Origin: Squalus acanthias
Taxonomy: Eukaryota
Length of the DNA stretch: 64,000 nt
NCBI GenBank assembly: GCA_030390025.1
Contig: CM059432.1
Coordinates: forward strand, 34,102,001 to 34,166,000
Reading direction: 5' to 3'
In this document: positions 1 through 64,000 of the stretch, piece after piece
Layout of the letters: every line of letters begins with the position of its first letter
How positions within the stretch are numbered: position 1 is the stretch's first letter
Program-made: the position numbers and the translations under genes
Notes under the pieces: generated by a model
What the model saw: only the letters and a program-made list of their open reading frames with translations
Told to the model about the DNA's origin: nothing
The model's database searches: none

Positions 1-129
1 AAGAACAGGAAAAGGCCTTTAGATCCAACAAGCCTATCCCTCTGAACTCAAGACCACCTAGCCGCCTTCTCATCTGAGCGCTCAGTCCCTTCTCTCTCCA
101 GAAGTAGATTTAAATGGAGGCAACAGAGT

Positions 130-500
130 CCTCCTGATGGCCTCACGGGTAAATGCACAGCCTGGGCTGATGTTGAGCCACACAGAAGGTCTTGCCTGGG
201 TTGACAATTGGGTGCAGTTCATTAGTGCCAGCTTCCCTTGGACTACAACAAGGAAAAGAAGTCGGGATTTTCACTTCTAATCACTAACTAGTGAGCCCTG
301 CTGGAGAGGAGTATGTTTGTGGACAGGATTGGGCTCAGCTCTAATCTCCACGCCCCCACATTTGAATGCCCTGCCAACACTAACTAGGCCACAGGATGAA
401 GCTCGGCCACTTGGCTGAGGTATCAAAGGGAATGTGAATTGCATGCCTGCCACAGCCATCGCAAGAGGAGGTGAGAAAGTGGAGCAAACTGGCGAAAAAA
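130..500 (+). mobile_element. AmnSINE2-like ancient SINE; other degraded copies at approx. 870-1110, 1390-1640, 6770-6900, 8000-8250, 10490-10625, 26820-27040(-), 37200-37450(-), 37640-37830(-), 40060-40230, 44560-44920
   Basis: Recurring motifs cagaccaggaaggt..tgtgctgagttagctgatctca..caattggcctcag..aatcagccaggg..cctgatc..gtgacccctgctgga..gacaggatcggg. The family name is from recalled consensus. Confidence 0.55.
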
Positions 501-1729
501 TAAATTCGATTTACTATTTATATTAAGCACCCTTTAGTTCAAGATCACCATTCTTTGACACAGTCACACCTGTAACTACACACCTCTAGGTGGAGTGTCA
601 TATCCCCATACCTACAGCATCACTAATGCAATCTGCGGGAGATTCTCTCTACCCCGACTTAGTGAGCAATGCCATAGGAGATGTACTAGTAAAGAGAAAA
701 CACAGCCACTCCCCTGCTCCTTCTGGCAGCTGGGTACCTCGTGGTATTGGCCGAGGCCTACCAGCGGGTTTTCTGCCCACACTTGCTGCCAGCAAAGGTG
801 CACGGTGTAAGGAGATGATGGCATGGTAAGGGACATCTTTCAAACTGCCTTATCCATACAGACCAGAGATGGCCCCTGGCAGGTGTTGACTGAGCTAGTC
901 TCAGTATGGGCAGAGGTGGGGCCTAGCAGTGGGCTCCAGCCGTTCCCACTCCTGATCTCTATCTAGTGACCCCCCCCACCCCCAGGTGGCGCAAGTGTGT
1001 GGGCGTCTGGTGAGGACCGGATCGGAATTGACTGTGATGCCTTTGCTCCCCAGGGTTTGGGATACCCGACTCCCATGGAACTGAATCAGTACGTTCAAGG
1101 AAGGAAAGGAGAAATAAGTTTTTGCTTGTGTAGGTGACAGCTGACATTATATAAACTCTCTTGCTCCCCCTACTGGTTTTGGGTCAATAGGTCAAAAAGC
1201 AACAATGGTTGTGTCACTAAATGTCTTCCTCCAGCTTCACCTTGTGTAGTTTACTATTTTTAATAAGTATGTACTAGTCTGTCTAAGGCTGTGCTTCTTA
1301 TGGTTTTCCTGCGCATTTTTGTCACGCCCTTTGCTCAGTATTCAATGTTAAAACATTTCTTATGAACAGTTTTTTAAAAATACAGACTGCCCAGTGGCTC
1401 ATTCGGTGAATGATCTACATTTTGTGGTACGGAGCTATACAGACCAGGAAGGTTAGATTGCTGTGCTACCTGATCTCAGACAGGCACACCGGTTGGAATG
1501 CTACAATTTTCCTCAGTGTCACTGAGCTGCAGAAGTACATAGTTAGCCTGGGACCTCGTAGGCAAGGTATCACGGGGCTGACAGTGCCCGTTCAACCCGC
1601 ACCCCAGCAACAGTCATCACCTTCACAATACTAGAAAATAAATCAAATGAGAAAAAAGCATCATGGAAAAAGAGTGAAGAGAAACCTGATTCTATTTTTA
1701 GTGTCAAGCAGTTTACCAACCCCAATATG

Positions 1730-2230
1730 GCTAAGATATAGAGTAAAGTTCCCTCTACACCATCCCATCGAATACTCCCAGGGCAGGTACAGCACAGATT
1801 AGATACAGAGTAAAGCTCCCTCTACACTGTCCCATCAAACACTCCCAGGGCAGGTACCACACAGTTACATACAGAATAACACTCCCTCTACAGTGTCCCA
1901 TCAAACACTCCCAGGGCAGGTACCGCACAGTTACATACAGAATAACACTCCCTCTACACTGTCCCATCAAACATTCCCTGGGCAGGTACAGCCTAGGTTA
2001 GGTACAGAATGAAACTCCCGTTACACTGTCCCATTAAACACTGCCAGGTCAAATACAACATGGGTTAGATACAAAGTAAAGTTTCTACACTGTCCCATCA
2101 AAGTCCCAGATCAGTTACCGCACGGGTTAGATACAGAATGTCTCCCTCTACAATGTCCCTTCAAATACTCCCAGGTCAGGTACAGCATGGGTTAGATACC
2201 GTAAAGCTCCCTCCACACTGTCCATTAAGT
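1730..2230. repeat. Minisatellite, 66-67 bp unit, about 7 copies
   Basis: Unit ccctctacactgtcccatcaaacactcccagggcaggtacagcacgggttagatacagagtaaagct starts at 1751, 1818, 1884 and onward. Confidence 0.95.
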
Positions 2231-2680
2231 ACACCTTGCAGACAGTAGGAATAGCAAATGATTCTTACTGTCCCCAGCTGCAACTCTTACCCCTGCGAGT
2301 ATAAAGTTCCCTTGTGATCCCCTCATTTGCAATACTGCTGCTATTTATATGACAGCCTCATCTTGAGATAAACACGTTACGATTGCTCGGACACCAAGAC
2401 ATATAAATGGCTGTAATTTATTATGTGAAACCAAATGTAAATCTGAAGAGAAAGATCTGAGAATTGTATGTTGAGCTGATTCAAGTGCACTACGTAACAG
2501 TCAGGAACAAACTCCAGCTTCCATACTGAGCCATTAGGAAAAGGAATCCTTTGAGATGTCTTCTTCTAGCTGAGGTCAATGTCATCAATCAGAAGAGGGA
2601 AAAAGGTGGTATATTCCTATCCCTCGTCAAGGAGTGTTATGATTATTTGCAACCCATCCACGCCTGCCCCCACTAACCCA

Positions 2681-3089
2681 CCTTCCCTCGAGACTGCCCC
2701 TTGACATGGTGGGAAGGCTTGCGTGCTCCCATGACTGTGGGAGCCATGCTGGTGGGAGTATAGCTCCTGGTAGGACCACCCAAGCCAGACAGGTCGAAAG
2801 TTAGGAGCCAGACTAAAGGCAGTCCACGGCCCTCCTGGTAGGGGCTTGAGAGTCAGGCTAATGACCGAGCTACGTAAAAATGCCTTTCTTTACAGAAACA
2901 ACCCAGAGATAGGACAAGTCTGTTACAGACTGGCAAATATAAACATCGACTATAGAGAATCACAATCTGCTGAATGTAAGGCAAGGTGATACTCCAAGGG
3001 AGTCAAATATCTTGCTTTGGACAGACTGCAGTGGAAGAAGTGGATTTCCTCATGTGCCACTAGGCACAGTGGACAAACTATCTAACTAT
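2681..3089 (+). mobile_element. Short non-autonomous RTE-derived bipartite retroelement (RTE 5'UTR fused to RTE 3' end)
   Basis: 5' part resembles recalled BovB/Expander 5'UTR (ggcttgcgtg..atga..gagccatgc..ccacccaag..acaggtc..cagactaaa). 3' part ..tcatgtgccactaggcac.. has an aactatct-repeat tail. TSD ccactaacYca at 2670-2680 and 3090-3100. Confidence 0.6.
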
Positions 3090-3800
3090 CCACTAACTCA
3101 GCACAACTGAGATTAAACCCAAAGCCTTCTTACGCTTTATCACACAACTCCCCACACCTGGCACCTCTACCTGGTGAGCCAGAGTCCTTTCACATCAAAG
3201 AAGAAGAGAAATCAGCAGTAAGAAAAGTCTACAAGAGCCTAATGAAGCCTCTGGTGCACCAACTCTTTCATTATTGCATCCAGCCTCCCTCTGAAGGTCC
3301 CTAATGGTATTGTCTACATGGTCCTGCCTGCCAGATTATTCTAAACATCTATTGCTGTTTGAGCAAAGCAGCTGTTAAATATAGTAGAGTAGTGAATATG
3401 GTCCTGGACTGACAACCGTGAGTTCAAGTCCCACCACGGTCGGTTGTAAAACTGAATTCAGTATCATTGCTTACATGTCAAGAAAGCCCATCACCACCTT
3501 CGAGGCCAACTAGGGATGGCAATAAATGTGGCCTTGCCACACATCCCAAGAATAAATAAAAACCTGCTTTACTTTTCACGTTCCTACTATCCTGGCTCAC
3601 TCTGAAGTAATATTCTGGGTTTATCTACTCTATATACCTCAGTGCTGTCTTCTTTTGCAACATCCTTCATTGTAGTCTGTAGAGCTTCAAGTTTCTTCAA
3701 TCTTCCCTCATAGCCCATCCTCTGCAATCAATCTTCTCTAGATCCATTCCAATACCTAGACCTCTCTTTTTTTTTTGCAGAACAGAACACAGTATTCCAG

Positions 3801-3981
3801 AGGGGAAAATTTTTCAATTTGGTGCTCCCAGAAAGGGGCCTCAGTCACTGGGAGTGAATATTGGAAATCCGTGCGTGTGCTGTGTCAGAAAATTATACAC
3901 AGTGCACACCTGAATTTCCGATATGAGCTCCCAATGAGTGAGGCTCCTTAATGGGAGGGCAAAGTCAGTAATATTACCCCT
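3801..3981. mobile_element. Hairpin MITE (about 180 bp) inserted in a CR1 fragment; a similar hairpin MITE lies at 35285-35468
   Basis: Termini aggggaaaat / attacccct with long imperfect internal inverted repeat. Splits the CR1 sequence cagtattccag|gtgtggtct. The second element has gggttgaaat / atttcaaccc ends. Confidence 0.6.
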
Positions 3982-4599
3982 AGGTGTGGTCTTCAGTACG
4001 CCAAGTGCCGCAGAAAGTCAGGAAAACTTCCAAATTATAGGATAAATTTACCGGTGCGAAGGGGAATGAAGAATGGAAAATCAAGGAAGGACATCAGCTC
4101 GTTTGGTTTGTGCCACTTCCTATTAACCTTACTGGAAAATTGAGACTCCCCCACCCCCCACACACACACGATTCGTAGAGGGGGTCACTGACCTCCGTGC
4201 TGGACTCTCCCAATCTACACTTCCTCTCAAGGGGGGCTGCTCACCAGGCTTGTAGTTGTTGGTGAATCTACCGTTGTATGTCAACATTGAGGTTTGGCAC
4301 CACTGGCTAAGCTTCCAGTACAGGCAAGTGGGCTGAATACACACAGATGCCAATCTTGTTGACTGAGGTCAGTAGAGTTGGAAGATCCTGCATGTGGCCA
4401 GACTGCAGTGCATTCTGGGTTAATCGCTTTCTGTCAGGCTCCAGCTCAACTCCTGCGGAGTTTCACCACATGGGAGGCAAGGGATGTTCAGTTGCATCGC
4501 GTAGGTTAAAGAGATGAGGGGGACAATTTTCACAGCACATGCTGGTGGAGACCCATTGGCAGTGCATGCTCAAAATTAATCCTATGTGGTAACTATGAT

Positions 4600-4920
4600 A
4601 TGGTAGCTTAGTGGTTCTGGTATTGGACTAGCAGTTCAGAGGTTGTGGGTTCAACCCCCAGCATAGCAAGTTGGGAAATTCAATTCAATAAATTTGGGGC
4701 TTATGGGCTGGCACCAGATAAAATAAACCATGCTAGATTTCCTTAAAAATTCACTGGTTCACTAATATCCTTCAGGGAAGTGGATGTGCCACCACTCTCT
4801 GGTCTGGCCTACGTGTGACTCCAGTCCTATGGTTGACTCTTAATAACCTCAGAGCAACTCGGGATGGGCAATAAATGTGGCCTTGCCAGCATCGCCCACA
4901 TCATGAGCAAATTTTTAAAA
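4600..4920 (+). mobile_element. tRNA-headed SINE family 2; other copies at approx. 3380-3560, 30435-30815, 38430-38530, and a minus copy 50870-57100 split by a Harbinger element
   Basis: Shared head (tggactag...ggttcaa), body ggtctggcctacgtgtgactccag, and tail gggcaataaatgtggccttgccagcatcgcccacatc. Confidence 0.7.
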
Positions 4921-7599
4921 AGAATTAGCAAATGAAGACTCCCAGTACAATCAGAATCTACAGGTAACAAACCAAAATAGATGTATATCCAATGTGTAGC
5001 TCAATGCTAGTGGGATTGATCTAGATTTTTAAATACTCCATCTTGCGTACTCGCAATCCTCCCTATAGACTCCACATACAGTCTCCTATGCAACCAATTC
5101 TTTACCAGGGCCTCAAAATGGTGGGGGTGAAATAAGTCTTGAGGGGGGGTAGCCCAAAACAGGCAATAAAATGAAAATTGGGTGGGCTGCTGATTCACCA
5201 ATTAAACCGAGGCCCAGTCTGTCCTCTCAGGTGGACGTAAAAGATCCCACTGCACTATTTGAAGAAGAACAGGGGCATTCTCCCTGGTGTTCTGGCCAAT
5301 ATTTATCCCTCAAACAACATCACTAAAAAAAAAAAGATTATCTAGTCATTTATCTCATTGCGATTTTCTGTGTGCAAATTGGCTGCCGCGTTTCCGACAT
5401 TACAACAAGTGTCTGCACTTCAAAAGTACTTCATTGGCTGTAAAGGATGTCCTGAGGTTAATAAAAGCAAGTCTTTCTTTCTAATCATAAGGTTGGGAGT
5501 TCAAGCCTCACTCCAGGATTTGAGCTGACATTCCAGAGGAGTGCTGCATTGTCGGCTACACTTTCCCTTTCCCTTTCCGATGGTTGTTAAAAATTCCAGG
5601 ACACCACATGAAGGAAAGAAAAAAAGGTTTCAGTGTCCTGATCAATATTCCTCTCAGTCAACACAACACACAAAAAAATTAACGAATCAATCATCTCAAT
5701 ACTGTTTGGGAGGGGGGGGGGGGGTGTGCGGGGTTGTGCAGTGTGGTAAATGGCTGCCGTATTTGACTACATTACAACAGTTGGCTGCATCTCAGAGTAA
5801 TTCATTGTGAAGTGTTTCGAGAAATTTCTGAGTGACTTGAAATGGCACTATATAAATGCAACGTCTTTTCTTTAAATTGCCTAGACAGTGCATTTGCCCA
5901 TTGAGCCACTGGGAGTTAGTGCCAAGAAAAATGGTCTCTTTAAGTCACTGAAAAAAAGTCAAGACATTATTCTCTCTCCCCCACCCCAATCTTCTTCCAC
6001 ATGCATCCAATTTGCAGTAACTGAAGCTACCAGCCAAAAGCAGCAAGGCCTGGGTTTGAGAATCAAGTCAAACACATTGGAATGATCTGCACTGTGCTGA
6101 TAGAACTAACATCAGACCCAGGCAGGCCAGGCTCACAGCCAGAAACTTATTGGCTCGGGTTCCCAGTAGAGCACAGGGTCGAGCCAACAGCACGCTAACA
6201 GGTGATTGCCGAGCCCCAGCACTGCGCACAGTGCAGCTATCTATCCAAGTACTGTTTTGAAAAATACCATATTAAAACCATCCCCCCGCCCCCTACAAGT
6301 CCCCACTAGAACAGACGCTTCACAGTCATTGAATGCAGGTGTTAAATGTGTCATTTCCCACCCAGGCCCAACTGCAGGGGTGTTCTGCTCTCAGAAACCA
6401 CCCAAAACACTTCACATACCGTTGTTTTATTTTTGGAGGCAAACAGGGTGATCATATTGCACACGGCAAGATCCCACAAACAGCAATGAGTTAAATAGCT
6501 AGTTTATCTGTTTTTGGTGGTGTTGGTTGAGGTAGGCATGTTGGCCTGGGACATCAGGAAAACTCCCTGCTCTTCTCGAACATCCACCTGAATTGGCAGA
6601 TGGGACCTCAGCTTAACCTCTCATCTGAGAAATGGCACCTCCGACAGTGCAGCACTCCTTCAGTACTGCACTGAAGAGTTGGTCTAGATTATGTGTTCAA
6701 CACCTGGATTGGGCCTTGAACTCAAGTTTTCTGACCCAAGGAGAGAGGGTACTACCAACTAAGCCTCGGGATTGGCATCACTGCACCTCAGCTAGGTATG
6801 TGAAAATCACCCTGGATTCCTGCTCCTGATCACTTTCTAGTAGGGGCTGTTGGATAGTAAATGCGTGTGGAATTGGGTGGGGACAGGCTAGGGCATTTGT
6901 CAGCTTGGCTTAATTGGTATTGTGTACCTGTAGGGCAGCCAACCGCTTCAGAAAGATAATGGAAGAGACCTAGGAATATGATTCATGACATTACCACAAG
7001 CCAAGCTGGACAGACACTTTTGCTCATCCATAATTATCTACTGATCAGGAATAAAAGTGGGACAAAAAAAATGGAGTCCACCTGACAGATAGAACGCACT
7101 TATTTGTTTTGTGGAAAAGGTCACTTTCTTTTTTTATGACGACAGATGTTCAAAATTCTCTCCCTCGCGATCATTGCTAGGCTGACAGGTCGCTCGCTTC
7201 AGTATGACGTTCTGTTTATCAAAGACACACGTTCCCAACAAAACAATGGCAAGCTGCAGTTTGATGGCATGGGGCAACAGAGAAAGGAGTGTGGGAGATG
7301 TGTACCCAAGTGGGCACACTCGTCACAAGGAGATGACTGAGGAGCGAAGGAACCTGCCGAGTGAGCGCCAGGTGCTCTCCAATGGGGAGGGGGAAGAAAA
7401 GGAGACTTGCAAACGCCCCACCTCTCCTTCCTCGATGGGTCGGCCTTACACACTTCTGCGAACTGGGCCGAATGTGCCATTCCTCGGGAAGAGCAGGTAA
7501 GCGATTATCTCCCTGTATTCTCAGATCAACAAGCTAAGAAGCGGAAAGCAAAACAAAAAAGAAACATTTTGAAATCGTCTTAATGCCTCACAGTTAAAT

Positions 7600-7987
7600 T
7601 TTCCATCTCTGTTCAAATGCCTATATGGCCTCTCCCCTCCCTACCTCTGTAACCTCCTCCAGTCCTACAACTCTGAGAACTTTCCATTCCTCCAAGACTG
7701 GCCTCTCGTGCATCCCCCACTTCCTTCGCCCCACCATTGGCAGCCGTGCTTTCAGCTGTCTAGGCATTAAGCTATGGAATTTCCTCCCTAAACCTCTCCG
7801 CCTCTCCACCTCTCTCTCCTCCTTTAAGGCATTCCATAAACCGTACCTCTTTAGCCAAGCTTTAGGTTACCTGTCCTATTATCTCCTTATGTGGCTTGGT
7901 GTCAAATTTTGTCTGACTACGCGCCTGTGAAGCACCTTGGGATTTCTTACTACAGTAAAGGCGCTATATAAATGCAAGTTGTTGTTG
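7600..7987 (+). mobile_element. L2-clade LINE 3' fragment; other fragments at 17680-18470(+), 38853-39150(-), 46570-46885(+)
   Basis: ORF remnants RTFHSS..GSRAFS..KLWNFLP and LHWL..RLDFKIL. The tail aaggcgctatataaatgcaag(ttg)n is shared with the SINEs. Confidence 0.8.
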
Positions 7988-9102
7988 TCCCCCAATTAAC
8001 GTGCCCTACAATTGGCCTCAGCACCGCTGAGTTAAGGAGATGAATCAGCCAGGGGTGGGGGGCGGAATTCCTGCTTCAGGTCGCTACCCTCCTGGAAAGT
8101 GCACGCACGTGTACGAGTGCGGATGTCTGGGCCAGCACGGGATCGGGCATGGCTGGCAATGTCGTTAGTCTGTCGCTACTCACCGCCATGGTTCACACAC
8201 GTAGAATGGCCACTCGGATGAGGTACCGTGGGAGCAGCAGCACTGGTGGGCCTGTACCCCAACATGAGTTAACAAGGGGCCCGGGGGGGGGGGGGAGGGG
8301 GGGGGGAGGAAAAGAGAGCTACAAAAAAAATTCATCAACCCAACACCCCATGGCACAGCATCAGTGCGCCAACACATCACGTCATGTCACTCTAAAACAG
8401 GTCAGTTCAAACCAATTTCCTCCCCAATTACTCACTGGCCCCACCCCAAACTTTGGTACATGCTCCCTGCAAGCGACTGTATCTCACGAGCCTTCACGGT
8501 GAATGCAGTTTATTCCAGCTGCCCCCCCACCACCTCATCTTGGCAGCAGTCGTTTGGAAACACTGTCCTTCTCCCTTACCCAGCTTTGTTTTTAAAAAAA
8601 CAAACAACGGACCGGGTAACAATGGCAATGTCACTGAAGTTGGCATCCACACTCTAGTCCCAGGGAATGTTAGGCTGAGGAGGGGCAGGTAAGAGGGGGC
8701 TTGGCGTGGGTACAAGCTTCAGATTACTGCCGGCTCCCCTGCTGCACTACTACAGTTACAACCTTCCTTTCTCACAATTTCCTGTGGTGTATCCTCCTGT
8801 GGAACCCTAGGATAATATAGTACATGATTCCTGAGCCACTTCCCAAACAGATGTACAGGGAGTGGGGAAGGTTGGGGCGGGGGGTTTGGGGGGGCGGTGG
8901 AAAGAGAGTGGTGAGAGGCAGCACCGAATATATGTCAGCTCCTCAAAGATCTGTAATCAGTCACGGAGGGATATGAAGCAATACTTCAAATATCCTGCAG
9001 GAAATGATTTTTGTATTCTGTTGTAGGCGGGGAGTGTTGACCTGAATCTTCACACAGAATCAACGTTGCTGCAGCTGGCAACCAAAGCCACCACCCGAAA
9101 TA

Positions 9103-9800
9103 GTGTGCGCGCGCGCATCTGCGTGTGTCTCTGTGCGTGCCGCTATGTGTGTGTAAGGGTGTCTGCGTGTGTCTCTGTGCGTGCCGCTATGTGTGTGTAA
9201 GGGTGTCTGCGTGTGTCTCTGTGCGTGCCGCTATGTGTGTGTAAGGGTGTCTGCGTGTGTCTCTGTGCGTGCCGCTATGTGTGTGTAAGGGTGTCTGCGT
9301 GTGTCTCTGTGCTTGTCGCAGTGTGTAAGGGTGTCTATGTGTGTCTGCATGTGTCGCTCTGTATGTGTGACTGTGTCTATGTATGTGACTGTGTCTATGT
9401 GTGTGTCTCTCTGCATGCTGCTCTGTATCTGTCTCTCTGTGCATGTCACTGTGTGTGAGCATGTCTCTGTCTCTCTCTGCGTGTCACTTTGTGTGTGAGC
9501 ATGTCTGTGTGTGAGCATGTCTGTGTCTCTCTGCGCATCAGCATGTCTGTCTCTCTCTGCGTGCCGGTGTGTGTGTGTGAGCGTGTCTGTCTCTCTGCGT
9601 GCCGGTGTGTGAGCGTGTCTGTGTCTCTCTGCATGTCACTGTTAGCGTGTTTCTCTCTGCTAGCGTGTCGCTTTGTGTGAGTGTGTCTGTGCGTGTCGCT
9701 TTGAGTGTGCGAGTGTGTCTATGTGTGTCTGTGCGTGTGAATGTGCCTATGTGTGTCCGTGCGTGTCGCTCTGTGGCGTGTGTCTGTTTGTCTCTCTCTG
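9103..9800. repeat. Complex (TG)n-derived repeat including about 4 copies of a ~44-bp unit
   Basis: ctgcgtgtgtctctgtgcgtgccgctatgtgtgtgtaagggtgt repeated in tandem, followed by degenerate TG/TC runs. Confidence 0.95.
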
Positions 9801-10621
9801 TGCGGGAACCTCCTTTATTTGTGTTAAAAAGGTTTCCTTGGGGAGAGAGCAGGAGTGCTCCTCCAGGCCACACAAGGAATCCTTGGGCCTTCCCTGCCAG
9901 GGATACCCACGATCGTGTGGCAGCGCACCCTCTCCCCCCTTTCACCTACCACGGATCCCCAGCAGTGGCCTCCCGCCATGCTCGCCACCTCCTGACGCTG
10001 GGTTTGGTAGGCAGTTGGGCCTGGCCTATTGAAAAATAGAGGCCTGGGAGTTAAAATGGCCCGAGACTCACGTCGGCAATTAAAGGCATTACCGCGCCTA
10101 AAACGATGGCCCGATTCGTCAAACAAAAATGATTTTTTTTTTATTAACACAAAGATAGCAGGAGATTCGAAGTTGTGTCAGAGACCCTGAGGGACGGGGC
10201 TTAGAGAAAAAAATAAAATCAGCTGCTCCTGACCCAATGAGACCTGTTGAAATGTGAGTGAGTTGAAATGTAGGGCAAAGATAAGAGCAGCACGAGTTGT
10301 GATGACCCCCGAGGTTGAATAGACCCATTGTCAAGGGTTCCATGTGAAGAATGGCCAGTTGGATAAGATGTACCTGAGCACTGTTTTTTGGAGCCACGCC
10401 CCGGCACAAGTTGCAATCTCAGATTGAGATAAAAACATGAAGAGAGTCTTAACAGCAAGACTTTGTTAAGTATCATTACACAACGAGCTTACTGAGAGAG
10501 GAAGGGCGAACTCAGCCATGCAGCTGTAAACCCACTGTCTGGTGTGGCAGTGAGCTTACAGGCAAGGAAGGTCTGTGCTGAGGTAGCTGATCTCACCTAG
10601 GGTGGAGGTGCAATTGGCCTT

Positions 10622-12280
10622 AGAATCAGAATTATAGAATGGTTACAGCACAGAAGGAGGCCATTTGGCATGTCCCAGCTCTCTGCAAGAGCACTTCAGC
10701 TAGTCCCACTCCCCTGCCCTTTCCCCGTAGCCCTGCAATTTTTTTCCCTCCAGGTACTTATCCAACTCCCTTTTGAAAGCTGTGATTGAGTCTGCTTCCA
10801 CCACCCTTTCAGGCAATACATTCCAGATCCTAACCACTAGCTGCATAAAAAAGTTTTTCTTACGTCGCCTTTGGTTCTTTTGCCAATCACCTTGAATCTG
10901 TGTCCTCTGGTTCTTGACCCTTCCGCCAATGGGAACAGTGTCTCTCTATTCTGTCTAGACCCCCTCATGATTTTGAACACCTCTATCAAATCTCCTCTCA
11001 ATCTTCCCTGCTCTCAGGAGAACAACCCCAGCTTCTCTGGTCTATCCACGTAACTGAAGTCCCTCATTCATGGAATCATTCTCGTAAATCTTTTCTGCAC
11101 CCTCTCCAAGGCCTTCACATCCTTCCTAAAGTGCGGTGCCCAGAAATGGACACAATACTCCAGTTGAGGCCGAACCAGTGTTTTATAAAGGTTCATCATA
11201 ACTTCCTTGCTTTTGTATTCTATGCCTCTATTTATGAAGCCCAGTATCCCGTATGCTTTTTTAACCACTTTCTCAACCTGCTCTGCCACCATCAACGATT
11301 TGTGCACCTATACCCCCAGGTCTCTGTCCGTGCACCCCCTTTAGGATTGTACCCTTTAGTTTATATTGCCTCTCCTCGTTCTTCCTACCAAAATGTATCA
11401 ATTCACACTTTTCTGCGTTAAATTTCATCTGCCATGTGTCCGCCCATTTCACCAGCCTCTCTATGTCCTCCTGAAGTCTATCACTATCCTCCTCACTGTT
11501 CACTATACTTCCAAATTTTGTGTCATCTGTAAATTTTGAAATTGTGCTCTGTACTCCCAAGTCCAAGTCGTTAATATATAATCAAGAAAAGCAGTGGTCC
11601 TAGTACCGACCCCTGGGGAACACCACTGTATACCTTCCTCCAGTCCGAAAAACAACCGTTCACCACTACTCTCTGTTTCCTGTCACTTAACCAATTTCAT
11701 ATCCATGCAGCCACTGTCCCTTTTATTCCATGGGCTTCAACTTTGTTGGCAAACCTATTATTATGTGCACTTTATCAAATGCCTTTTGGAAGTCCATATA
11801 CACCACATCAACCGCATTGCCCTCATCAACCCTCTCTGTTACCTCATCAAAAAACTCAATGAAGTTAGTTAAACATGATCTGCCTTTAACAAATCCATGC
11901 TGGCTTGCCTTAATTAATCCACACTTGTCCAAGTGACTGTTAACTTTGTCCTTTATTATTGTTTCTAAAAGCTTCCCCACTACCGAGGTTAAACTGACTT
12001 GCCTGTAATTGCTGGGTTTCCCCTTTCGCCCTTTTTTGGACAAGGGTGTAACATGTGCAATTCTCCAGTCCTCTGTCACCAGCCCCGTATCCCAGGAGGA
12101 TTGGAAGATTATGGCGAGCACCTCCGCGATTTCCTCCTTAACCTCCCTCAGCAGCCTAGGATGCATCCCATCCGGTCCTGGTGACTTATCAACTTTAAGT
12201 TCAGACAGCCTTTCTAGTATCTCCTCTTTATCAATTCTTATCTCATCCAGTAACTACACTACCTCCTCTTTCACTATGAC
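10622..12280 (-). mobile_element. CR1 LINE, 5'-truncated, disrupted RT
   Basis: ORFs 11723-12166 (NYRQVSLTSVVGKLLE..QHGF..DFQKAFDKV), 11273-11566 (FTDDTK) and 11068-11307 (YKTLVRPQLEYC). (ATTCT)-like tail at 10622-10640. Confidence 0.95.
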
Positions 12281-13294
12281 AAAGAAAAGTGAAAGAAAAG
12301 AAAGACTTGCATTTATATAGCACCTTTCATGACCCGAGACGTCCCAATGCACTTTACAGCCAATGAAGTACTTTTCAACTGTAGTCACTATTATAACGTA
12401 GCAAACACTGCAGCCAATTTACGCACAGCAAGGTCCCACAAAGAGAGAGAGATAATGATCTGATAATCTGTTTTAGATGTTGGTTGAAGGATAAATATTA
12501 GCCAGAACATCAGGGAGAACTCCCCTGCTCTTCTTCAAAATAGTGGCCTGAGATCTTTTACATCCACCTGAGGGCAGACAGGGCCTCGGTTTAACTGAAG
12601 GATGGCACCTCCTGACAGTGCAGCACTCCCTCAGTACTGCACTGGAGTGTCAGCCTGGATTTTGAGCTCAAGTCTCTTGTTAGGACTTGAACCCACAGCC
12701 TTCTTACTCAGAGGTGAGAGTGATGCCCCCTCAGGTGGATATAAAAAAATCCCATGGCACTACTGGAAGAGGAGCTGGGGAGTTCTCCCCGGTGTCCTGG
12801 CCAATATTTATCCTTCAACCAACATCACTAAAACAGATTATTTGGTCATTATCACATTGCTGTTTGTGAGACCTTGTTGTGCATAATTTGGTTGCCATGT
12901 TTCCTATATTACAACAGTGACTACACTTCGAAAGTACTTCATTGGCTGTAACATGCTTTGGGATGACCTGAGGTCGTGAAAGGCACTAATTTATTTACAT
13001 GAGAACTACATCTCCAAAAATGAGTAAGACTGTATTCAGTTCTAGGGCTTGGAACTCGCAATCTACAAAAGCTAATGCTACTAATATCCATTTACTTCTT
13101 CGGAACCTGGAATAGCCAGCAGAGGCGGAGAAGCAGTGGCCTCACTCCGCCCCGAAAAATGAGGGCTTGGGTGACCAAGAAATTGACAACATGCACTACG
13201 GAAACCAGAGGGGGAAGAGTGACAGAGTGGATTATGGTTCGGGGAGAAAGGCCAACATCTTTCACAGGAACTGAACGGATCTGTAGCCTGCAGC

Positions 13295-13296
<2 letters not shown>

Positions 13297-13337
<41 letters not shown>
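13297..13337. repeat. (GA)n microsatellite
   Basis: Perfect GA run. Confidence 0.98.
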
Positions 13338-13340
<3 letters not shown>

Positions 13341-16075
13341 AGATTCTGCAGTATCCCTAGGATACGAGGGAGAGAGTGGAGGTCTTTTGCCACGTGTGGA
13401 GCAGATTCACAAAGAGCTCCTGGCAGGGCATGGTGTTAGATCTCAAGGGTCTTGCTGAGGGGCGGGGGTAGGCAGGCTCAGGGGTGGGGTCTGCAGAACA
13501 TGGCAACGACTTTATTCAATCCTTACAACTGAGCTTCAGGATTTGGCTTGCTGGTGGGCCAAAGAAACAAACACACAGCTACAGAGGGAGTGAAGGATTC
13601 ATCTCGCATCAAAGCGAATACTCATGTTGCGTGAGCCATCCTGGGAGGAAGGGGCAACAATCACCCGTCGCCTGCGATGAAGATTCATAACACTGAAGAT
13701 TTCTTTAATTAATCATTAAGGGGGCAAACCTTGAAGATTTAAAGGGAAACTCCTTTTCTAATTGAACAGAAGTCTCAGTGAAGAACAATGGAATGAATGT
13801 GTGTCTGGTCAATTTGTAGCCACAGCAGGAAGATCTCAGTTTCCTATTTCCAGAGGAACTGTAAAAGCCTTTGTGGTTTTACTAGGAATAACAGTCATTG
13901 AGCTTCGACTGGGTTTACAATGGCACCAACACACACACCTAGAAATGAGAGTTGGTGACATTGACGAAGGCGATGATTGGTGATGAATAATGATGATGGT
14001 GATGGTTTGATGACAGCCTATGACTCATCTCCAATTTAATTTAGTTGGCGATATTAGTGGATGAAGGTTAATGGTCCCGGGATATTTTCTATTTTAGCGA
14101 AAGTGTTAACCCATTTAAGATTCCCACCTGCGCTAAAATAGCAGAATTTCAACACAAACTTCCCTTGAGCCCCTGACCCTTTAGTCAGGGAGGGGCGGGT
14201 TCCGGACTGGGTGCAAAAATCAAAAGACATTACGATTAGGGAATGTCCCTAAACTGTCATTAGAAAAAGTGTCCGTCCGCTAACTGCACCGACAGTAAAT
14301 TCCGGGCAATTTCGATCTTAACCTCACAAGACAGGCGATACAATGACCTTTCTGTAAAACAGCCGCTCCTTTTTGTAAGGCAACTAACTGGTGTCTTCAC
14401 ACCGCATCCAGAAAGTCAACTCGGCAAAAATGGGGCCAGTGTCCCTTTAAGACAGGTGCACCTTAACCAACTATCTGACTGCACTATTTCCGAAGCACAG
14501 TTTTATAGGTGAGCACCTTTGATTTTGCTTTTTAAATTGTTCAACATTATACTGGGAATTTTTTTTGCCTTTATATTTCACGGTAGTTTGGAGACGTTTC
14601 CTAATTATAAAATCATTTCATTTTGCACCCAATTCAGACAGCCTGGATTAAACTTGGATTAAGGGACGAGGGGTCTGGGGGGGGGAAATCAGATCTATCC
14701 AATTTTATTTATTTATTGTATAGATAATTTTACCTAACAAATAAAAACATGAGAGAACTCCTTGGGTCATAACAAGGTCAATTTCCAACTTCAACAAACT
14801 TCACCCATTCCCATTTCTCTCCCTTTTTAAAAAGTGTTTAAAAAGTGTTTTTAAATCGCTAATTATTTTAATTTGATTATCTTCATTATTTCCTAATTGT
14901 CTGATATGTTGAGAATAGTATGGACCGCACCTTTTCCATTTTATTTTTTTAAGTTTCCCCTCATCCTATAAACTGATCCCAGTCTCACTTCAGACCCTGA
15001 TAATCAGGAGAGCCAGTGGAATCTGAAGGCTGGAGGGTTCCCCGAGATTAAAACCCCGATCTTTTCTTTAAAAAAAAATATGATTCCACACAGTATTTTT
15101 TGTAAAACAGCATGTGCTGGCTCGTGTTGTTATAGCTGGTAACTGTAAAGCGGCTTCCAAAATACAAATGGTCCCACGAAAAGGGGAGGGAGGTCTCAGG
15201 GAAAAGACTGTCTGCATAAGTTGAAGCTGTAAAAAGATGAGTTCCAGACTCAGAGTCTAACCCAGAGTTTGATATAAACCGCGATCTAGTATTTCATTTA
15301 CACATACACAATTCTGCCCTCCCAACTGTTGCTTTACTATTCTCATGTTTAGCAGGTTGAGCAGGCGTTTAAATCTTGGTGGGCGGGGGGGAAAATAATA
15401 AAAAAATATAAAAGACAGCAAGTGTTAACTCACTGGATATAATATACATACACACATAAATAAGAGGTCGGGGTATAATTCACAGGAAAGTGGAATCCCT
15501 CTCCTCCCCCTACACTGTCTTCTAGTACAGCATTGCACTTTATAAAAGGATAGAATGTAGATCATTGCATTAAGCGATGACACGCGACATAACACAATAA
15601 ATCCTGAGAGAGAGAAACAGCATAAAAAGGGAGAGACACGTTCAGATAGGATCATGAGACAATCTTTTTTTTAAATGAATCAAGTCAAAATCTGTAAGTG
15701 ATCCGTACAAGAGCGATCAAACCGCACTCGGGATAAAAGAAATATTAAAATCTGAATTACACACAGCAACCTGCAGCTGGGAGCTCTGTGCAGGGCTGTT
15801 TCAATTTCCCAGAGACTTGAGAACAGAGAGGCGCACCCAACTCATTTAAAAAATCGCTAATATGCATTTTCTTTTCTGTTACAAGAAAACAAAAACACAC
15901 AAAAAAATTGAAATTAAAAATTCTGGGAAAGTCTGAAAAAAAAACTTTTCCTGAGAAAGTTTCAAAAAAAATACTCGGCGAAAGTTTGAAAAGAAGTTTT
16001 GAAAGTTTGAAAAAAAGTTTAGAAAAAAGTTTTTGAAAGTTTGAAAAAAAAGTTTTGAGAGTTTTCAGGACGTAC

Positions 16076-16161
16076 CCGAAATAGGCAGTGGTGTTGCCGA
16101 TGGTCAGAAGGACTATAACAGCGAAGAGTTGCCATCCCAGAGAGCAGTGTCCATCCAGCAT
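16076..16161 (-). CDS. wnt9a: Wnt-9a exon 1 (signal peptide); remaining exons lie beyond the left edge
   Basis: Translates MLDGHCSLGWQLFAVIVLLTIGNTTAYF(G), matching the recalled WNT9A N-terminus MLDG...AAYFG. Ends in phase 2 at TTC GG|gtacgt (16075), the expected WNT9A intron-1 position. No exon-2 peptide (LTG.EPL...CDRLKL) seen in 1-16075. Confidence 0.9.
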
Positions 16162-16330
16162 TTTGCTGTACCGGCTCGAAAGCTGACCATCTCGTTTCGT
16201 ATTGAGGTTAGTTTCTGGTGAGTTTCGCGATCGCGGCGCCTTCTTATAGAGCAGCCGAATTGAGCCCCAGAGCCCGGCGCAGGCGCGTTGGCCGGTCCGC
16301 CTCCCCGCTTAGCTAGCAAGCACCACAACA
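16162..16330 (-). promoter_or_regulatory. wnt9a 5'UTR and core promoter
   Basis: CpG-rich patch directly upstream of the ATG, TATAAGAA at 16248-16241 (minus) and a GC-box-like GGGGAGGCGG near 16300. The TSS is inferred, not observed. Confidence 0.6.
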
Positions 16331-16339
16331 AGCGGAGCA

Positions 16340-17680
16340 GGGGCAGGGTGGAGCTGGAATCAGAGAGAGGGAGGGGGAGTGGGGGGTTGTATAGCGTCTG
16401 ACAGAGAGAGAGAGAGAGAGAGCTGCAATCAGGCTGGGACCCGACAGAGAGAGAGATTAAACTGGACAGAAAGAGAGAGATGCAGTGAGCTGGAATCAGA
16501 ATGGGACAGAGAAGGGGTCTGGGGAGACAGTGGGAGAACTGGAATTAGAGATAGAGACGGAGAGCTGGAATTAGGGAGAGGGAGAACTGGATTAGACATA
16601 GAGAGGGAGAGCTAGAATTAGGAGAGAGAGCAGGAATTACAGAAAGAGGGAGAGCTAGAAACAGAGGGAGAGAGACAGAATCAGATAGAGGAAGAGAATT
16701 GGAATTAGGCATATATAAAGAGATGGAGTTACACAGAGGGAGTGTAAGCCGGAATCAGACAGAGAGAGAGCACTTGAATTAAACAGTGCTAGAATTAGAC
16801 AGAGGGAGAGAGATCTAGATTGAGACAGAGAGGGAGATAGAACTGGAAGTGGAGAGCTGGACTCAAAAAGAGTGTGGAATTAGGTAGAGCTGGTATCAGA
16901 CAGAGAGAGTGAGAGAGCTGGAGTTGGACTGCGAGGGAGAGAGCTGGAGTCAGAGAGTGGGACCTTGGATCAGATGGAGAGGGCTGGAATCAGAGAGGGA
17001 GATGGAATGAGAGATGCACAAAGCTTGCTGGAATCAGACAGAGCTGAAATCAGAAAGACAGCGGGAGAGCAAGAGATGGAATCAGACAAAGCTAGAATTT
17101 GAGAAGAAGAGGTAGATAGCTGGAATCAGAAAGACAGACAGAGACAGCTAGATGGAATCAGACAGAGAGACAGACGCCGATTGCTGGAATCAGACAAAGG
17201 TCGATCACTGGAATCAGACAGGGAGACAGAGGTTGATGGCAACGTGAGATAAGGTGAATGAGATAGCATGGAATAGAGTGAAGGAGAGACGATGGAATAG
17301 AATGAATTATGAAACATTGAATAGAGTGATGAAAGATCATGGGATATGCTGAATAAAAGAGAATGGACAGTGAATGAGGGAGTATGGCATAGTGTGAATG
17401 AAAGAATGAGATAGAGTGAATGAGAGTGATTGGATATAGTGAATGACAACATTCAGGATAGAATGAATGAAAGAGCATGAGTTAGAACGAATGAGGGAAT
17501 GGGATGCATTGTCAATAAGTCAAAGCATGCGATACAATGAATTACATTTTCGGATAGCGTATGTCGAGCGAATGAGAAAGCATGGTACAGAGTGATTGAG
17601 AGCGCACAGGATAGAGTGAATGCGAGGCCATGGGAAAAAGTGAACGAGAAAGCGTAGAATATAGTGAATGAGGTAGAGTG
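16340..17680. repeat. Purine-rich degenerate tandem array (gagctggaatcagacagag motifs)
   Basis: Many ctggaatc/ctggaatt and gaatga motifs in a GA-rich background. Confidence 0.8.
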
Positions 17681-18833
17681 CCACAAACTCCGTTCCCTAA
17701 CCAACAATTCCATCCTCCTCCCTAGCCACTGTTTCAGGCTGAACCTGATTGTTCACAATCTTGGAGTCCTATTTGACCCTGAACTGAGGTTTCAACCCTA
17801 TATCCTCTCCATCCCAGGACCACCTGCTTCCACCTCCATGATATTGCTTGTCTCTGCCCCTATCTCAACTCATCTGCTGCTGAAACCCTCATCCATACTT
17901 TTGTTACCTCCAGAGTCGACTATTCCAATGCTCTACTGGCTGGCCTCCCATCTTCCACCTTCCGTAAACTTGAGCTCATCCAAAACTCTGCTACCCGTAT
18001 CCTAATTTGCACCAAGTCTCATTCACCCATCACCCCTGTGCTCATCGACCTACATTGGCTTCTGGTCCAGGAACGCCTCGATTTTAAAATTCTCATCTGT
18101 GTGTTCAAATCCCTCCATGACCTCGCCCCATCCCATCTCTGTAACCTCCTCCAGCCCTACAATCCTCCGAGAACTCTGCATTCCTCCAATTCTGGCCTCT
18201 TGTGCATCCCTAATTTCCTACGCCCCTCTAATGGCTGCCGTGCCTTCAGCTGTCTAGGCCCCAAGCTCTGGAATTTCCTCCCTAAACCTCTCCGCCTCTC
18301 TACGTCTCCTCCTCAGACGCTCCATAAAACCTACCTTGTTGACCTAGCTTTTGGTCACCTATCTCCTTATGTGACTCGGTGTCAAATTTTGTTTGATAAC
18401 TCTCCTGTGAAGCGCCTTGGGAAGTTTTACTACATTAAAAGCGCTATATAAATTCAAGTTATTGTTGTTGTAAGTGAATAAAAGAGCGCTGGACAGAATG
18501 AAGGAGAGCGCTACTGTTAGAGTGAATAAAAGAACGAACGAACATTGTATAACCCCTTTCACAACTTCAAGATGTCCCAAAGCGCTTTACAGCCAATGAA
18601 GTCCTTTTGAAGTGTTGTAATGTAGGAAACATGACAACCAATTTGCAAACAGCAAGGTCCCACAAACAGCAATGAAATAAATGACCAGATAATCTGCTTT
18701 TAATGATGTAGGTTGAGGGATCAATGTTGGCCAGGAATCTTCTTCAAATAGTGCCAAGGGATCTTTTACATCCACCCGAGAGGGCAGGCAGGGCTGCTGA
18801 TACTTTGACATTTTAGCTTGCCTTAAAGTCACT

Positions 18834-19542
18834 GGGGGAGAAATTCATTATAGCCCCGTTTGTGGCGCTAACTTTTAAAAATTGAGAAAATTAGCACCAG
18901 GCGCTAATGTTTCTAAATTTAAAAAAAAATTTGGTTTTGCGTTCCAGGAAGGAAGTGGAGCGCTAAATCAAACGCTCCACTTCCTTCTTGGAGCGCAACA
19001 GGCAGCAGGCTGGGGCGGAGACTTCAGCAGTGCTGCACACTGGGCTGTGCAGTGCTGCCGCATTCAAAGGCTTCTTCCCTCCCTTAAAGGGCCATCGCTG
19101 CAGGCTCTGCAATATGAAAAGTACCTACCTAGACCACCAAGGCAGCCGCAATCCCATGCGATCAGTCCGGCACTCAACCCGCAAAAAAAACTGGAAGGTA
19201 AGTTATTTTTTTTACTTTCCTCGGCCACCTGGCCTTTAATCATCACCCCTGAAGCAGCCGGTCGCCCGATGCACGCCTCCTGTGGCTGTCGGTGTTTTCG
19301 ACCAGTGCTGCTGCAGGGGGCAGAAGTCAATTTCAGGTCCGGGGCACTACGTACGCCGATGACGTCACGATCTGCGGGCGAAGGAGATCGGGGCGCAATG
19401 CCGTAGCGCCGCTGCAAAACTCCCGCCAAATATGGCGGGAGTCAATGTCAGCTCTGCGCCCGGTCGCAAAGCCATTTGCACCCCGTTAGCGCCCCCCGGG
19501 GGCGCGCTAATGGGAGGTGCAAAGGCACCCAATTTCGCCCCC
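18834..19542. mobile_element. Non-autonomous Harbinger-like MITE
   Basis: TIRs gggggagaaatt / aatttcgccccc with 3-bp TSD ACT on both sides. The left end (..aaattcattatagcc) resembles the left end of the Myb-bearing Harbinger at 31930. Confidence 0.8.
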
Positions 19543-20000
19543 ACTGACTCCAGCTTCACCCTTACTGATTATCGCTCTCCCTGTGTAACTCTGCACAAAC
19601 CTTTCACGCCTGGCCTTTAATTAATCATCAGTTAAGGCTTTCCTCTGGCATTTCAACCCTTCTTTTATGCAAGCCTACTTTTGCAATGAAATTATCAGAT
19701 GAAAATAGCACAAGGTTACAGATGGATCGATTTAGATCTGTCTGTCTGTATATATGTATGTATATATCTATGATTCTGCGTTGTAACTTCTGTGTATTCC
19801 TTCTATGTATATTCGCTTATATAAAATACTTACATATATCACACACGCCATTGAAACCTACTATATAAATATTTCCAATCGGAATTCCAATGTTAAAATG
19901 TCCACACTCGCCTGTTATACTTACCGGTTACATTTACCCTTAACACCAGTAGACGGCGCTCTAATAGGACTTTCAATGCTAATCTGATTTAGTTGTCTCT

Positions 20001-20321
20001 AGTGAGAAGTCGCACAACACCAGGTTATAGTCCAACAGTTTTATTTGAAATCACAAGCTTTTGTCTCTGTAAGACCACCACCTACTACAGTTGTGATTAT
20101 TATTGAGAAGTCGCACAACACCAGGTTATAGTCCAACAGTTTTATTTAAAATTACGAGCTTTCGGAGCTGTCGCCCCTTCTTCAGGTACAGGTACGTGTA
20201 CCTGAAGAAGGAGCGGAGCGCCGAAAGCTCGTAATTTTAAATAAAACTGTTGGACTATAACCTGGTGTTGTGCGACTTCTCATATTTGTCCACCCCAGTC
20301 CAACACCGGCATCTCCGCATC
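20001..20321. mobile_element. Two Penelope-type terminal-repeat inserts: 20001-20060 (truncated) and 20106-20321 (inverted pair plus tail)
   Basis: gagaagtcgcacaacaccaggttatagtccaacag repeats. TSDs ttgtctct (19993-20000 / 20061-20068) and gtgattattattg (20093-20105 / 20322-20334). Contains hammerhead cores. Confidence 0.7.
20153..20188 (-). ncRNA. Minimal type-I hammerhead ribozyme motif; mirror copy on + at 20199-20233
   Basis: Minus strand reads uac-CUGAAGA-a-GGGGC-gaca-GCUCC-GAAA-GCUC-gua: conserved cores, 5-bp stem II, palindromic AGCU stem III, stem I UAC/GUA. The + copy has one stem II mismatch. Confidence 0.65.
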
Positions 20322-22119
20322 GTGATTATTATTGTAATGTAAATCTTAAAGCTTTAATGTAATTTTTAAAAAAGTGTAAAAATTAGTGCCTCGCTGTCTA
20401 AGGCCCCAGACTCCGTAGCCTGCGCCCAGCTTCAGCCCACAATGAGGCTGCCCTGGGCCAATATCTGCTGCTCTGTCAGCCACAGACCCAGGATGGTATC
20501 ACTAGTATTCAATAAAAAGTCTTACCTGCCCTCTGGCTCCATTTAAAATGCTGATCCCGTTCTCCAAGGCTCCCAGCCATGGCCCCTTGGCTCTACCTCA
20601 AAGTCATGCTGGTCCAATGCTTGTATCACTGTCCCCACCCCACCCCGGATCCTGGCTGGCTTTACTCCATATCCCACCATGTAAAAGGTGAGCCCCACTC
20701 CCCCAGGCTAATTGCTCTGCACTGCTGCTATTCCTGTGAGCTTCCTCTACCAAATGTCTGCAGACCGCCAATTGTCTCACCATGAACAAGGCCACTGGAT
20801 AGCAACCAATATATATTTATTTCTTGTATCTAGTATGCATCCTTTGCATTTCAGACGTCACACTCCAGAAGGACGCCAGAAGTCAAAACAGAAAAGAAAG
20901 AGACAGCCAGTCATTTCCTGCTGGTCTTCTGAACCTGGCCTCTTCCCCAGCTGTAGGAGCCAGAGATTTACAAGGAGCTGCCAATCTATAGAAACTTACC
21001 CTCAACAGTTAGCCGCTAATTGATCTGGGGAGGTATCTATTTAGACCACCTCCCCACACCTGATCAACAGCCTGAATGAGAACACACTGAGTTCAATGCA
21101 GCGCCAACTTAGCAGCTAATCGTCACCACTGTGCTCGATGGGACATCAGCTTGTGCGTCTCATACTAGAGAGACCTCCTCTAACGCCCACTGGGGGTGGG
21201 TTCCCCCCGAGCTGAGTTTGTGCGGCTGGCCGATTATTCGGACCGAGCCTTGTTAGCAGTGGGCCTGACGGACTGCGGCCACAGATGGGTGGGTAATATT
21301 GGGCAGCCCAGTCGGCCCCCGAGCCAGTAGATCTGTGGGATGGTGGCTCCCCCCAATCTCTGGGGAGGGGAGGAGAGGAGCCAGAGAGCGGGCAGCGGCC
21401 CAGATTGATTCTATGGAAGCGGTCGGAGTGGGAACGGCGCGCGCTCCGCCTGGTTCAGCCCAAAATATGGCAATCGGAGGCCTTTGTACATCATCGAACA
21501 CCAATTTCTGCCTAATATAGGGACAGGGTAAAACATTAAGCCCCTCTAGCACCTGACTCCGGGGAGGGATGTGGCTCTCCGGCCGCCCAGCAGCAGACTC
21601 GGGTTTGAACATTGCCGCACAACGGCAGTGGGAACGGGGCGGTAGGTCAGTCATTGCCCACCAGTTGCGGGGAGCTGCCGTCCTGTGTCCGCCAGACGGG
21701 AGGCCTGGAAATTCAGCCCAATGTGTTTAAAGCTAGAGTAGTAAAATTCCAAGTGTGAGGAACATGTTTGATTTTACATGTAAAGAGCTAAACTCCCATG
21801 GGATGCCACTTGGATCGACACCTGCTTTTACTTTTGCCAGGTTGTTTGAAGTTTATGTTTCGAATGAAAATAAGATTGCCGAGGGGGCGGGAGGGAAATT
21901 TCCAGAGTAAAAGCATAAACTGATTTGTTCCCAAACTTTTCACAGCGACCTCTTCCAATTGGACTTCTTCTCATTAACTGTTACTCTTCCCCCCCCCCCA
22001 TTTGTCTTCTAATTCTCCCCCCCCCCCCCCCCCCGAAGGTGGTGACTTGTTTTGGGGTGAACTTCCGCAGGCACAAGCCACACTTTGGTACCTTGTTCAA
22101 GTGGTTATTGTGTGTGAGT

Positions 22120-25100
22120 CTCTCTCTGTCTCTCTCTCTTAGGCAGTCCCTCAGAACTGAGGATGACTTGCTTCCATGTTAAAAATGAGTTCTCAGGTGA
22201 CTGATGAGTCCAATGCAGGACCTACAGTCTCTGTCACAGGTGGGGCAGACGGTGGTTGAAGGGGCGGGTGGGTGGGGTGCTTGGGTTGACGTGCGCTGCC
22301 TGCGCTTGGCTTCCGCTTGCTCCCAGCGAAGAGACTTGAGGTGTTCAGTGCCTTCCCGGATGCTTCTACTCCACTTTGTGCGGTCTTGGGCCAGGGATTC
22401 CCAGGTGTCGGTGGGGATGTTACACTTTTTCAAGGAGGCTTTGAGGGTGTCCTTGAAGTGTTTCCTCTGCCCACCTGGGGCTCTCTTGCTGTGCCGGAGC
22501 TCCGAGTAGAGCGCTTGTTTTGGGAGTCTCGTATCGGGCATGCGGACAATGCGACCCGTCCATCGGAGCTGATCGAACGTGGTCAAAGCTTCGATGCTGG
22601 GGATGTTGGCCTGAGCGAGAACACTGACGTTGGTGCGCCTATCCTGCCAATGGATTTGCAGGATCTTGCGGAGGCAGCGTTGGTGGTACCTCTCCAGTGC
22701 TTTGAGGTGCCTGCTGTACATGGTCCATGTCTCTGAGGCATACAGCAGGGCGGGTATCACTGCTGCTCTGTAGACCATGAGCTTAGTGCCGGGTTTGAGG
22801 TCCTGGCTTTCAAACACACTCTTCCTCAGGCGGCCGAAGGCTGCACTGGCATACTGAAGGTGGTGTTGGACTTCGTCATCGACGTATGCCCTTGTTGACA
22901 GTAGGCTCCCGAGATATGGAAAGTGGTCCACGTTGCCCAAGGCCTTGTCGTTGATTTGATAATCGGGGACAGTACTGTGTGGTGGGGGCAGGTTGGTAGA
23001 GGACCTTTGTCTTACGGATGTTTAGTGTAAGGCCCATGCTCTCGTACGCTTCGGTGAAGGAGCTCGACCTCCGAGTGAGCACAGACGCAAGAGTCATCTG
23101 CATAGTATAATTCGACGACAGAGGATGGGACGACCTTGGATCTGGACTAGAGGCGATGGAGGTTGAACAGTTTCCCGTTTGTTCTGTAAATTAGCTCCAC
23201 TCCAGTGGGGAGCTTACTGAGGGTGAGATGGAGCATTGCAGCAAGGAAGATCAAGAAGAGCATTGGTTCGATGACACAGCCTTGCTTGACCCCGGTTCGT
23301 ACGTGAATTGGGTCTGTGGTGGAACCATTGGTCAGGATCACGGCTTGCATGTCGTCGTGAAGCAGGCGAAGGATGGTGACAAACTTCTGAGGGCAGCCGA
23401 ATTTAAGGAGGACACTCCATAATCCCTCATGGTTGACAGTGTCCAAGGCCTTTGTGAGATCAAAGAAGGCCATGTACAGTGGTTGGTGCTGTTCCCTGCA
23501 TTTCTCTTGTAATTGACGTGCGGTGAAGATCATGTCCATTGTGCCCCTTAGTGGGCGAAATCCGCATTGCGACTCTGGGAGGAGCTCTTCGGCCACTGGG
23601 AGAAGGCGATTGAGGAGGATTCTTGCGATGACTTTCCCTGTGGCAGATAGCAGGGAAACTCCTCTGTAATTACCGCAATCGGACTTGTCACCTTTCTTGA
23701 AGATGGTCACAATTACGGCGTCTGAGATCCCCTGGCATGCTCTCCTCCTTCCAGATAAGAGAAATGAGTTCATGAATTTGCGCCAGTAGTGCTTCTCCAC
23801 CATGCTTTAGTGCCTCAGCGGGGATTCCATCTGCTCCTGAGGCCTTGTTGTTCTTCAGTTGTCGGATGGCCTTTTCAACCTCATGCCGGGCTGGGGTTGT
23901 GCTGAGATGGTGGCGGGTAGCATGCTGCGGGATGGAGTTGAGGACACTCGCGTCGAAGACAGAGTCTCGGTTAAGGAGATCTTCGAAGTGCTCCTTCCAG
24001 CGGGCACTGACTGCCCCTCTGTCCTTGATGAGTACCTCTCCATTCTTGGCCCGCAGTGGGGTAGGGACTTGGGTGCTTGGGTCGTAGATGGTCTTGTCTG
24101 CGCTAAAGAATCTACGCATGTCGTGGTTGTCGGCTAGCTGCTGGATCTCCTACGCTTTCTCCACCCTTCTTTAGGTCGCGAGTTTTTGTTGGACCTCGGC
24201 CTTCAGGCGTCTGTAGAGCTGCTTTCTTGCTCTCGAGTTCTGTTGCTGTTTCCAGATCAGGAATGCCTTGCGCTTGTGGCTTATTAGCTCCTGGATCTCC
24301 TGGTCGTTCTCGTCGAACCAGTCTTGGTGTTTCCTGGTCAAGTGACCGAGCGTCTCTTCACAGGTGCTGATTATGGAGGCCTTGAGTGCAGACCAGGCGC
24401 TGTGGGCACTCTGTGTCTCTGCATCACTGGGAGTCGTCAGGTTGTTTGTGAGGCACAGGCTGAATAGGGCCTTCTAGGGTGTCTTTGAGTGCTCCAGCGT
24501 TTTTCTTGCGGCATTGTTTCTGTTGCCGCCGCTGTTTTGGGGCTACATTGATGGAGATGACAGAGTGGATTAGGCGGTGGTCTGTACAGCAGTCTTCAGC
24601 TCCTGTCATGGCGCGGGTGATGCGGATGTCCTTGCAGTCCCTCGCTCGGACGATCACGTAGTCCAGCAGATGCCAGTGCTTGGAGCGAGGGTGCTGCCAT
24701 GAAGCCTTGTACTTGTCTCTCTGACGGAACAAGGTGTTGGTTATGACAAGGCCATGTTCTAAGCATTTTGACAGGAGGAGGGTACCTTTGGAGTTGGCTT
24801 TCCCTACACCCTCTCTGCCGATCACACCTCCCCAGAGGTCTGTGTCCTTTCTAACTCTGGCGTTAAAGTCACCAAGGACGATCAGCTTGTCGCCCGTTGG
24901 GACTCGGGACAGGGATTGTTTGAGGCTGGAGTAGAATTCGTCTTTGGTCTCGTCTGTGGCTTCCAGTGTTGGGGCGTACGCACTGATGACCGTAGCGCAC
25001 TGGTTCCGGGCTAGGGTGTGCCGAAGAGTCATGAGGCGCTCATTTATACCGCTAGGAGAGTCTTTGAGACGCCCAACTAGTTCATTTTTTATGGCAAAGC

Positions 25101-25815
25101 CTACCCCACGGAAGCGGCGTTCTTCTTCAGGTTTGCCTTTCCAGAAGAAGGTGTAGCCACCACCTTGCTCCTTGAGCTGGCCTTCCCCTGCCCGCCGGGT
25201 CTCACTTAGGGCGACGATGTCAATGTCGAAACGTCTGAGCTCCTGGGCAACGATAGCAGTACGGCGTTCCGGTCTGTCACTGTTGGGGTTGTCCATGAGG
25301 GTCCTGACGTGCCAGGTCCCGAACTTCATTTTAAAGGGTGGAAGATGCCTGTGCGTGAATTCTTTTAACGTGGGGTGGCCGTTGCACACCAGCTACCACA
25401 CGGGCTTGACAGAGCAAGGTCTTGGTCCAATGGCAAGGGGATCCAAGACGATTGGAGACCAGGCTCTGCTACAACGGCCTAGCACACACACACAAACATA
25501 ATGCTACAGTCCTCCTCCCTCCGTCCCGCTGGTCCTCTCTGCCTGGGTTTCGTAGGATGCATTGTGGTCCTCCCGATCTCACTGTTGGCCCATGCCGCAC
25601 CTTCCCTGGGCCCCGACCCCGCTGCTGGTCCACGCTGCGCCACTCCTGGGCCTTGACCTCGCTGCTGGGCTCGTCCTCGCTCCTGGATCCCGGCCTCGGA
25701 CATGAATGACGTTGTCTCTCACAGGATCAAATTAGCACTGATATTCTCGCGATCCCTGGCCCCGAACTCCACTCGCGATCCACTAGTCACTAGATCACTA
25801 GTCTAGTGGAGAAGC
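22120..25815 (-). mobile_element. RTE-clade LINE, near full length, frameshifted
   Basis: APE endonuclease (WHVRTLMD..RPERRTA..ALSETR..LGDFNARV..LLDY), RT (NYRGVSLLS..SQCGFR..GVKQG, YADD at 23104-23093) and a C-terminal CCHH finger (CPTC..HLRTH). Simple-repeat tail at 22120-22140; 5' boundary approximate. Confidence 0.92.
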
Positions 25816-27379
25816 ATAGTCTTGACGGCAGAGAGGTCTGGGAATTTGGGAGCTAAGTTTAAGTGAAGAGCCAGTGCTCATTGAGAACAAAGAACAGGCG
25901 TGGTCAGGGGATGGGCAATGGGCTCAGGTAACTTTAACCTTGCAACTTGAACTTGCAGTTAGGGATAAAATGCACCCACTATTAGAGCCAGGGGAACTTA
26001 AACAGCAGAAGAGAGGAGACTGGGGGGGGAAAGAGCAAAGGATGGCAACAGATGGCCAAGGATGGTAAAGGAGCTCCCTCGGGAGCTGCCAGCCCAGGAG
26101 CCATCTTGTTTCTTGAGTCTAGTCGGTATGTGGTAACCTCAGTGCTTAGCCAGAGGAACTGTGGGTCAAGATGTTGGCCCATCCCCAATCCATGTGCCCT
26201 TTGAGTAGGGCTTCACCCTTTGGTATGCAGGATCAATAATGTACCCTTAAGTGATGGCAGGATATTGAGCCACAAGGAGGTGGATATCGTAACCAGGTCT
26301 GATCTTATCACCACTATTTCATCATTATTTCAGTTTGATGGATTGGGGAGGACCAGGGGACATGCATTTAAACTACGTAACAGTAGAAATTGGCTAGATG
26401 TTAGGCGGCTCTTTTTCCAGAGAGTAGTGAGCCTCTGGAATGCGTTGCCAGCTTGTGTGGTTTCTTCTGACTCTAAAGCAAGCGATACCAATTCTTGGCT
26501 GGGGCAGAGATTGCATCATATAGAAGGTAAGTGGATTAACAGTTAGCATAGGCATGGTCAATGTGAGTTCCTGGTCTGGTTTCCATTGCCTGAGGGAGTC
26601 GGAGAGGAATTTCCTGACTTTTTTTCCTCTTATTGGCACTGAATTTTCTTTTCAATTTTTTTTGCCTCTCCCAGGAGATTACGTGGCCGTGGGGTGGGTG
26701 TGGTATGGGGGAGGGTGGTAGGGCGGGAAGTATCTAATCATGATGCTCCAGGCAGCGTGAGTGTGGGGCAGGCTTGATGGACCAGTTGGTCTTTTCCTGC
26801 CCGTCACTTTCGTATGTTTGTATCACTGGATACCCATGCACATGCACCTTCCTGCATGGCTTACTAGATGGCAGTCAGGATCACCAACTATTAGTTCCTC
26901 CTCCCTTTCCCAAAAGCTCTTAGCCAATTATAATGTCCCAGTAACATCCTGCCTGTGATCAATGTAGACCGGGAATCAAACCTGGGATTGGTCTGCTCTG
27001 TGCCTCTGTACGGCAACAAACTCAACTGTCAGGGGAGCCCTTCTCAATTTTCAAAAATCTTGTTCTGTTTCCCCATCTCTCCAGATGTTCTTGTACGTTA
27101 GCATTCCTCTCCCACTACTCACCCTTGCCTGGCTGGGACAGAGGTGTTGGCCCCTGCAATGTGCTGCAGAAGAGTAGAACGCTCCATAGAGCAAAAACCT
27201 CCCCACACAGCCAGTGTGTGTGTGTGTGTGTGTATGAGTCCCATGGTGCCTCAGTGTTGTAGAGTGGGTCTTTGTGTGTCTATTTATGTCTCTTTCTTTG
27301 TATGTAAGGGAGACTCATCGAATGAATCCAGATTCCCAGCCTGGGGAGGAAGGCACTAAATTAACTTGGATATAAGTAC

Positions 27380-27980
27380 TAGAATTATAGAATCTTACAG
27401 CACAGAAAGAGGCCATTTGCCCCATCATACCTGTGCCAACTCATTGAAAGAGCTATCAATTAGTCCCACTCCCCTGCTCTTCCCCATAGCCCTGCAAAAT
27501 TTTCCTTTTCAAGTATATATCCAGTTCCCTTTTTAAAGTTACTATTGAATCTGCTTCCACCACCCTTTCAATCAGTGCATTCCAGATCATAGCAACTTGC
27601 TGCGTAAAATAATTTCTCCTGATCTCCCCCACCTGGTTCTTTTGCCAACTATCTTAATTCTGTGTCCTCTGGGTACAGACCCTCTTGTCAGTGGAAACAG
27701 TTTCTCTTTATTCACTCTATCAAAACCCTTCATAATTTTAAACACCTCTATGAAATCTCCACTTAACCTTCTCTGCTCTAAGGAAAGCAATCTCAGTTTC
27801 TCCATTCTTTCCACATAACTGAAGTCCCTGATACCAGGTATCTTTTTAGTAAATCTCCTCTACACCCTCTCCAAGGCCTTGACATCTTCCTAAAATGTGG
27901 TGCCCCGATTTGGACACAATATTCCAGCTGAGGGCTAACCAGTGATTTATAAAGGTTTGGCATAACTTCCTTGCTTACTG
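27380..27980 (-). mobile_element. CR1 3' fragment; further CR1 fragments at approx. 3640-3800(-), 26340-26830(+), 31340-31930(+), 35845-36357(+), 39460-39730(-), 43070-43400(-), 49635-50098(-), 50380-50580(-), 57945-58140(-)
   Basis: ORF2 C-terminal motifs LEQRRL.GD.IEVFKI, RGH..K and WN.LP, plus CR1 3'UTR and tails. Confidence 0.9.
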
Positions 27981-30900
27981 TAGGATTGCCTTGCAGGCTG
28001 GCATCTGAGCAGCACTAGTAGCACAAATAAAAAGTGAAGATAGGAGGCAGACTTAAAGGGCTGGGGTGTCCAAGATGGTAAATAGCATAGCTGAGGAGTC
28101 AAGTGAGGGCAGTGATGGTTAGGTGTTCCTCTTCAGATTCATGTGCAGTACGACTGGGTTTTACTTCCTCTGTGAAGAGAGCAGATAGCACGATACGAGT
28201 AAACAAGCACATTTATCCATATGTAGAACTGTTGTCATTACAGACACAATTACACTTTCCCTCATCCACGCATGTCCAGTGCTGCGACTGCAGAGTAACA
28301 CTCATGGTTTGTTTGCCTTCATTGTCTTCTCCTCTCAAGTCTTCGGAGTCATTGAAATTCCTTCCGTGGCATACAGCCATGATCGCTACCTCTGTTTAAT
28401 ACTCGAGAGTTGTCCTTCCTGATCAAAAATCTGCCCATATTTCAACATAACAGAGCTTTATTAGTATGTCCAGATGATGAAACAGGTTCACCTCAAAGTC
28501 TGTTGAATCGTTCTTCTTCCGAACTGCGCACTGCGCTGCTGGATTAATTAACATTTTGACATGTTTGCATAGTTTGGTGTCTCATTAGCTGTTTGATAAA
28601 TGTTAGTCTGCTCCTTTTCTGCACTTTTTGCACTCGGACCCCAGCCTGCGACCTCCTTAACATAACTGCAATGAAAGAGAGACACAAGACGTTGGTATTC
28701 TTTTCATTGCACAAGCTGTATCACGATCAGATGCTGAATTCTCCTAGATCACAAGTCTCAAAATGTGATTTTGCTAGCAGGTCATGAGTGATGAAGAACA
28801 AAAAAAAACGACCAGAAGGAAAGTATGACCCGAGGACTGAAGAGGATTGCAGTGAGAGGAAGGAAGTCTTAAAAGAGGAACTGCAGACCAAAATCCCGGG
28901 GGAAATAAAGTTTGGAAAGGAAATGAGAAATTGCAAAAACTGAAAATAAAGGAAGCTGAGAGGTAAAAGGAGCTAGCTAAAAGTAATGCTTTCTTGTGCC
29001 CCACCAGCTTGTACTCATAACCCTTTGCTCTGTTGTCCCATGCCAAGGCATATAATCTAGGTTGGCACGTCGGAGGTGTCATCTTACGGATAAGACGTTA
29101 AACTGAGCCTCCGTCTGCCCTTTCTGGTAGATGCAAAAGATCCCATAGCACCGTTTGCAGGGGAGTTCTCTTGGTGTCCTGGCCAACATTTATCCCTCAA
29201 CCAACACCTAAAACAGATTATCTGGTCATTTATCTCATTGCTGTTTGTGGGACCTTGCTGTGTGCAATTTGACTGCTGTGTTTCCTACATTTCAACAGAG
29301 ACTATGCTTCAAAAATACTTCATTAGCTATAAAGCACTTTGGAATGCCCTGAGGTCATGATAGATGCCATATAAATGCAAGTCTTTCTTTCATATATATG
29401 TGCATTTTACGCATCCATAGTTTTGAGGGGTTGCCAAGCAACAAATGCCCTGAACAACATCTTTTGTGTACACAGCACTGTGTGCCAGCCCCTAGCTCGA
29501 TGGTGGAGTTTATTCAGCGATTATGTGAGTGCACCTGTCATCATATAACATTATTCATAATTTTATATAATAACACAACATTCGTCTAAAAAAGTAGTAT
29601 TCTCAACCAAACTTAGCGTAAAATGGAAAACATGCAGCAGGCCTGGGTGATGTCATGAGTCAGAACTCTATCCATTCACTGCTAGGGTGGGATGGAATAA
29701 ATCTCTCTCTCTAACACTTGTGAAATGTGGAATGAGTTTAACCATACTTCAACCCAATTCTGTATAGTCTGGAGTCTAAATCACAAAACTGCCCCCATTT
29801 CATTCTGCCAGTCTCACTGTGACAGCCCATAAGGTTGGCTAGTCTGGGCAACTGAAATCTCGTATTGGTACAGTAAAGGGTGACTTTCTGATGTTGAGGA
29901 TCGAGTAGAAGGAGATTTAGCCTACCAAGGTGTCACCCGTGGTTCAAGGGTAGCCCTCTCGCCTCTGAGTCAGAAGGTTGTGGGTTCAAGTGAGACTTGA
30001 GCAAAAAACCCCAAGCCGGCACTGCAGTACGGTACTCCGCTGTCAAACGTGCTGCCTTTTTGGTGAGACGATAAACTGAAGCCGAGTCTGCTCTCTCAGA
30101 TGGACATAAAAGATCCTATGCCACTATTTTAAAGCAGAGATGGGGAGGTGTCCTCACCAACATTTATCCCTCAACCTATGCACAAATTGGCTGCTGTGTT
30201 TCCTACATTACAATAGTGACCACATTTCATTGGCTGTAAAGTGTTTTGGGATGTCCTGGGGTCAAGAACAGCCGTTTATAAATGCGAGTTCTTTCTTTCC
30301 CTGACCAATGCTACATGACCTGGAAGTTCTGGATGCTGATATTGGATGCCAAAAGTAGGAAATGCTCCAGGCCTGAGTTTAACATCTCTCACTTTGATGA
30401 GTACAAGTATATACACCACCAATTATTAAGGGTGCAATAGTAGAGTGGTTATGTTACTGGACTAGTAACCCAGAAGCCTGGGCTAATCCAGAGAACCGTG
30501 GCAGTTTGAGAATTTGAATTCAGTTTTGAAAAATCTGAAAATAAAAAGCTGGTATCAGTAAAAGTGACCATGAATCTGGCGGATTGTTGTAAACCTGCCG
30601 TCCTTACCCGGTCTGGTTCATATGTGATTCTGGTCCCACACCAACATGGCTGGCTCTTAACTACCCTCTGATGTGGCCTAGCAAGGCATTTAAATGTATC
30701 AAACCACTACCAGCAGTTTAAGAAGGTCAATCATTACCTTCTTGAGGGTAACTTGGATTGGCAACAAATGCCAACTTTGCCAGTGATGCCCACATCCTAA
30801 GAATGAATTTAAAAAAATTATAGGGTCCACAGTGAAAATCATCGGATTATGAAATTTTTTTTTAAATTATCATTTGAGTTACCTCGAGGTCACTTGACAC

Positions 30901-31491
30901 AAGGACTCATTCCTGTGAACCCATTGCTCATCCATTTTTTTTTTGTTAATACTATGTATGGATTGATTCTTCAAAGTTGGTTCTAGAAGACATGAAGAAA
31001 CTTATCCATTTGTGGTGCAACCACTTCAAGTTCAAAGATGTGATGGTTGGTAGATGGCGTCAATGCCCCAGTGGTGGCCTGCGTTCTCCACATGACCTCC
31101 GCGCCAGGATGTAGTTGCCGACTCAACACACTACACCTTGAAGTGGTAGGGCACGCATGTGCTTATGTCAAGAGCCTTAAAGGTTATCAAGTCCATGTCT
31201 TCCATAGACCATGTATGATCCCTTCTGTTTTGAACTGTACCGTATCCATTTAATCTCATTAGGAAAGGTTCTTAGTTTCCACTTCAGATGAAGTGTTAAA
31301 TCGAGGCCCCATTTGTCTCTTTAAAGATCCCATCGCACTATTTGAAGATGAAATTTAGTATGAACAGATGTAAGGTACTGAACATGACAAGAAAAAATAG
31401 TGGCCCAATAACTAAGGTTGAAGTTCAGAGATCTAGGGGTCTTAGTAGATTCGACACTCAACATTGTGAGGAGCAATCAAAAAGGCAAATC

Positions 31492-31587
31492 TGACGAAAG
31501 GTCATCGACCTGAAACGTTAACTCTGTTTCTCTCTCCACAGATGCTGCCTGACCTGCTGAGTATTTCCAGCATTTTCTGTTTTTATT
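31492..31587 (+). mobile_element. Penelope-type terminal fragment (second family) starting at a hammerhead core, inserted in CR1
   Basis: CUGACGA-a-AGGUC-auc-GACCU-GAAA-CGUU-aacuc at 31491-31524. TSD aagRcaaatc at 31482-31491 and 31588-31597. Interrupts CR1 coding for AIKKAN|QML. Confidence 0.65.
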
Positions 31588-31929
31588 AAGACAAATCAAA
31601 TGTTGAACTTAATAACAAAAACAGTAGAATACAGGTCAGATGTCATGCTCAAACTGTTGAGTGCTCTCGTCAGACCAGACCTTGAGTACTTTGTTCAGTT
31701 TAGGTTACTGAGTTACAAGGGAGACTTTCAAGTTCTGGAGGCAGTTCAGAGAAGGACCACATGCCTGATCTCTAGGTTGGAGCACTGAGTTATGGGGAAA
31801 GACTGGAGGAACTTGGACTTTTTAGCCTTGAAAGGAGGTAACTGAGAGAGGGCCCTGTAGAGAGGCATATAAGATTGTAATTGATATAGAAAAGGTAAAT
31901 CTGGAACACTATTTCAAACTAAACTTAAT

Positions 31930-34158
31930 GGGCTAGAAATGCATTATAGCCAAGGAATGGGCGGTGTCAGTAGAAAAGTTGGAGAATTAGCGCCAGGCGC
32001 AATTGCTTTAGACTGCATGAAAAATTTGTGCTCAATGAAATGATTGGAGTCCTAAACCAAGTCTTAAAACCCAAGCTCATTGGCGTTAGACTTAAAGGGT
32101 GGACCAATATCGGGTGCAGTCCTAATCGCAACTCATCATTGCTCCAGGCTTTTTTCACTACTTAAAGGGGCGGTTCATTGATGCTGCAGCACCTCATTCT
32201 CAGCGTTGCTGGCTGTGCAGCTGTGTCAGCAAGCAGAAGCAGAACAAAGAGAAGGAGCTGGAGGACTGAACCAGGTGTGTTCATGGCAGGTCCACGCCCC
32301 AGGGACAGAACCCACAGATTCTCTGATGAAGCATTAGAGGTATTGGTTTTCGCTGTGGAGAGACAGAGCGCGGAGCTCTACCCGGTAAGTGGCAGGAGGC
32401 CCTTGCCACAAGTCTTCTGCACCATGTGGAGGGAGGTAGCGCAGCATGTCTCGGGCAGCACTGTGGTCCACAGGACCCACACAAAGTGCAGGAAGAAATT
32501 TAATGACCTCACTCGGGTGGTCAGGGTGAGTGAAAGCTTCAACAAATGCTACATACCACCATCTGTACCACAATCTTCACACACTGCCCAAAGCACCCAC
32601 CACAATCTCTACCTAGCAACACTCACACCCACATCACACACCTTGCACACAATGACAGCTATTCAACTATGGCAGGCACATCACCCAAACACATTGCTCC
32701 ACATTCACTCACACACTTTCCTTTCTCTTGAAGGCCAAGGTGGCATACAACAGGAGGGAGCAGGAGCGCACAGGCGGGGAACAAGCCAACACCCAACCAC
32801 GGCCTGCGCTGGAGAATCGAGTGCTGCAAATCATTGGGCACCAGGTGGTGGGCGCCGTGGCCACCGGCGATGTTGAGCCCCTTAGGGACAACAACAGTAT
32901 GTTCATCCCTACTCCTTCTCACAACCCACTTCCCCCTCACCCCACAAGCATTTCGCACTTTCCAGCTAATCATGCTGTATGGATGCATTTCTCCCTTCCT
33001 GCCTCCCTCCCCTTCAACTTAACCCGACTCGTGCCTTTATGCATTCAGATAATCAGCAAGCACATGAGCAGCCTGTCCCTGAGGACACAGTAGAGAGCGA
33101 GGCGGGAGAAGAGGAGGAGGAAGAACACACCGTGTCACTGCATCTTTCACCCACAGATACCAGCTCCGATACTGGCACTACGCATTTTTTAGAAGCTAGT
33201 ATAGTGGCGGGATCTGCACAGGGTGAGTCCCTGGGGATGAGTGGCCTGCAGCAAGGCCAGGGGGCAAGGGTAGTTCGGAGGCCAGCTCCCCAGAGTGCAA
33301 GTTCGCGTGCAAGTTCTATTGAACAGGACTCAGATGAGGACCTCGATGGGGAGGCCTTTAGAAGAAGGGTGATGGCCATGCACACGGAGATGATGGGTGC
33401 AATGGCAAGGGTGCCCAAGAGCCTGTCGGCAATGATAAGGAGCGTGGAGGAGTCCGCCTCCAACATTGCACAAGGCTCTGTGCACACCATGGAGCCCATC
33501 ATTTCCAGTCTGCAAAGGATGGTACACTCACAGAGAGACCGTGGCGACCCAGACCTGATGCCGCGTGTGATGGGCGATCTGGCAGCTTCCATTGCAGCAC
33601 AGGCGGAAGCGACGCAACGTCTTAGTGCTGTAATGCAGTCTATGCTTGGTGGCATCCAATCTCAGACTGCTCTCATGCAGTCTCAGCTTGATGCCACGCA
33701 AGCTCTGACTGCTGCCATCATGGCTGGGTCTACCACCATTGACCGGGCTTTCATGGTGTCACAGCAGGCCAGCAATCTGTGCTCCAACAGATTGCTAGGG
33801 ATGCTGAGGTGCTGTCCCGGGGGTGTGGCAGTGGGTCAATGGAGCAGGAACCTGCTGTCCTCTCTCAGTATGACAGCATTCCTGCTCCCACCACTGCCAC
33901 TCCGCCATTGCCCTTGTCGCTGCCTGTCATCCAGCCAGCCCAGACTGCTGCCGCCCATGCTGAGATGGTGCAGTCTACAGCGTTGCACACTCACTGACGT
34001 CACGATCTACCTTGTGTTGACGTTCCCGGCGATAACTCTTACTGGCAGCGCTACAGGGGGCCGGATTTGGCGTGTGGCGCTGGATTCGCCTCGCCCCGGC
34101 GATACTGGTCTAGCACCCCATTGGCGCCATCTACTGACGCTAACAGGAGGCGATAAGG
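31930..34158 (+). mobile_element. Internally deleted PIF/Harbinger element (Myb/SANT gene kept, transposase lost)
   Basis: Left end gggctagaaat. 33981-34158 is the reverse complement of the left subterminal region of the element at 58293. 33660-33980 matches 64000-63680(-). Confidence 0.85.
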
Positions 34159-34217
34159 GGACAAATTTAGGACTGATGTCAAAAGGCTCTTCACAAACGG
34201 ATGGGACTTCTGGATAG
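32283..34217 (+). CDS. Harbinger-derived Myb/SANT-like (MSANTD-type) protein, exons 32283-32525, 32734-32896, 33049-34217
   Basis: RFSDEALEVLV..W.EVA..V......RT..KCRKKFNDL motif. Canonical splice sites (gtgagt/aag, gtatgt/cag) in phases 0 and 1. The joined frame is open for 524 aa; the last part is frameshifted relative to the paralog after about 33745. Confidence 0.6.
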
Positions 34218-36539
34218 AAGGGTGAGCTAAGATGAGTGTAAAGAAAGAAAGTCTTGCATTTATATAGCACCTTTCACAATCTCAAGACGTTTCAAAGCAC
34301 GTTACTACCAATTTAGTACTTTTGAAGTGTAGTCACTGTCTATGTAGGGAATGCAGCAGCCAATTTGCGCACAGCAAGGTTCCACAAACAGCAATGAGAT
34401 AATGACCAGGTAATCTGCTTAAGTGATGTTGGTTGAGGGATAAATATTGGCCAGGGCTTTGGTGAGAACTTTCCTGCTCTTCTCGAATAATGCCATAGGA
34501 TCTTTTACATCCATCTGAAAGGGCAGACTGGGACTCAGTTTAATGTCTCATCCGAAAGTCTCTTCCTTGTCTCAACATTTCTACGGACGAAATATGCTCG
34601 GGACCATCACATTCCATGAACATGCAGTGAGTTACACAGAGAGGGTGAGCACTATGCAGCAACCTCATGCTTTTCCAGTGAATAAAAGACAGTCTGTTAA
34701 TAGACCAAGCCATGCCCCTCCCTCTCTCTTTCACTCTCTGTAAAGTGTTTTAGATGTCCTGAGGTTGTGAAAGGCACTATAGAAATGCAATTTTTTTTCT
34801 TTCTGTCTTTCTTTCTTTCTTCCCCCTCTTCACAACCAGGTACAGAATACCATTGATAAAGGTCTAGAAGCAAGGCTCCTACTTCATCCTCTTAATTCCA
34901 TGGAGTAGTGCATGCCATGGAGGTGTGTGGGAATAACTGGATAGGGAGAACAACTGAAAACTGAAGCAAAATCTAAAACATCTAGAAACAAAGTATTCAG
35001 GAAAAGAAGTGGAATCATATCTGGGCAAGTGTTGGGAACAACTACTCAAAACACAAAAAACAATTGTTTTATACCCCCTCCAGAATGGTTTCTATGATGA
35101 TTAGATCATCTCATGAATTTTGGAGCTAAACGAAGGAAAGGAGCTCATTAATTCATTTGCTGTGCGAGTGACTCATTTAGCTCCCCGTTTGCTAAATGTC
35201 ACTTACGAAATAAACAGCATCTCTATTCCTTGAGCTCCCACACCATCATGGGATTTATTTACTCAGTACACTTCTAGTGACCTTGGGGTTGAAATCATAT
35301 TGCATTATTAGTAATACGTGTGTTAAAGTGCAAATTATCACATTCCCCTCCCTTCACCAGTTTAACAAGGGATTTAAAATAAACTAGTTGCAGCGGCAGG
35401 CAGAGGGGAATTTTACACTAACGTGTTAACGTGTTCATTGCTAAAATTATGCAGTTTAATTTCAACCCGTTTACTTTTTAATTCATTCTCCAGGTTTGGA
35501 GGACAGCATCAAAGAAGAGTGAAGAGATTACACGGATGGGTTTGACATAGTGCAAGAAAGAAGGTTAAGAATGGATTGAAAAGCATAAGGATGGGTATAG
35601 ATGGCGATGATCAAATCTGGTGTTAAACATGTTGGTCTTGAGCTGCTGGGGACTACAGTCGTGTCCTTGTCAAAATAAGTTATGAGTGTATAAAGTGGGA
35701 TGTGGGCTTTGATGGGCTCTTTGACACCTTGTTTGATTTTCCCATGGGGAAAGGGGCAGGGAAAAACTATTGAAACATTCCTCAAGAGATTAAATGGGCA
35801 GAGTCCTTGATAGCGTGAAATACTTATGTGTAAAATAGTGCAGGCACCAGACTTCAGAAAGGATGTCAAGGCCTTGGAGAGAGTGCAGAGGAGATCCACC
35901 AGAATATTAGGGATGACTGACTTCAGTTATGTGGGGAGTCCAGAGAAACTGCGATTGTTCTCCTTAGAACAGATAAAGTTAAGGGGAGATTTAATAGAGG
36001 TGTTCAAAATGATGAGTTTTGATAAATAGGGAGAAACAATTTCCCCTGGCAGGAGGGTCAGTAACCAGAGGACACTGATTCACAATAATTTGCAAAAGAA
36101 CGACAGAGGAGATAAGGAGTCAATTTTTTACGCAGTGAGTTGTTATGATCTGGAATGCACTGCCTGAAAGGGTGGTGGAAACAGATCCAACAGTAACTTT
36201 CAAAAGGGAATTGAATATATACTTGATACGGAAAAATCTGCAGGACTATGTGGAAAGAGCGGGGTGAGTGGGACTAATTGGATAGCTCTTTCAATGAGCT
36301 GGCACAGGTATGATGGGGCGAATGGCCTCCTCTGTGCTGTAAGATTATATGATTCTACATCTGTACCTGGGGTGTTTCGCCGATCTTCCACCGAAGCTAC
36401 GGTGACCGATCAGGAGAACTCCTGAAGAAATTTTCAGTGTTGGAGACAAGTCTATGAACAATAATCTTGGACATCTTGACTGGGCTTTACTGTAACATTC
36501 TCCCCCACTCCCCCCCCCACCCCCCACCCAATCAATTCA

Positions 36540-37030
36540 GGTCTGAACCTTTCTTTGAGGATGCCAATGGTCTGCTCTACCAAGACCCGAGTAACTGAAT
36601 GCTCCACGTTATGTCGCTCTTCTGATCTTGGCTTTGGGTTTCTCAATGGGGTAAGCAGCCATCCATCTGGTTGTACTGGCATTTCAAATAATGATGCAAC
36701 TATGGATTGGTGTAAAGTAAATGAGTGGTGGCAACTACCAGGGTAGTGGTCATCATTCTGTACATATGGTCACAGCGCAACTGCACATTCATGGAATGGA
36801 ACCCCTTTCTGTTCAGGGAGGAAGCATGCATCATCGTGCCCTACACTATCAGGAGACACAGTCGGACAGTCAAAGTGCTGGGAAATCTCATGCTGCTGGT
36901 TGCTTTCCATGGGGAAATTGAGCGGTGGGGACAAACAAGGCATCTATGACTTACATTTTACAACTGTGCAGGTTGAGAGATTTGGCAGATATCTCCCGCT
37001 GTTCCTCGGAAGGACCCAGCAGCATAAAAG
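36540..37030 (-). pseudogene. Degraded Harbinger (HARBI1-type) transposase fragment
   Basis: Remnants NRKGFHSMNVQL.CDH, WLLTPLRNP and VEQTIGILKERF. Confidence 0.8.
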
Positions 37031-40000
37031 TTTACGGCAGCGTTTTCCTTGAGAGCCACAGTGTACTAACCACAGGATGTGCTGCAGCAAATCGCCAAGG
37101 CTTCTTCAGCAGCACCTCCCAAACCCGCAACCTCCACCACCTAGATGGTCTAGGTGTATGAGAACACCATCACCGGGTAGGGGCGGCAGGTTCCTTGCCC
37201 GAATGACATTAGCGAACCAGTCTGGTTCATAGGTGAGCCTCAATAGTGACTCTCAAGCGAGGAGGCAAACAGTCGTGTCCAATCCTACCCCACCCACAGA
37301 GACACACAGGCTTTCCAGCCCGAGTCACCAGATGGCAATAAGGAGTGGGGACCATGGCTGGTTTCATTCTCCCCTCCCCAGGGGTGCAGAGACTCAATTG
37401 CAGTATCTCTCTTGCTTTCCCAACTGAGAGCAGCTAACTCAGCAGAGGCTGGGCAAATTGGTTTAATTAACTGAGAGTATCAGAGGTCTAGAGCATTCCT
37501 TCTTCATGAGCTCATTTAATCACATAAGCTGCAGTGGAACAGCAGAACCTTTCTGAAAACCCTGTTGGCCATTTAAAAAAAAAGTGTTTTCAGAATGTTA
37601 CCCTGGTTTACTTTTTGGAGCAGTTCTTGTATATTGGGGAAGGGCATGACAGTCATCCCTTGATCCTGTCCTGATTTGACATCTGTACAAACAGACTTGC
37701 CAGCAGGAGTCGCTGGATAGTGATCAGGAGTGCAAACTGTAGCTGGTTTTGTTCCCCTCCTTAACCCTGGGGCAGTGAAACCAATTGCAGCATCCCACTC
37801 GTTGCCAAGGCTGAGAGCAGCTAAATCAGGAAGAAAGAATGACGACTTGCATTTATATAACACCTTTCCCGATCTCAGGATGTCCCAAAGCACTTTACAG
37901 CCAATGAGGTACTTTTGAAGCGTAGTCACTGTTGTAATGTAGGAAACGCAGCAGCTAATTTGTGCACAGACAGCAATGAAATAAAGGGCCTGATCATCTG
38001 TTTTAGGTGTTGGTTGAGGGATAAATGTTGGCTAGGACACCGGCAGAACTCCCCTGCTCTTCTTCAAAAGAGTGACATGGGATCTACTGCATCCACCTGA
38101 GAGGACAGACAGGGCCTTCGTTTAACATCTCATCAGAAAGACGACACCTCTGACAGTGCAGCACTGAAGTGTCAGCCTAGATTTTGTATTTAAGTCTCTA
38201 TAGTGGGACTTGAATCCACAACCTTCTGACTCAGAGGCAAGGTTGCTACCACTGAACCATGGCTAACAGCATAGGGCTGGGACTGGGGTCTGCTATTCCT
38301 ATATGGTACATCACCACACTTTAAGAGAGCACTTTTAGCCAGTGGGAATGTCAGTAGGTTCATAGTCCCCTCAACATCCAGTTCCCACAACAATACTTCC
38401 AGTGTTTATATAATTCAGACCAGCAGTGCAAGACGAAGGCCCACCACCACCTTCTCAAGGGTAACTAGGGATGGACACTAAATGCCAGCCTTGCCAGCGA
38501 AGCCCTCAGCCTGAGAATGATTTTTTTAAAAGCAACAATAATAAACAAAGAAGTTGGTTGTCAGTTTTCTTTTAATTTACACTCTGTCTGCAAACCAAAC
38601 ATTAATCAAAATGGAGCAGTTTTCAGTGTGTTAGCTGCAGTCCATATTATAATTCACCCTACAGTCAGCCAGGACAATATGAAGCAAGTACAGAGATAGA
38701 AGTTCAGCTGATTTGACGGGGAAAAAAACCTTACCTTTGTATAGTGCCTCATTGCATCCCAAGCACTTCACATGCAAATGACTTACAATCAGTGTTGTTA
38801 CATAGGCAAGTGCAGCAGCCATTTTGCACACGGAAAGATCCCACAAACAACCACAACAACAACTAGCGCCTTTAAAGTAGCAAAATATCCCAAGGTGCTT
38901 CACTTAATTAGACAGAAAAATTGACACCGAGACAAGGAAATATTAGGGCTAGTGACCAAAAGCTTGGTCAAAGAGGTAGGTTTTAAGGACTATCTTAAAG
39001 GAGGTGGAGAGGTTTAGGGAGAGCTTAGGTCCTAGATGGCTGAAGGCACGGCCACCAATGGTGGGGTGCAGGGAGTGGGAGACGCACAAGAGGCCAAAGT
39101 TGGAGGAATGCAGAGTTCTTGTAGGGGTGGAGAAGGTTAAAGAGATACAAACAGCCGTGAGATGAATGACCAGTTCATCTTATTTAATTTGGTGCCAGTT
39201 GAGGGAGGAATGTTGGCCAGGACACCGGGAGAACTCCCTCAAATAAGGGACTGAAACTAACATGATCTCCAGATCTCTCGCTGGGCCTTCAGCGGTAGAC
39301 GAGGTGAAAACCCCGGAAAAATGCTGGAAGTGGCAATTTTCGCCATTTTTCTGGAAGGGGGATTCCAAATAAGTTATGGTGGGAGACTGGGAAGCCTTTG
39401 TGGGAGTTCTACCCCATGATTTTTAATGTCTACCCGAACCAGTGGAACAGGCGGACGATAACTATAGGAACAGGAGTAGGCCACTTAGCCCCTCGAGCCT
39501 GTTCTGCCATTCAATGAGATCATGGCTGATCTGCGACCTAACTCCATATACCCACCTTTGGCCCATATCCCTTTAGTTAACAAAAATCTATCAATCTCAG
39601 ATTTAAATTTAACAATTGATCTAGCATCAATTGCCGTTTGTGGAAGAGAGTTCCAAACTTCTACCACCCTTTGTGTGTAGAAGTGTTTCCTAATTTCACT
39701 CCTGAAAGGTCTGGCTCTAATTTTTAGACTAGACTAATTTTTAACGTATCATTTGAAGAACAGCCAATCTGACGGTGAAGTACTCCCTCAGTATTACCCT
39801 GTGGTGATGACCTAGATCAGGTGCTCAACCCTTGGAGTGGAGCTTGAACCCACAAACCCCCCTGATTTAGAGATGAGAGTGGTACCATCTGAGTCAAGCT
39901 ACGCAAAGTTCTGATCGAATTACCATCTTTCAGCTAGCATTGACATTGCAAAGTACAGATGTATTCTATGTTTATTTTAATTAACTCGTTTATTATAAAT

Positions 40001-40282
40001 CTTCCATTAAAATAATAGACAATTGTCCCTGAATGTGTAAAACTTTCGTATACCGATATTTACTCTGTGCTGAGTTAGGTGATCTAAACTACGGATGCTA
40101 TAGGAGCTCTGCAATCTGATTGAGCCATTCGGAGCCAGCGAGTGGAAACATCCGCCAGCATTCCCACATCCTATTTGTAAACAGTGACACCTGTTGGAAA
40201 ATAGGTGCTCGTGGATGTCACTGAAGGCATGTTCAAATAAACCCTGTAATATAAACAGAGTCAGCTTTTCTTCCTAATATAC

Positions 40283-42980
40283 ACAAGGTCTGCTATTCCC
40301 TGTAATATACACAGGGTCTGTTATTCTCTATAATATACACAGGGTCTGCTATTCTCTAAAGTATACGCAGGGTCTGTTAGTCTCTATAATATATACAGGG
40401 TCTGTTATTATCTATAATATATACAGGGTCTGCTATTCTCTATAATATATACAGGGTCTGCTATTCTCTATAATATATACAGGGTCTGCTATTCTCTATA
40501 ATATACACAGGATCTGCTATTCTCTATAATATACACAAGGACTGCTATTCTCTATAATATATACAGGATCTGCTATTCTCTATAATATACACAAGATCTG
40601 CTATTCTCTATAATATACACAGGGTCTGCTATTCCCTATATTATACACAGGGTCTGCTATTCTCTATAATGTACACAAGATCTGCTATTCTCTATAATAT
40701 ACACAGGGTCTGCTATTCTCTATAATATACACACGGTCTGCTATTCTCTATAATATATACAGGGTCTGCTATTCTCTATAATATACACAAGGACTGCTAT
40801 TCTCTATAATATATACAGGATCTGCTATTCTCTATAATATACACAAGATCTGCTATTCTCTATAATATACACAGGGTCTGCTATTCCCTATATTATACAC
40901 AGGGTCTGCTATTCTCTATAATGTACACAAGATCTGCTATTCTCTATAATATACACAGGGTCTGCTATTCTCTATAATATACACACGGTCTGCTATTCTC
41001 TATAATATATACAGGGTCTGCTATTCTCTATAATATACACAAGGTCTGCTATTCCCTATAATATTCACAGGGTCTGCTATTCTCTATAATATATACAGGG
41101 TCTGCTATTCTCTATAATATACACAGGATCTGCTGTTCCCTATAATGTACACAGGGTCTGCTATTCTCTATACTGTACACAGGGTCTGCTATTCTCTATA
41201 ATATACACAAGGACTGCTATTCTCTATAATATACACAAGATCTGCTATTCTCTATAATATACACAGGGTCTGCTATTCTCTATAATATATACAGGGTCTG
41301 CTATTCTCTATAATATACACAGGGTCTGCTATTCTCTATAATATATACAGGGTCTGCTATTCTCTATAATATACACAGGGTCTGCTATTCCCTATAATAT
41401 ATACAGGGTCTGCTATTCTCTATAATATACACAGGGTCTGCTATTCTCTATAATATACACAAGGTCTGCTATTCTCTATAATATATACAGGGTCTGCTAT
41501 TCTCTATAATATACACAAGGTCTGCTATTCTCTATAATATACACAGGGTCTGCTATTCTCTATAATATACACAAGGTCTGCTATTCTCTATAATATACAC
41601 AAGGTCTGCTATTCTCTATAATATATACAGGGTCTGCTATTCTCTATAATATACGCAGGGTCTGCTATTCTCTATAATATATACAGGGTCTGCTATTCTC
41701 TATAATATACACAGGATCTGCTATTCTCTATAATATACGCAGGGTCTGTTATTCTCTATAATATTCACAGGGTCCGTTATTCTCTATAATATACAGAGGG
41801 TCTGCTATTCTCTAATATATACAGGGTCTGTTATTCTCTATAATATTCACAGGGTCCGTTATTCTCTATAATATACAGAGGGTCTGTTATTCTCTATAAT
41901 ATACAGGGTCTGCTATTCTCTATAATATATACAGGGTCTGTTATTCTCCATAATATACGCAGGGTCTGCTATTCTCTAATATATACAGGGTCCGCTATTC
42001 TCTATAATATATACAGGGTCTGCTATTCTCTATAATATACACAGGGTCTGCTATTCTCTATAATATATACAGGGTCTGCTATTCTCTATAATATATACAG
42101 GGTCTGCTATTCTCTATAATATATACAGGGTCTGCTATTCTCTATAATATATACAGGGTCTGTTATTCTCTATAATATACACAGGGTCCGTTATTCTCTA
42201 TAATATATACAGGGTCCGCTATTCTCTATAATATACACAGGGTCTGCTATTCTCTGTAATATATACAGGGTTTGTTATTCTCTATAATATACGCAGGGTC
42301 TGTTATTCTCTATAATATACACAGGGTCTGTAATTCTCTATAATATATACAGGGTTTGTTATTCTCTATAATATACACAGGGTCTGCTATTCTCTATAAT
42401 ATACACAGGGTCTGTAATTCTCTATAATATATACAGGGTTTGTTATTCTCTATAATATACGCAGGGTCTGCTATTCTCTATAATATACACAGGGTCTGTT
42501 ATTCTCTATAATATATACAGGGTCTGCTATTCTCTATAATATATACAGGGTCTGCTATTCTCTATAATATACACAGGGTCTGTTATTCTCTATAATATAT
42601 ACAGGGTCTGCTATTCTCTATAATATATACAGGGTCTGCTAGTCTCTATAATATACACAGGGTCTGCTATTCTCTATAATATATACAGGGTCTTCTATTC
42701 TCTATAATATACACAGGGTCTGCTATTCTCTATAATATATACAGGGTCTGCTATTCTCTATAATATATACAGGGTCTGCTATTCTCTATAATATGCACAG
42801 GGCCTGTTATTCCCTATAATATATACAGGGTCTGCTATTTTCTATAATATACACAGGGTCTGTTATTCCCTATAATATACACAGGGTCTGTTATTCCTTA
42901 TAATATATACAGGGTCTGCTATTTTCTATAATATACACAGGGTCTGCTATTCTCTATAATATATACAGGGTCTGTTATTC
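40283..42980. repeat. Satellite/minisatellite, 28-bp unit, roughly 95 copies
   Basis: Unit acagggtctgctattctctataatataY with period 28 (e.g. 40451 to 40479); no spacers. Confidence 0.98.
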
Positions 42981-43829
42981 ACAATAATACATGACAGCTG
43001 TGGCGTTACTGCCACAAATGGTGCAAATGAAACATTCATGCCTTGGAATGAAAGCAGCCAGTAACTGAAACATAGAAACAGGAGGAGGCCATTCAGCCCC
43101 TCGAGCCTGTTCCGCCATTCAATTAGATCATGGCTGATCTGTACCTCAACTCCATTTACCCACCTTTGCTCCATATGCCTTGATACCCTTATTTAACAAA
43201 AAATTATCAACCTCAGTCTTGAAAACCCCAATTGGCCCAGCATCGACCGCCCTTTGAGGGAGAGAGTTCCAGAATTCCATTTTTGTTTGTGTGTAAAAGT
43301 GCTTCCTGATTTCCCTCCTAAATGGCCGAGCTCTAATTTTAAAGATTATGCTCCTTTGTTCTGGATTTCTCCACCAGAGGAAATAGCTTCTCTGTATCTA
43401 CCTTAAGACCTTCTGACTCAGGGGTGAAAGTGTTCCGAGTGAGCCAAGCTGACACTTATCTGGAAGGTGTTAATGTGCTGAAAAGCTTGTCAGCTCACAG
43501 CTGCTGCTGACTTTAACTGACTTCAGGCCACGGACTGACTCTGTTGAGTGCGGCGGGACCATAGAACAGGACTAATTGGGGAGAATGTTATCCTTGGAGC
43601 AGGATTATACATCGAGGGATGTTTTTCCTGGACGCTGCAATCGACATATTGAGTGTGAATGGGAAGTGATGTGCTTGATGGGAATGTTATGGTTAGGTCA
43701 GGTTGTACGTGGGGTTAAACGGACACTTGAAGTCATTCTCTGAGCGCATTGCAGGTGTCCTGCCTCTCAACTTATCAGCGTCACGGGTCAAGCAGCGAGC
43801 TCTCTTGCTTCCATCCAACCTTTTCTTTG

Positions 43830-44262
43830 TCAGCCGTGGCTCAGTCGTTAGCACTTTCACCTCTGAGTCAGAAGGTTGTGGGTTCAATTCCCACTTGAGC
43901 ACATCATTTAGGCTGACACTCCAGTACAAGTACTAAGGGAGCCCTGCACTTTTGGGGTTGCTGTCTTTTGGATGAGGCGTTAAACCGAGGTCCCATCTGC
44001 CCTCTCAGGTAGATGTAAAAAACCTCATGGCATTATTTCAAAGAAGGGCGGGGGTGTCCAGGCCAATATTTATCCCTCAACTAACATCACTAAAAACAGA
44101 TTATCTGGTCATTGCCACATTACTGTTGCTGGGAGCTTGCGCTGGTGTGTTTCCTACATTACAATAATAACCTCACTTCAAAAGTACATCATTGTTGTAA
44201 CGTGCTTTGGGACGTCCTGAGGTCGGGAAAGGCGCTATACAAATGCAAGCCTTTCTTCTTTC
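43830..44262 (+). mobile_element. SacSINE1/DeuSINE-like SINE, near full length; further copies at approx. 5200-5480, 5490-5870, 6460-6765(-), 12290-12720(-), 12727-12990, 18550-18800(-), 29075-29390, 29938-30300, 34240-34560(-), 37835-38265(-), 38730-38850(-), 39150-39240(-), 46885-47340, 50100-50195(-)
   Basis: tRNA-like head (gtggctcag..tagc..ctgagtcagaaggttgtgggttcaa), Deu-like core (aaaccgaggtccc..ctctcaggt.gatgtaaaa..gccaatatttatccctcaa) and an L2-like tail (aaggcgctatacaaatgcaag). Confidence 0.8.
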
Positions 44263-45325
44263 ATCCGTTTAAAGTCAGAGCCTTCGTTCCCAGGATCCTC
44301 TAGAATGGGGTCTCTCCAGCGGAGTTCCTGTCAGGAGAGAGACTAAATCAAGATACCCTGTTAATAAGGGAGTCTATATGAAGACCCCGACGAAAAGAAC
44401 AAGTCTCAACTTAGGACCTCATTATAAGGAAGGTCTCTTGGATCGAGGTGGTCTCATCAAGGCCCTCTATTAAAAAAGGCATTTTCACCATCAGAGCTTT
44501 ATCCATTGAGAGAGTCTCAGCCTCACAATTCTTTCTAAAGAGAAATCAGGACTTTTCTTCCACAGATCCTGGTGCAGAACTGAGCAAAACAGATGAGGAA
44601 AGCCCTGGGTTTGATCCCGAGTCTGTGCTAAGTAGCTGAGGCCAACCAGGGCACTGATGGGGATGCAACAACTGGCTCAGGGATTGGGAAATCAGCCAGG
44701 GTTTTATTCATGGCCACTATCCAATGACCCCCAAATGGGAAGCCAGGGTGAGAACAGGACTGATGTCTGCTTCAATGACCCTCGTAACCTCGTCTGATGA
44801 CACTCACTGCCTCAACTCACGAATAAAAGAAGGCAACTCAGATTCGGTGCCCCTTGATTATGGAACCCCATTACAACATGAGGCAGTGTGTTTAGGGTAG
44901 GGTGGGAGAGAATTCGAGGCAGGGGTTTATTCATTGAGAGAGTCTCAGCATCACAATTCCTTCTAAAGAGTAACAGTAGGCTTTTCTGAGCTTTCCAGCT
45001 TCACTAAACCAAATGCCAACAAGCTCAGATCTATTGCCCTATTGTCAATTTTCTTTCTCTCTGCCTGGATACAGTAAATGTTCCGATTGTCTCAGTGGAT
45101 TCTGGGAATCCAACTTTGACCCTTTCAGGCGATCCAGGGTAGAGTGACTATTACAAACACGTGCTTTAAGTCTCACAAACCACCTGGGACGCTCGCTAAC
45201 GGGTTCTGTCAACAGTTTTGCCCCAAGCGAGTGAGCAGCAACAGAATGGGCCCATTCTGCCTGACCATCCAGTTCTCTGCACCTGTTCTCTCCGAGCAGC
45301 TAATGGATGCTTTTCTGTGTGACGC

Positions 45326-45344
45326 TGCTGCCACCTAGTGGCAG
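45326..45344 (-). promoter_or_regulatory. Candidate CTCF site
   Basis: Minus strand CTGCCACTAGGTGGCAGCA is close to the CTCF consensus and sits in unique sequence. Confidence 0.5.
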
Positions 45345-47078
45345 AGGTTGATGTTTCAGGAGACCTCAGCAAGAACATTCATTGCCAGGCTCTGTACAGT
45401 GGGAAGCGAAAGGCTAATAATTCTCCTCTCGTCTGACCAGGCCGAGGCAGAATCAAGAGTATTGGACTTCAACTTGCTTTTGACATATTACGACTGACAC
45501 CCCTGCCCTCTTTAATTTCATTCCTAGATACCTCTGCTTTCTCACCATCTTTCCTGCTTGCCAAAGCCTTCTAGAAATCTTTCTCTTTGACTTCAATACA
45601 CCTTCCCGTGTTTAAGAACTCTTTACAGAAAGGGAGATGGGAAATTTAATCAGGGCAAAGAGATAGGCCCCAGTTTTAACTGCAGGCCAGTTTCAAACTC
45701 ACCTGCTGCTCTCGACATGAGGCCCAGGACTATTTTAACTCCCAGGCCTCATTTAAATCCTGCTGCTGACCTCCCATCCACTTGTAAATTCCCTGCCAAG
45801 GTTTCTTCTCCTGAGCACCTCAATATATTTTAATGTTTGTAAACTTGTATTGCTACAGTTATGAAACTCCCCCCCCCCACCCCTTCTGCCAGGTCAGGCC
45901 ACACCAAACAACTGCCTTGAATATGTGCAAGTCCTATTACTTATGTCTATCATGATGACTGCAGCATTCATTGTCCAGCTCTCTCCTGCCACCCTTTAGG
46001 GTCCTGGCCACTTCCCACATTTCTTCCTGCTTTGTTCCTGATGTGATCCGACTTGACCCAGTACCTCCTGCCTCCACTGCCTATTCTTCACCGCCGTGGC
46101 CAAACCACAAGACTGCTGCCCGTTCCTAGCTCTGCTGCCACCAGACGCATCATCTCCCGCTGCCGAACCGTCAAACTTCTAGCGCCCCGTGGGACCACTC
46201 TGAGGCCTAACGCTGCCTGACCTGTGGCATTCCACCCTTGCTGGCTAATCTTTGCTGCCAGAGATTCCCCGATCAGCAGCCGTAACTGCGGCGGAAAGCC
46301 CGGACACGCTGTGTGAAAAGTGTTGGCGCTGAAGTTACGGTTGCTGATCATGAGAACCCCTCTCCTGAGGAAATTGCCAGCCAACATCTTTAGACACAAC
46401 AAGGGATCATTTTATTATATTTGTAATTTGCACCAGATGGTAACTTTCCCCTTCTGAGACGCCCTACAACCTACCCACCCATTGGCAAACCTTTGTGGCT
46501 TCAACTGCATCCAGAGTTGGCTACAAGCTGAAATTTCCATCTGCAATATGCCCCAGGCAAACAACATCCACAACATGGGGTCAGCTTCCAAATGTAAGCT
46601 GACGCCACCCTATCTCTCTCGACGACTCCACTGCCTCTGTGTCGTCAGACCACTTGTCTGACATCCAGTCTTAGCTGAGCTGCAAATTCCTCCAGTTAAA
46701 CATTGGGAAGACTGAGGACATCATCTTCAGCCCCCGTCACCAACACCGTACTCTTTCCACTGATTCCATTCCACTGCCGAGCCACTGTCCCAGACCAAAC
46801 CAGACTGTTCTGAACCTCAGTGTTCTGTTTCAACCCCAGCTGAGCTTCTGGCCTCCTATTGTCTCCGTCACAAAGACCGCCTACTTCTGCCCTCTCAGGT
46901 GGACGTAATAGATCCCATGGCACTATTCGAAGAAGAGCAGGGGCGTTCTCTCCGGTGTCCTAGCCAATATTTATCCCTCAACCAACATCGCTAAAAAACA
47001 GATTATCTAGTCATTATCTCATTGCTGTTTGTGGGAGCTTGCTGTGCAAAAATTGGCTGCTGTGTTTCCCTACGTTAC

Positions 47079-47255
47079 TGAGAAGTCGCACAACACCAGG
47101 TTATAGTCCAACAGTTTTATTTGAAATCACGAGCTTTCGGAGCGCTGCTCCTTCGTCAGGTAAATTTCAAATAAAACCGTTGGACTATAACCTGGTGTTG
47201 TGCGACTTCTCATTTTTGTCCACCCCAGTCCAACACCGGCATCTCCGCATCATGG
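47079..47255. mobile_element. Penelope-type inverted terminal-repeat insert with hammerhead (47127-47163, minus) inside a SacSINE1-like copy
   Basis: Minus strand uuac-CUGACGA-a-GGAGC-agc-GCUCC-GAAA-GCUC-guga. TSD tccctacRttac at 47067-47078 and 47256-47267. Confidence 0.7.
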
Positions 47256-47784
47256 TCCCTACATTACAACAGTGACTGCACTTCAAAAGTACTTCATTGG
47301 CTGTAAAACACTTTGGGACGGCCTGATGTCATGAAAGGTTCTTTAAAAAAAATATTAGCATTGGATTCGAATCCTTTAAAGCTTCGAATTTAAAATGTTC
47401 ATCCTTGTGTTTAATTCCATCCAAGGTCTTGTGTTTGGTACTTTATAAAAATATGAGTGGGTGTGGAGAGTTGGCTGCAGGATTTGGGTAATATATTTCA
47501 ATATTATGTAATTCTGTGTAATATTCCTCTGTCCTGCCTGTCACTGAGTCCCAGCTGGGAGTTGTCCACAGTGACCTTGATGTGACCCCAGAGTGCTGTA
47601 TCACATCAGGTCCGAGGCGTGGTTTGGAAGCTGTCACCTGTCTTGTGTTTTATTTAATAGCAAGAAAAAAAGCAGCCACACCTTGTGGGTGAGTCAGAAG
47701 AATGATGTCATTTCCTCAGATGTAGCCTGGGGAAGTGATATAATTCTAATCAGGGCAGCACTTGGGGCTTATAAATAACAGCTG

Positions 47785-48320
47785 TACGCACGTGTTTGAG
47801 TGTGTTTGTGTGTGTGTGCATAATAGTGTGGTAAGTGTGTGTGCATGAGTGTGAGTATGTTTGCGTGAGCGTGTGTGCGCATGCGTGAATTTATTTGTGC
47901 GCTTGTGAGTGTGCATATGTGTGCGTGAGTGTGTTTGTGCGTATGCATGCATGTGTACGTGAGTGTGTGTGCGTGTCAGTGTGAGTGTGTGTGCGTATGC
48001 ATGCATGTGTACGTGAGTGTGTGTGCGTGTCAGTGTGAGTGTGTGTGCGTATGCATGCATGTGTGAGTGCGTGTCAGTGTGAGTATCTGCGTGTCAGTGT
48101 GTGTGTGAGTGTGCATATGCATGCATGCGTGTGTGCATGTCAGTATGTATGAGTGTGTGTGCGTGAGTGTGCATGTGAGTGTGTGCGTGTCAGTGTGCGT
48201 GAGTGTGCGTGTCAGTATGCGTGTTAGTGTACGTGAGTGTGTGTGTGTCAGTGTGCGTGAGTGTGTGTGTGTGCGTGAGTGTGTGTGTGTGTGTGCGTGA
48301 GTGTGTGTGTGTGTGTACAC
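47785..48320. repeat. Complex (TG)n-derived repeat
   Basis: Degenerate tgtgtgcgtgag/tgcatg arrays. Confidence 0.95.
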
Positions 48321-48427
48321 ACTTCATTGTCAAACCTAGCTGAGGATTCAAGACTCACAAAGCTGGAATAGATGAGGAAGGAAGAGGTAACCAAAGAAGT
48401 GATGGTTAAAAGGAATCAATGTATATT

Positions 48428-49151
48428 GGGCCGGATATTCCGATCCCTAGGGGTGGGTACGCGCTGTGTACTCACCCGTAGGGACATCGGAGATGCTGGT
48501 TTTAGGCATGCACTGCACGTGCGCTGGAAACTGGCATTTCCGATCTGTCAAGAAAGCTCTTGACAGATCCTCCGGCTGCGCTGGAGCAGGGCCTCTGCGG
48601 GGGGAGAGTTCCGCTTTTTGGAGATCCTCCGCCCGCAGAAAACCCTTACAATTCTTGCGCCGGTAAAAGCAGGCGTAAGGCCTGCTTTTACCAGGATAAG
48701 AGTTGATTAAGTTTTTTTTAAAACATTTCCACTGATTTATCATTTAAAAATACTTTTAAAAAAGGCAAGTTTATTTTTAGCCCCGTAAAAAACCTTAATT
48801 ATTTTTTTCAAAAATTTACTTCCAAGTCATTTTAAAAATGTGATTTTTTTAAAATTTATTTAAAGTTTTACTATGTTTTGGGGGTGATCTCCATTCATAT
48901 ATTTGACAGGTCTTCCTGTCAAATGTATGAAGGGAGATTCCCTTCTTTGATTGGCTCCCCATGGCCCACGTGATCCCAGGGACGCTGCAAACTACCTGCG
49001 CCCCTGGGGTACGTGGGCCCTGCGCACCGGCAGTTTGGAGAGGCTCAGCATCGGAACTGTGCGCCTCCCAGGAGCCCTCCGGCCCAGGCGCAGATTTTTC
49101 CAGATCGCAGCCCTCCGCCCGCGGGAGGCCTGCGATCGGAATATCTGGGCC
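48428..49151. mobile_element. MITE (Harbinger-like termini); related element in opposite orientation at 60531-61294
   Basis: TIRs gggccggatattccgatc / gatcggaatatctgggcc with an AT-rich centre. Shares aggcgtaag, cccacgtgatcc and gcatgcactgc motifs with 60531-61294 (ggcccagaaatt / aattttcgggcc). Confidence 0.75.
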
Positions 49152-52099
49152 AGTATGTCTGCAGACTGAGGAAGGTGAGGAGTGCCACTGCTTCAAAGTC
49201 CAGGGATTCTATATTTATCGAGGAGTTTCTGCATATGAATCCACAATGCAGTTCCACTTAATGTTAAAGGGCAGCTTCACACAAAGCCCTAAAGAATATG
49301 TAACAGTTTGGGGTAGACTTACCCTGGCCTCCAACACTGGAAACCTCCCGGTTTCTCCCGATCAGTCACTGCAGCTTCCGCAGAAGATCGGCGAAACACC
49401 CCAGGTACAGGCAGAAACCAGATTTCCACCCTCTTAAAGTGTTATTCGCGTCATGAGCAAATCGGGAAGACTCCTCCATGTTCAGTATTTGTAGTGAAAC
49501 GGTAACAGTCCCTCTGGAAGGTTTCACTAACAGGAAAATTTCCTGCCGCGTTTACGTCGTCACCATCCCATAGCAACCAGAGTAAATCTCCGTCCTTGAA
49601 ATAATAATGGGGGGGGGGGGGGAAGAAAGAAAGAAAAGAATCATCATAGAATGATCACAGCACAGAAGGAGGCCATTCGGCCCATCGAGCCCGTGCCGGC
49701 TCTGTGCAAGAGCACTTCAGCTAGTCCCACTGCCCCGCCCTTTCCCCGTAGCCCTGCAAATTTTTTCCTTCAGGTACTTCTCCAACTCACTTTTGAAAGC
49801 CGTGATTGAATCTGCCCCCACCACCCTTTCAGGCAGTGCATTCCAGGTCTTAACCACTTGCTGCGTAAAAAAGTTTTTTCTTACATCGCCTTTGGTTCTT
49901 TTGCCAGTCATCTTAAATCTGTGTCCTCTGGTTCTTCCAATAGGAACAGTTTCTCTATCTACTCTGTCCAAACCCTTCATGATTTTGAACACCTCTATCA
50001 AATCTCCTCTCAACCTTCTCTGCTCCAAGGAGAACAACCCCAGCTTCTCCAGTCTATCAACGTAATTGAAGTCCCTCATCCCTGGAATCATTCTCGTAAA
50101 GAAGAAAAACTTGTGTTTATATTGCACGACCACTGGATGTCCCAAAGCACTTTACAGCCAATTGTTTTGAAGTGTAGTCACTGTTGTAATGTAATGGGGG
50201 GAGGAACGGCGTTGTCCTACTGGATAACCCTCCAGTTACCTAGCAACACCCTCCACATTGTCCTCCCATTGTCTCTTAAATGAGAGGTTAAAACATATCC
50301 CAAATGTTAGCTGTCAGTCTGCTGTGTGTTTTGATGGAGATGGAACTAGAGCAGCAGCTCATTCGGAAGATGCTGGCATGTTACATAGACTTACATAGAA
50401 TTGGCAGCACAGAAACAGGCCATCGGCCCAACAAGTCTACGCTGGTGTTTATGCTCCACATGAGCCTCCTCCCAACCTACTTCATCTAACCCTATTAGCA
50501 TATCCTTCTACTCCTGTCTCCCTCATGTACTTATTTAGCTACCCCTTAAATGCATCTATGCTGTTCGCCTCGGCTATTCCATTGTAGTATTGTAATCCCA
50601 TCTCATGGTGCGATGCGATTACTCATCTCTCCGCCCACTGCTGAATATTTGATGTGTTCTGGAGAGAAGTAAGAATGGGAAGTATTAGAACTCCCTGGGT
50701 CCTAGAAAGCCTCAAACAAATCAAACATAGTTCGTACGGAGTGCTGAGATGGATCTTAGGGAAGGAGAAAAGTTTGGCAGTCAGCCCAATGCTGCTACTA
50801 TGCACCTCTGCAAAAGGCTTGCTGCCTGTCTTGTAGACTGAGGATGGTGCACAGCACACAGTAACTTTTTAAATTAATTTTTGGGATGTGGGCATCGCTG
50901 GCAAGGTCGGCATTTATTGCCCATCCCTAGTTGCCCTGAGAAGGTGGTGGTGGGCCTTTTTCTTGAACGAGAGGGCAGTTAAGAGTCAACGGCCGCGATT
51001 TTCCGCGTGGAGGCATGTTGGAGGCGGCTTTGATGTTCGGCGGGTTCCAGTCCCGCTGCCGGTTTTAGCCGCCCTGGAATTAAGATTTTTGCTTAAGTGG
51101 GCTGATTAAGCCCGTCGTGCGCGCTACCCGGCCCAATCAGTAGGTTCGGGTCTGCTGCTCGCCTCTGCTGACATCTTTCAGCCAGCTGAATTTAAGGGGC
51201 CCATGCAGCCTTGTTTTTGATCCATCCTATTCTGCTGCTTCTCGGTGTGGCACTTCTGAAAATGACTGCTGCAAGAGCCAAGGCATCTCCCAGATTTGAT
51301 GATGACTCCCTCCATGGTCTTGTGGAGGGAGTGAGAGGGCGCCAAGAGGTACTGTTCCCCTCAAACGGACGGAGGAAGCCTCTTCAGCAAACCAAGGCAG
51401 CCTGGCTGCAAATTGCTGAGGAGGTGAGCGCCAGGTCTTTGTGTGGTCGCACCTGGGTTCAGTGCAGGAAAAGGTTCAATGACCTGCTACGCACAGCAAA
51501 AGTGAGTATAACATCACACTTACCTTCAATCTGCTCCCCATCTCCTCTCATCACCAGCACTCTGCATTGTCAACCTATTCCTGCACATCCCACTTTTCCC
51601 TTACATCCCTTGCACCCTTAACCATCCCTCTCTGTGTACAGAATCACTTCACTATTCTACTATGCACCCCTCACACTCGCTATCACTGTTATGCAATGAC
51701 AACAACTAACAACGCACAGGGAGGGCCCTTGGTATTAGCACCTCACTCCATCTTTGTCTCCTCTAAGCATCTATGCTATGGATTCTCTACACTCACTCCA
51801 ACATTCTCACTCAAACTCCACTTGTGTCCCTCATTGCAGGAAAAGAGAGCCCACAATAAGAGGGAGAGGGGCAAGACAGGAGGAGGGCCACCTTCGATTG
51901 CCCACTTGGCCACCACTGAGGAGGCTGCTCTCAACATCGTCGGAGGTGCTGAGGATCTGGAAGTGGGGGATGGTCAGACGGACGCAGTAGAGCAAGCTGG
52001 TGACAGAATAGATTTGCAGCCCTCTCATTTAGATTGCATGAGTGACTGATATGGCATCTGATGCTCATACAGATTGAGTTCTGATCATCTGCACAATTC

Positions 52100-54080
52100 G
52101 ATGTGTTTGACAAATTTGCTAGAGTTCTTTGAGGATGTAACAAACAGGGTGGATAAAGGGGAACCAGTAGATGTAGTGTATTTGGATTTCCAGAAGGCAT
52201 TCGATAAGCTGCCACATAAAAGGTTACTGCACAAGATAAGAGCGCAAGGGGTTGGGGGTAATATTTTGGCATGGATAGGGGATTGGCTAACTAACAGAAA
52301 ACAGAGAGTCGGGATAAATAGGTCATTTTCCGGTTGGCAATCAGTAACTAGTGGTGTGCCACAGGGATCAGTGCTGGGGCCTCAACTATTTATAATCTAT
52401 ATTAATGACTTGGATGAAGGGACCAAGTGTACTGTAGCCAAATTTGTTGATAATACAAAGATAGGTGGGTTAGCAAGTTGTGAGGAGGACACAAAGGGCT
52501 GGATTTTGTCTTGGGATCGGGTTGGGGTCGTGTAATCCGCATTTTGTGTTTCCCCCCCGACTCCAGATTAATGTGGATGCCTGATGCAATTTTCACTTAA
52601 TTGGGCAATTGAGTTCCAGCATGCGGGAACCCATGAACCAATTAGTGGTTTCAGTCTGAAAGTCACCTCTGATGATGTCATCATTGCTGACTGCCTAGTC
52701 TCAGAGACTGTTGGTGAGAGAGGACCTGCCTGGCTTGCTTTTGATGTGAGTGGACCTGGATGCAAAATATGAGACAGAGAGAGAGAGAGAGATCCAAGTC
52801 CTCTCACAGCAAAGGCCAGGCAGTCTCTGAACACATTCAATGCAGCAGCTGCGACTTTCAGACCTAATACTACTACTACCTTCATCACATCTCCGTTGTA
52901 ATAGTGGACCTGCAGCTGATAGTCAGCTATCCACTTGTGCTCCCGCCAGGTTTCACTGGAGTGTTTCACACCAGGCGTACTTCACGTCAGAAAAGGGTTA
53001 AACTAGCTAAAACGTTTCAAAATGGCATTACAGAGCCAATTTAGAGCTTGTTAAGGGCTTTAATGGCCTCTCCCGCCTTTTGGAGGCGGGACGGAGTCGG
53101 GAACCCTGCGACTGATTTTGTCAAAATTACGTGGAGGCGGGATGGAGTCGGGATGGGGTCGGAAACCCCGACCCCGCAAATTTAACCCCCCACACGCCTC
53201 CAAACCCGACTCCATGGGTCATTCAAAATCCAGCCCAAAGAGTCTGCAAAGGGATATAGATAGGTTAAGTGAGTGGGCAAAAATTTGGCAGATGGAGTAT
53301 AATGTGGAAAAATGTGAGGTTATCCACTTTGGAGGGAAGAATGAAAAAGCAAATTATTATTTAAATGGAGTGAGACTACAAAATGTTGCGGTACAAAGGG
53401 ATCCTAGTACATGAAACACAAAAAGTTAGCATGCAGGTACAGCAAGTAATTAGGAAGGCTAATGGAATGTTGGCCTTTATTGGAGTATAAAAGCAGGGAA
53501 GTTTTGATGCAACTTTACAGGGCACTGGTGAGACCACACCTGGAGTACTGCGTACAGTTTTGGTCTCCATATTTAAGGAAGGATATATTTGCATTGGAGG
53601 CAGTGCAGAGAAGGTTCACTAGGTTGATTCCTGGGATGAAGGGGTTGACGTATGACGAAAGGTTGAGCAGGTTGGGCCTATACTCATTGGAATGAGAATT
53701 AGAAGAATGAGAGGTGATCTTATTGAAACATATAAGATTCTGAGGGGGATTGACAGGGTGGATGTTGAGAGGATGTTTCCCCTAATGGGGGTATCTAGAA
53801 CTAGGGGGCATAGATTCAGAATAAGGGGTCGCCCATTTAAGATGGAGATGAGGAGGAATTTCTTTTCTCAGATGGTCGTGAATCTTTGGAATTCTCAACC
53901 CCAGAGAGCTGTGGAGGCGGAGTCATTGAATATATTCAAGGCGGAGATTGAGTGGTATGGGGAGAGAGCGGCAAAGTCGTGTTCAGTCCAAGATTGGATC
54001 AGCCTGATCTTATTGAAAGGCAGAGCAGGCTCAAGGGGCCGATTGGCCTACTCCTGCTCCTGTTTCTTATGTTCTTATGT
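52100..54080 (+). mobile_element. CR1 LINE fragment in intron 2 of the Harbinger Myb gene
   Basis: RT motifs DFQKAFDKLPH and [11 protein letters not shown], then LVRPHLEYC; tail ttcttatgttcttatg. Confidence 0.95.
52496..53236. mobile_element. Harbinger-like MITE nested in the CR1
   Basis: TIRs gggctggatttt / aaaatccagccc with TSD AAA. Removing it restores CR1 EDTK|SLQRD. Subterminal sequence resembles the right end of the host Harbinger. Confidence 0.9.
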
Positions 54081-55340
54081 GCCTGCTACGTTAATATCAC
54101 ATGTCTAACTCATGCCTTTACTCCCCCCACAGGACCATCAAGAGCCCCCCTCCCCACTGTCCAGGAGGAAGAGCCGGAAGACTCCTCAGAGGAAGCTGCA
54201 ACCTCTGAGGGCGCAGTGTCAGCAGAATTGAGCGCACCCAGCACCAGCGCAGAGACACACACCTCGGTGGGTCATTCGCGAGATAGAGTAGTATTGTCAC
54301 CTGCTGTATCACAGCTCACAAGTGAGCATCAGCAGATGGTGCTCAGCTGCATGTGGACCCTGTGCCTCTGGGGCCATCCTGAAAGAGAGCGGTGCTGGAA
54401 CTTCAGCAACAAGTGCAAGAGTCTCTGACAGGTTTTGCATCCACGGTAACTGCGAGTGTGCAGAGAATGGAGGAGTCCATCTCAACCTTAAGCAATGCCA
54501 AGGTGGAGGCAATGGCGCATGAACGTGCCACCATGAAGAGAGTGGCAACCTCCTTGGAGGACATAACTCGCCAGACTCAACAGAGCATGGTGACTCTTCT
54601 AAATAGATGGTCTGCTATGGAGGATAGATGGGCAGCTATTGAGGAGAGACACCAGAGGTACATGGACGTCCCCGTTATGAGGACTGTCAGTACAGAGACG
54701 GGTCCTCATGGCCCCACTGATGTGTAGCAAGGTGCTCTCCAGCTACTTGTTAGCAGTGAAGTGCGGGCGACCCATGAGAGGAATGTTGGTGGTCGACAAC
54801 AAGGAAGTGTGGACTCCTCTCCAAGCGCTCACACTCCCATGCCACTGCGGAGCCCTCAGTCAGAGCCCCAGATTCCTCACCCAACTGAGATGGTCATCTC
54901 AGCCCCTGCACAGCCGCAGGAGGAGCAGACTGTTGCCGAGCCCTCCCAGGCTCCCAAACCCAGAGGACACCCGCCAAAAGTGTTGAAGCAGGAGCAGCAT
55001 GAAAGTGAGCAAGGTGCCTCCACATCTGCTGAAACCACAGGGGAAGCACCACGTAGAAGCACGTGTAAGAGAAAGTTAACACACAAATAGTCACTTGGGT
55101 GTTTTGATGCAATACATATTTAAGATTATGATCGGCATTTCAATTGTAATAAAGAAATGCGATGGCAAACATTCAAAGAGTTGGCTTATTTGTGCCCAGA
55201 AATGGAAGTGTCACAGTTAGGTGTCAGGGCGCCTTTCATCTGTAATGATGGTGGTGAGAGTGATAGGAACCCAAATTTATTGTACAGATTGTGTATGGTG
55301 TGTTAAGAAGGTGGCAGCCACATGTGTTTGCTTCATAAAC

Positions 55341-56345
55341 TTAAGCGAATCTGGCATGGATTAGTGCATCCCTTGCATCACAGCCAGCAATGTGCTCACA
55401 TGCTGGTGAAACTGGCACATCCGCCTCCGCAAGGTCTTCCTACTCCTCCTCTTCCTCCTCCTCCTCCTCCTCCTCCTCCTCTGAGGAGGCTGTGCTCAGG
55501 CAACAGTAAGCCACGCTGCTGTGCGATGTTGTGCAGTGCACAACAGACCACAATGATTCTGGAGACCCTGGCTGGTGCATACTGTAGGGCTCCACCAGAT
55601 CTGTCCAGGCATCTGAATCGCATTGTGAGCAAGCCGATGGTTTGCTCGATGATGGCTCTGGTGGAAATGTGGCTCGCATTGTAGTGCTCCTCATTTTCGT
55701 TTGATGGCCTCCTCAATGGCGTCATTAGCCATGTCTTATGGGGATAGTCCTTGTCTCCAAGTAGCCATCCAGAAAGTTGGGTTGGTGGATTGAAGAGCTG
55801 AGGCACAGTAGACTGCCGCAGGATGAACGAGTCATGGCAACTGCCAGGGAACTTGACGCAAACATGCAAAATGTCCTTCTTGTGGTTACACACCAGCTGG
55901 ATGTTAAGGGAGTGGAAGCACTTACGGTTGACAAATACAGCCGGGTTGTGATGGGGTGCCCTAATGGCCACATGTGTGCAGACTACGACACCCTGCACTT
56001 GGCAAGCCTGCCATATTTACAAAGCCAACCGCACGCGCGGTTACACTTGCTTCATCCGTGGAGAAGTGGATGTAATTGTGCGCCTTTGCAAAGAGGGCAT
56101 CGGTAACCTGCATGATGCAAGCGTGTGCGGCCGACTGGGAGATGCCGCTGATGTCTGCTGATGATACCTGGAAGGACCCTGAAGCAAAAAAGTTGAGTGC
56201 GGTGGTGACTTTGACAGCCACTGGTAAGGAGTGTCCACCCGTTTCTCTGGGCTGCAGGTGTTGGTGCAGCATTGCGCAGATGTCAGCGACTACCTCTTGC
56301 AAAAGTCTCAGCCTCCTTTGGCACTGCTGCTCAGTCATGTTGAGG
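55341..56345 (-). pseudogene. Harbinger DDE transposase (HARBI1-like), frameshifted
   Basis: [18 protein letters not shown] (first catalytic Asp of G.IDCTH replaced), [31 protein letters not shown] and CCALHN motifs. Frameshift near 55998. Confidence 0.92.
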
Positions 56346-59300
56346 AATAGATGTTATAAGCGCTCAGTCAATGTGGGGAGAGGTTTTTCCAAGGAGGTCA
56401 CACTGCATATGGATCTCAGCTTAACCACTTACAAGCTCAGTAGACCTGCAAAAAGTGTTCCAACACCTCAAAAAACAAAGTTCTGTCATCTGAAACTCAG
56501 CCATGTTACAGGTCTGCTTTTATGCTGCAGGTGCAGCTGTCAAGAATTCGCGTAGTTCCTGAACCCGCCACAATCAGCTGGCGTGTTTTGCGAACGGCGT
56601 GGAACACGTTGAAAATGTCTTAAAATGGGAAGAGCCTGCTAAAATCGGATTATGTAGGCAGTTAACAAGCTGTTAGCTGCCTTAAGTGCCTCTCCCGCCG
56701 CTTGGTGTCGGGTCTGAGAGGGACTCCCAGACCCGACACTTGGCAAAGTTGCGTGGAGGCGGGTTGACGGCGGGTTCCGAACCCGCCATCAATCAAAACG
56801 AATTTAACCTCTGACCCACCTCCAAACCCGCCCTCTGAGCGCCGGCAAAATCGCGGCCAACGACTTTGGTGTGGGCCTGGAGTCACATATTGGTCAGACC
56901 CGGTAAGGACGGCAGGTTTTCTTCCCTAAAGTGAACAAGCTGTGCGTTTACGCCAGTCCGACAGCTACATGGTCACTTTTACTGCTACCAGCTTTTTATT
57001 TACAGATTTTTTAATTCAAATTCTTAAACTACGATGGCGTGATTTAAATTTGCATTTTCCTGGATTATTAGTCCAGTAACATAACCACTACACTACCGAA
57101 CCCTTCAGCCTTCAGATGTAAAATGGCCAATTCATTGTATGTGAACCAGTTTGAGATGTTTTTGAGAGATGGGATTAAGCAATACGTAAATGCAAAAACT
57201 TTGGTTTCTCTTTCAGTGTTGAAGGGCTTGCACTCTGCAGTCCCCTTCTTTCTGAGCCCTCCCCACCCCTGGTTTTATCCAGAACTTTGCCTGGTTTGCC
57301 AGTGTTTTAAATAAAGTTGTGTAAGATTTTTCTTTTACAAAGTATTTAACCAGGTAAGAGGGGTTAATTGTCTGAAGCTTAGTTTGTGACTTCTATGCCA
57401 AGTTCTCCCAGACTCCTAGCCAAAAGCAATAGGATCAAGCGTATCAAATCACTCGTTCTGTTTGACAGCACACTTTTGAAGTCTCAAAAAATGCACTTCC
57501 TTTGTTCAGATCTCACCGGAGGCCACCTTACAACCCAATGGTAAGAAGTTCTGCCAAGACCCCAGCTACACGTGGTGCTTCCACATAACACTTGAGCCAC
57601 CCCTGGGAGTTTGGTCGCCCTTCCTCGGGGCCATGGTGATGGGGCTGGTTCTTGGAAGGACAGTGTGCAGTGCGAGGAACAATAGTCAGCCTTCTGGCAA
57701 TGCGTGTAGGATTATTGTACTGACCTCGTTTGAGTTGCTTCACTTCAACGGGACACATTGTCATGAGCACGCTGTGGAAACCCAAGGAGTGGAGGATGAG
57801 GTTGGTGCAGTCGCAGTGCAGGTGGCTGGATTCCTTCCTCCCAGATTGTTTTTCCGTTTCACAGTTTGCCTTTGCTCCAGTTTTGAAGCTGATTCTATTT
57901 CTTTGTTTCTTGCTGCTGCCCTCTCTCGTTCATTCAAAGATTCCTGAACTGAGGAACATTAGGCTATTCAGCCCCTCGGGCCTGCTCTGCCATTCTATTA
58001 GATCATGGCTGATCTGCACCTCAACTTCATTTGCGCGCCTTTGCTCCATATCCCTGGATATCTTTAACCAAAAAAAATCTGTCGATCTTGAAAATTTCAA
58101 TTGTCCCAGCATTCACAGCCTATTGGTGGAGAAAGTTCCAGGTTTCCAAAGAAAGACTTAGGAAAGTGAATGTTCCTCAATCACCAGCACAATATAATCA
58201 GGTTAACTGGATATTCCAAGGGATTGTGCTGTGTATAAAATAGGTGTCATGTTTTGCCTATGTACCAACAACCTCTGCACTTAGAATCATAGGGGGAATA
58301 ATTCAGTTGGTTAGCGCCTCCCGTTAGCGCCAGCAGCTGGCACTAACGGGGCACTGATGAAGTAGCGCTGGTGCAAGGTGAATCCAGCGATGCACAGCAA
58401 ATCCGGACACCCCATTGTGCCGCCGGTACGAGTTACCGGCGAGGACTTCAACGTCAGGCAGATCGTGATGTCAGTGAGCGTGCAACGCTCACTGGGCAGC
58501 CGAACTTCAAAATTCATTTTCGCCACCTACCTTAGTGCCTCAACCAGACAGCGACAGAGAGAGCTGGCATGAAGCAGGCGGAAGCCGGCTTCAGGGACGT
58601 CGTTTAAAGGGATCATGAGTAATGAGTTGCAGCTGTCAGGTTAGTGGAGTTTCAGTGCTTTCTTGTCAGTTTGACATTGTGCAACAGTTTAATTCAGGAA
58701 TTTAAAGGTTCTTTTGTATCAGGAGTGTTGTGGTAACTAAAAAGTAGTAACATTTATTCTTAAAAAAATATCAAAGTGCTACACTTGGCTTACATTAATG
58801 GGGGCTGTACCGGCAGTTGACCTCGCCCTCCAGGATCTACGGTGGAGGGAGCGGAGGCAGACTGGAACTGGAACATGTGCCCAGAAGGAGGAGGAGGGCC
58901 ATCAGGGCTCTCAACAGGAGGCCTTACCCTCCAAGGGTATTCCAAGAGCACTTCTCCTACCTCCAATTAAGCAAGGAGCAGTGTATTAGGAGGCTCCGCT
59001 TCACCAAGGAGGTGGTCACAAAACTCTGCCACTTCCTGTGAACAGACCTCCAGCCTCAGATCAGGGTGACCACGGCTCTCTCAGTGGCAGTCAAGGTCAT
59101 CGTCGCCCTCAAATTCTTCGCCAACGGATCCTTCGAATCTGCAACAGGAGACATAGCTAACATCTCGCAGTTCGCCATCCATTGCTGCATCCGGGAGGTC
59201 ACTGAGGCTCTCTACAGTAGAAGGGATTACATTTCCTTCCCCATCACCAGAGAGAAGAAGGACGAGCGTGCATGTGGCTTTGCCAGGATAGCGGGATTCC

Positions 59301-59426
59301 CCATAATGCAGGGCACCATTGACTGCACCCACATGGCTTTGCGGCCACCGCATAACAATCCTGACATCTTCCGTAACCGCAAAGGCTACGACTCACTTAA
59401 TGTGCTGTTGGTGTGCGACCACAGAC

Positions 59427-61336
59427 TGAAGGGATTTTTTACTAGTCCTAGCCCCTTTAGGGCTACCCCGGATCAGGCGTATTTCTCAGACGTTCACTTT
59501 CAACTAAAGTTTGAGGTAGCCGAATCCTAAAGACGCTTAATTGGGTCTAAAGGTCCAGGCTATCTCTCCCTAAAGGAAAGGAACAACCCAAGAATGTTAC
59601 CATCCTCCAGATAGCGCTTTTAATAAGTTTAGTTAAATTGTGACGTCCCGGATATTATGAGGGTCTGGAAAACTCCCCCAGAAATGTAACTCTTCACCAA
59701 AGAGTGTACAGAGATTGAGTTTGCGAGTTTTTGATACAGAAGACTTATGTGAGACAATTCTAAAAATATATAGAGATTTATTAAAAGAACCGAAATGCAA
59801 TTTACAGTTGGTGAATCAGTCAATCGCAACATTAACAGTTCTAAAAAGAGAGAAAATACTATCTTTTTAACAGAGAATCTTACTTTTAAATCTTAACTTC
59901 GCCACAGCATTACAGTTCTTAAAGTTCTCTTTACAGGATATCCATCAATATCAAATACCTTTGACCCCTGAGGTACAAAGAGTTGGAGACTACAGAGCCG
60001 CCTCTGAAGCCGAGAATCGCTTTGCCCGATTAAAGCGAGTCTGATATCCCATTTGAGAGTTCAATATTTATACCCTTTTCCAGTGGTATTTCCTTTAAGG
60101 TTTTCTGCTGATGCAAGTTAATTATCATTATTCATCTTTCTGCCGACCTCTGCAATTCTTACTGCTAAATCAGCCAGAATCTTGTCTCATCTCCAGGTGT
60201 TCTAGGTTGACCATATAAAAACGGTGTGAATGGCAGGTTTACCTTATTTTATGTTATCTTTATGAGGGCAGATGTTCCTTATCTTAAGTGCCATCTTTAC
60301 GAAGTTTAAATTAGAACACCTTATCCAGGGTGAACCATTGTTTTTGTTCCCAAAGGTCAGCCTGTCGGAGCCATGCACCTTCTGTTTCAATAAGGTTATT
60401 TATTCAGCATCAACAACTGTCTTATCTCAATAGCCAGAATTCTTTCATAGCTATTTCATAGTTAGGTTTCTAAATTTCCAAACCCAGTTTGTCATGTTTT
60501 AATAAGGCCAGAATTCTTCCATAAGATAATGGCCCAGAAATTGGAGTTCGATGGTTGCCGCGGGGGTAAGGATCCCCCGCGATATCGCACTCCGCGCCTA
60601 CCTTTATGGTTTTGGCCCACACGAACTTCAGTTCCTGGGCCTCTCCCTGGTGCCGGCGCGCAGTGTGTGCGTGTCCCAGAGGTGCAGTTAGTGCGATGCG
60701 ACCTCTAGGATCACGTGGGCCAGTTAGAGCCAATGGCAGCACACCATCTTTCATTCATAGTTTTGACAGCAAGAGCTGTCAAAGCTATGAATACAACAAG
60801 CCCCCAAAAGAACAGCTAAACCTCAATTAAATTTTTTAAAAAGCCATCACATTAATAAAATAACTATAGTTAAATAAATTAACCACTTTAAACAAAAATT
60901 TAAATTTTTGAAATTTTTTAATTCTTTTTAAAAGTTATAAAAATAAACTTACCTTTCTTTAAAGTCTCTAAAAAAGATAAACCTGTTGAAAAAAATTTAA
61001 AATAATACTTAATTAACTACTTACCTTGTTAAAAGGGGGTCTTACGCCTGCTTTCTTTATGTGTAAAATCTTCAACACTTACCTGCGCGTTCAAACCTGA
61101 AAAAAAAACTAAGTGTGCTGCGTGCGCGCAACCTGTAGCGCGCACGCGGTTCACTTAGGAACCGCCCCCTTTGCCATACATGAAGTGCCGGTTTCCCACG
61201 CATGCGCAGTGCATGCAGGAAACCGGCACTTCGGGACCTAATACGCGAGAGTACACAGTGCGTACTCTCCCGCATTAGGTCTAATTTTCGGGCCAGTGTA
61301 TTTTTCTGAATAGGTTATATGGCCTATTCCTTCACA
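59427..61336 (-). mobile_element. Solo LTR (about 1.14 kb excluding the nested MITE 60531-61294)
   Basis: TG...CA termini with short inverted ends and 4-bp TSD AGAC (59423-59426 / 61337-61340). Minus-strand TATAAA at 60072-60067 and AATAAA at 59782-59777. Removal restores transposase CDHR|QLIL. Confidence 0.8.
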
Positions 61337-61413
61337 AGACAGCTAATCCTCAATGTCAATGCCCGTTATCCTGGCAGCAGCCACGATGCCTGCATCCTGT
61401 GCCAGACCGGTGT

Positions 61414-62905
61414 AACATAAGAACATAAGAAATAGAAGCAGAAGTAGGCCATTTGGCCCCTTGAGCCTGCTCCGCCATTCAATAAGATCATGGCTGATCT
61501 GATCTTGGCCTCAACTCCACTTTCCCGCCCGCTCCCCGTAACCCTAGACTCCCCTATAGCTCAAATATCTGTCTAACTCCGCCTTGAATATATTCAGTGA
61601 CTCTGCCTCCGCAGCTCTCTGGGGTAGAGAATTCCAAAGATTCACTACCCTCTGAGAAGAAATTCCTCCTCATCTCCATTTTAAATGGGCGACACCTTAT
61701 TCTGAAACTATGCTCCCTAGTTCTAGATTTTCCCATGAGGGGAAACATCTTCGCTGCATCCACCCTGTCAAGCCCCCTCAGAATCTTATATGTTTCAGTA
61801 AGATAACTTCTCATTCTTCTAAACTCCAATGCATATAGGCCCAACCTGCTCAACCTTTATTCATAAGACAACCCCTTCAACTCAGGAATCAACCTCTGAA
61901 CTGCCTCCAATGCAAGTATATCCCTCCTTAAATAAGGAGACCAAAACTGCACGCAGTACTCCAGATGTGGTCTCACCAGCACCCTGTACAGTTGTAGCAA
62001 GACTTCCCTACTTTTATACTCCATCCCCCTTGCAATAAGGGCCAACAGTCCATTTGCCTTCCTAATTATTTGCTGTACCTGCATGCTAACTTTTTGTGTT
62101 TCGTGTATGAGGACCCCCAGATCCCTCTGTACTGCAGCATTTTGTACTCTCTCTCCATTTAAATAATAATTTGATTTTTTATTATTCCTACCAAAGTGGA
62201 TAACCTCACATTTTCCCACATTATACTCCATCTGCCAAATTTGTGCCCACTCACTTAACCTATCTATATCCCTTTGCAGATTCTTTGTGTCCCCCTCACA
62301 ACTTGCTTTCCCACCTATCTTTGTATCATCAGCAAATTTGGCTACAGTACACTCGGCCCCTTCATCCAAGTCATTAATAAAGATTGTAAATAGTTGAGAC
62401 CCCAGCACTTAGCCCTGTGGCACCCCATTAGTTACAGTTTGCCCACCTGAAAATGACCCATTTATCCCGACTCTCTGTTTTCAGTTAGTTAGCCAATCCT
62501 CTATCCATGCTAATATATTACCTCCAACCCCGTGAGCTCTTATCTTGTGCAGTAACCTTTTGTGTGGCACCTTATCGAATTCCTTCTGGAAATCCAAATA
62601 CACTACATCTACTGTTTTCCCTTTATCAACCCTGTTTGTTACATTCTCAAAGAACTCTAGTAAATTTGTCAAACAAGATTTCCCTTTCATAAAACCATGT
62701 TGACTCTGCTTGATTGTATTATGATTTTCTGAATGTCCTGCTATTACTTCCTTAATAATGGATTCCAGCATTTTCCCAATGACAGATGTTAGGCTAACTG
62801 GCCTATAGTTTCCTGCTTACTGCCTCCCTCCTTTCTTGAATAGGGGCGTTACATTTGCGCAGGGACCTCTCCAGAATCCAGGGAATTTTGGTAGATTACA
62901 ACCAG
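61414..62905 (-). mobile_element. CR1 LINE fragment
   Basis: ORFs 62481-62771, 61857-62408 (FADDTK) and 61554-61853; tail (aacataag)n on +. Confidence 0.95.
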
Positions 62906-64000
62906 CGCGCGGCTGGCTGCTCAGAGATGAGGGCTATCCGCTCTCCACCTGGCTCATGAATCCCCTCTGCAACCCCTACACTCCTGCCCAGCACTCATAT
63001 AAATGAGAGCCATGCCGTGAACAGGAACATCATCGAGCAGACCATCGGAGTGCTCAAGCAATGGTTCCGCTGCCTTGACCGCTCGGGAGGAGCCCTCCAA
63101 TACTCGGCTGAGTGAGTGTCCCATTTTGTTGTGATCTGCTGTACGCTCCACAACTGGGCCATCAAGAGGGCCCAGCCCTTGTCACCAGGGATTGTAGGAC
63201 CACCTCAGGAGGAGGAAGAGGGAGAGGAGGAGGAGGAGGAGGAAAAGGGTTGAGGAGGAGGCAGCCACTCAATCGGCCTTCCAGAAGGATGGTCCGTGAT
63301 CACCTCATCAGACTGCGGTTCCAATAAATTAAACCCCAGATCTCCGTTGCTCACCACATCCCCATCATTCCATCTCTGTCGCTGGCCAAATCACAGCACA
63401 AAGCTGAAATGAGAGACACCACAAAAGAATCCAAACTGAATTAATAAATTTATCAATAATCAGTGAACATATATTTACAACAACAATATGAACTATTCAA
63501 CCTTGTGTAATCCCTTAGTGCCTCTCGTTACTGTGCCTTTGCCTACTCTAGTGCTCCTATGAAGTGTTGGCCCAGTGGCTGCAGCACAGGCGGGTGGAAG
63601 GCTGCTGAGTGTCCATGTGGGAGACTTCAGATGGCCATGCAGGACGCCCTTGACCACCTGTGGGCCTGGAAGGCCTGGCTGTAGACTGCACCATCTCAGC
63701 ATGGGCGGCAGCAGTCTGGGCTGGCTGGATGACAGGCAGCGACAAGGGCAATGGCGGAGTGGCAGTGGTGGGAGCAGGAATGCTGTCATCCTAAGAGAGG
63801 TCAGTAGGTTCCTGCTCCATTGACCCACTGCCACTCCCCCGGGGCAGCACTTCAGCATCCCTAGCAATCTGTTGGAGCACAGATTGCTGACCTGCTGCGA
63901 CACCGTGAAAGCCCCGGTGGACAGTGGTAGACCCAGCCACGATGGCAGCAGTCAGAACTTGCATGGCATCAAGCTGAGACTGCATGAGAGCAGTCTGAGA

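Follow-up and report, generated by a model that had tools for sequence, protein, structure and literature searches.

Small hammerhead-bearing inserts in a shark genome as probable by-products of Penelope-like retrotransposon insertion

Two small inserts that carry hammerhead ribozyme motifs, whole or in part, lie close together in the window (the whole stretch of 64,000 nucleotides analysed here) and raise the question of whether they belong to a mini-element of their own kind or are pieces of a larger retrotransposon. A first-pass annotation of the same DNA had described them as protein-free, ribozyme-bearing mini-elements mobilised in trans. The features discussed below are collected in Table 1.

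Table 1. Positions in the window of the inserts, their parts and their context
Feature	Position	Strand	Remarks
Left TSD of insert B	19993..20000		8 bp, TTGTCTCT; single copy in organism C, to judge from a 32-letter gap
Insert B	20001..20060	minus	Single tail-less PLE arm; retains cut-site triplet and 3' strand of stem I
Right TSD of insert B	20061..20068		8 bp
Host spacer between both insertion sites	20069..20092		24 bp, unique
Left TSD of insert A	20093..20105		13 bp; final 2 letters common to element end
Inverted arm of insert A, tail-less	20106..20191	minus	Arm alignment
Minimal hammerhead motif, left arm of A	20153..20188	minus	C3 at 20185; stem II GGGGC/GCUCC; predicted cut 20156/20155
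Head-to-head junction of insert A	20192..20196		1-5 letters, certain fit to neither arm's parent
Direct arm of insert A	20197..20282	plus	Arm alignment
Minimal hammerhead motif, right arm of A	20199..20233	plus	C3 at 20202; stem II GGAGC/GCGCC; predicted cut 20230/20231
PLE tail of insert A	20283..20321	plus	39 bp, unpaired, direct arm only
Right TSD of insert A	20322..20334		13 bp
Copy C, same family	47079..47255		177 bp; inverted arm with whole hammerhead, direct arm starting near cut site, tail
Probable first coding exon (context only)	16076..16161	minus	ATG 16161, reading MLDG...AYFG; GT donor at 16075

Insert A (20106-20321) is 216 bp long and is flanked on either side by an exact 13-bp target-site duplication (TSD), GTGATTATTATTG; the computed chance of this 13-mer at one given place is ~1×10−8. 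It consists, in order, of an inverted arm, a junction of one to five letters, a direct arm and a 39-bp tail. The inverted arms comprise 66 nt at 98% (20104-20169/20217-20282) and 22 nt at 91% about the centre, and the alignment of arms and repeats confirmed the earlier description of a 216-bp insert made of an inverted repeat plus a short tail within a perfect 13-bp TSD. The inverted arm may extend to 20195 if the parent was a variant with a 6-nt repeat; contigs of other copies have loose ends at 20195. Of 87 aligned columns, 5 differ between the arms, and all 5 fall in a stretch of ten columns in stem/loop II (P 0.0003; P 0.027 when counted as three events). The other 77 columns, outside stem/loop II, are identical, which indicates that insert A is young. 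Two templates, or mutation focused on the loop, would each account for the differences in stem/loop II.

Insert B, which is 60 bp long and lies between 8-bp TTGTCTCT repeats, ends 45 bp before insert A. Its 5' end falls inside the GAAAGCU box and precedes the cut site by 6-7 nt, as expected from the earlier claim of a separate, TSD-flanked copy that ends within the ribozyme. Contig depth was 7-17 on the host spacer, compared with about a million in the arms. A contig of the related organism C (run X7, record 25; 2428 nt, depth 8.2) fits 19900-19992 and 20322-20460. The 32 letters between these flanks correspond, compared by length, to one TTGTCTCT copy and the 24-nt spacer. Since this is the length predicted for a doubly empty site, A and B are two true insertions. 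In run X5, which derives from a second individual, record 17 enters insert B. Just upstream of insert B, at 19476-19519, we noticed GC-rich inverted repeats with a weak match to a miRNA model (E 0.2); they are probably the end of another repeat.

Both arms of insert A contain the motif UAC-CUGAAGA-A-stem II-GAAA-GCUC/GUA (the slash marks the predicted cut), and the window holds three whole motifs of this family and one partial motif. The core C3U4G5A6N7G8A9, G12A13A14A15.1, U16.1H17 was present in all three whole motifs, together with an unpaired A after A9, the closing pair G10.1-C11.1 and a palindromic AGCU that replaces stem III. When stems I and II of the three were aligned, 24 of 25 cells paired, compared with 23-46% for slid partners. 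The stem changes, which come from only three motifs, were two one-sided changes and one broken pair (an A-G mismatch is found in the right-arm stem II of insert A), with no two-sided change. Rfam covariance-model scans at E up to 5-10, the kind of search that the first-pass annotation had called for, matched no hammerhead family; the top matches were miRNA models on the hairpin, far below their gathering scores. The claim of one minimal hammerhead per arm was upheld by the full core in both arms, with the mismatched right stem II and without an Rfam match.

The motifs resemble the minimal type I hammerheads of metazoan Penelope-like elements (PLEs), as described in the available text of Cervera and De la Pena 2014 (PMC4209133), in their full core, the extra unpaired base before stem II, the G10.1-C11.1 pair, the palindromic AGCU in place of stem III and the variable loop II. 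Helix II has 5 bp and helix I has 3 bp in insert A, compared with 7-8 and 4-5 bp in Schistosoma mansoni (PMC4209133). The same text describes pairs of minimal hammerheads on opposite strands of S. mansoni DNA, 100-700 bp apart, and ascribes them to truncated PLEs; the motifs of insert A are ~15 nt apart. Sharks do not occur anywhere in that paper. A second hammerhead family is represented in the window by a single copy of 100 bp (31489-31588), with the motif CUGACGA..GAAA-CGUU/AAC and the palindrome ACGU. This insert starts within 2 nt of its CUGA box and has a possible, imperfect TSD of 9 bp.

Fold prediction gave the isolated left motif of insert A a penalty of 0.7 kcal/mol for adopting the hammerhead fold, and the isolated right motif a penalty of 6.4 kcal/mol. 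For a transcript through the whole of A, the predicted penalty was 56.9 (plus strand) or 48.9 kcal/mol (minus strand). Such a transcript is predicted to form one long hairpin, in which each motif is zipped to its antisense arm and the probability of CUGANGA being unpaired is 0.0. According to the available text of PMC4209133, minimal hammerheads require a same-strand dimer, and the position of the two motifs on opposite strands makes such a dimer impossible within insert A. We also considered insert B as the dimer partner of A's left hammerhead in a minus-strand transcript and rejected it, as the fold would still cost 41.5 kcal/mol. The earlier claim of an available hammerhead for transcripts of both strands thus holds at the level of sequence, but in the predicted fold (48.9-56.9 kcal/mol) both motifs are buried. 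With each hammerhead buried by its antisense arm, insert A was most likely dead on arrival, and the modelled folds make its hammerheads passengers.

The third copy of the family in the window, copy C, carries its hammerhead on the minus strand (C3 at 47159). Its TSDs (47067-47078/47256-47267) have 11 of 12 letters alike, and its host is a SINE-like repeat, look-alikes of which cross the site elsewhere in the window without an insert. The predicted fold of its minus-strand transcript is a ~55-bp hairpin capped by an open hammerhead (penalty 0.7 kcal/mol), since here the junction extends stem I. On these predictions, copy C is structurally a better ribozyme candidate than insert A, though without a dimer partner.

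We aligned contigs of runs X2, X5, X7 (organism C) and X10 to 19900-20460, and 14,253, 10,980, 2,256 and 2,143 contigs matched, respectively. The family is very repetitive and hugely abundant: the summed depth, which is not a copy number, was millions on the arms and ~12 on the flanks. Run X10, by guess an RNA run, had a depth of 0 on most unique flank bins and is uninformative on transcription at this locus. In organism C, the dominant subfamily differs, with other letters at 20273 and 20281 and tails that end mostly at 20316, which indicates family turnover after the species split. Longer parents exist, since contigs (11 and 18 in X2) go on upstream of the hammerhead with letters in common. 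The summed depth falls across the hammerhead from about 4 million to 0.2 million (X2); we do not read this fall as a profile of truncation, since contig depths are no basis for ranking parts and insert A has rare variants in this region.

The 3' ends of the copies in the window are discrete. Counted with the cut site as +1, the arms stop between +50 and +54, the tails between +91 and +95. The contigs agree: among the 24 of 534 rows listed, loose ends of tailed arms cluster at 20321 (112 contigs in X2, 91 in X5) and 20325 (36 and 39), and those of tail-less arms at 20001 (41 and 33). Some contigs restart in the arm, in the same orientation, after the tail end (20321 to 20252 in X5, depth 333; 20321 to 20291 in X2, depth 91), and these are short partial tandems of the terminal module. 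The consensus behind the tail, built from loose ends at 20321, opens with ATG in X2, X5 and X7 (agreement ~0.4), and copy C terminates in ATGG. To judge from these letters, the open reading frame of the parent may start directly after the tail.

The opposite ends of the arms are variable. Among the 15 of 75 joints listed, inverted arms start at -6 to +26 and direct arms at +1 to +59, which implies inserts of ~70-141 bp; two of the 15 are underestimated, with more hammerhead letters between the two sides. The joint table under-reports copies of the A type, in which both hammerheads are whole and which would align across the centre or be clipped instead of appearing as skips. Given this under-reporting and the share of joints listed, a recurring class of ~215 bp may be compatible with the table. 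The copies in the window are 60, 177 and 216 bp long. The first-pass annotation had proposed a discrete family of fixed length and had itself named random breakpoints among copies as evidence of ordinary truncated insertions; varied lengths and joints scattered in this way are what we found among the copies in the window and the joints listed, with neither a fixed length nor a common internal junction, and the proposal of a discrete family is not supported.

The parent element was sought in several ways. No PLE open reading frame was recognised when the reading frames of the 64-kb window were read by eye. Pattern scans detected no relatives in metagenomes and none in viral contigs. Thirteen metagenome matches to a looser tail motif were each only 22-29 letters long and hence chance, and 11 pattern matches in prokaryote genomes were likewise taken as chance. 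Neither twin priming by PLEs nor short palindromic inserts of shark PLEs were the subject of any paper found by our literature search, which covered sources outside subscription journals, Repbase and supplements.

The inserts lie 3840 bp from the ATG at 16161 (to 20001) of a probable first coding exon, which we take to be that of wnt9a. A protein database check of this exon gave no usable match, and a search of the window for motifs of later Wnt exons was negative. The earlier placement of the inserts ~4 kb upstream of wnt9a thus stands as regards one minus-strand exon at that distance, while the gene name drew no usable match from the database. Other repeats are nearby. A near-complete LINE with endonuclease and reverse transcriptase in several frames, presumably RTE-like, occupies 22179-25392 on the minus strand, ~2 kb from insert A. 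A tandem array of 98 copies of a 28-bp unit (91% matches) extends over 40247-42989. Open reading frames at 32166-34217, 51196-52049, 55396-56353 and 59042-59530 look, as far as we can judge, like genes for a Harbinger-type transposase and its Myb/SANT partner; there are at least three copies.

The arrangement of insert A is known from endonuclease-positive (EN+) PLEs. In these elements, an inverted 5'-truncated copy stands beside a direct one and a tail of 30-40 bp is found at one end (Craig et al. 2021, PMC8557442, in the part available). An inverted pLTR, a 31-bp tail and TSDs of 8-10 bp have also been described for PLE insertions, with the head-to-head arrangement being the commonest (Arkhipova et al. 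2013, PMC3846280, likewise in part). Insert A shares with these complex insertions the head-to-head inverted copy, the tail at one end, the short TSD, the palindromic junction and the strong 5' truncation. Unlike the published cases, which in the text available were described on longer units, its halves are only the last 85-130 bp of the element and form one small palindrome free of open reading frames. As an arrangement, nothing is new here: both the inverted copy with its tail and pairs of hammerheads on opposite strands have already been published for PLEs.

Biochemical data exist for PAc, a PLE of the Poseidon clade from Anolis carolinensis (Frangieh et al. 2024, PMC11167929, in the part available). 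The PAc protein cuts and extends both target strands, with a preference for ATT, and reverse transcription begins at two internal start sites, the interval between which equals the tail. Hammerhead mutants of PAc insert normally, so cleavage is not needed, and no read in the anole RNA-seq data reported in that text ends at the hammerhead cut site. By analogy, two start sites downstream of the hammerhead would define the tail in the shark family too, with priming on both strands; the downstream start lies ~90 nt past the cut site in both elements, and insert A has an AT-rich target with ATT in its TSD. In contrast to PAc, the open reading frame of which begins at stem II in the published part, that frame is not open here (copy C has ACG, followed by a stop).

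All PLE features that were testable here were found, apart from the target preference, on which the three copies give a mixed picture: ATT occurs in the TSD of A and in one TSD copy of C and is absent from the TSD of B (n=3). The TSDs are 13, 8 and 12 bp long in A, B and C, respectively. A and C contain a head-to-head inverted, 5'-truncated copy; B has one arm only.

We consider it highly probable that A and B arose independently, each as a stub-sized insertion of the end of an abundant EN+ Penelope-like retrotransposon (its terminal module of hammerhead, pLTR end and tail), and that they were built by two-site priming, early stops and head-to-head joining. Being protein-free, both must have been inserted by a reverse transcriptase and endonuclease encoded elsewhere. 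The enzyme would be an RT/GIY-YIG protein that nicks both strands of an AT-rich target with a stagger of 8-13 bp. On each nick, cDNA would then be primed from two internal start sites ~35-40 nt apart, giving one tailed and one tail-less arm; the two classes of 3' ends are observed here, while the biochemistry of priming is carried over from the anole element. Both cDNAs would end prematurely (5-6 nt upstream of the core of the hammerhead in this case), probably by run-off at the RNA 5' end, and their ends would be put together head-to-head by end joining. In insert B, only one arm would have been retained. Two primings followed by head-to-head joining imply that the palindrome is built anew at each insertion. 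The two inserts are thus ordinary by-products in a published PLE arrangement and not a new kind of mini-element. Of the initial description, the parts that survive are that they are protein-free, carry minimal hammerheads and were mobilised in trans, as pieces of a PLE; their status as a distinct mini-element family does not.

Non-LTR retrozymes, reportedly the topic of Cervera and De la Pena in 2020 (PMC7229834), are the non-autonomous derivatives of PLEs known so far, and like insert A they are protein-free, PLE pLTR-derived and equipped with a type I hammerhead. Retrozymes are head-to-tail tandems with at least two hammerheads on the same strand, and the only chondrichthyan sampled was found to have non-LTR ones (Li et al. 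2026, bioRxiv 10.64898/2026.07.22.740005, in the part available). Insert A, unlike them, is head-to-head, has one motif per strand and carries a tail and TSDs. Consecutive same-strand units with whole hammerheads were looked for, and there is no tandem array at the site.

Other explanations have to be weighed against PLE stub insertion. The inserts could belong to a discrete non-autonomous element (SINE-, MITE- or retrozyme-like), in which the ~215-bp palindrome itself is transcribed and put back into the genome in trans as one piece, its hammerheads processing the RNA. The pLTR sequences are sufficient for mobilisation in trans, as far as stated in the available text of PMC3846280, and with three of the five arms in the window starting between -33 and -35, inserts of about 215 bp would be expected to recur. 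The three lengths in the window and the scattered joints (15 of 75 listed) nevertheless make this quite improbable, as do the missing same-strand tandem, which is the defining retrozyme feature, and the hairpin predicted to bury both hammerheads. If the same kind of object is accepted, its inverted arm could have arisen by self-priming (snap-back) of a single cDNA or from an antisense template instead of two primings. Self-priming was proposed for Adineta vaga Penelope from palindromes at inverted junctions (PMC3846280, in part), and the junction of copy C falls in stem I, the strands of which are partly complementary. A snap-back copy should match its template arm, yet the arms of insert A differ at 5 of 87 columns within ten (P values as above); copy C has its whole hammerhead on the tail-less arm, which is not readily given by the folding back of one cDNA; and the anole protein primes both strands in vitro (PMC11167929, in part). 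We therefore regard snap-back as unlikely.

Insert A could also have been a longer inverted insertion, the centre of which was later deleted by palindrome instability, in which case its present junction would be uninformative about the RNA template. Long palindromes that are near-perfect are prone to losing their central part, and many joints of other copies (among the 15 of 75 listed) lie well inside the arms. On the other side, insert A is young, with 77 of 87 columns identical, and both of its arms begin within 3 nt of the left arm of copy C at another locus, where random deletion predicts otherwise; for insert A this history is highly improbable. Finally, wnt9a might have recruited the inserts as a cis-element or as an RNA switch that works in both directions, given that its probable first exon lies ~3.8 kb downstream of them. 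Organism C has neither insert at its orthologous site, the hammerheads are predicted to be buried, no tie between the inserts and wnt9a regulation was found, and in a family so abundant a copy near any gene is expected. Co-option is extremely improbable. PLE stub insertion remains the best explanation of A and B.

Within stub insertion, the starts of the arms deserve attention. The starts of both arms of insert A and of the left arm of copy C fall between -33 and -35, which is 5-6 nt ahead of C3, and this clustering of three of five arms is less random than plain drop-off of the reverse transcriptase predicts. The enzyme enters the ribozyme from its 3' side, so that, if the fold made it stall, the cDNA ends would be expected immediately downstream of the cut site. 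Arm ends beyond the hammerhead fold seem better matched by run-off at the RNA 5' end. In the Penelope element of D. virilis, the 5' end of helix I is also where an intron ends (PMC4209133, in the text available), which makes a splice junction an alternative to a transcription start as the origin of such an RNA end. The scattered joints of other copies could also stem from later deletion of palindrome centres.

In two of the 15 joints listed (of 75), the inverted arm begins precisely at the cut site, and the direct arm begins at position +1 or +2. These joints, 20155-20231 (depth 82, X2) and 20155-20232 (depth 76 in X2, 33 in X5), have 7-8 AT-rich letters between the two sides. Each is represented by one contig per run, their direct side is ambiguous in the AT-rich sequence, and they may come from one amplified event. 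Palindromes of ~140 bp with such joints are what cDNA of cleaved RNA would give, and to judge from their sequence they are a possible trace of cleavage in vivo.

We tentatively suggest, as a possibility that we hold far less firmly than stub insertion itself, that the stubs arise by a kind of short circuit, in which the PLE protein would initiate at its two internal sites on the 5' leader of the element's own RNA and run off the end of that RNA. The insert junctions would then preserve a fossil record of where germ-line RNAs have their 5' ends, with one class starting 5-10 nt before the hammerhead (at a transcription start or a splice junction; ~215 bp, such as insert A) and a second class starting exactly at the cut site (~140 bp). 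Each arm of insert A would perhaps derive from a different RNA molecule, via the halves of a dimeric protein. If this were true, the cut-site class would be genomic evidence of in vivo cleavage by the minimal hammerheads of PLEs.

As an object, insert A matters little, being one of very many truncated PLE ends in a published arrangement. Its value is as data. It bears on how PLE insertion finishes, that is, on the second strand and the inverted copy, and on whether minimal hammerheads cut in vivo, two matters raised in the available parts of PMC11167929 and PMC4209133. A genome this rich in young stubs permits a purely computational census, in which the starts of the arms are compared with the cut site and subfamily mismatches are scored from arm to arm.
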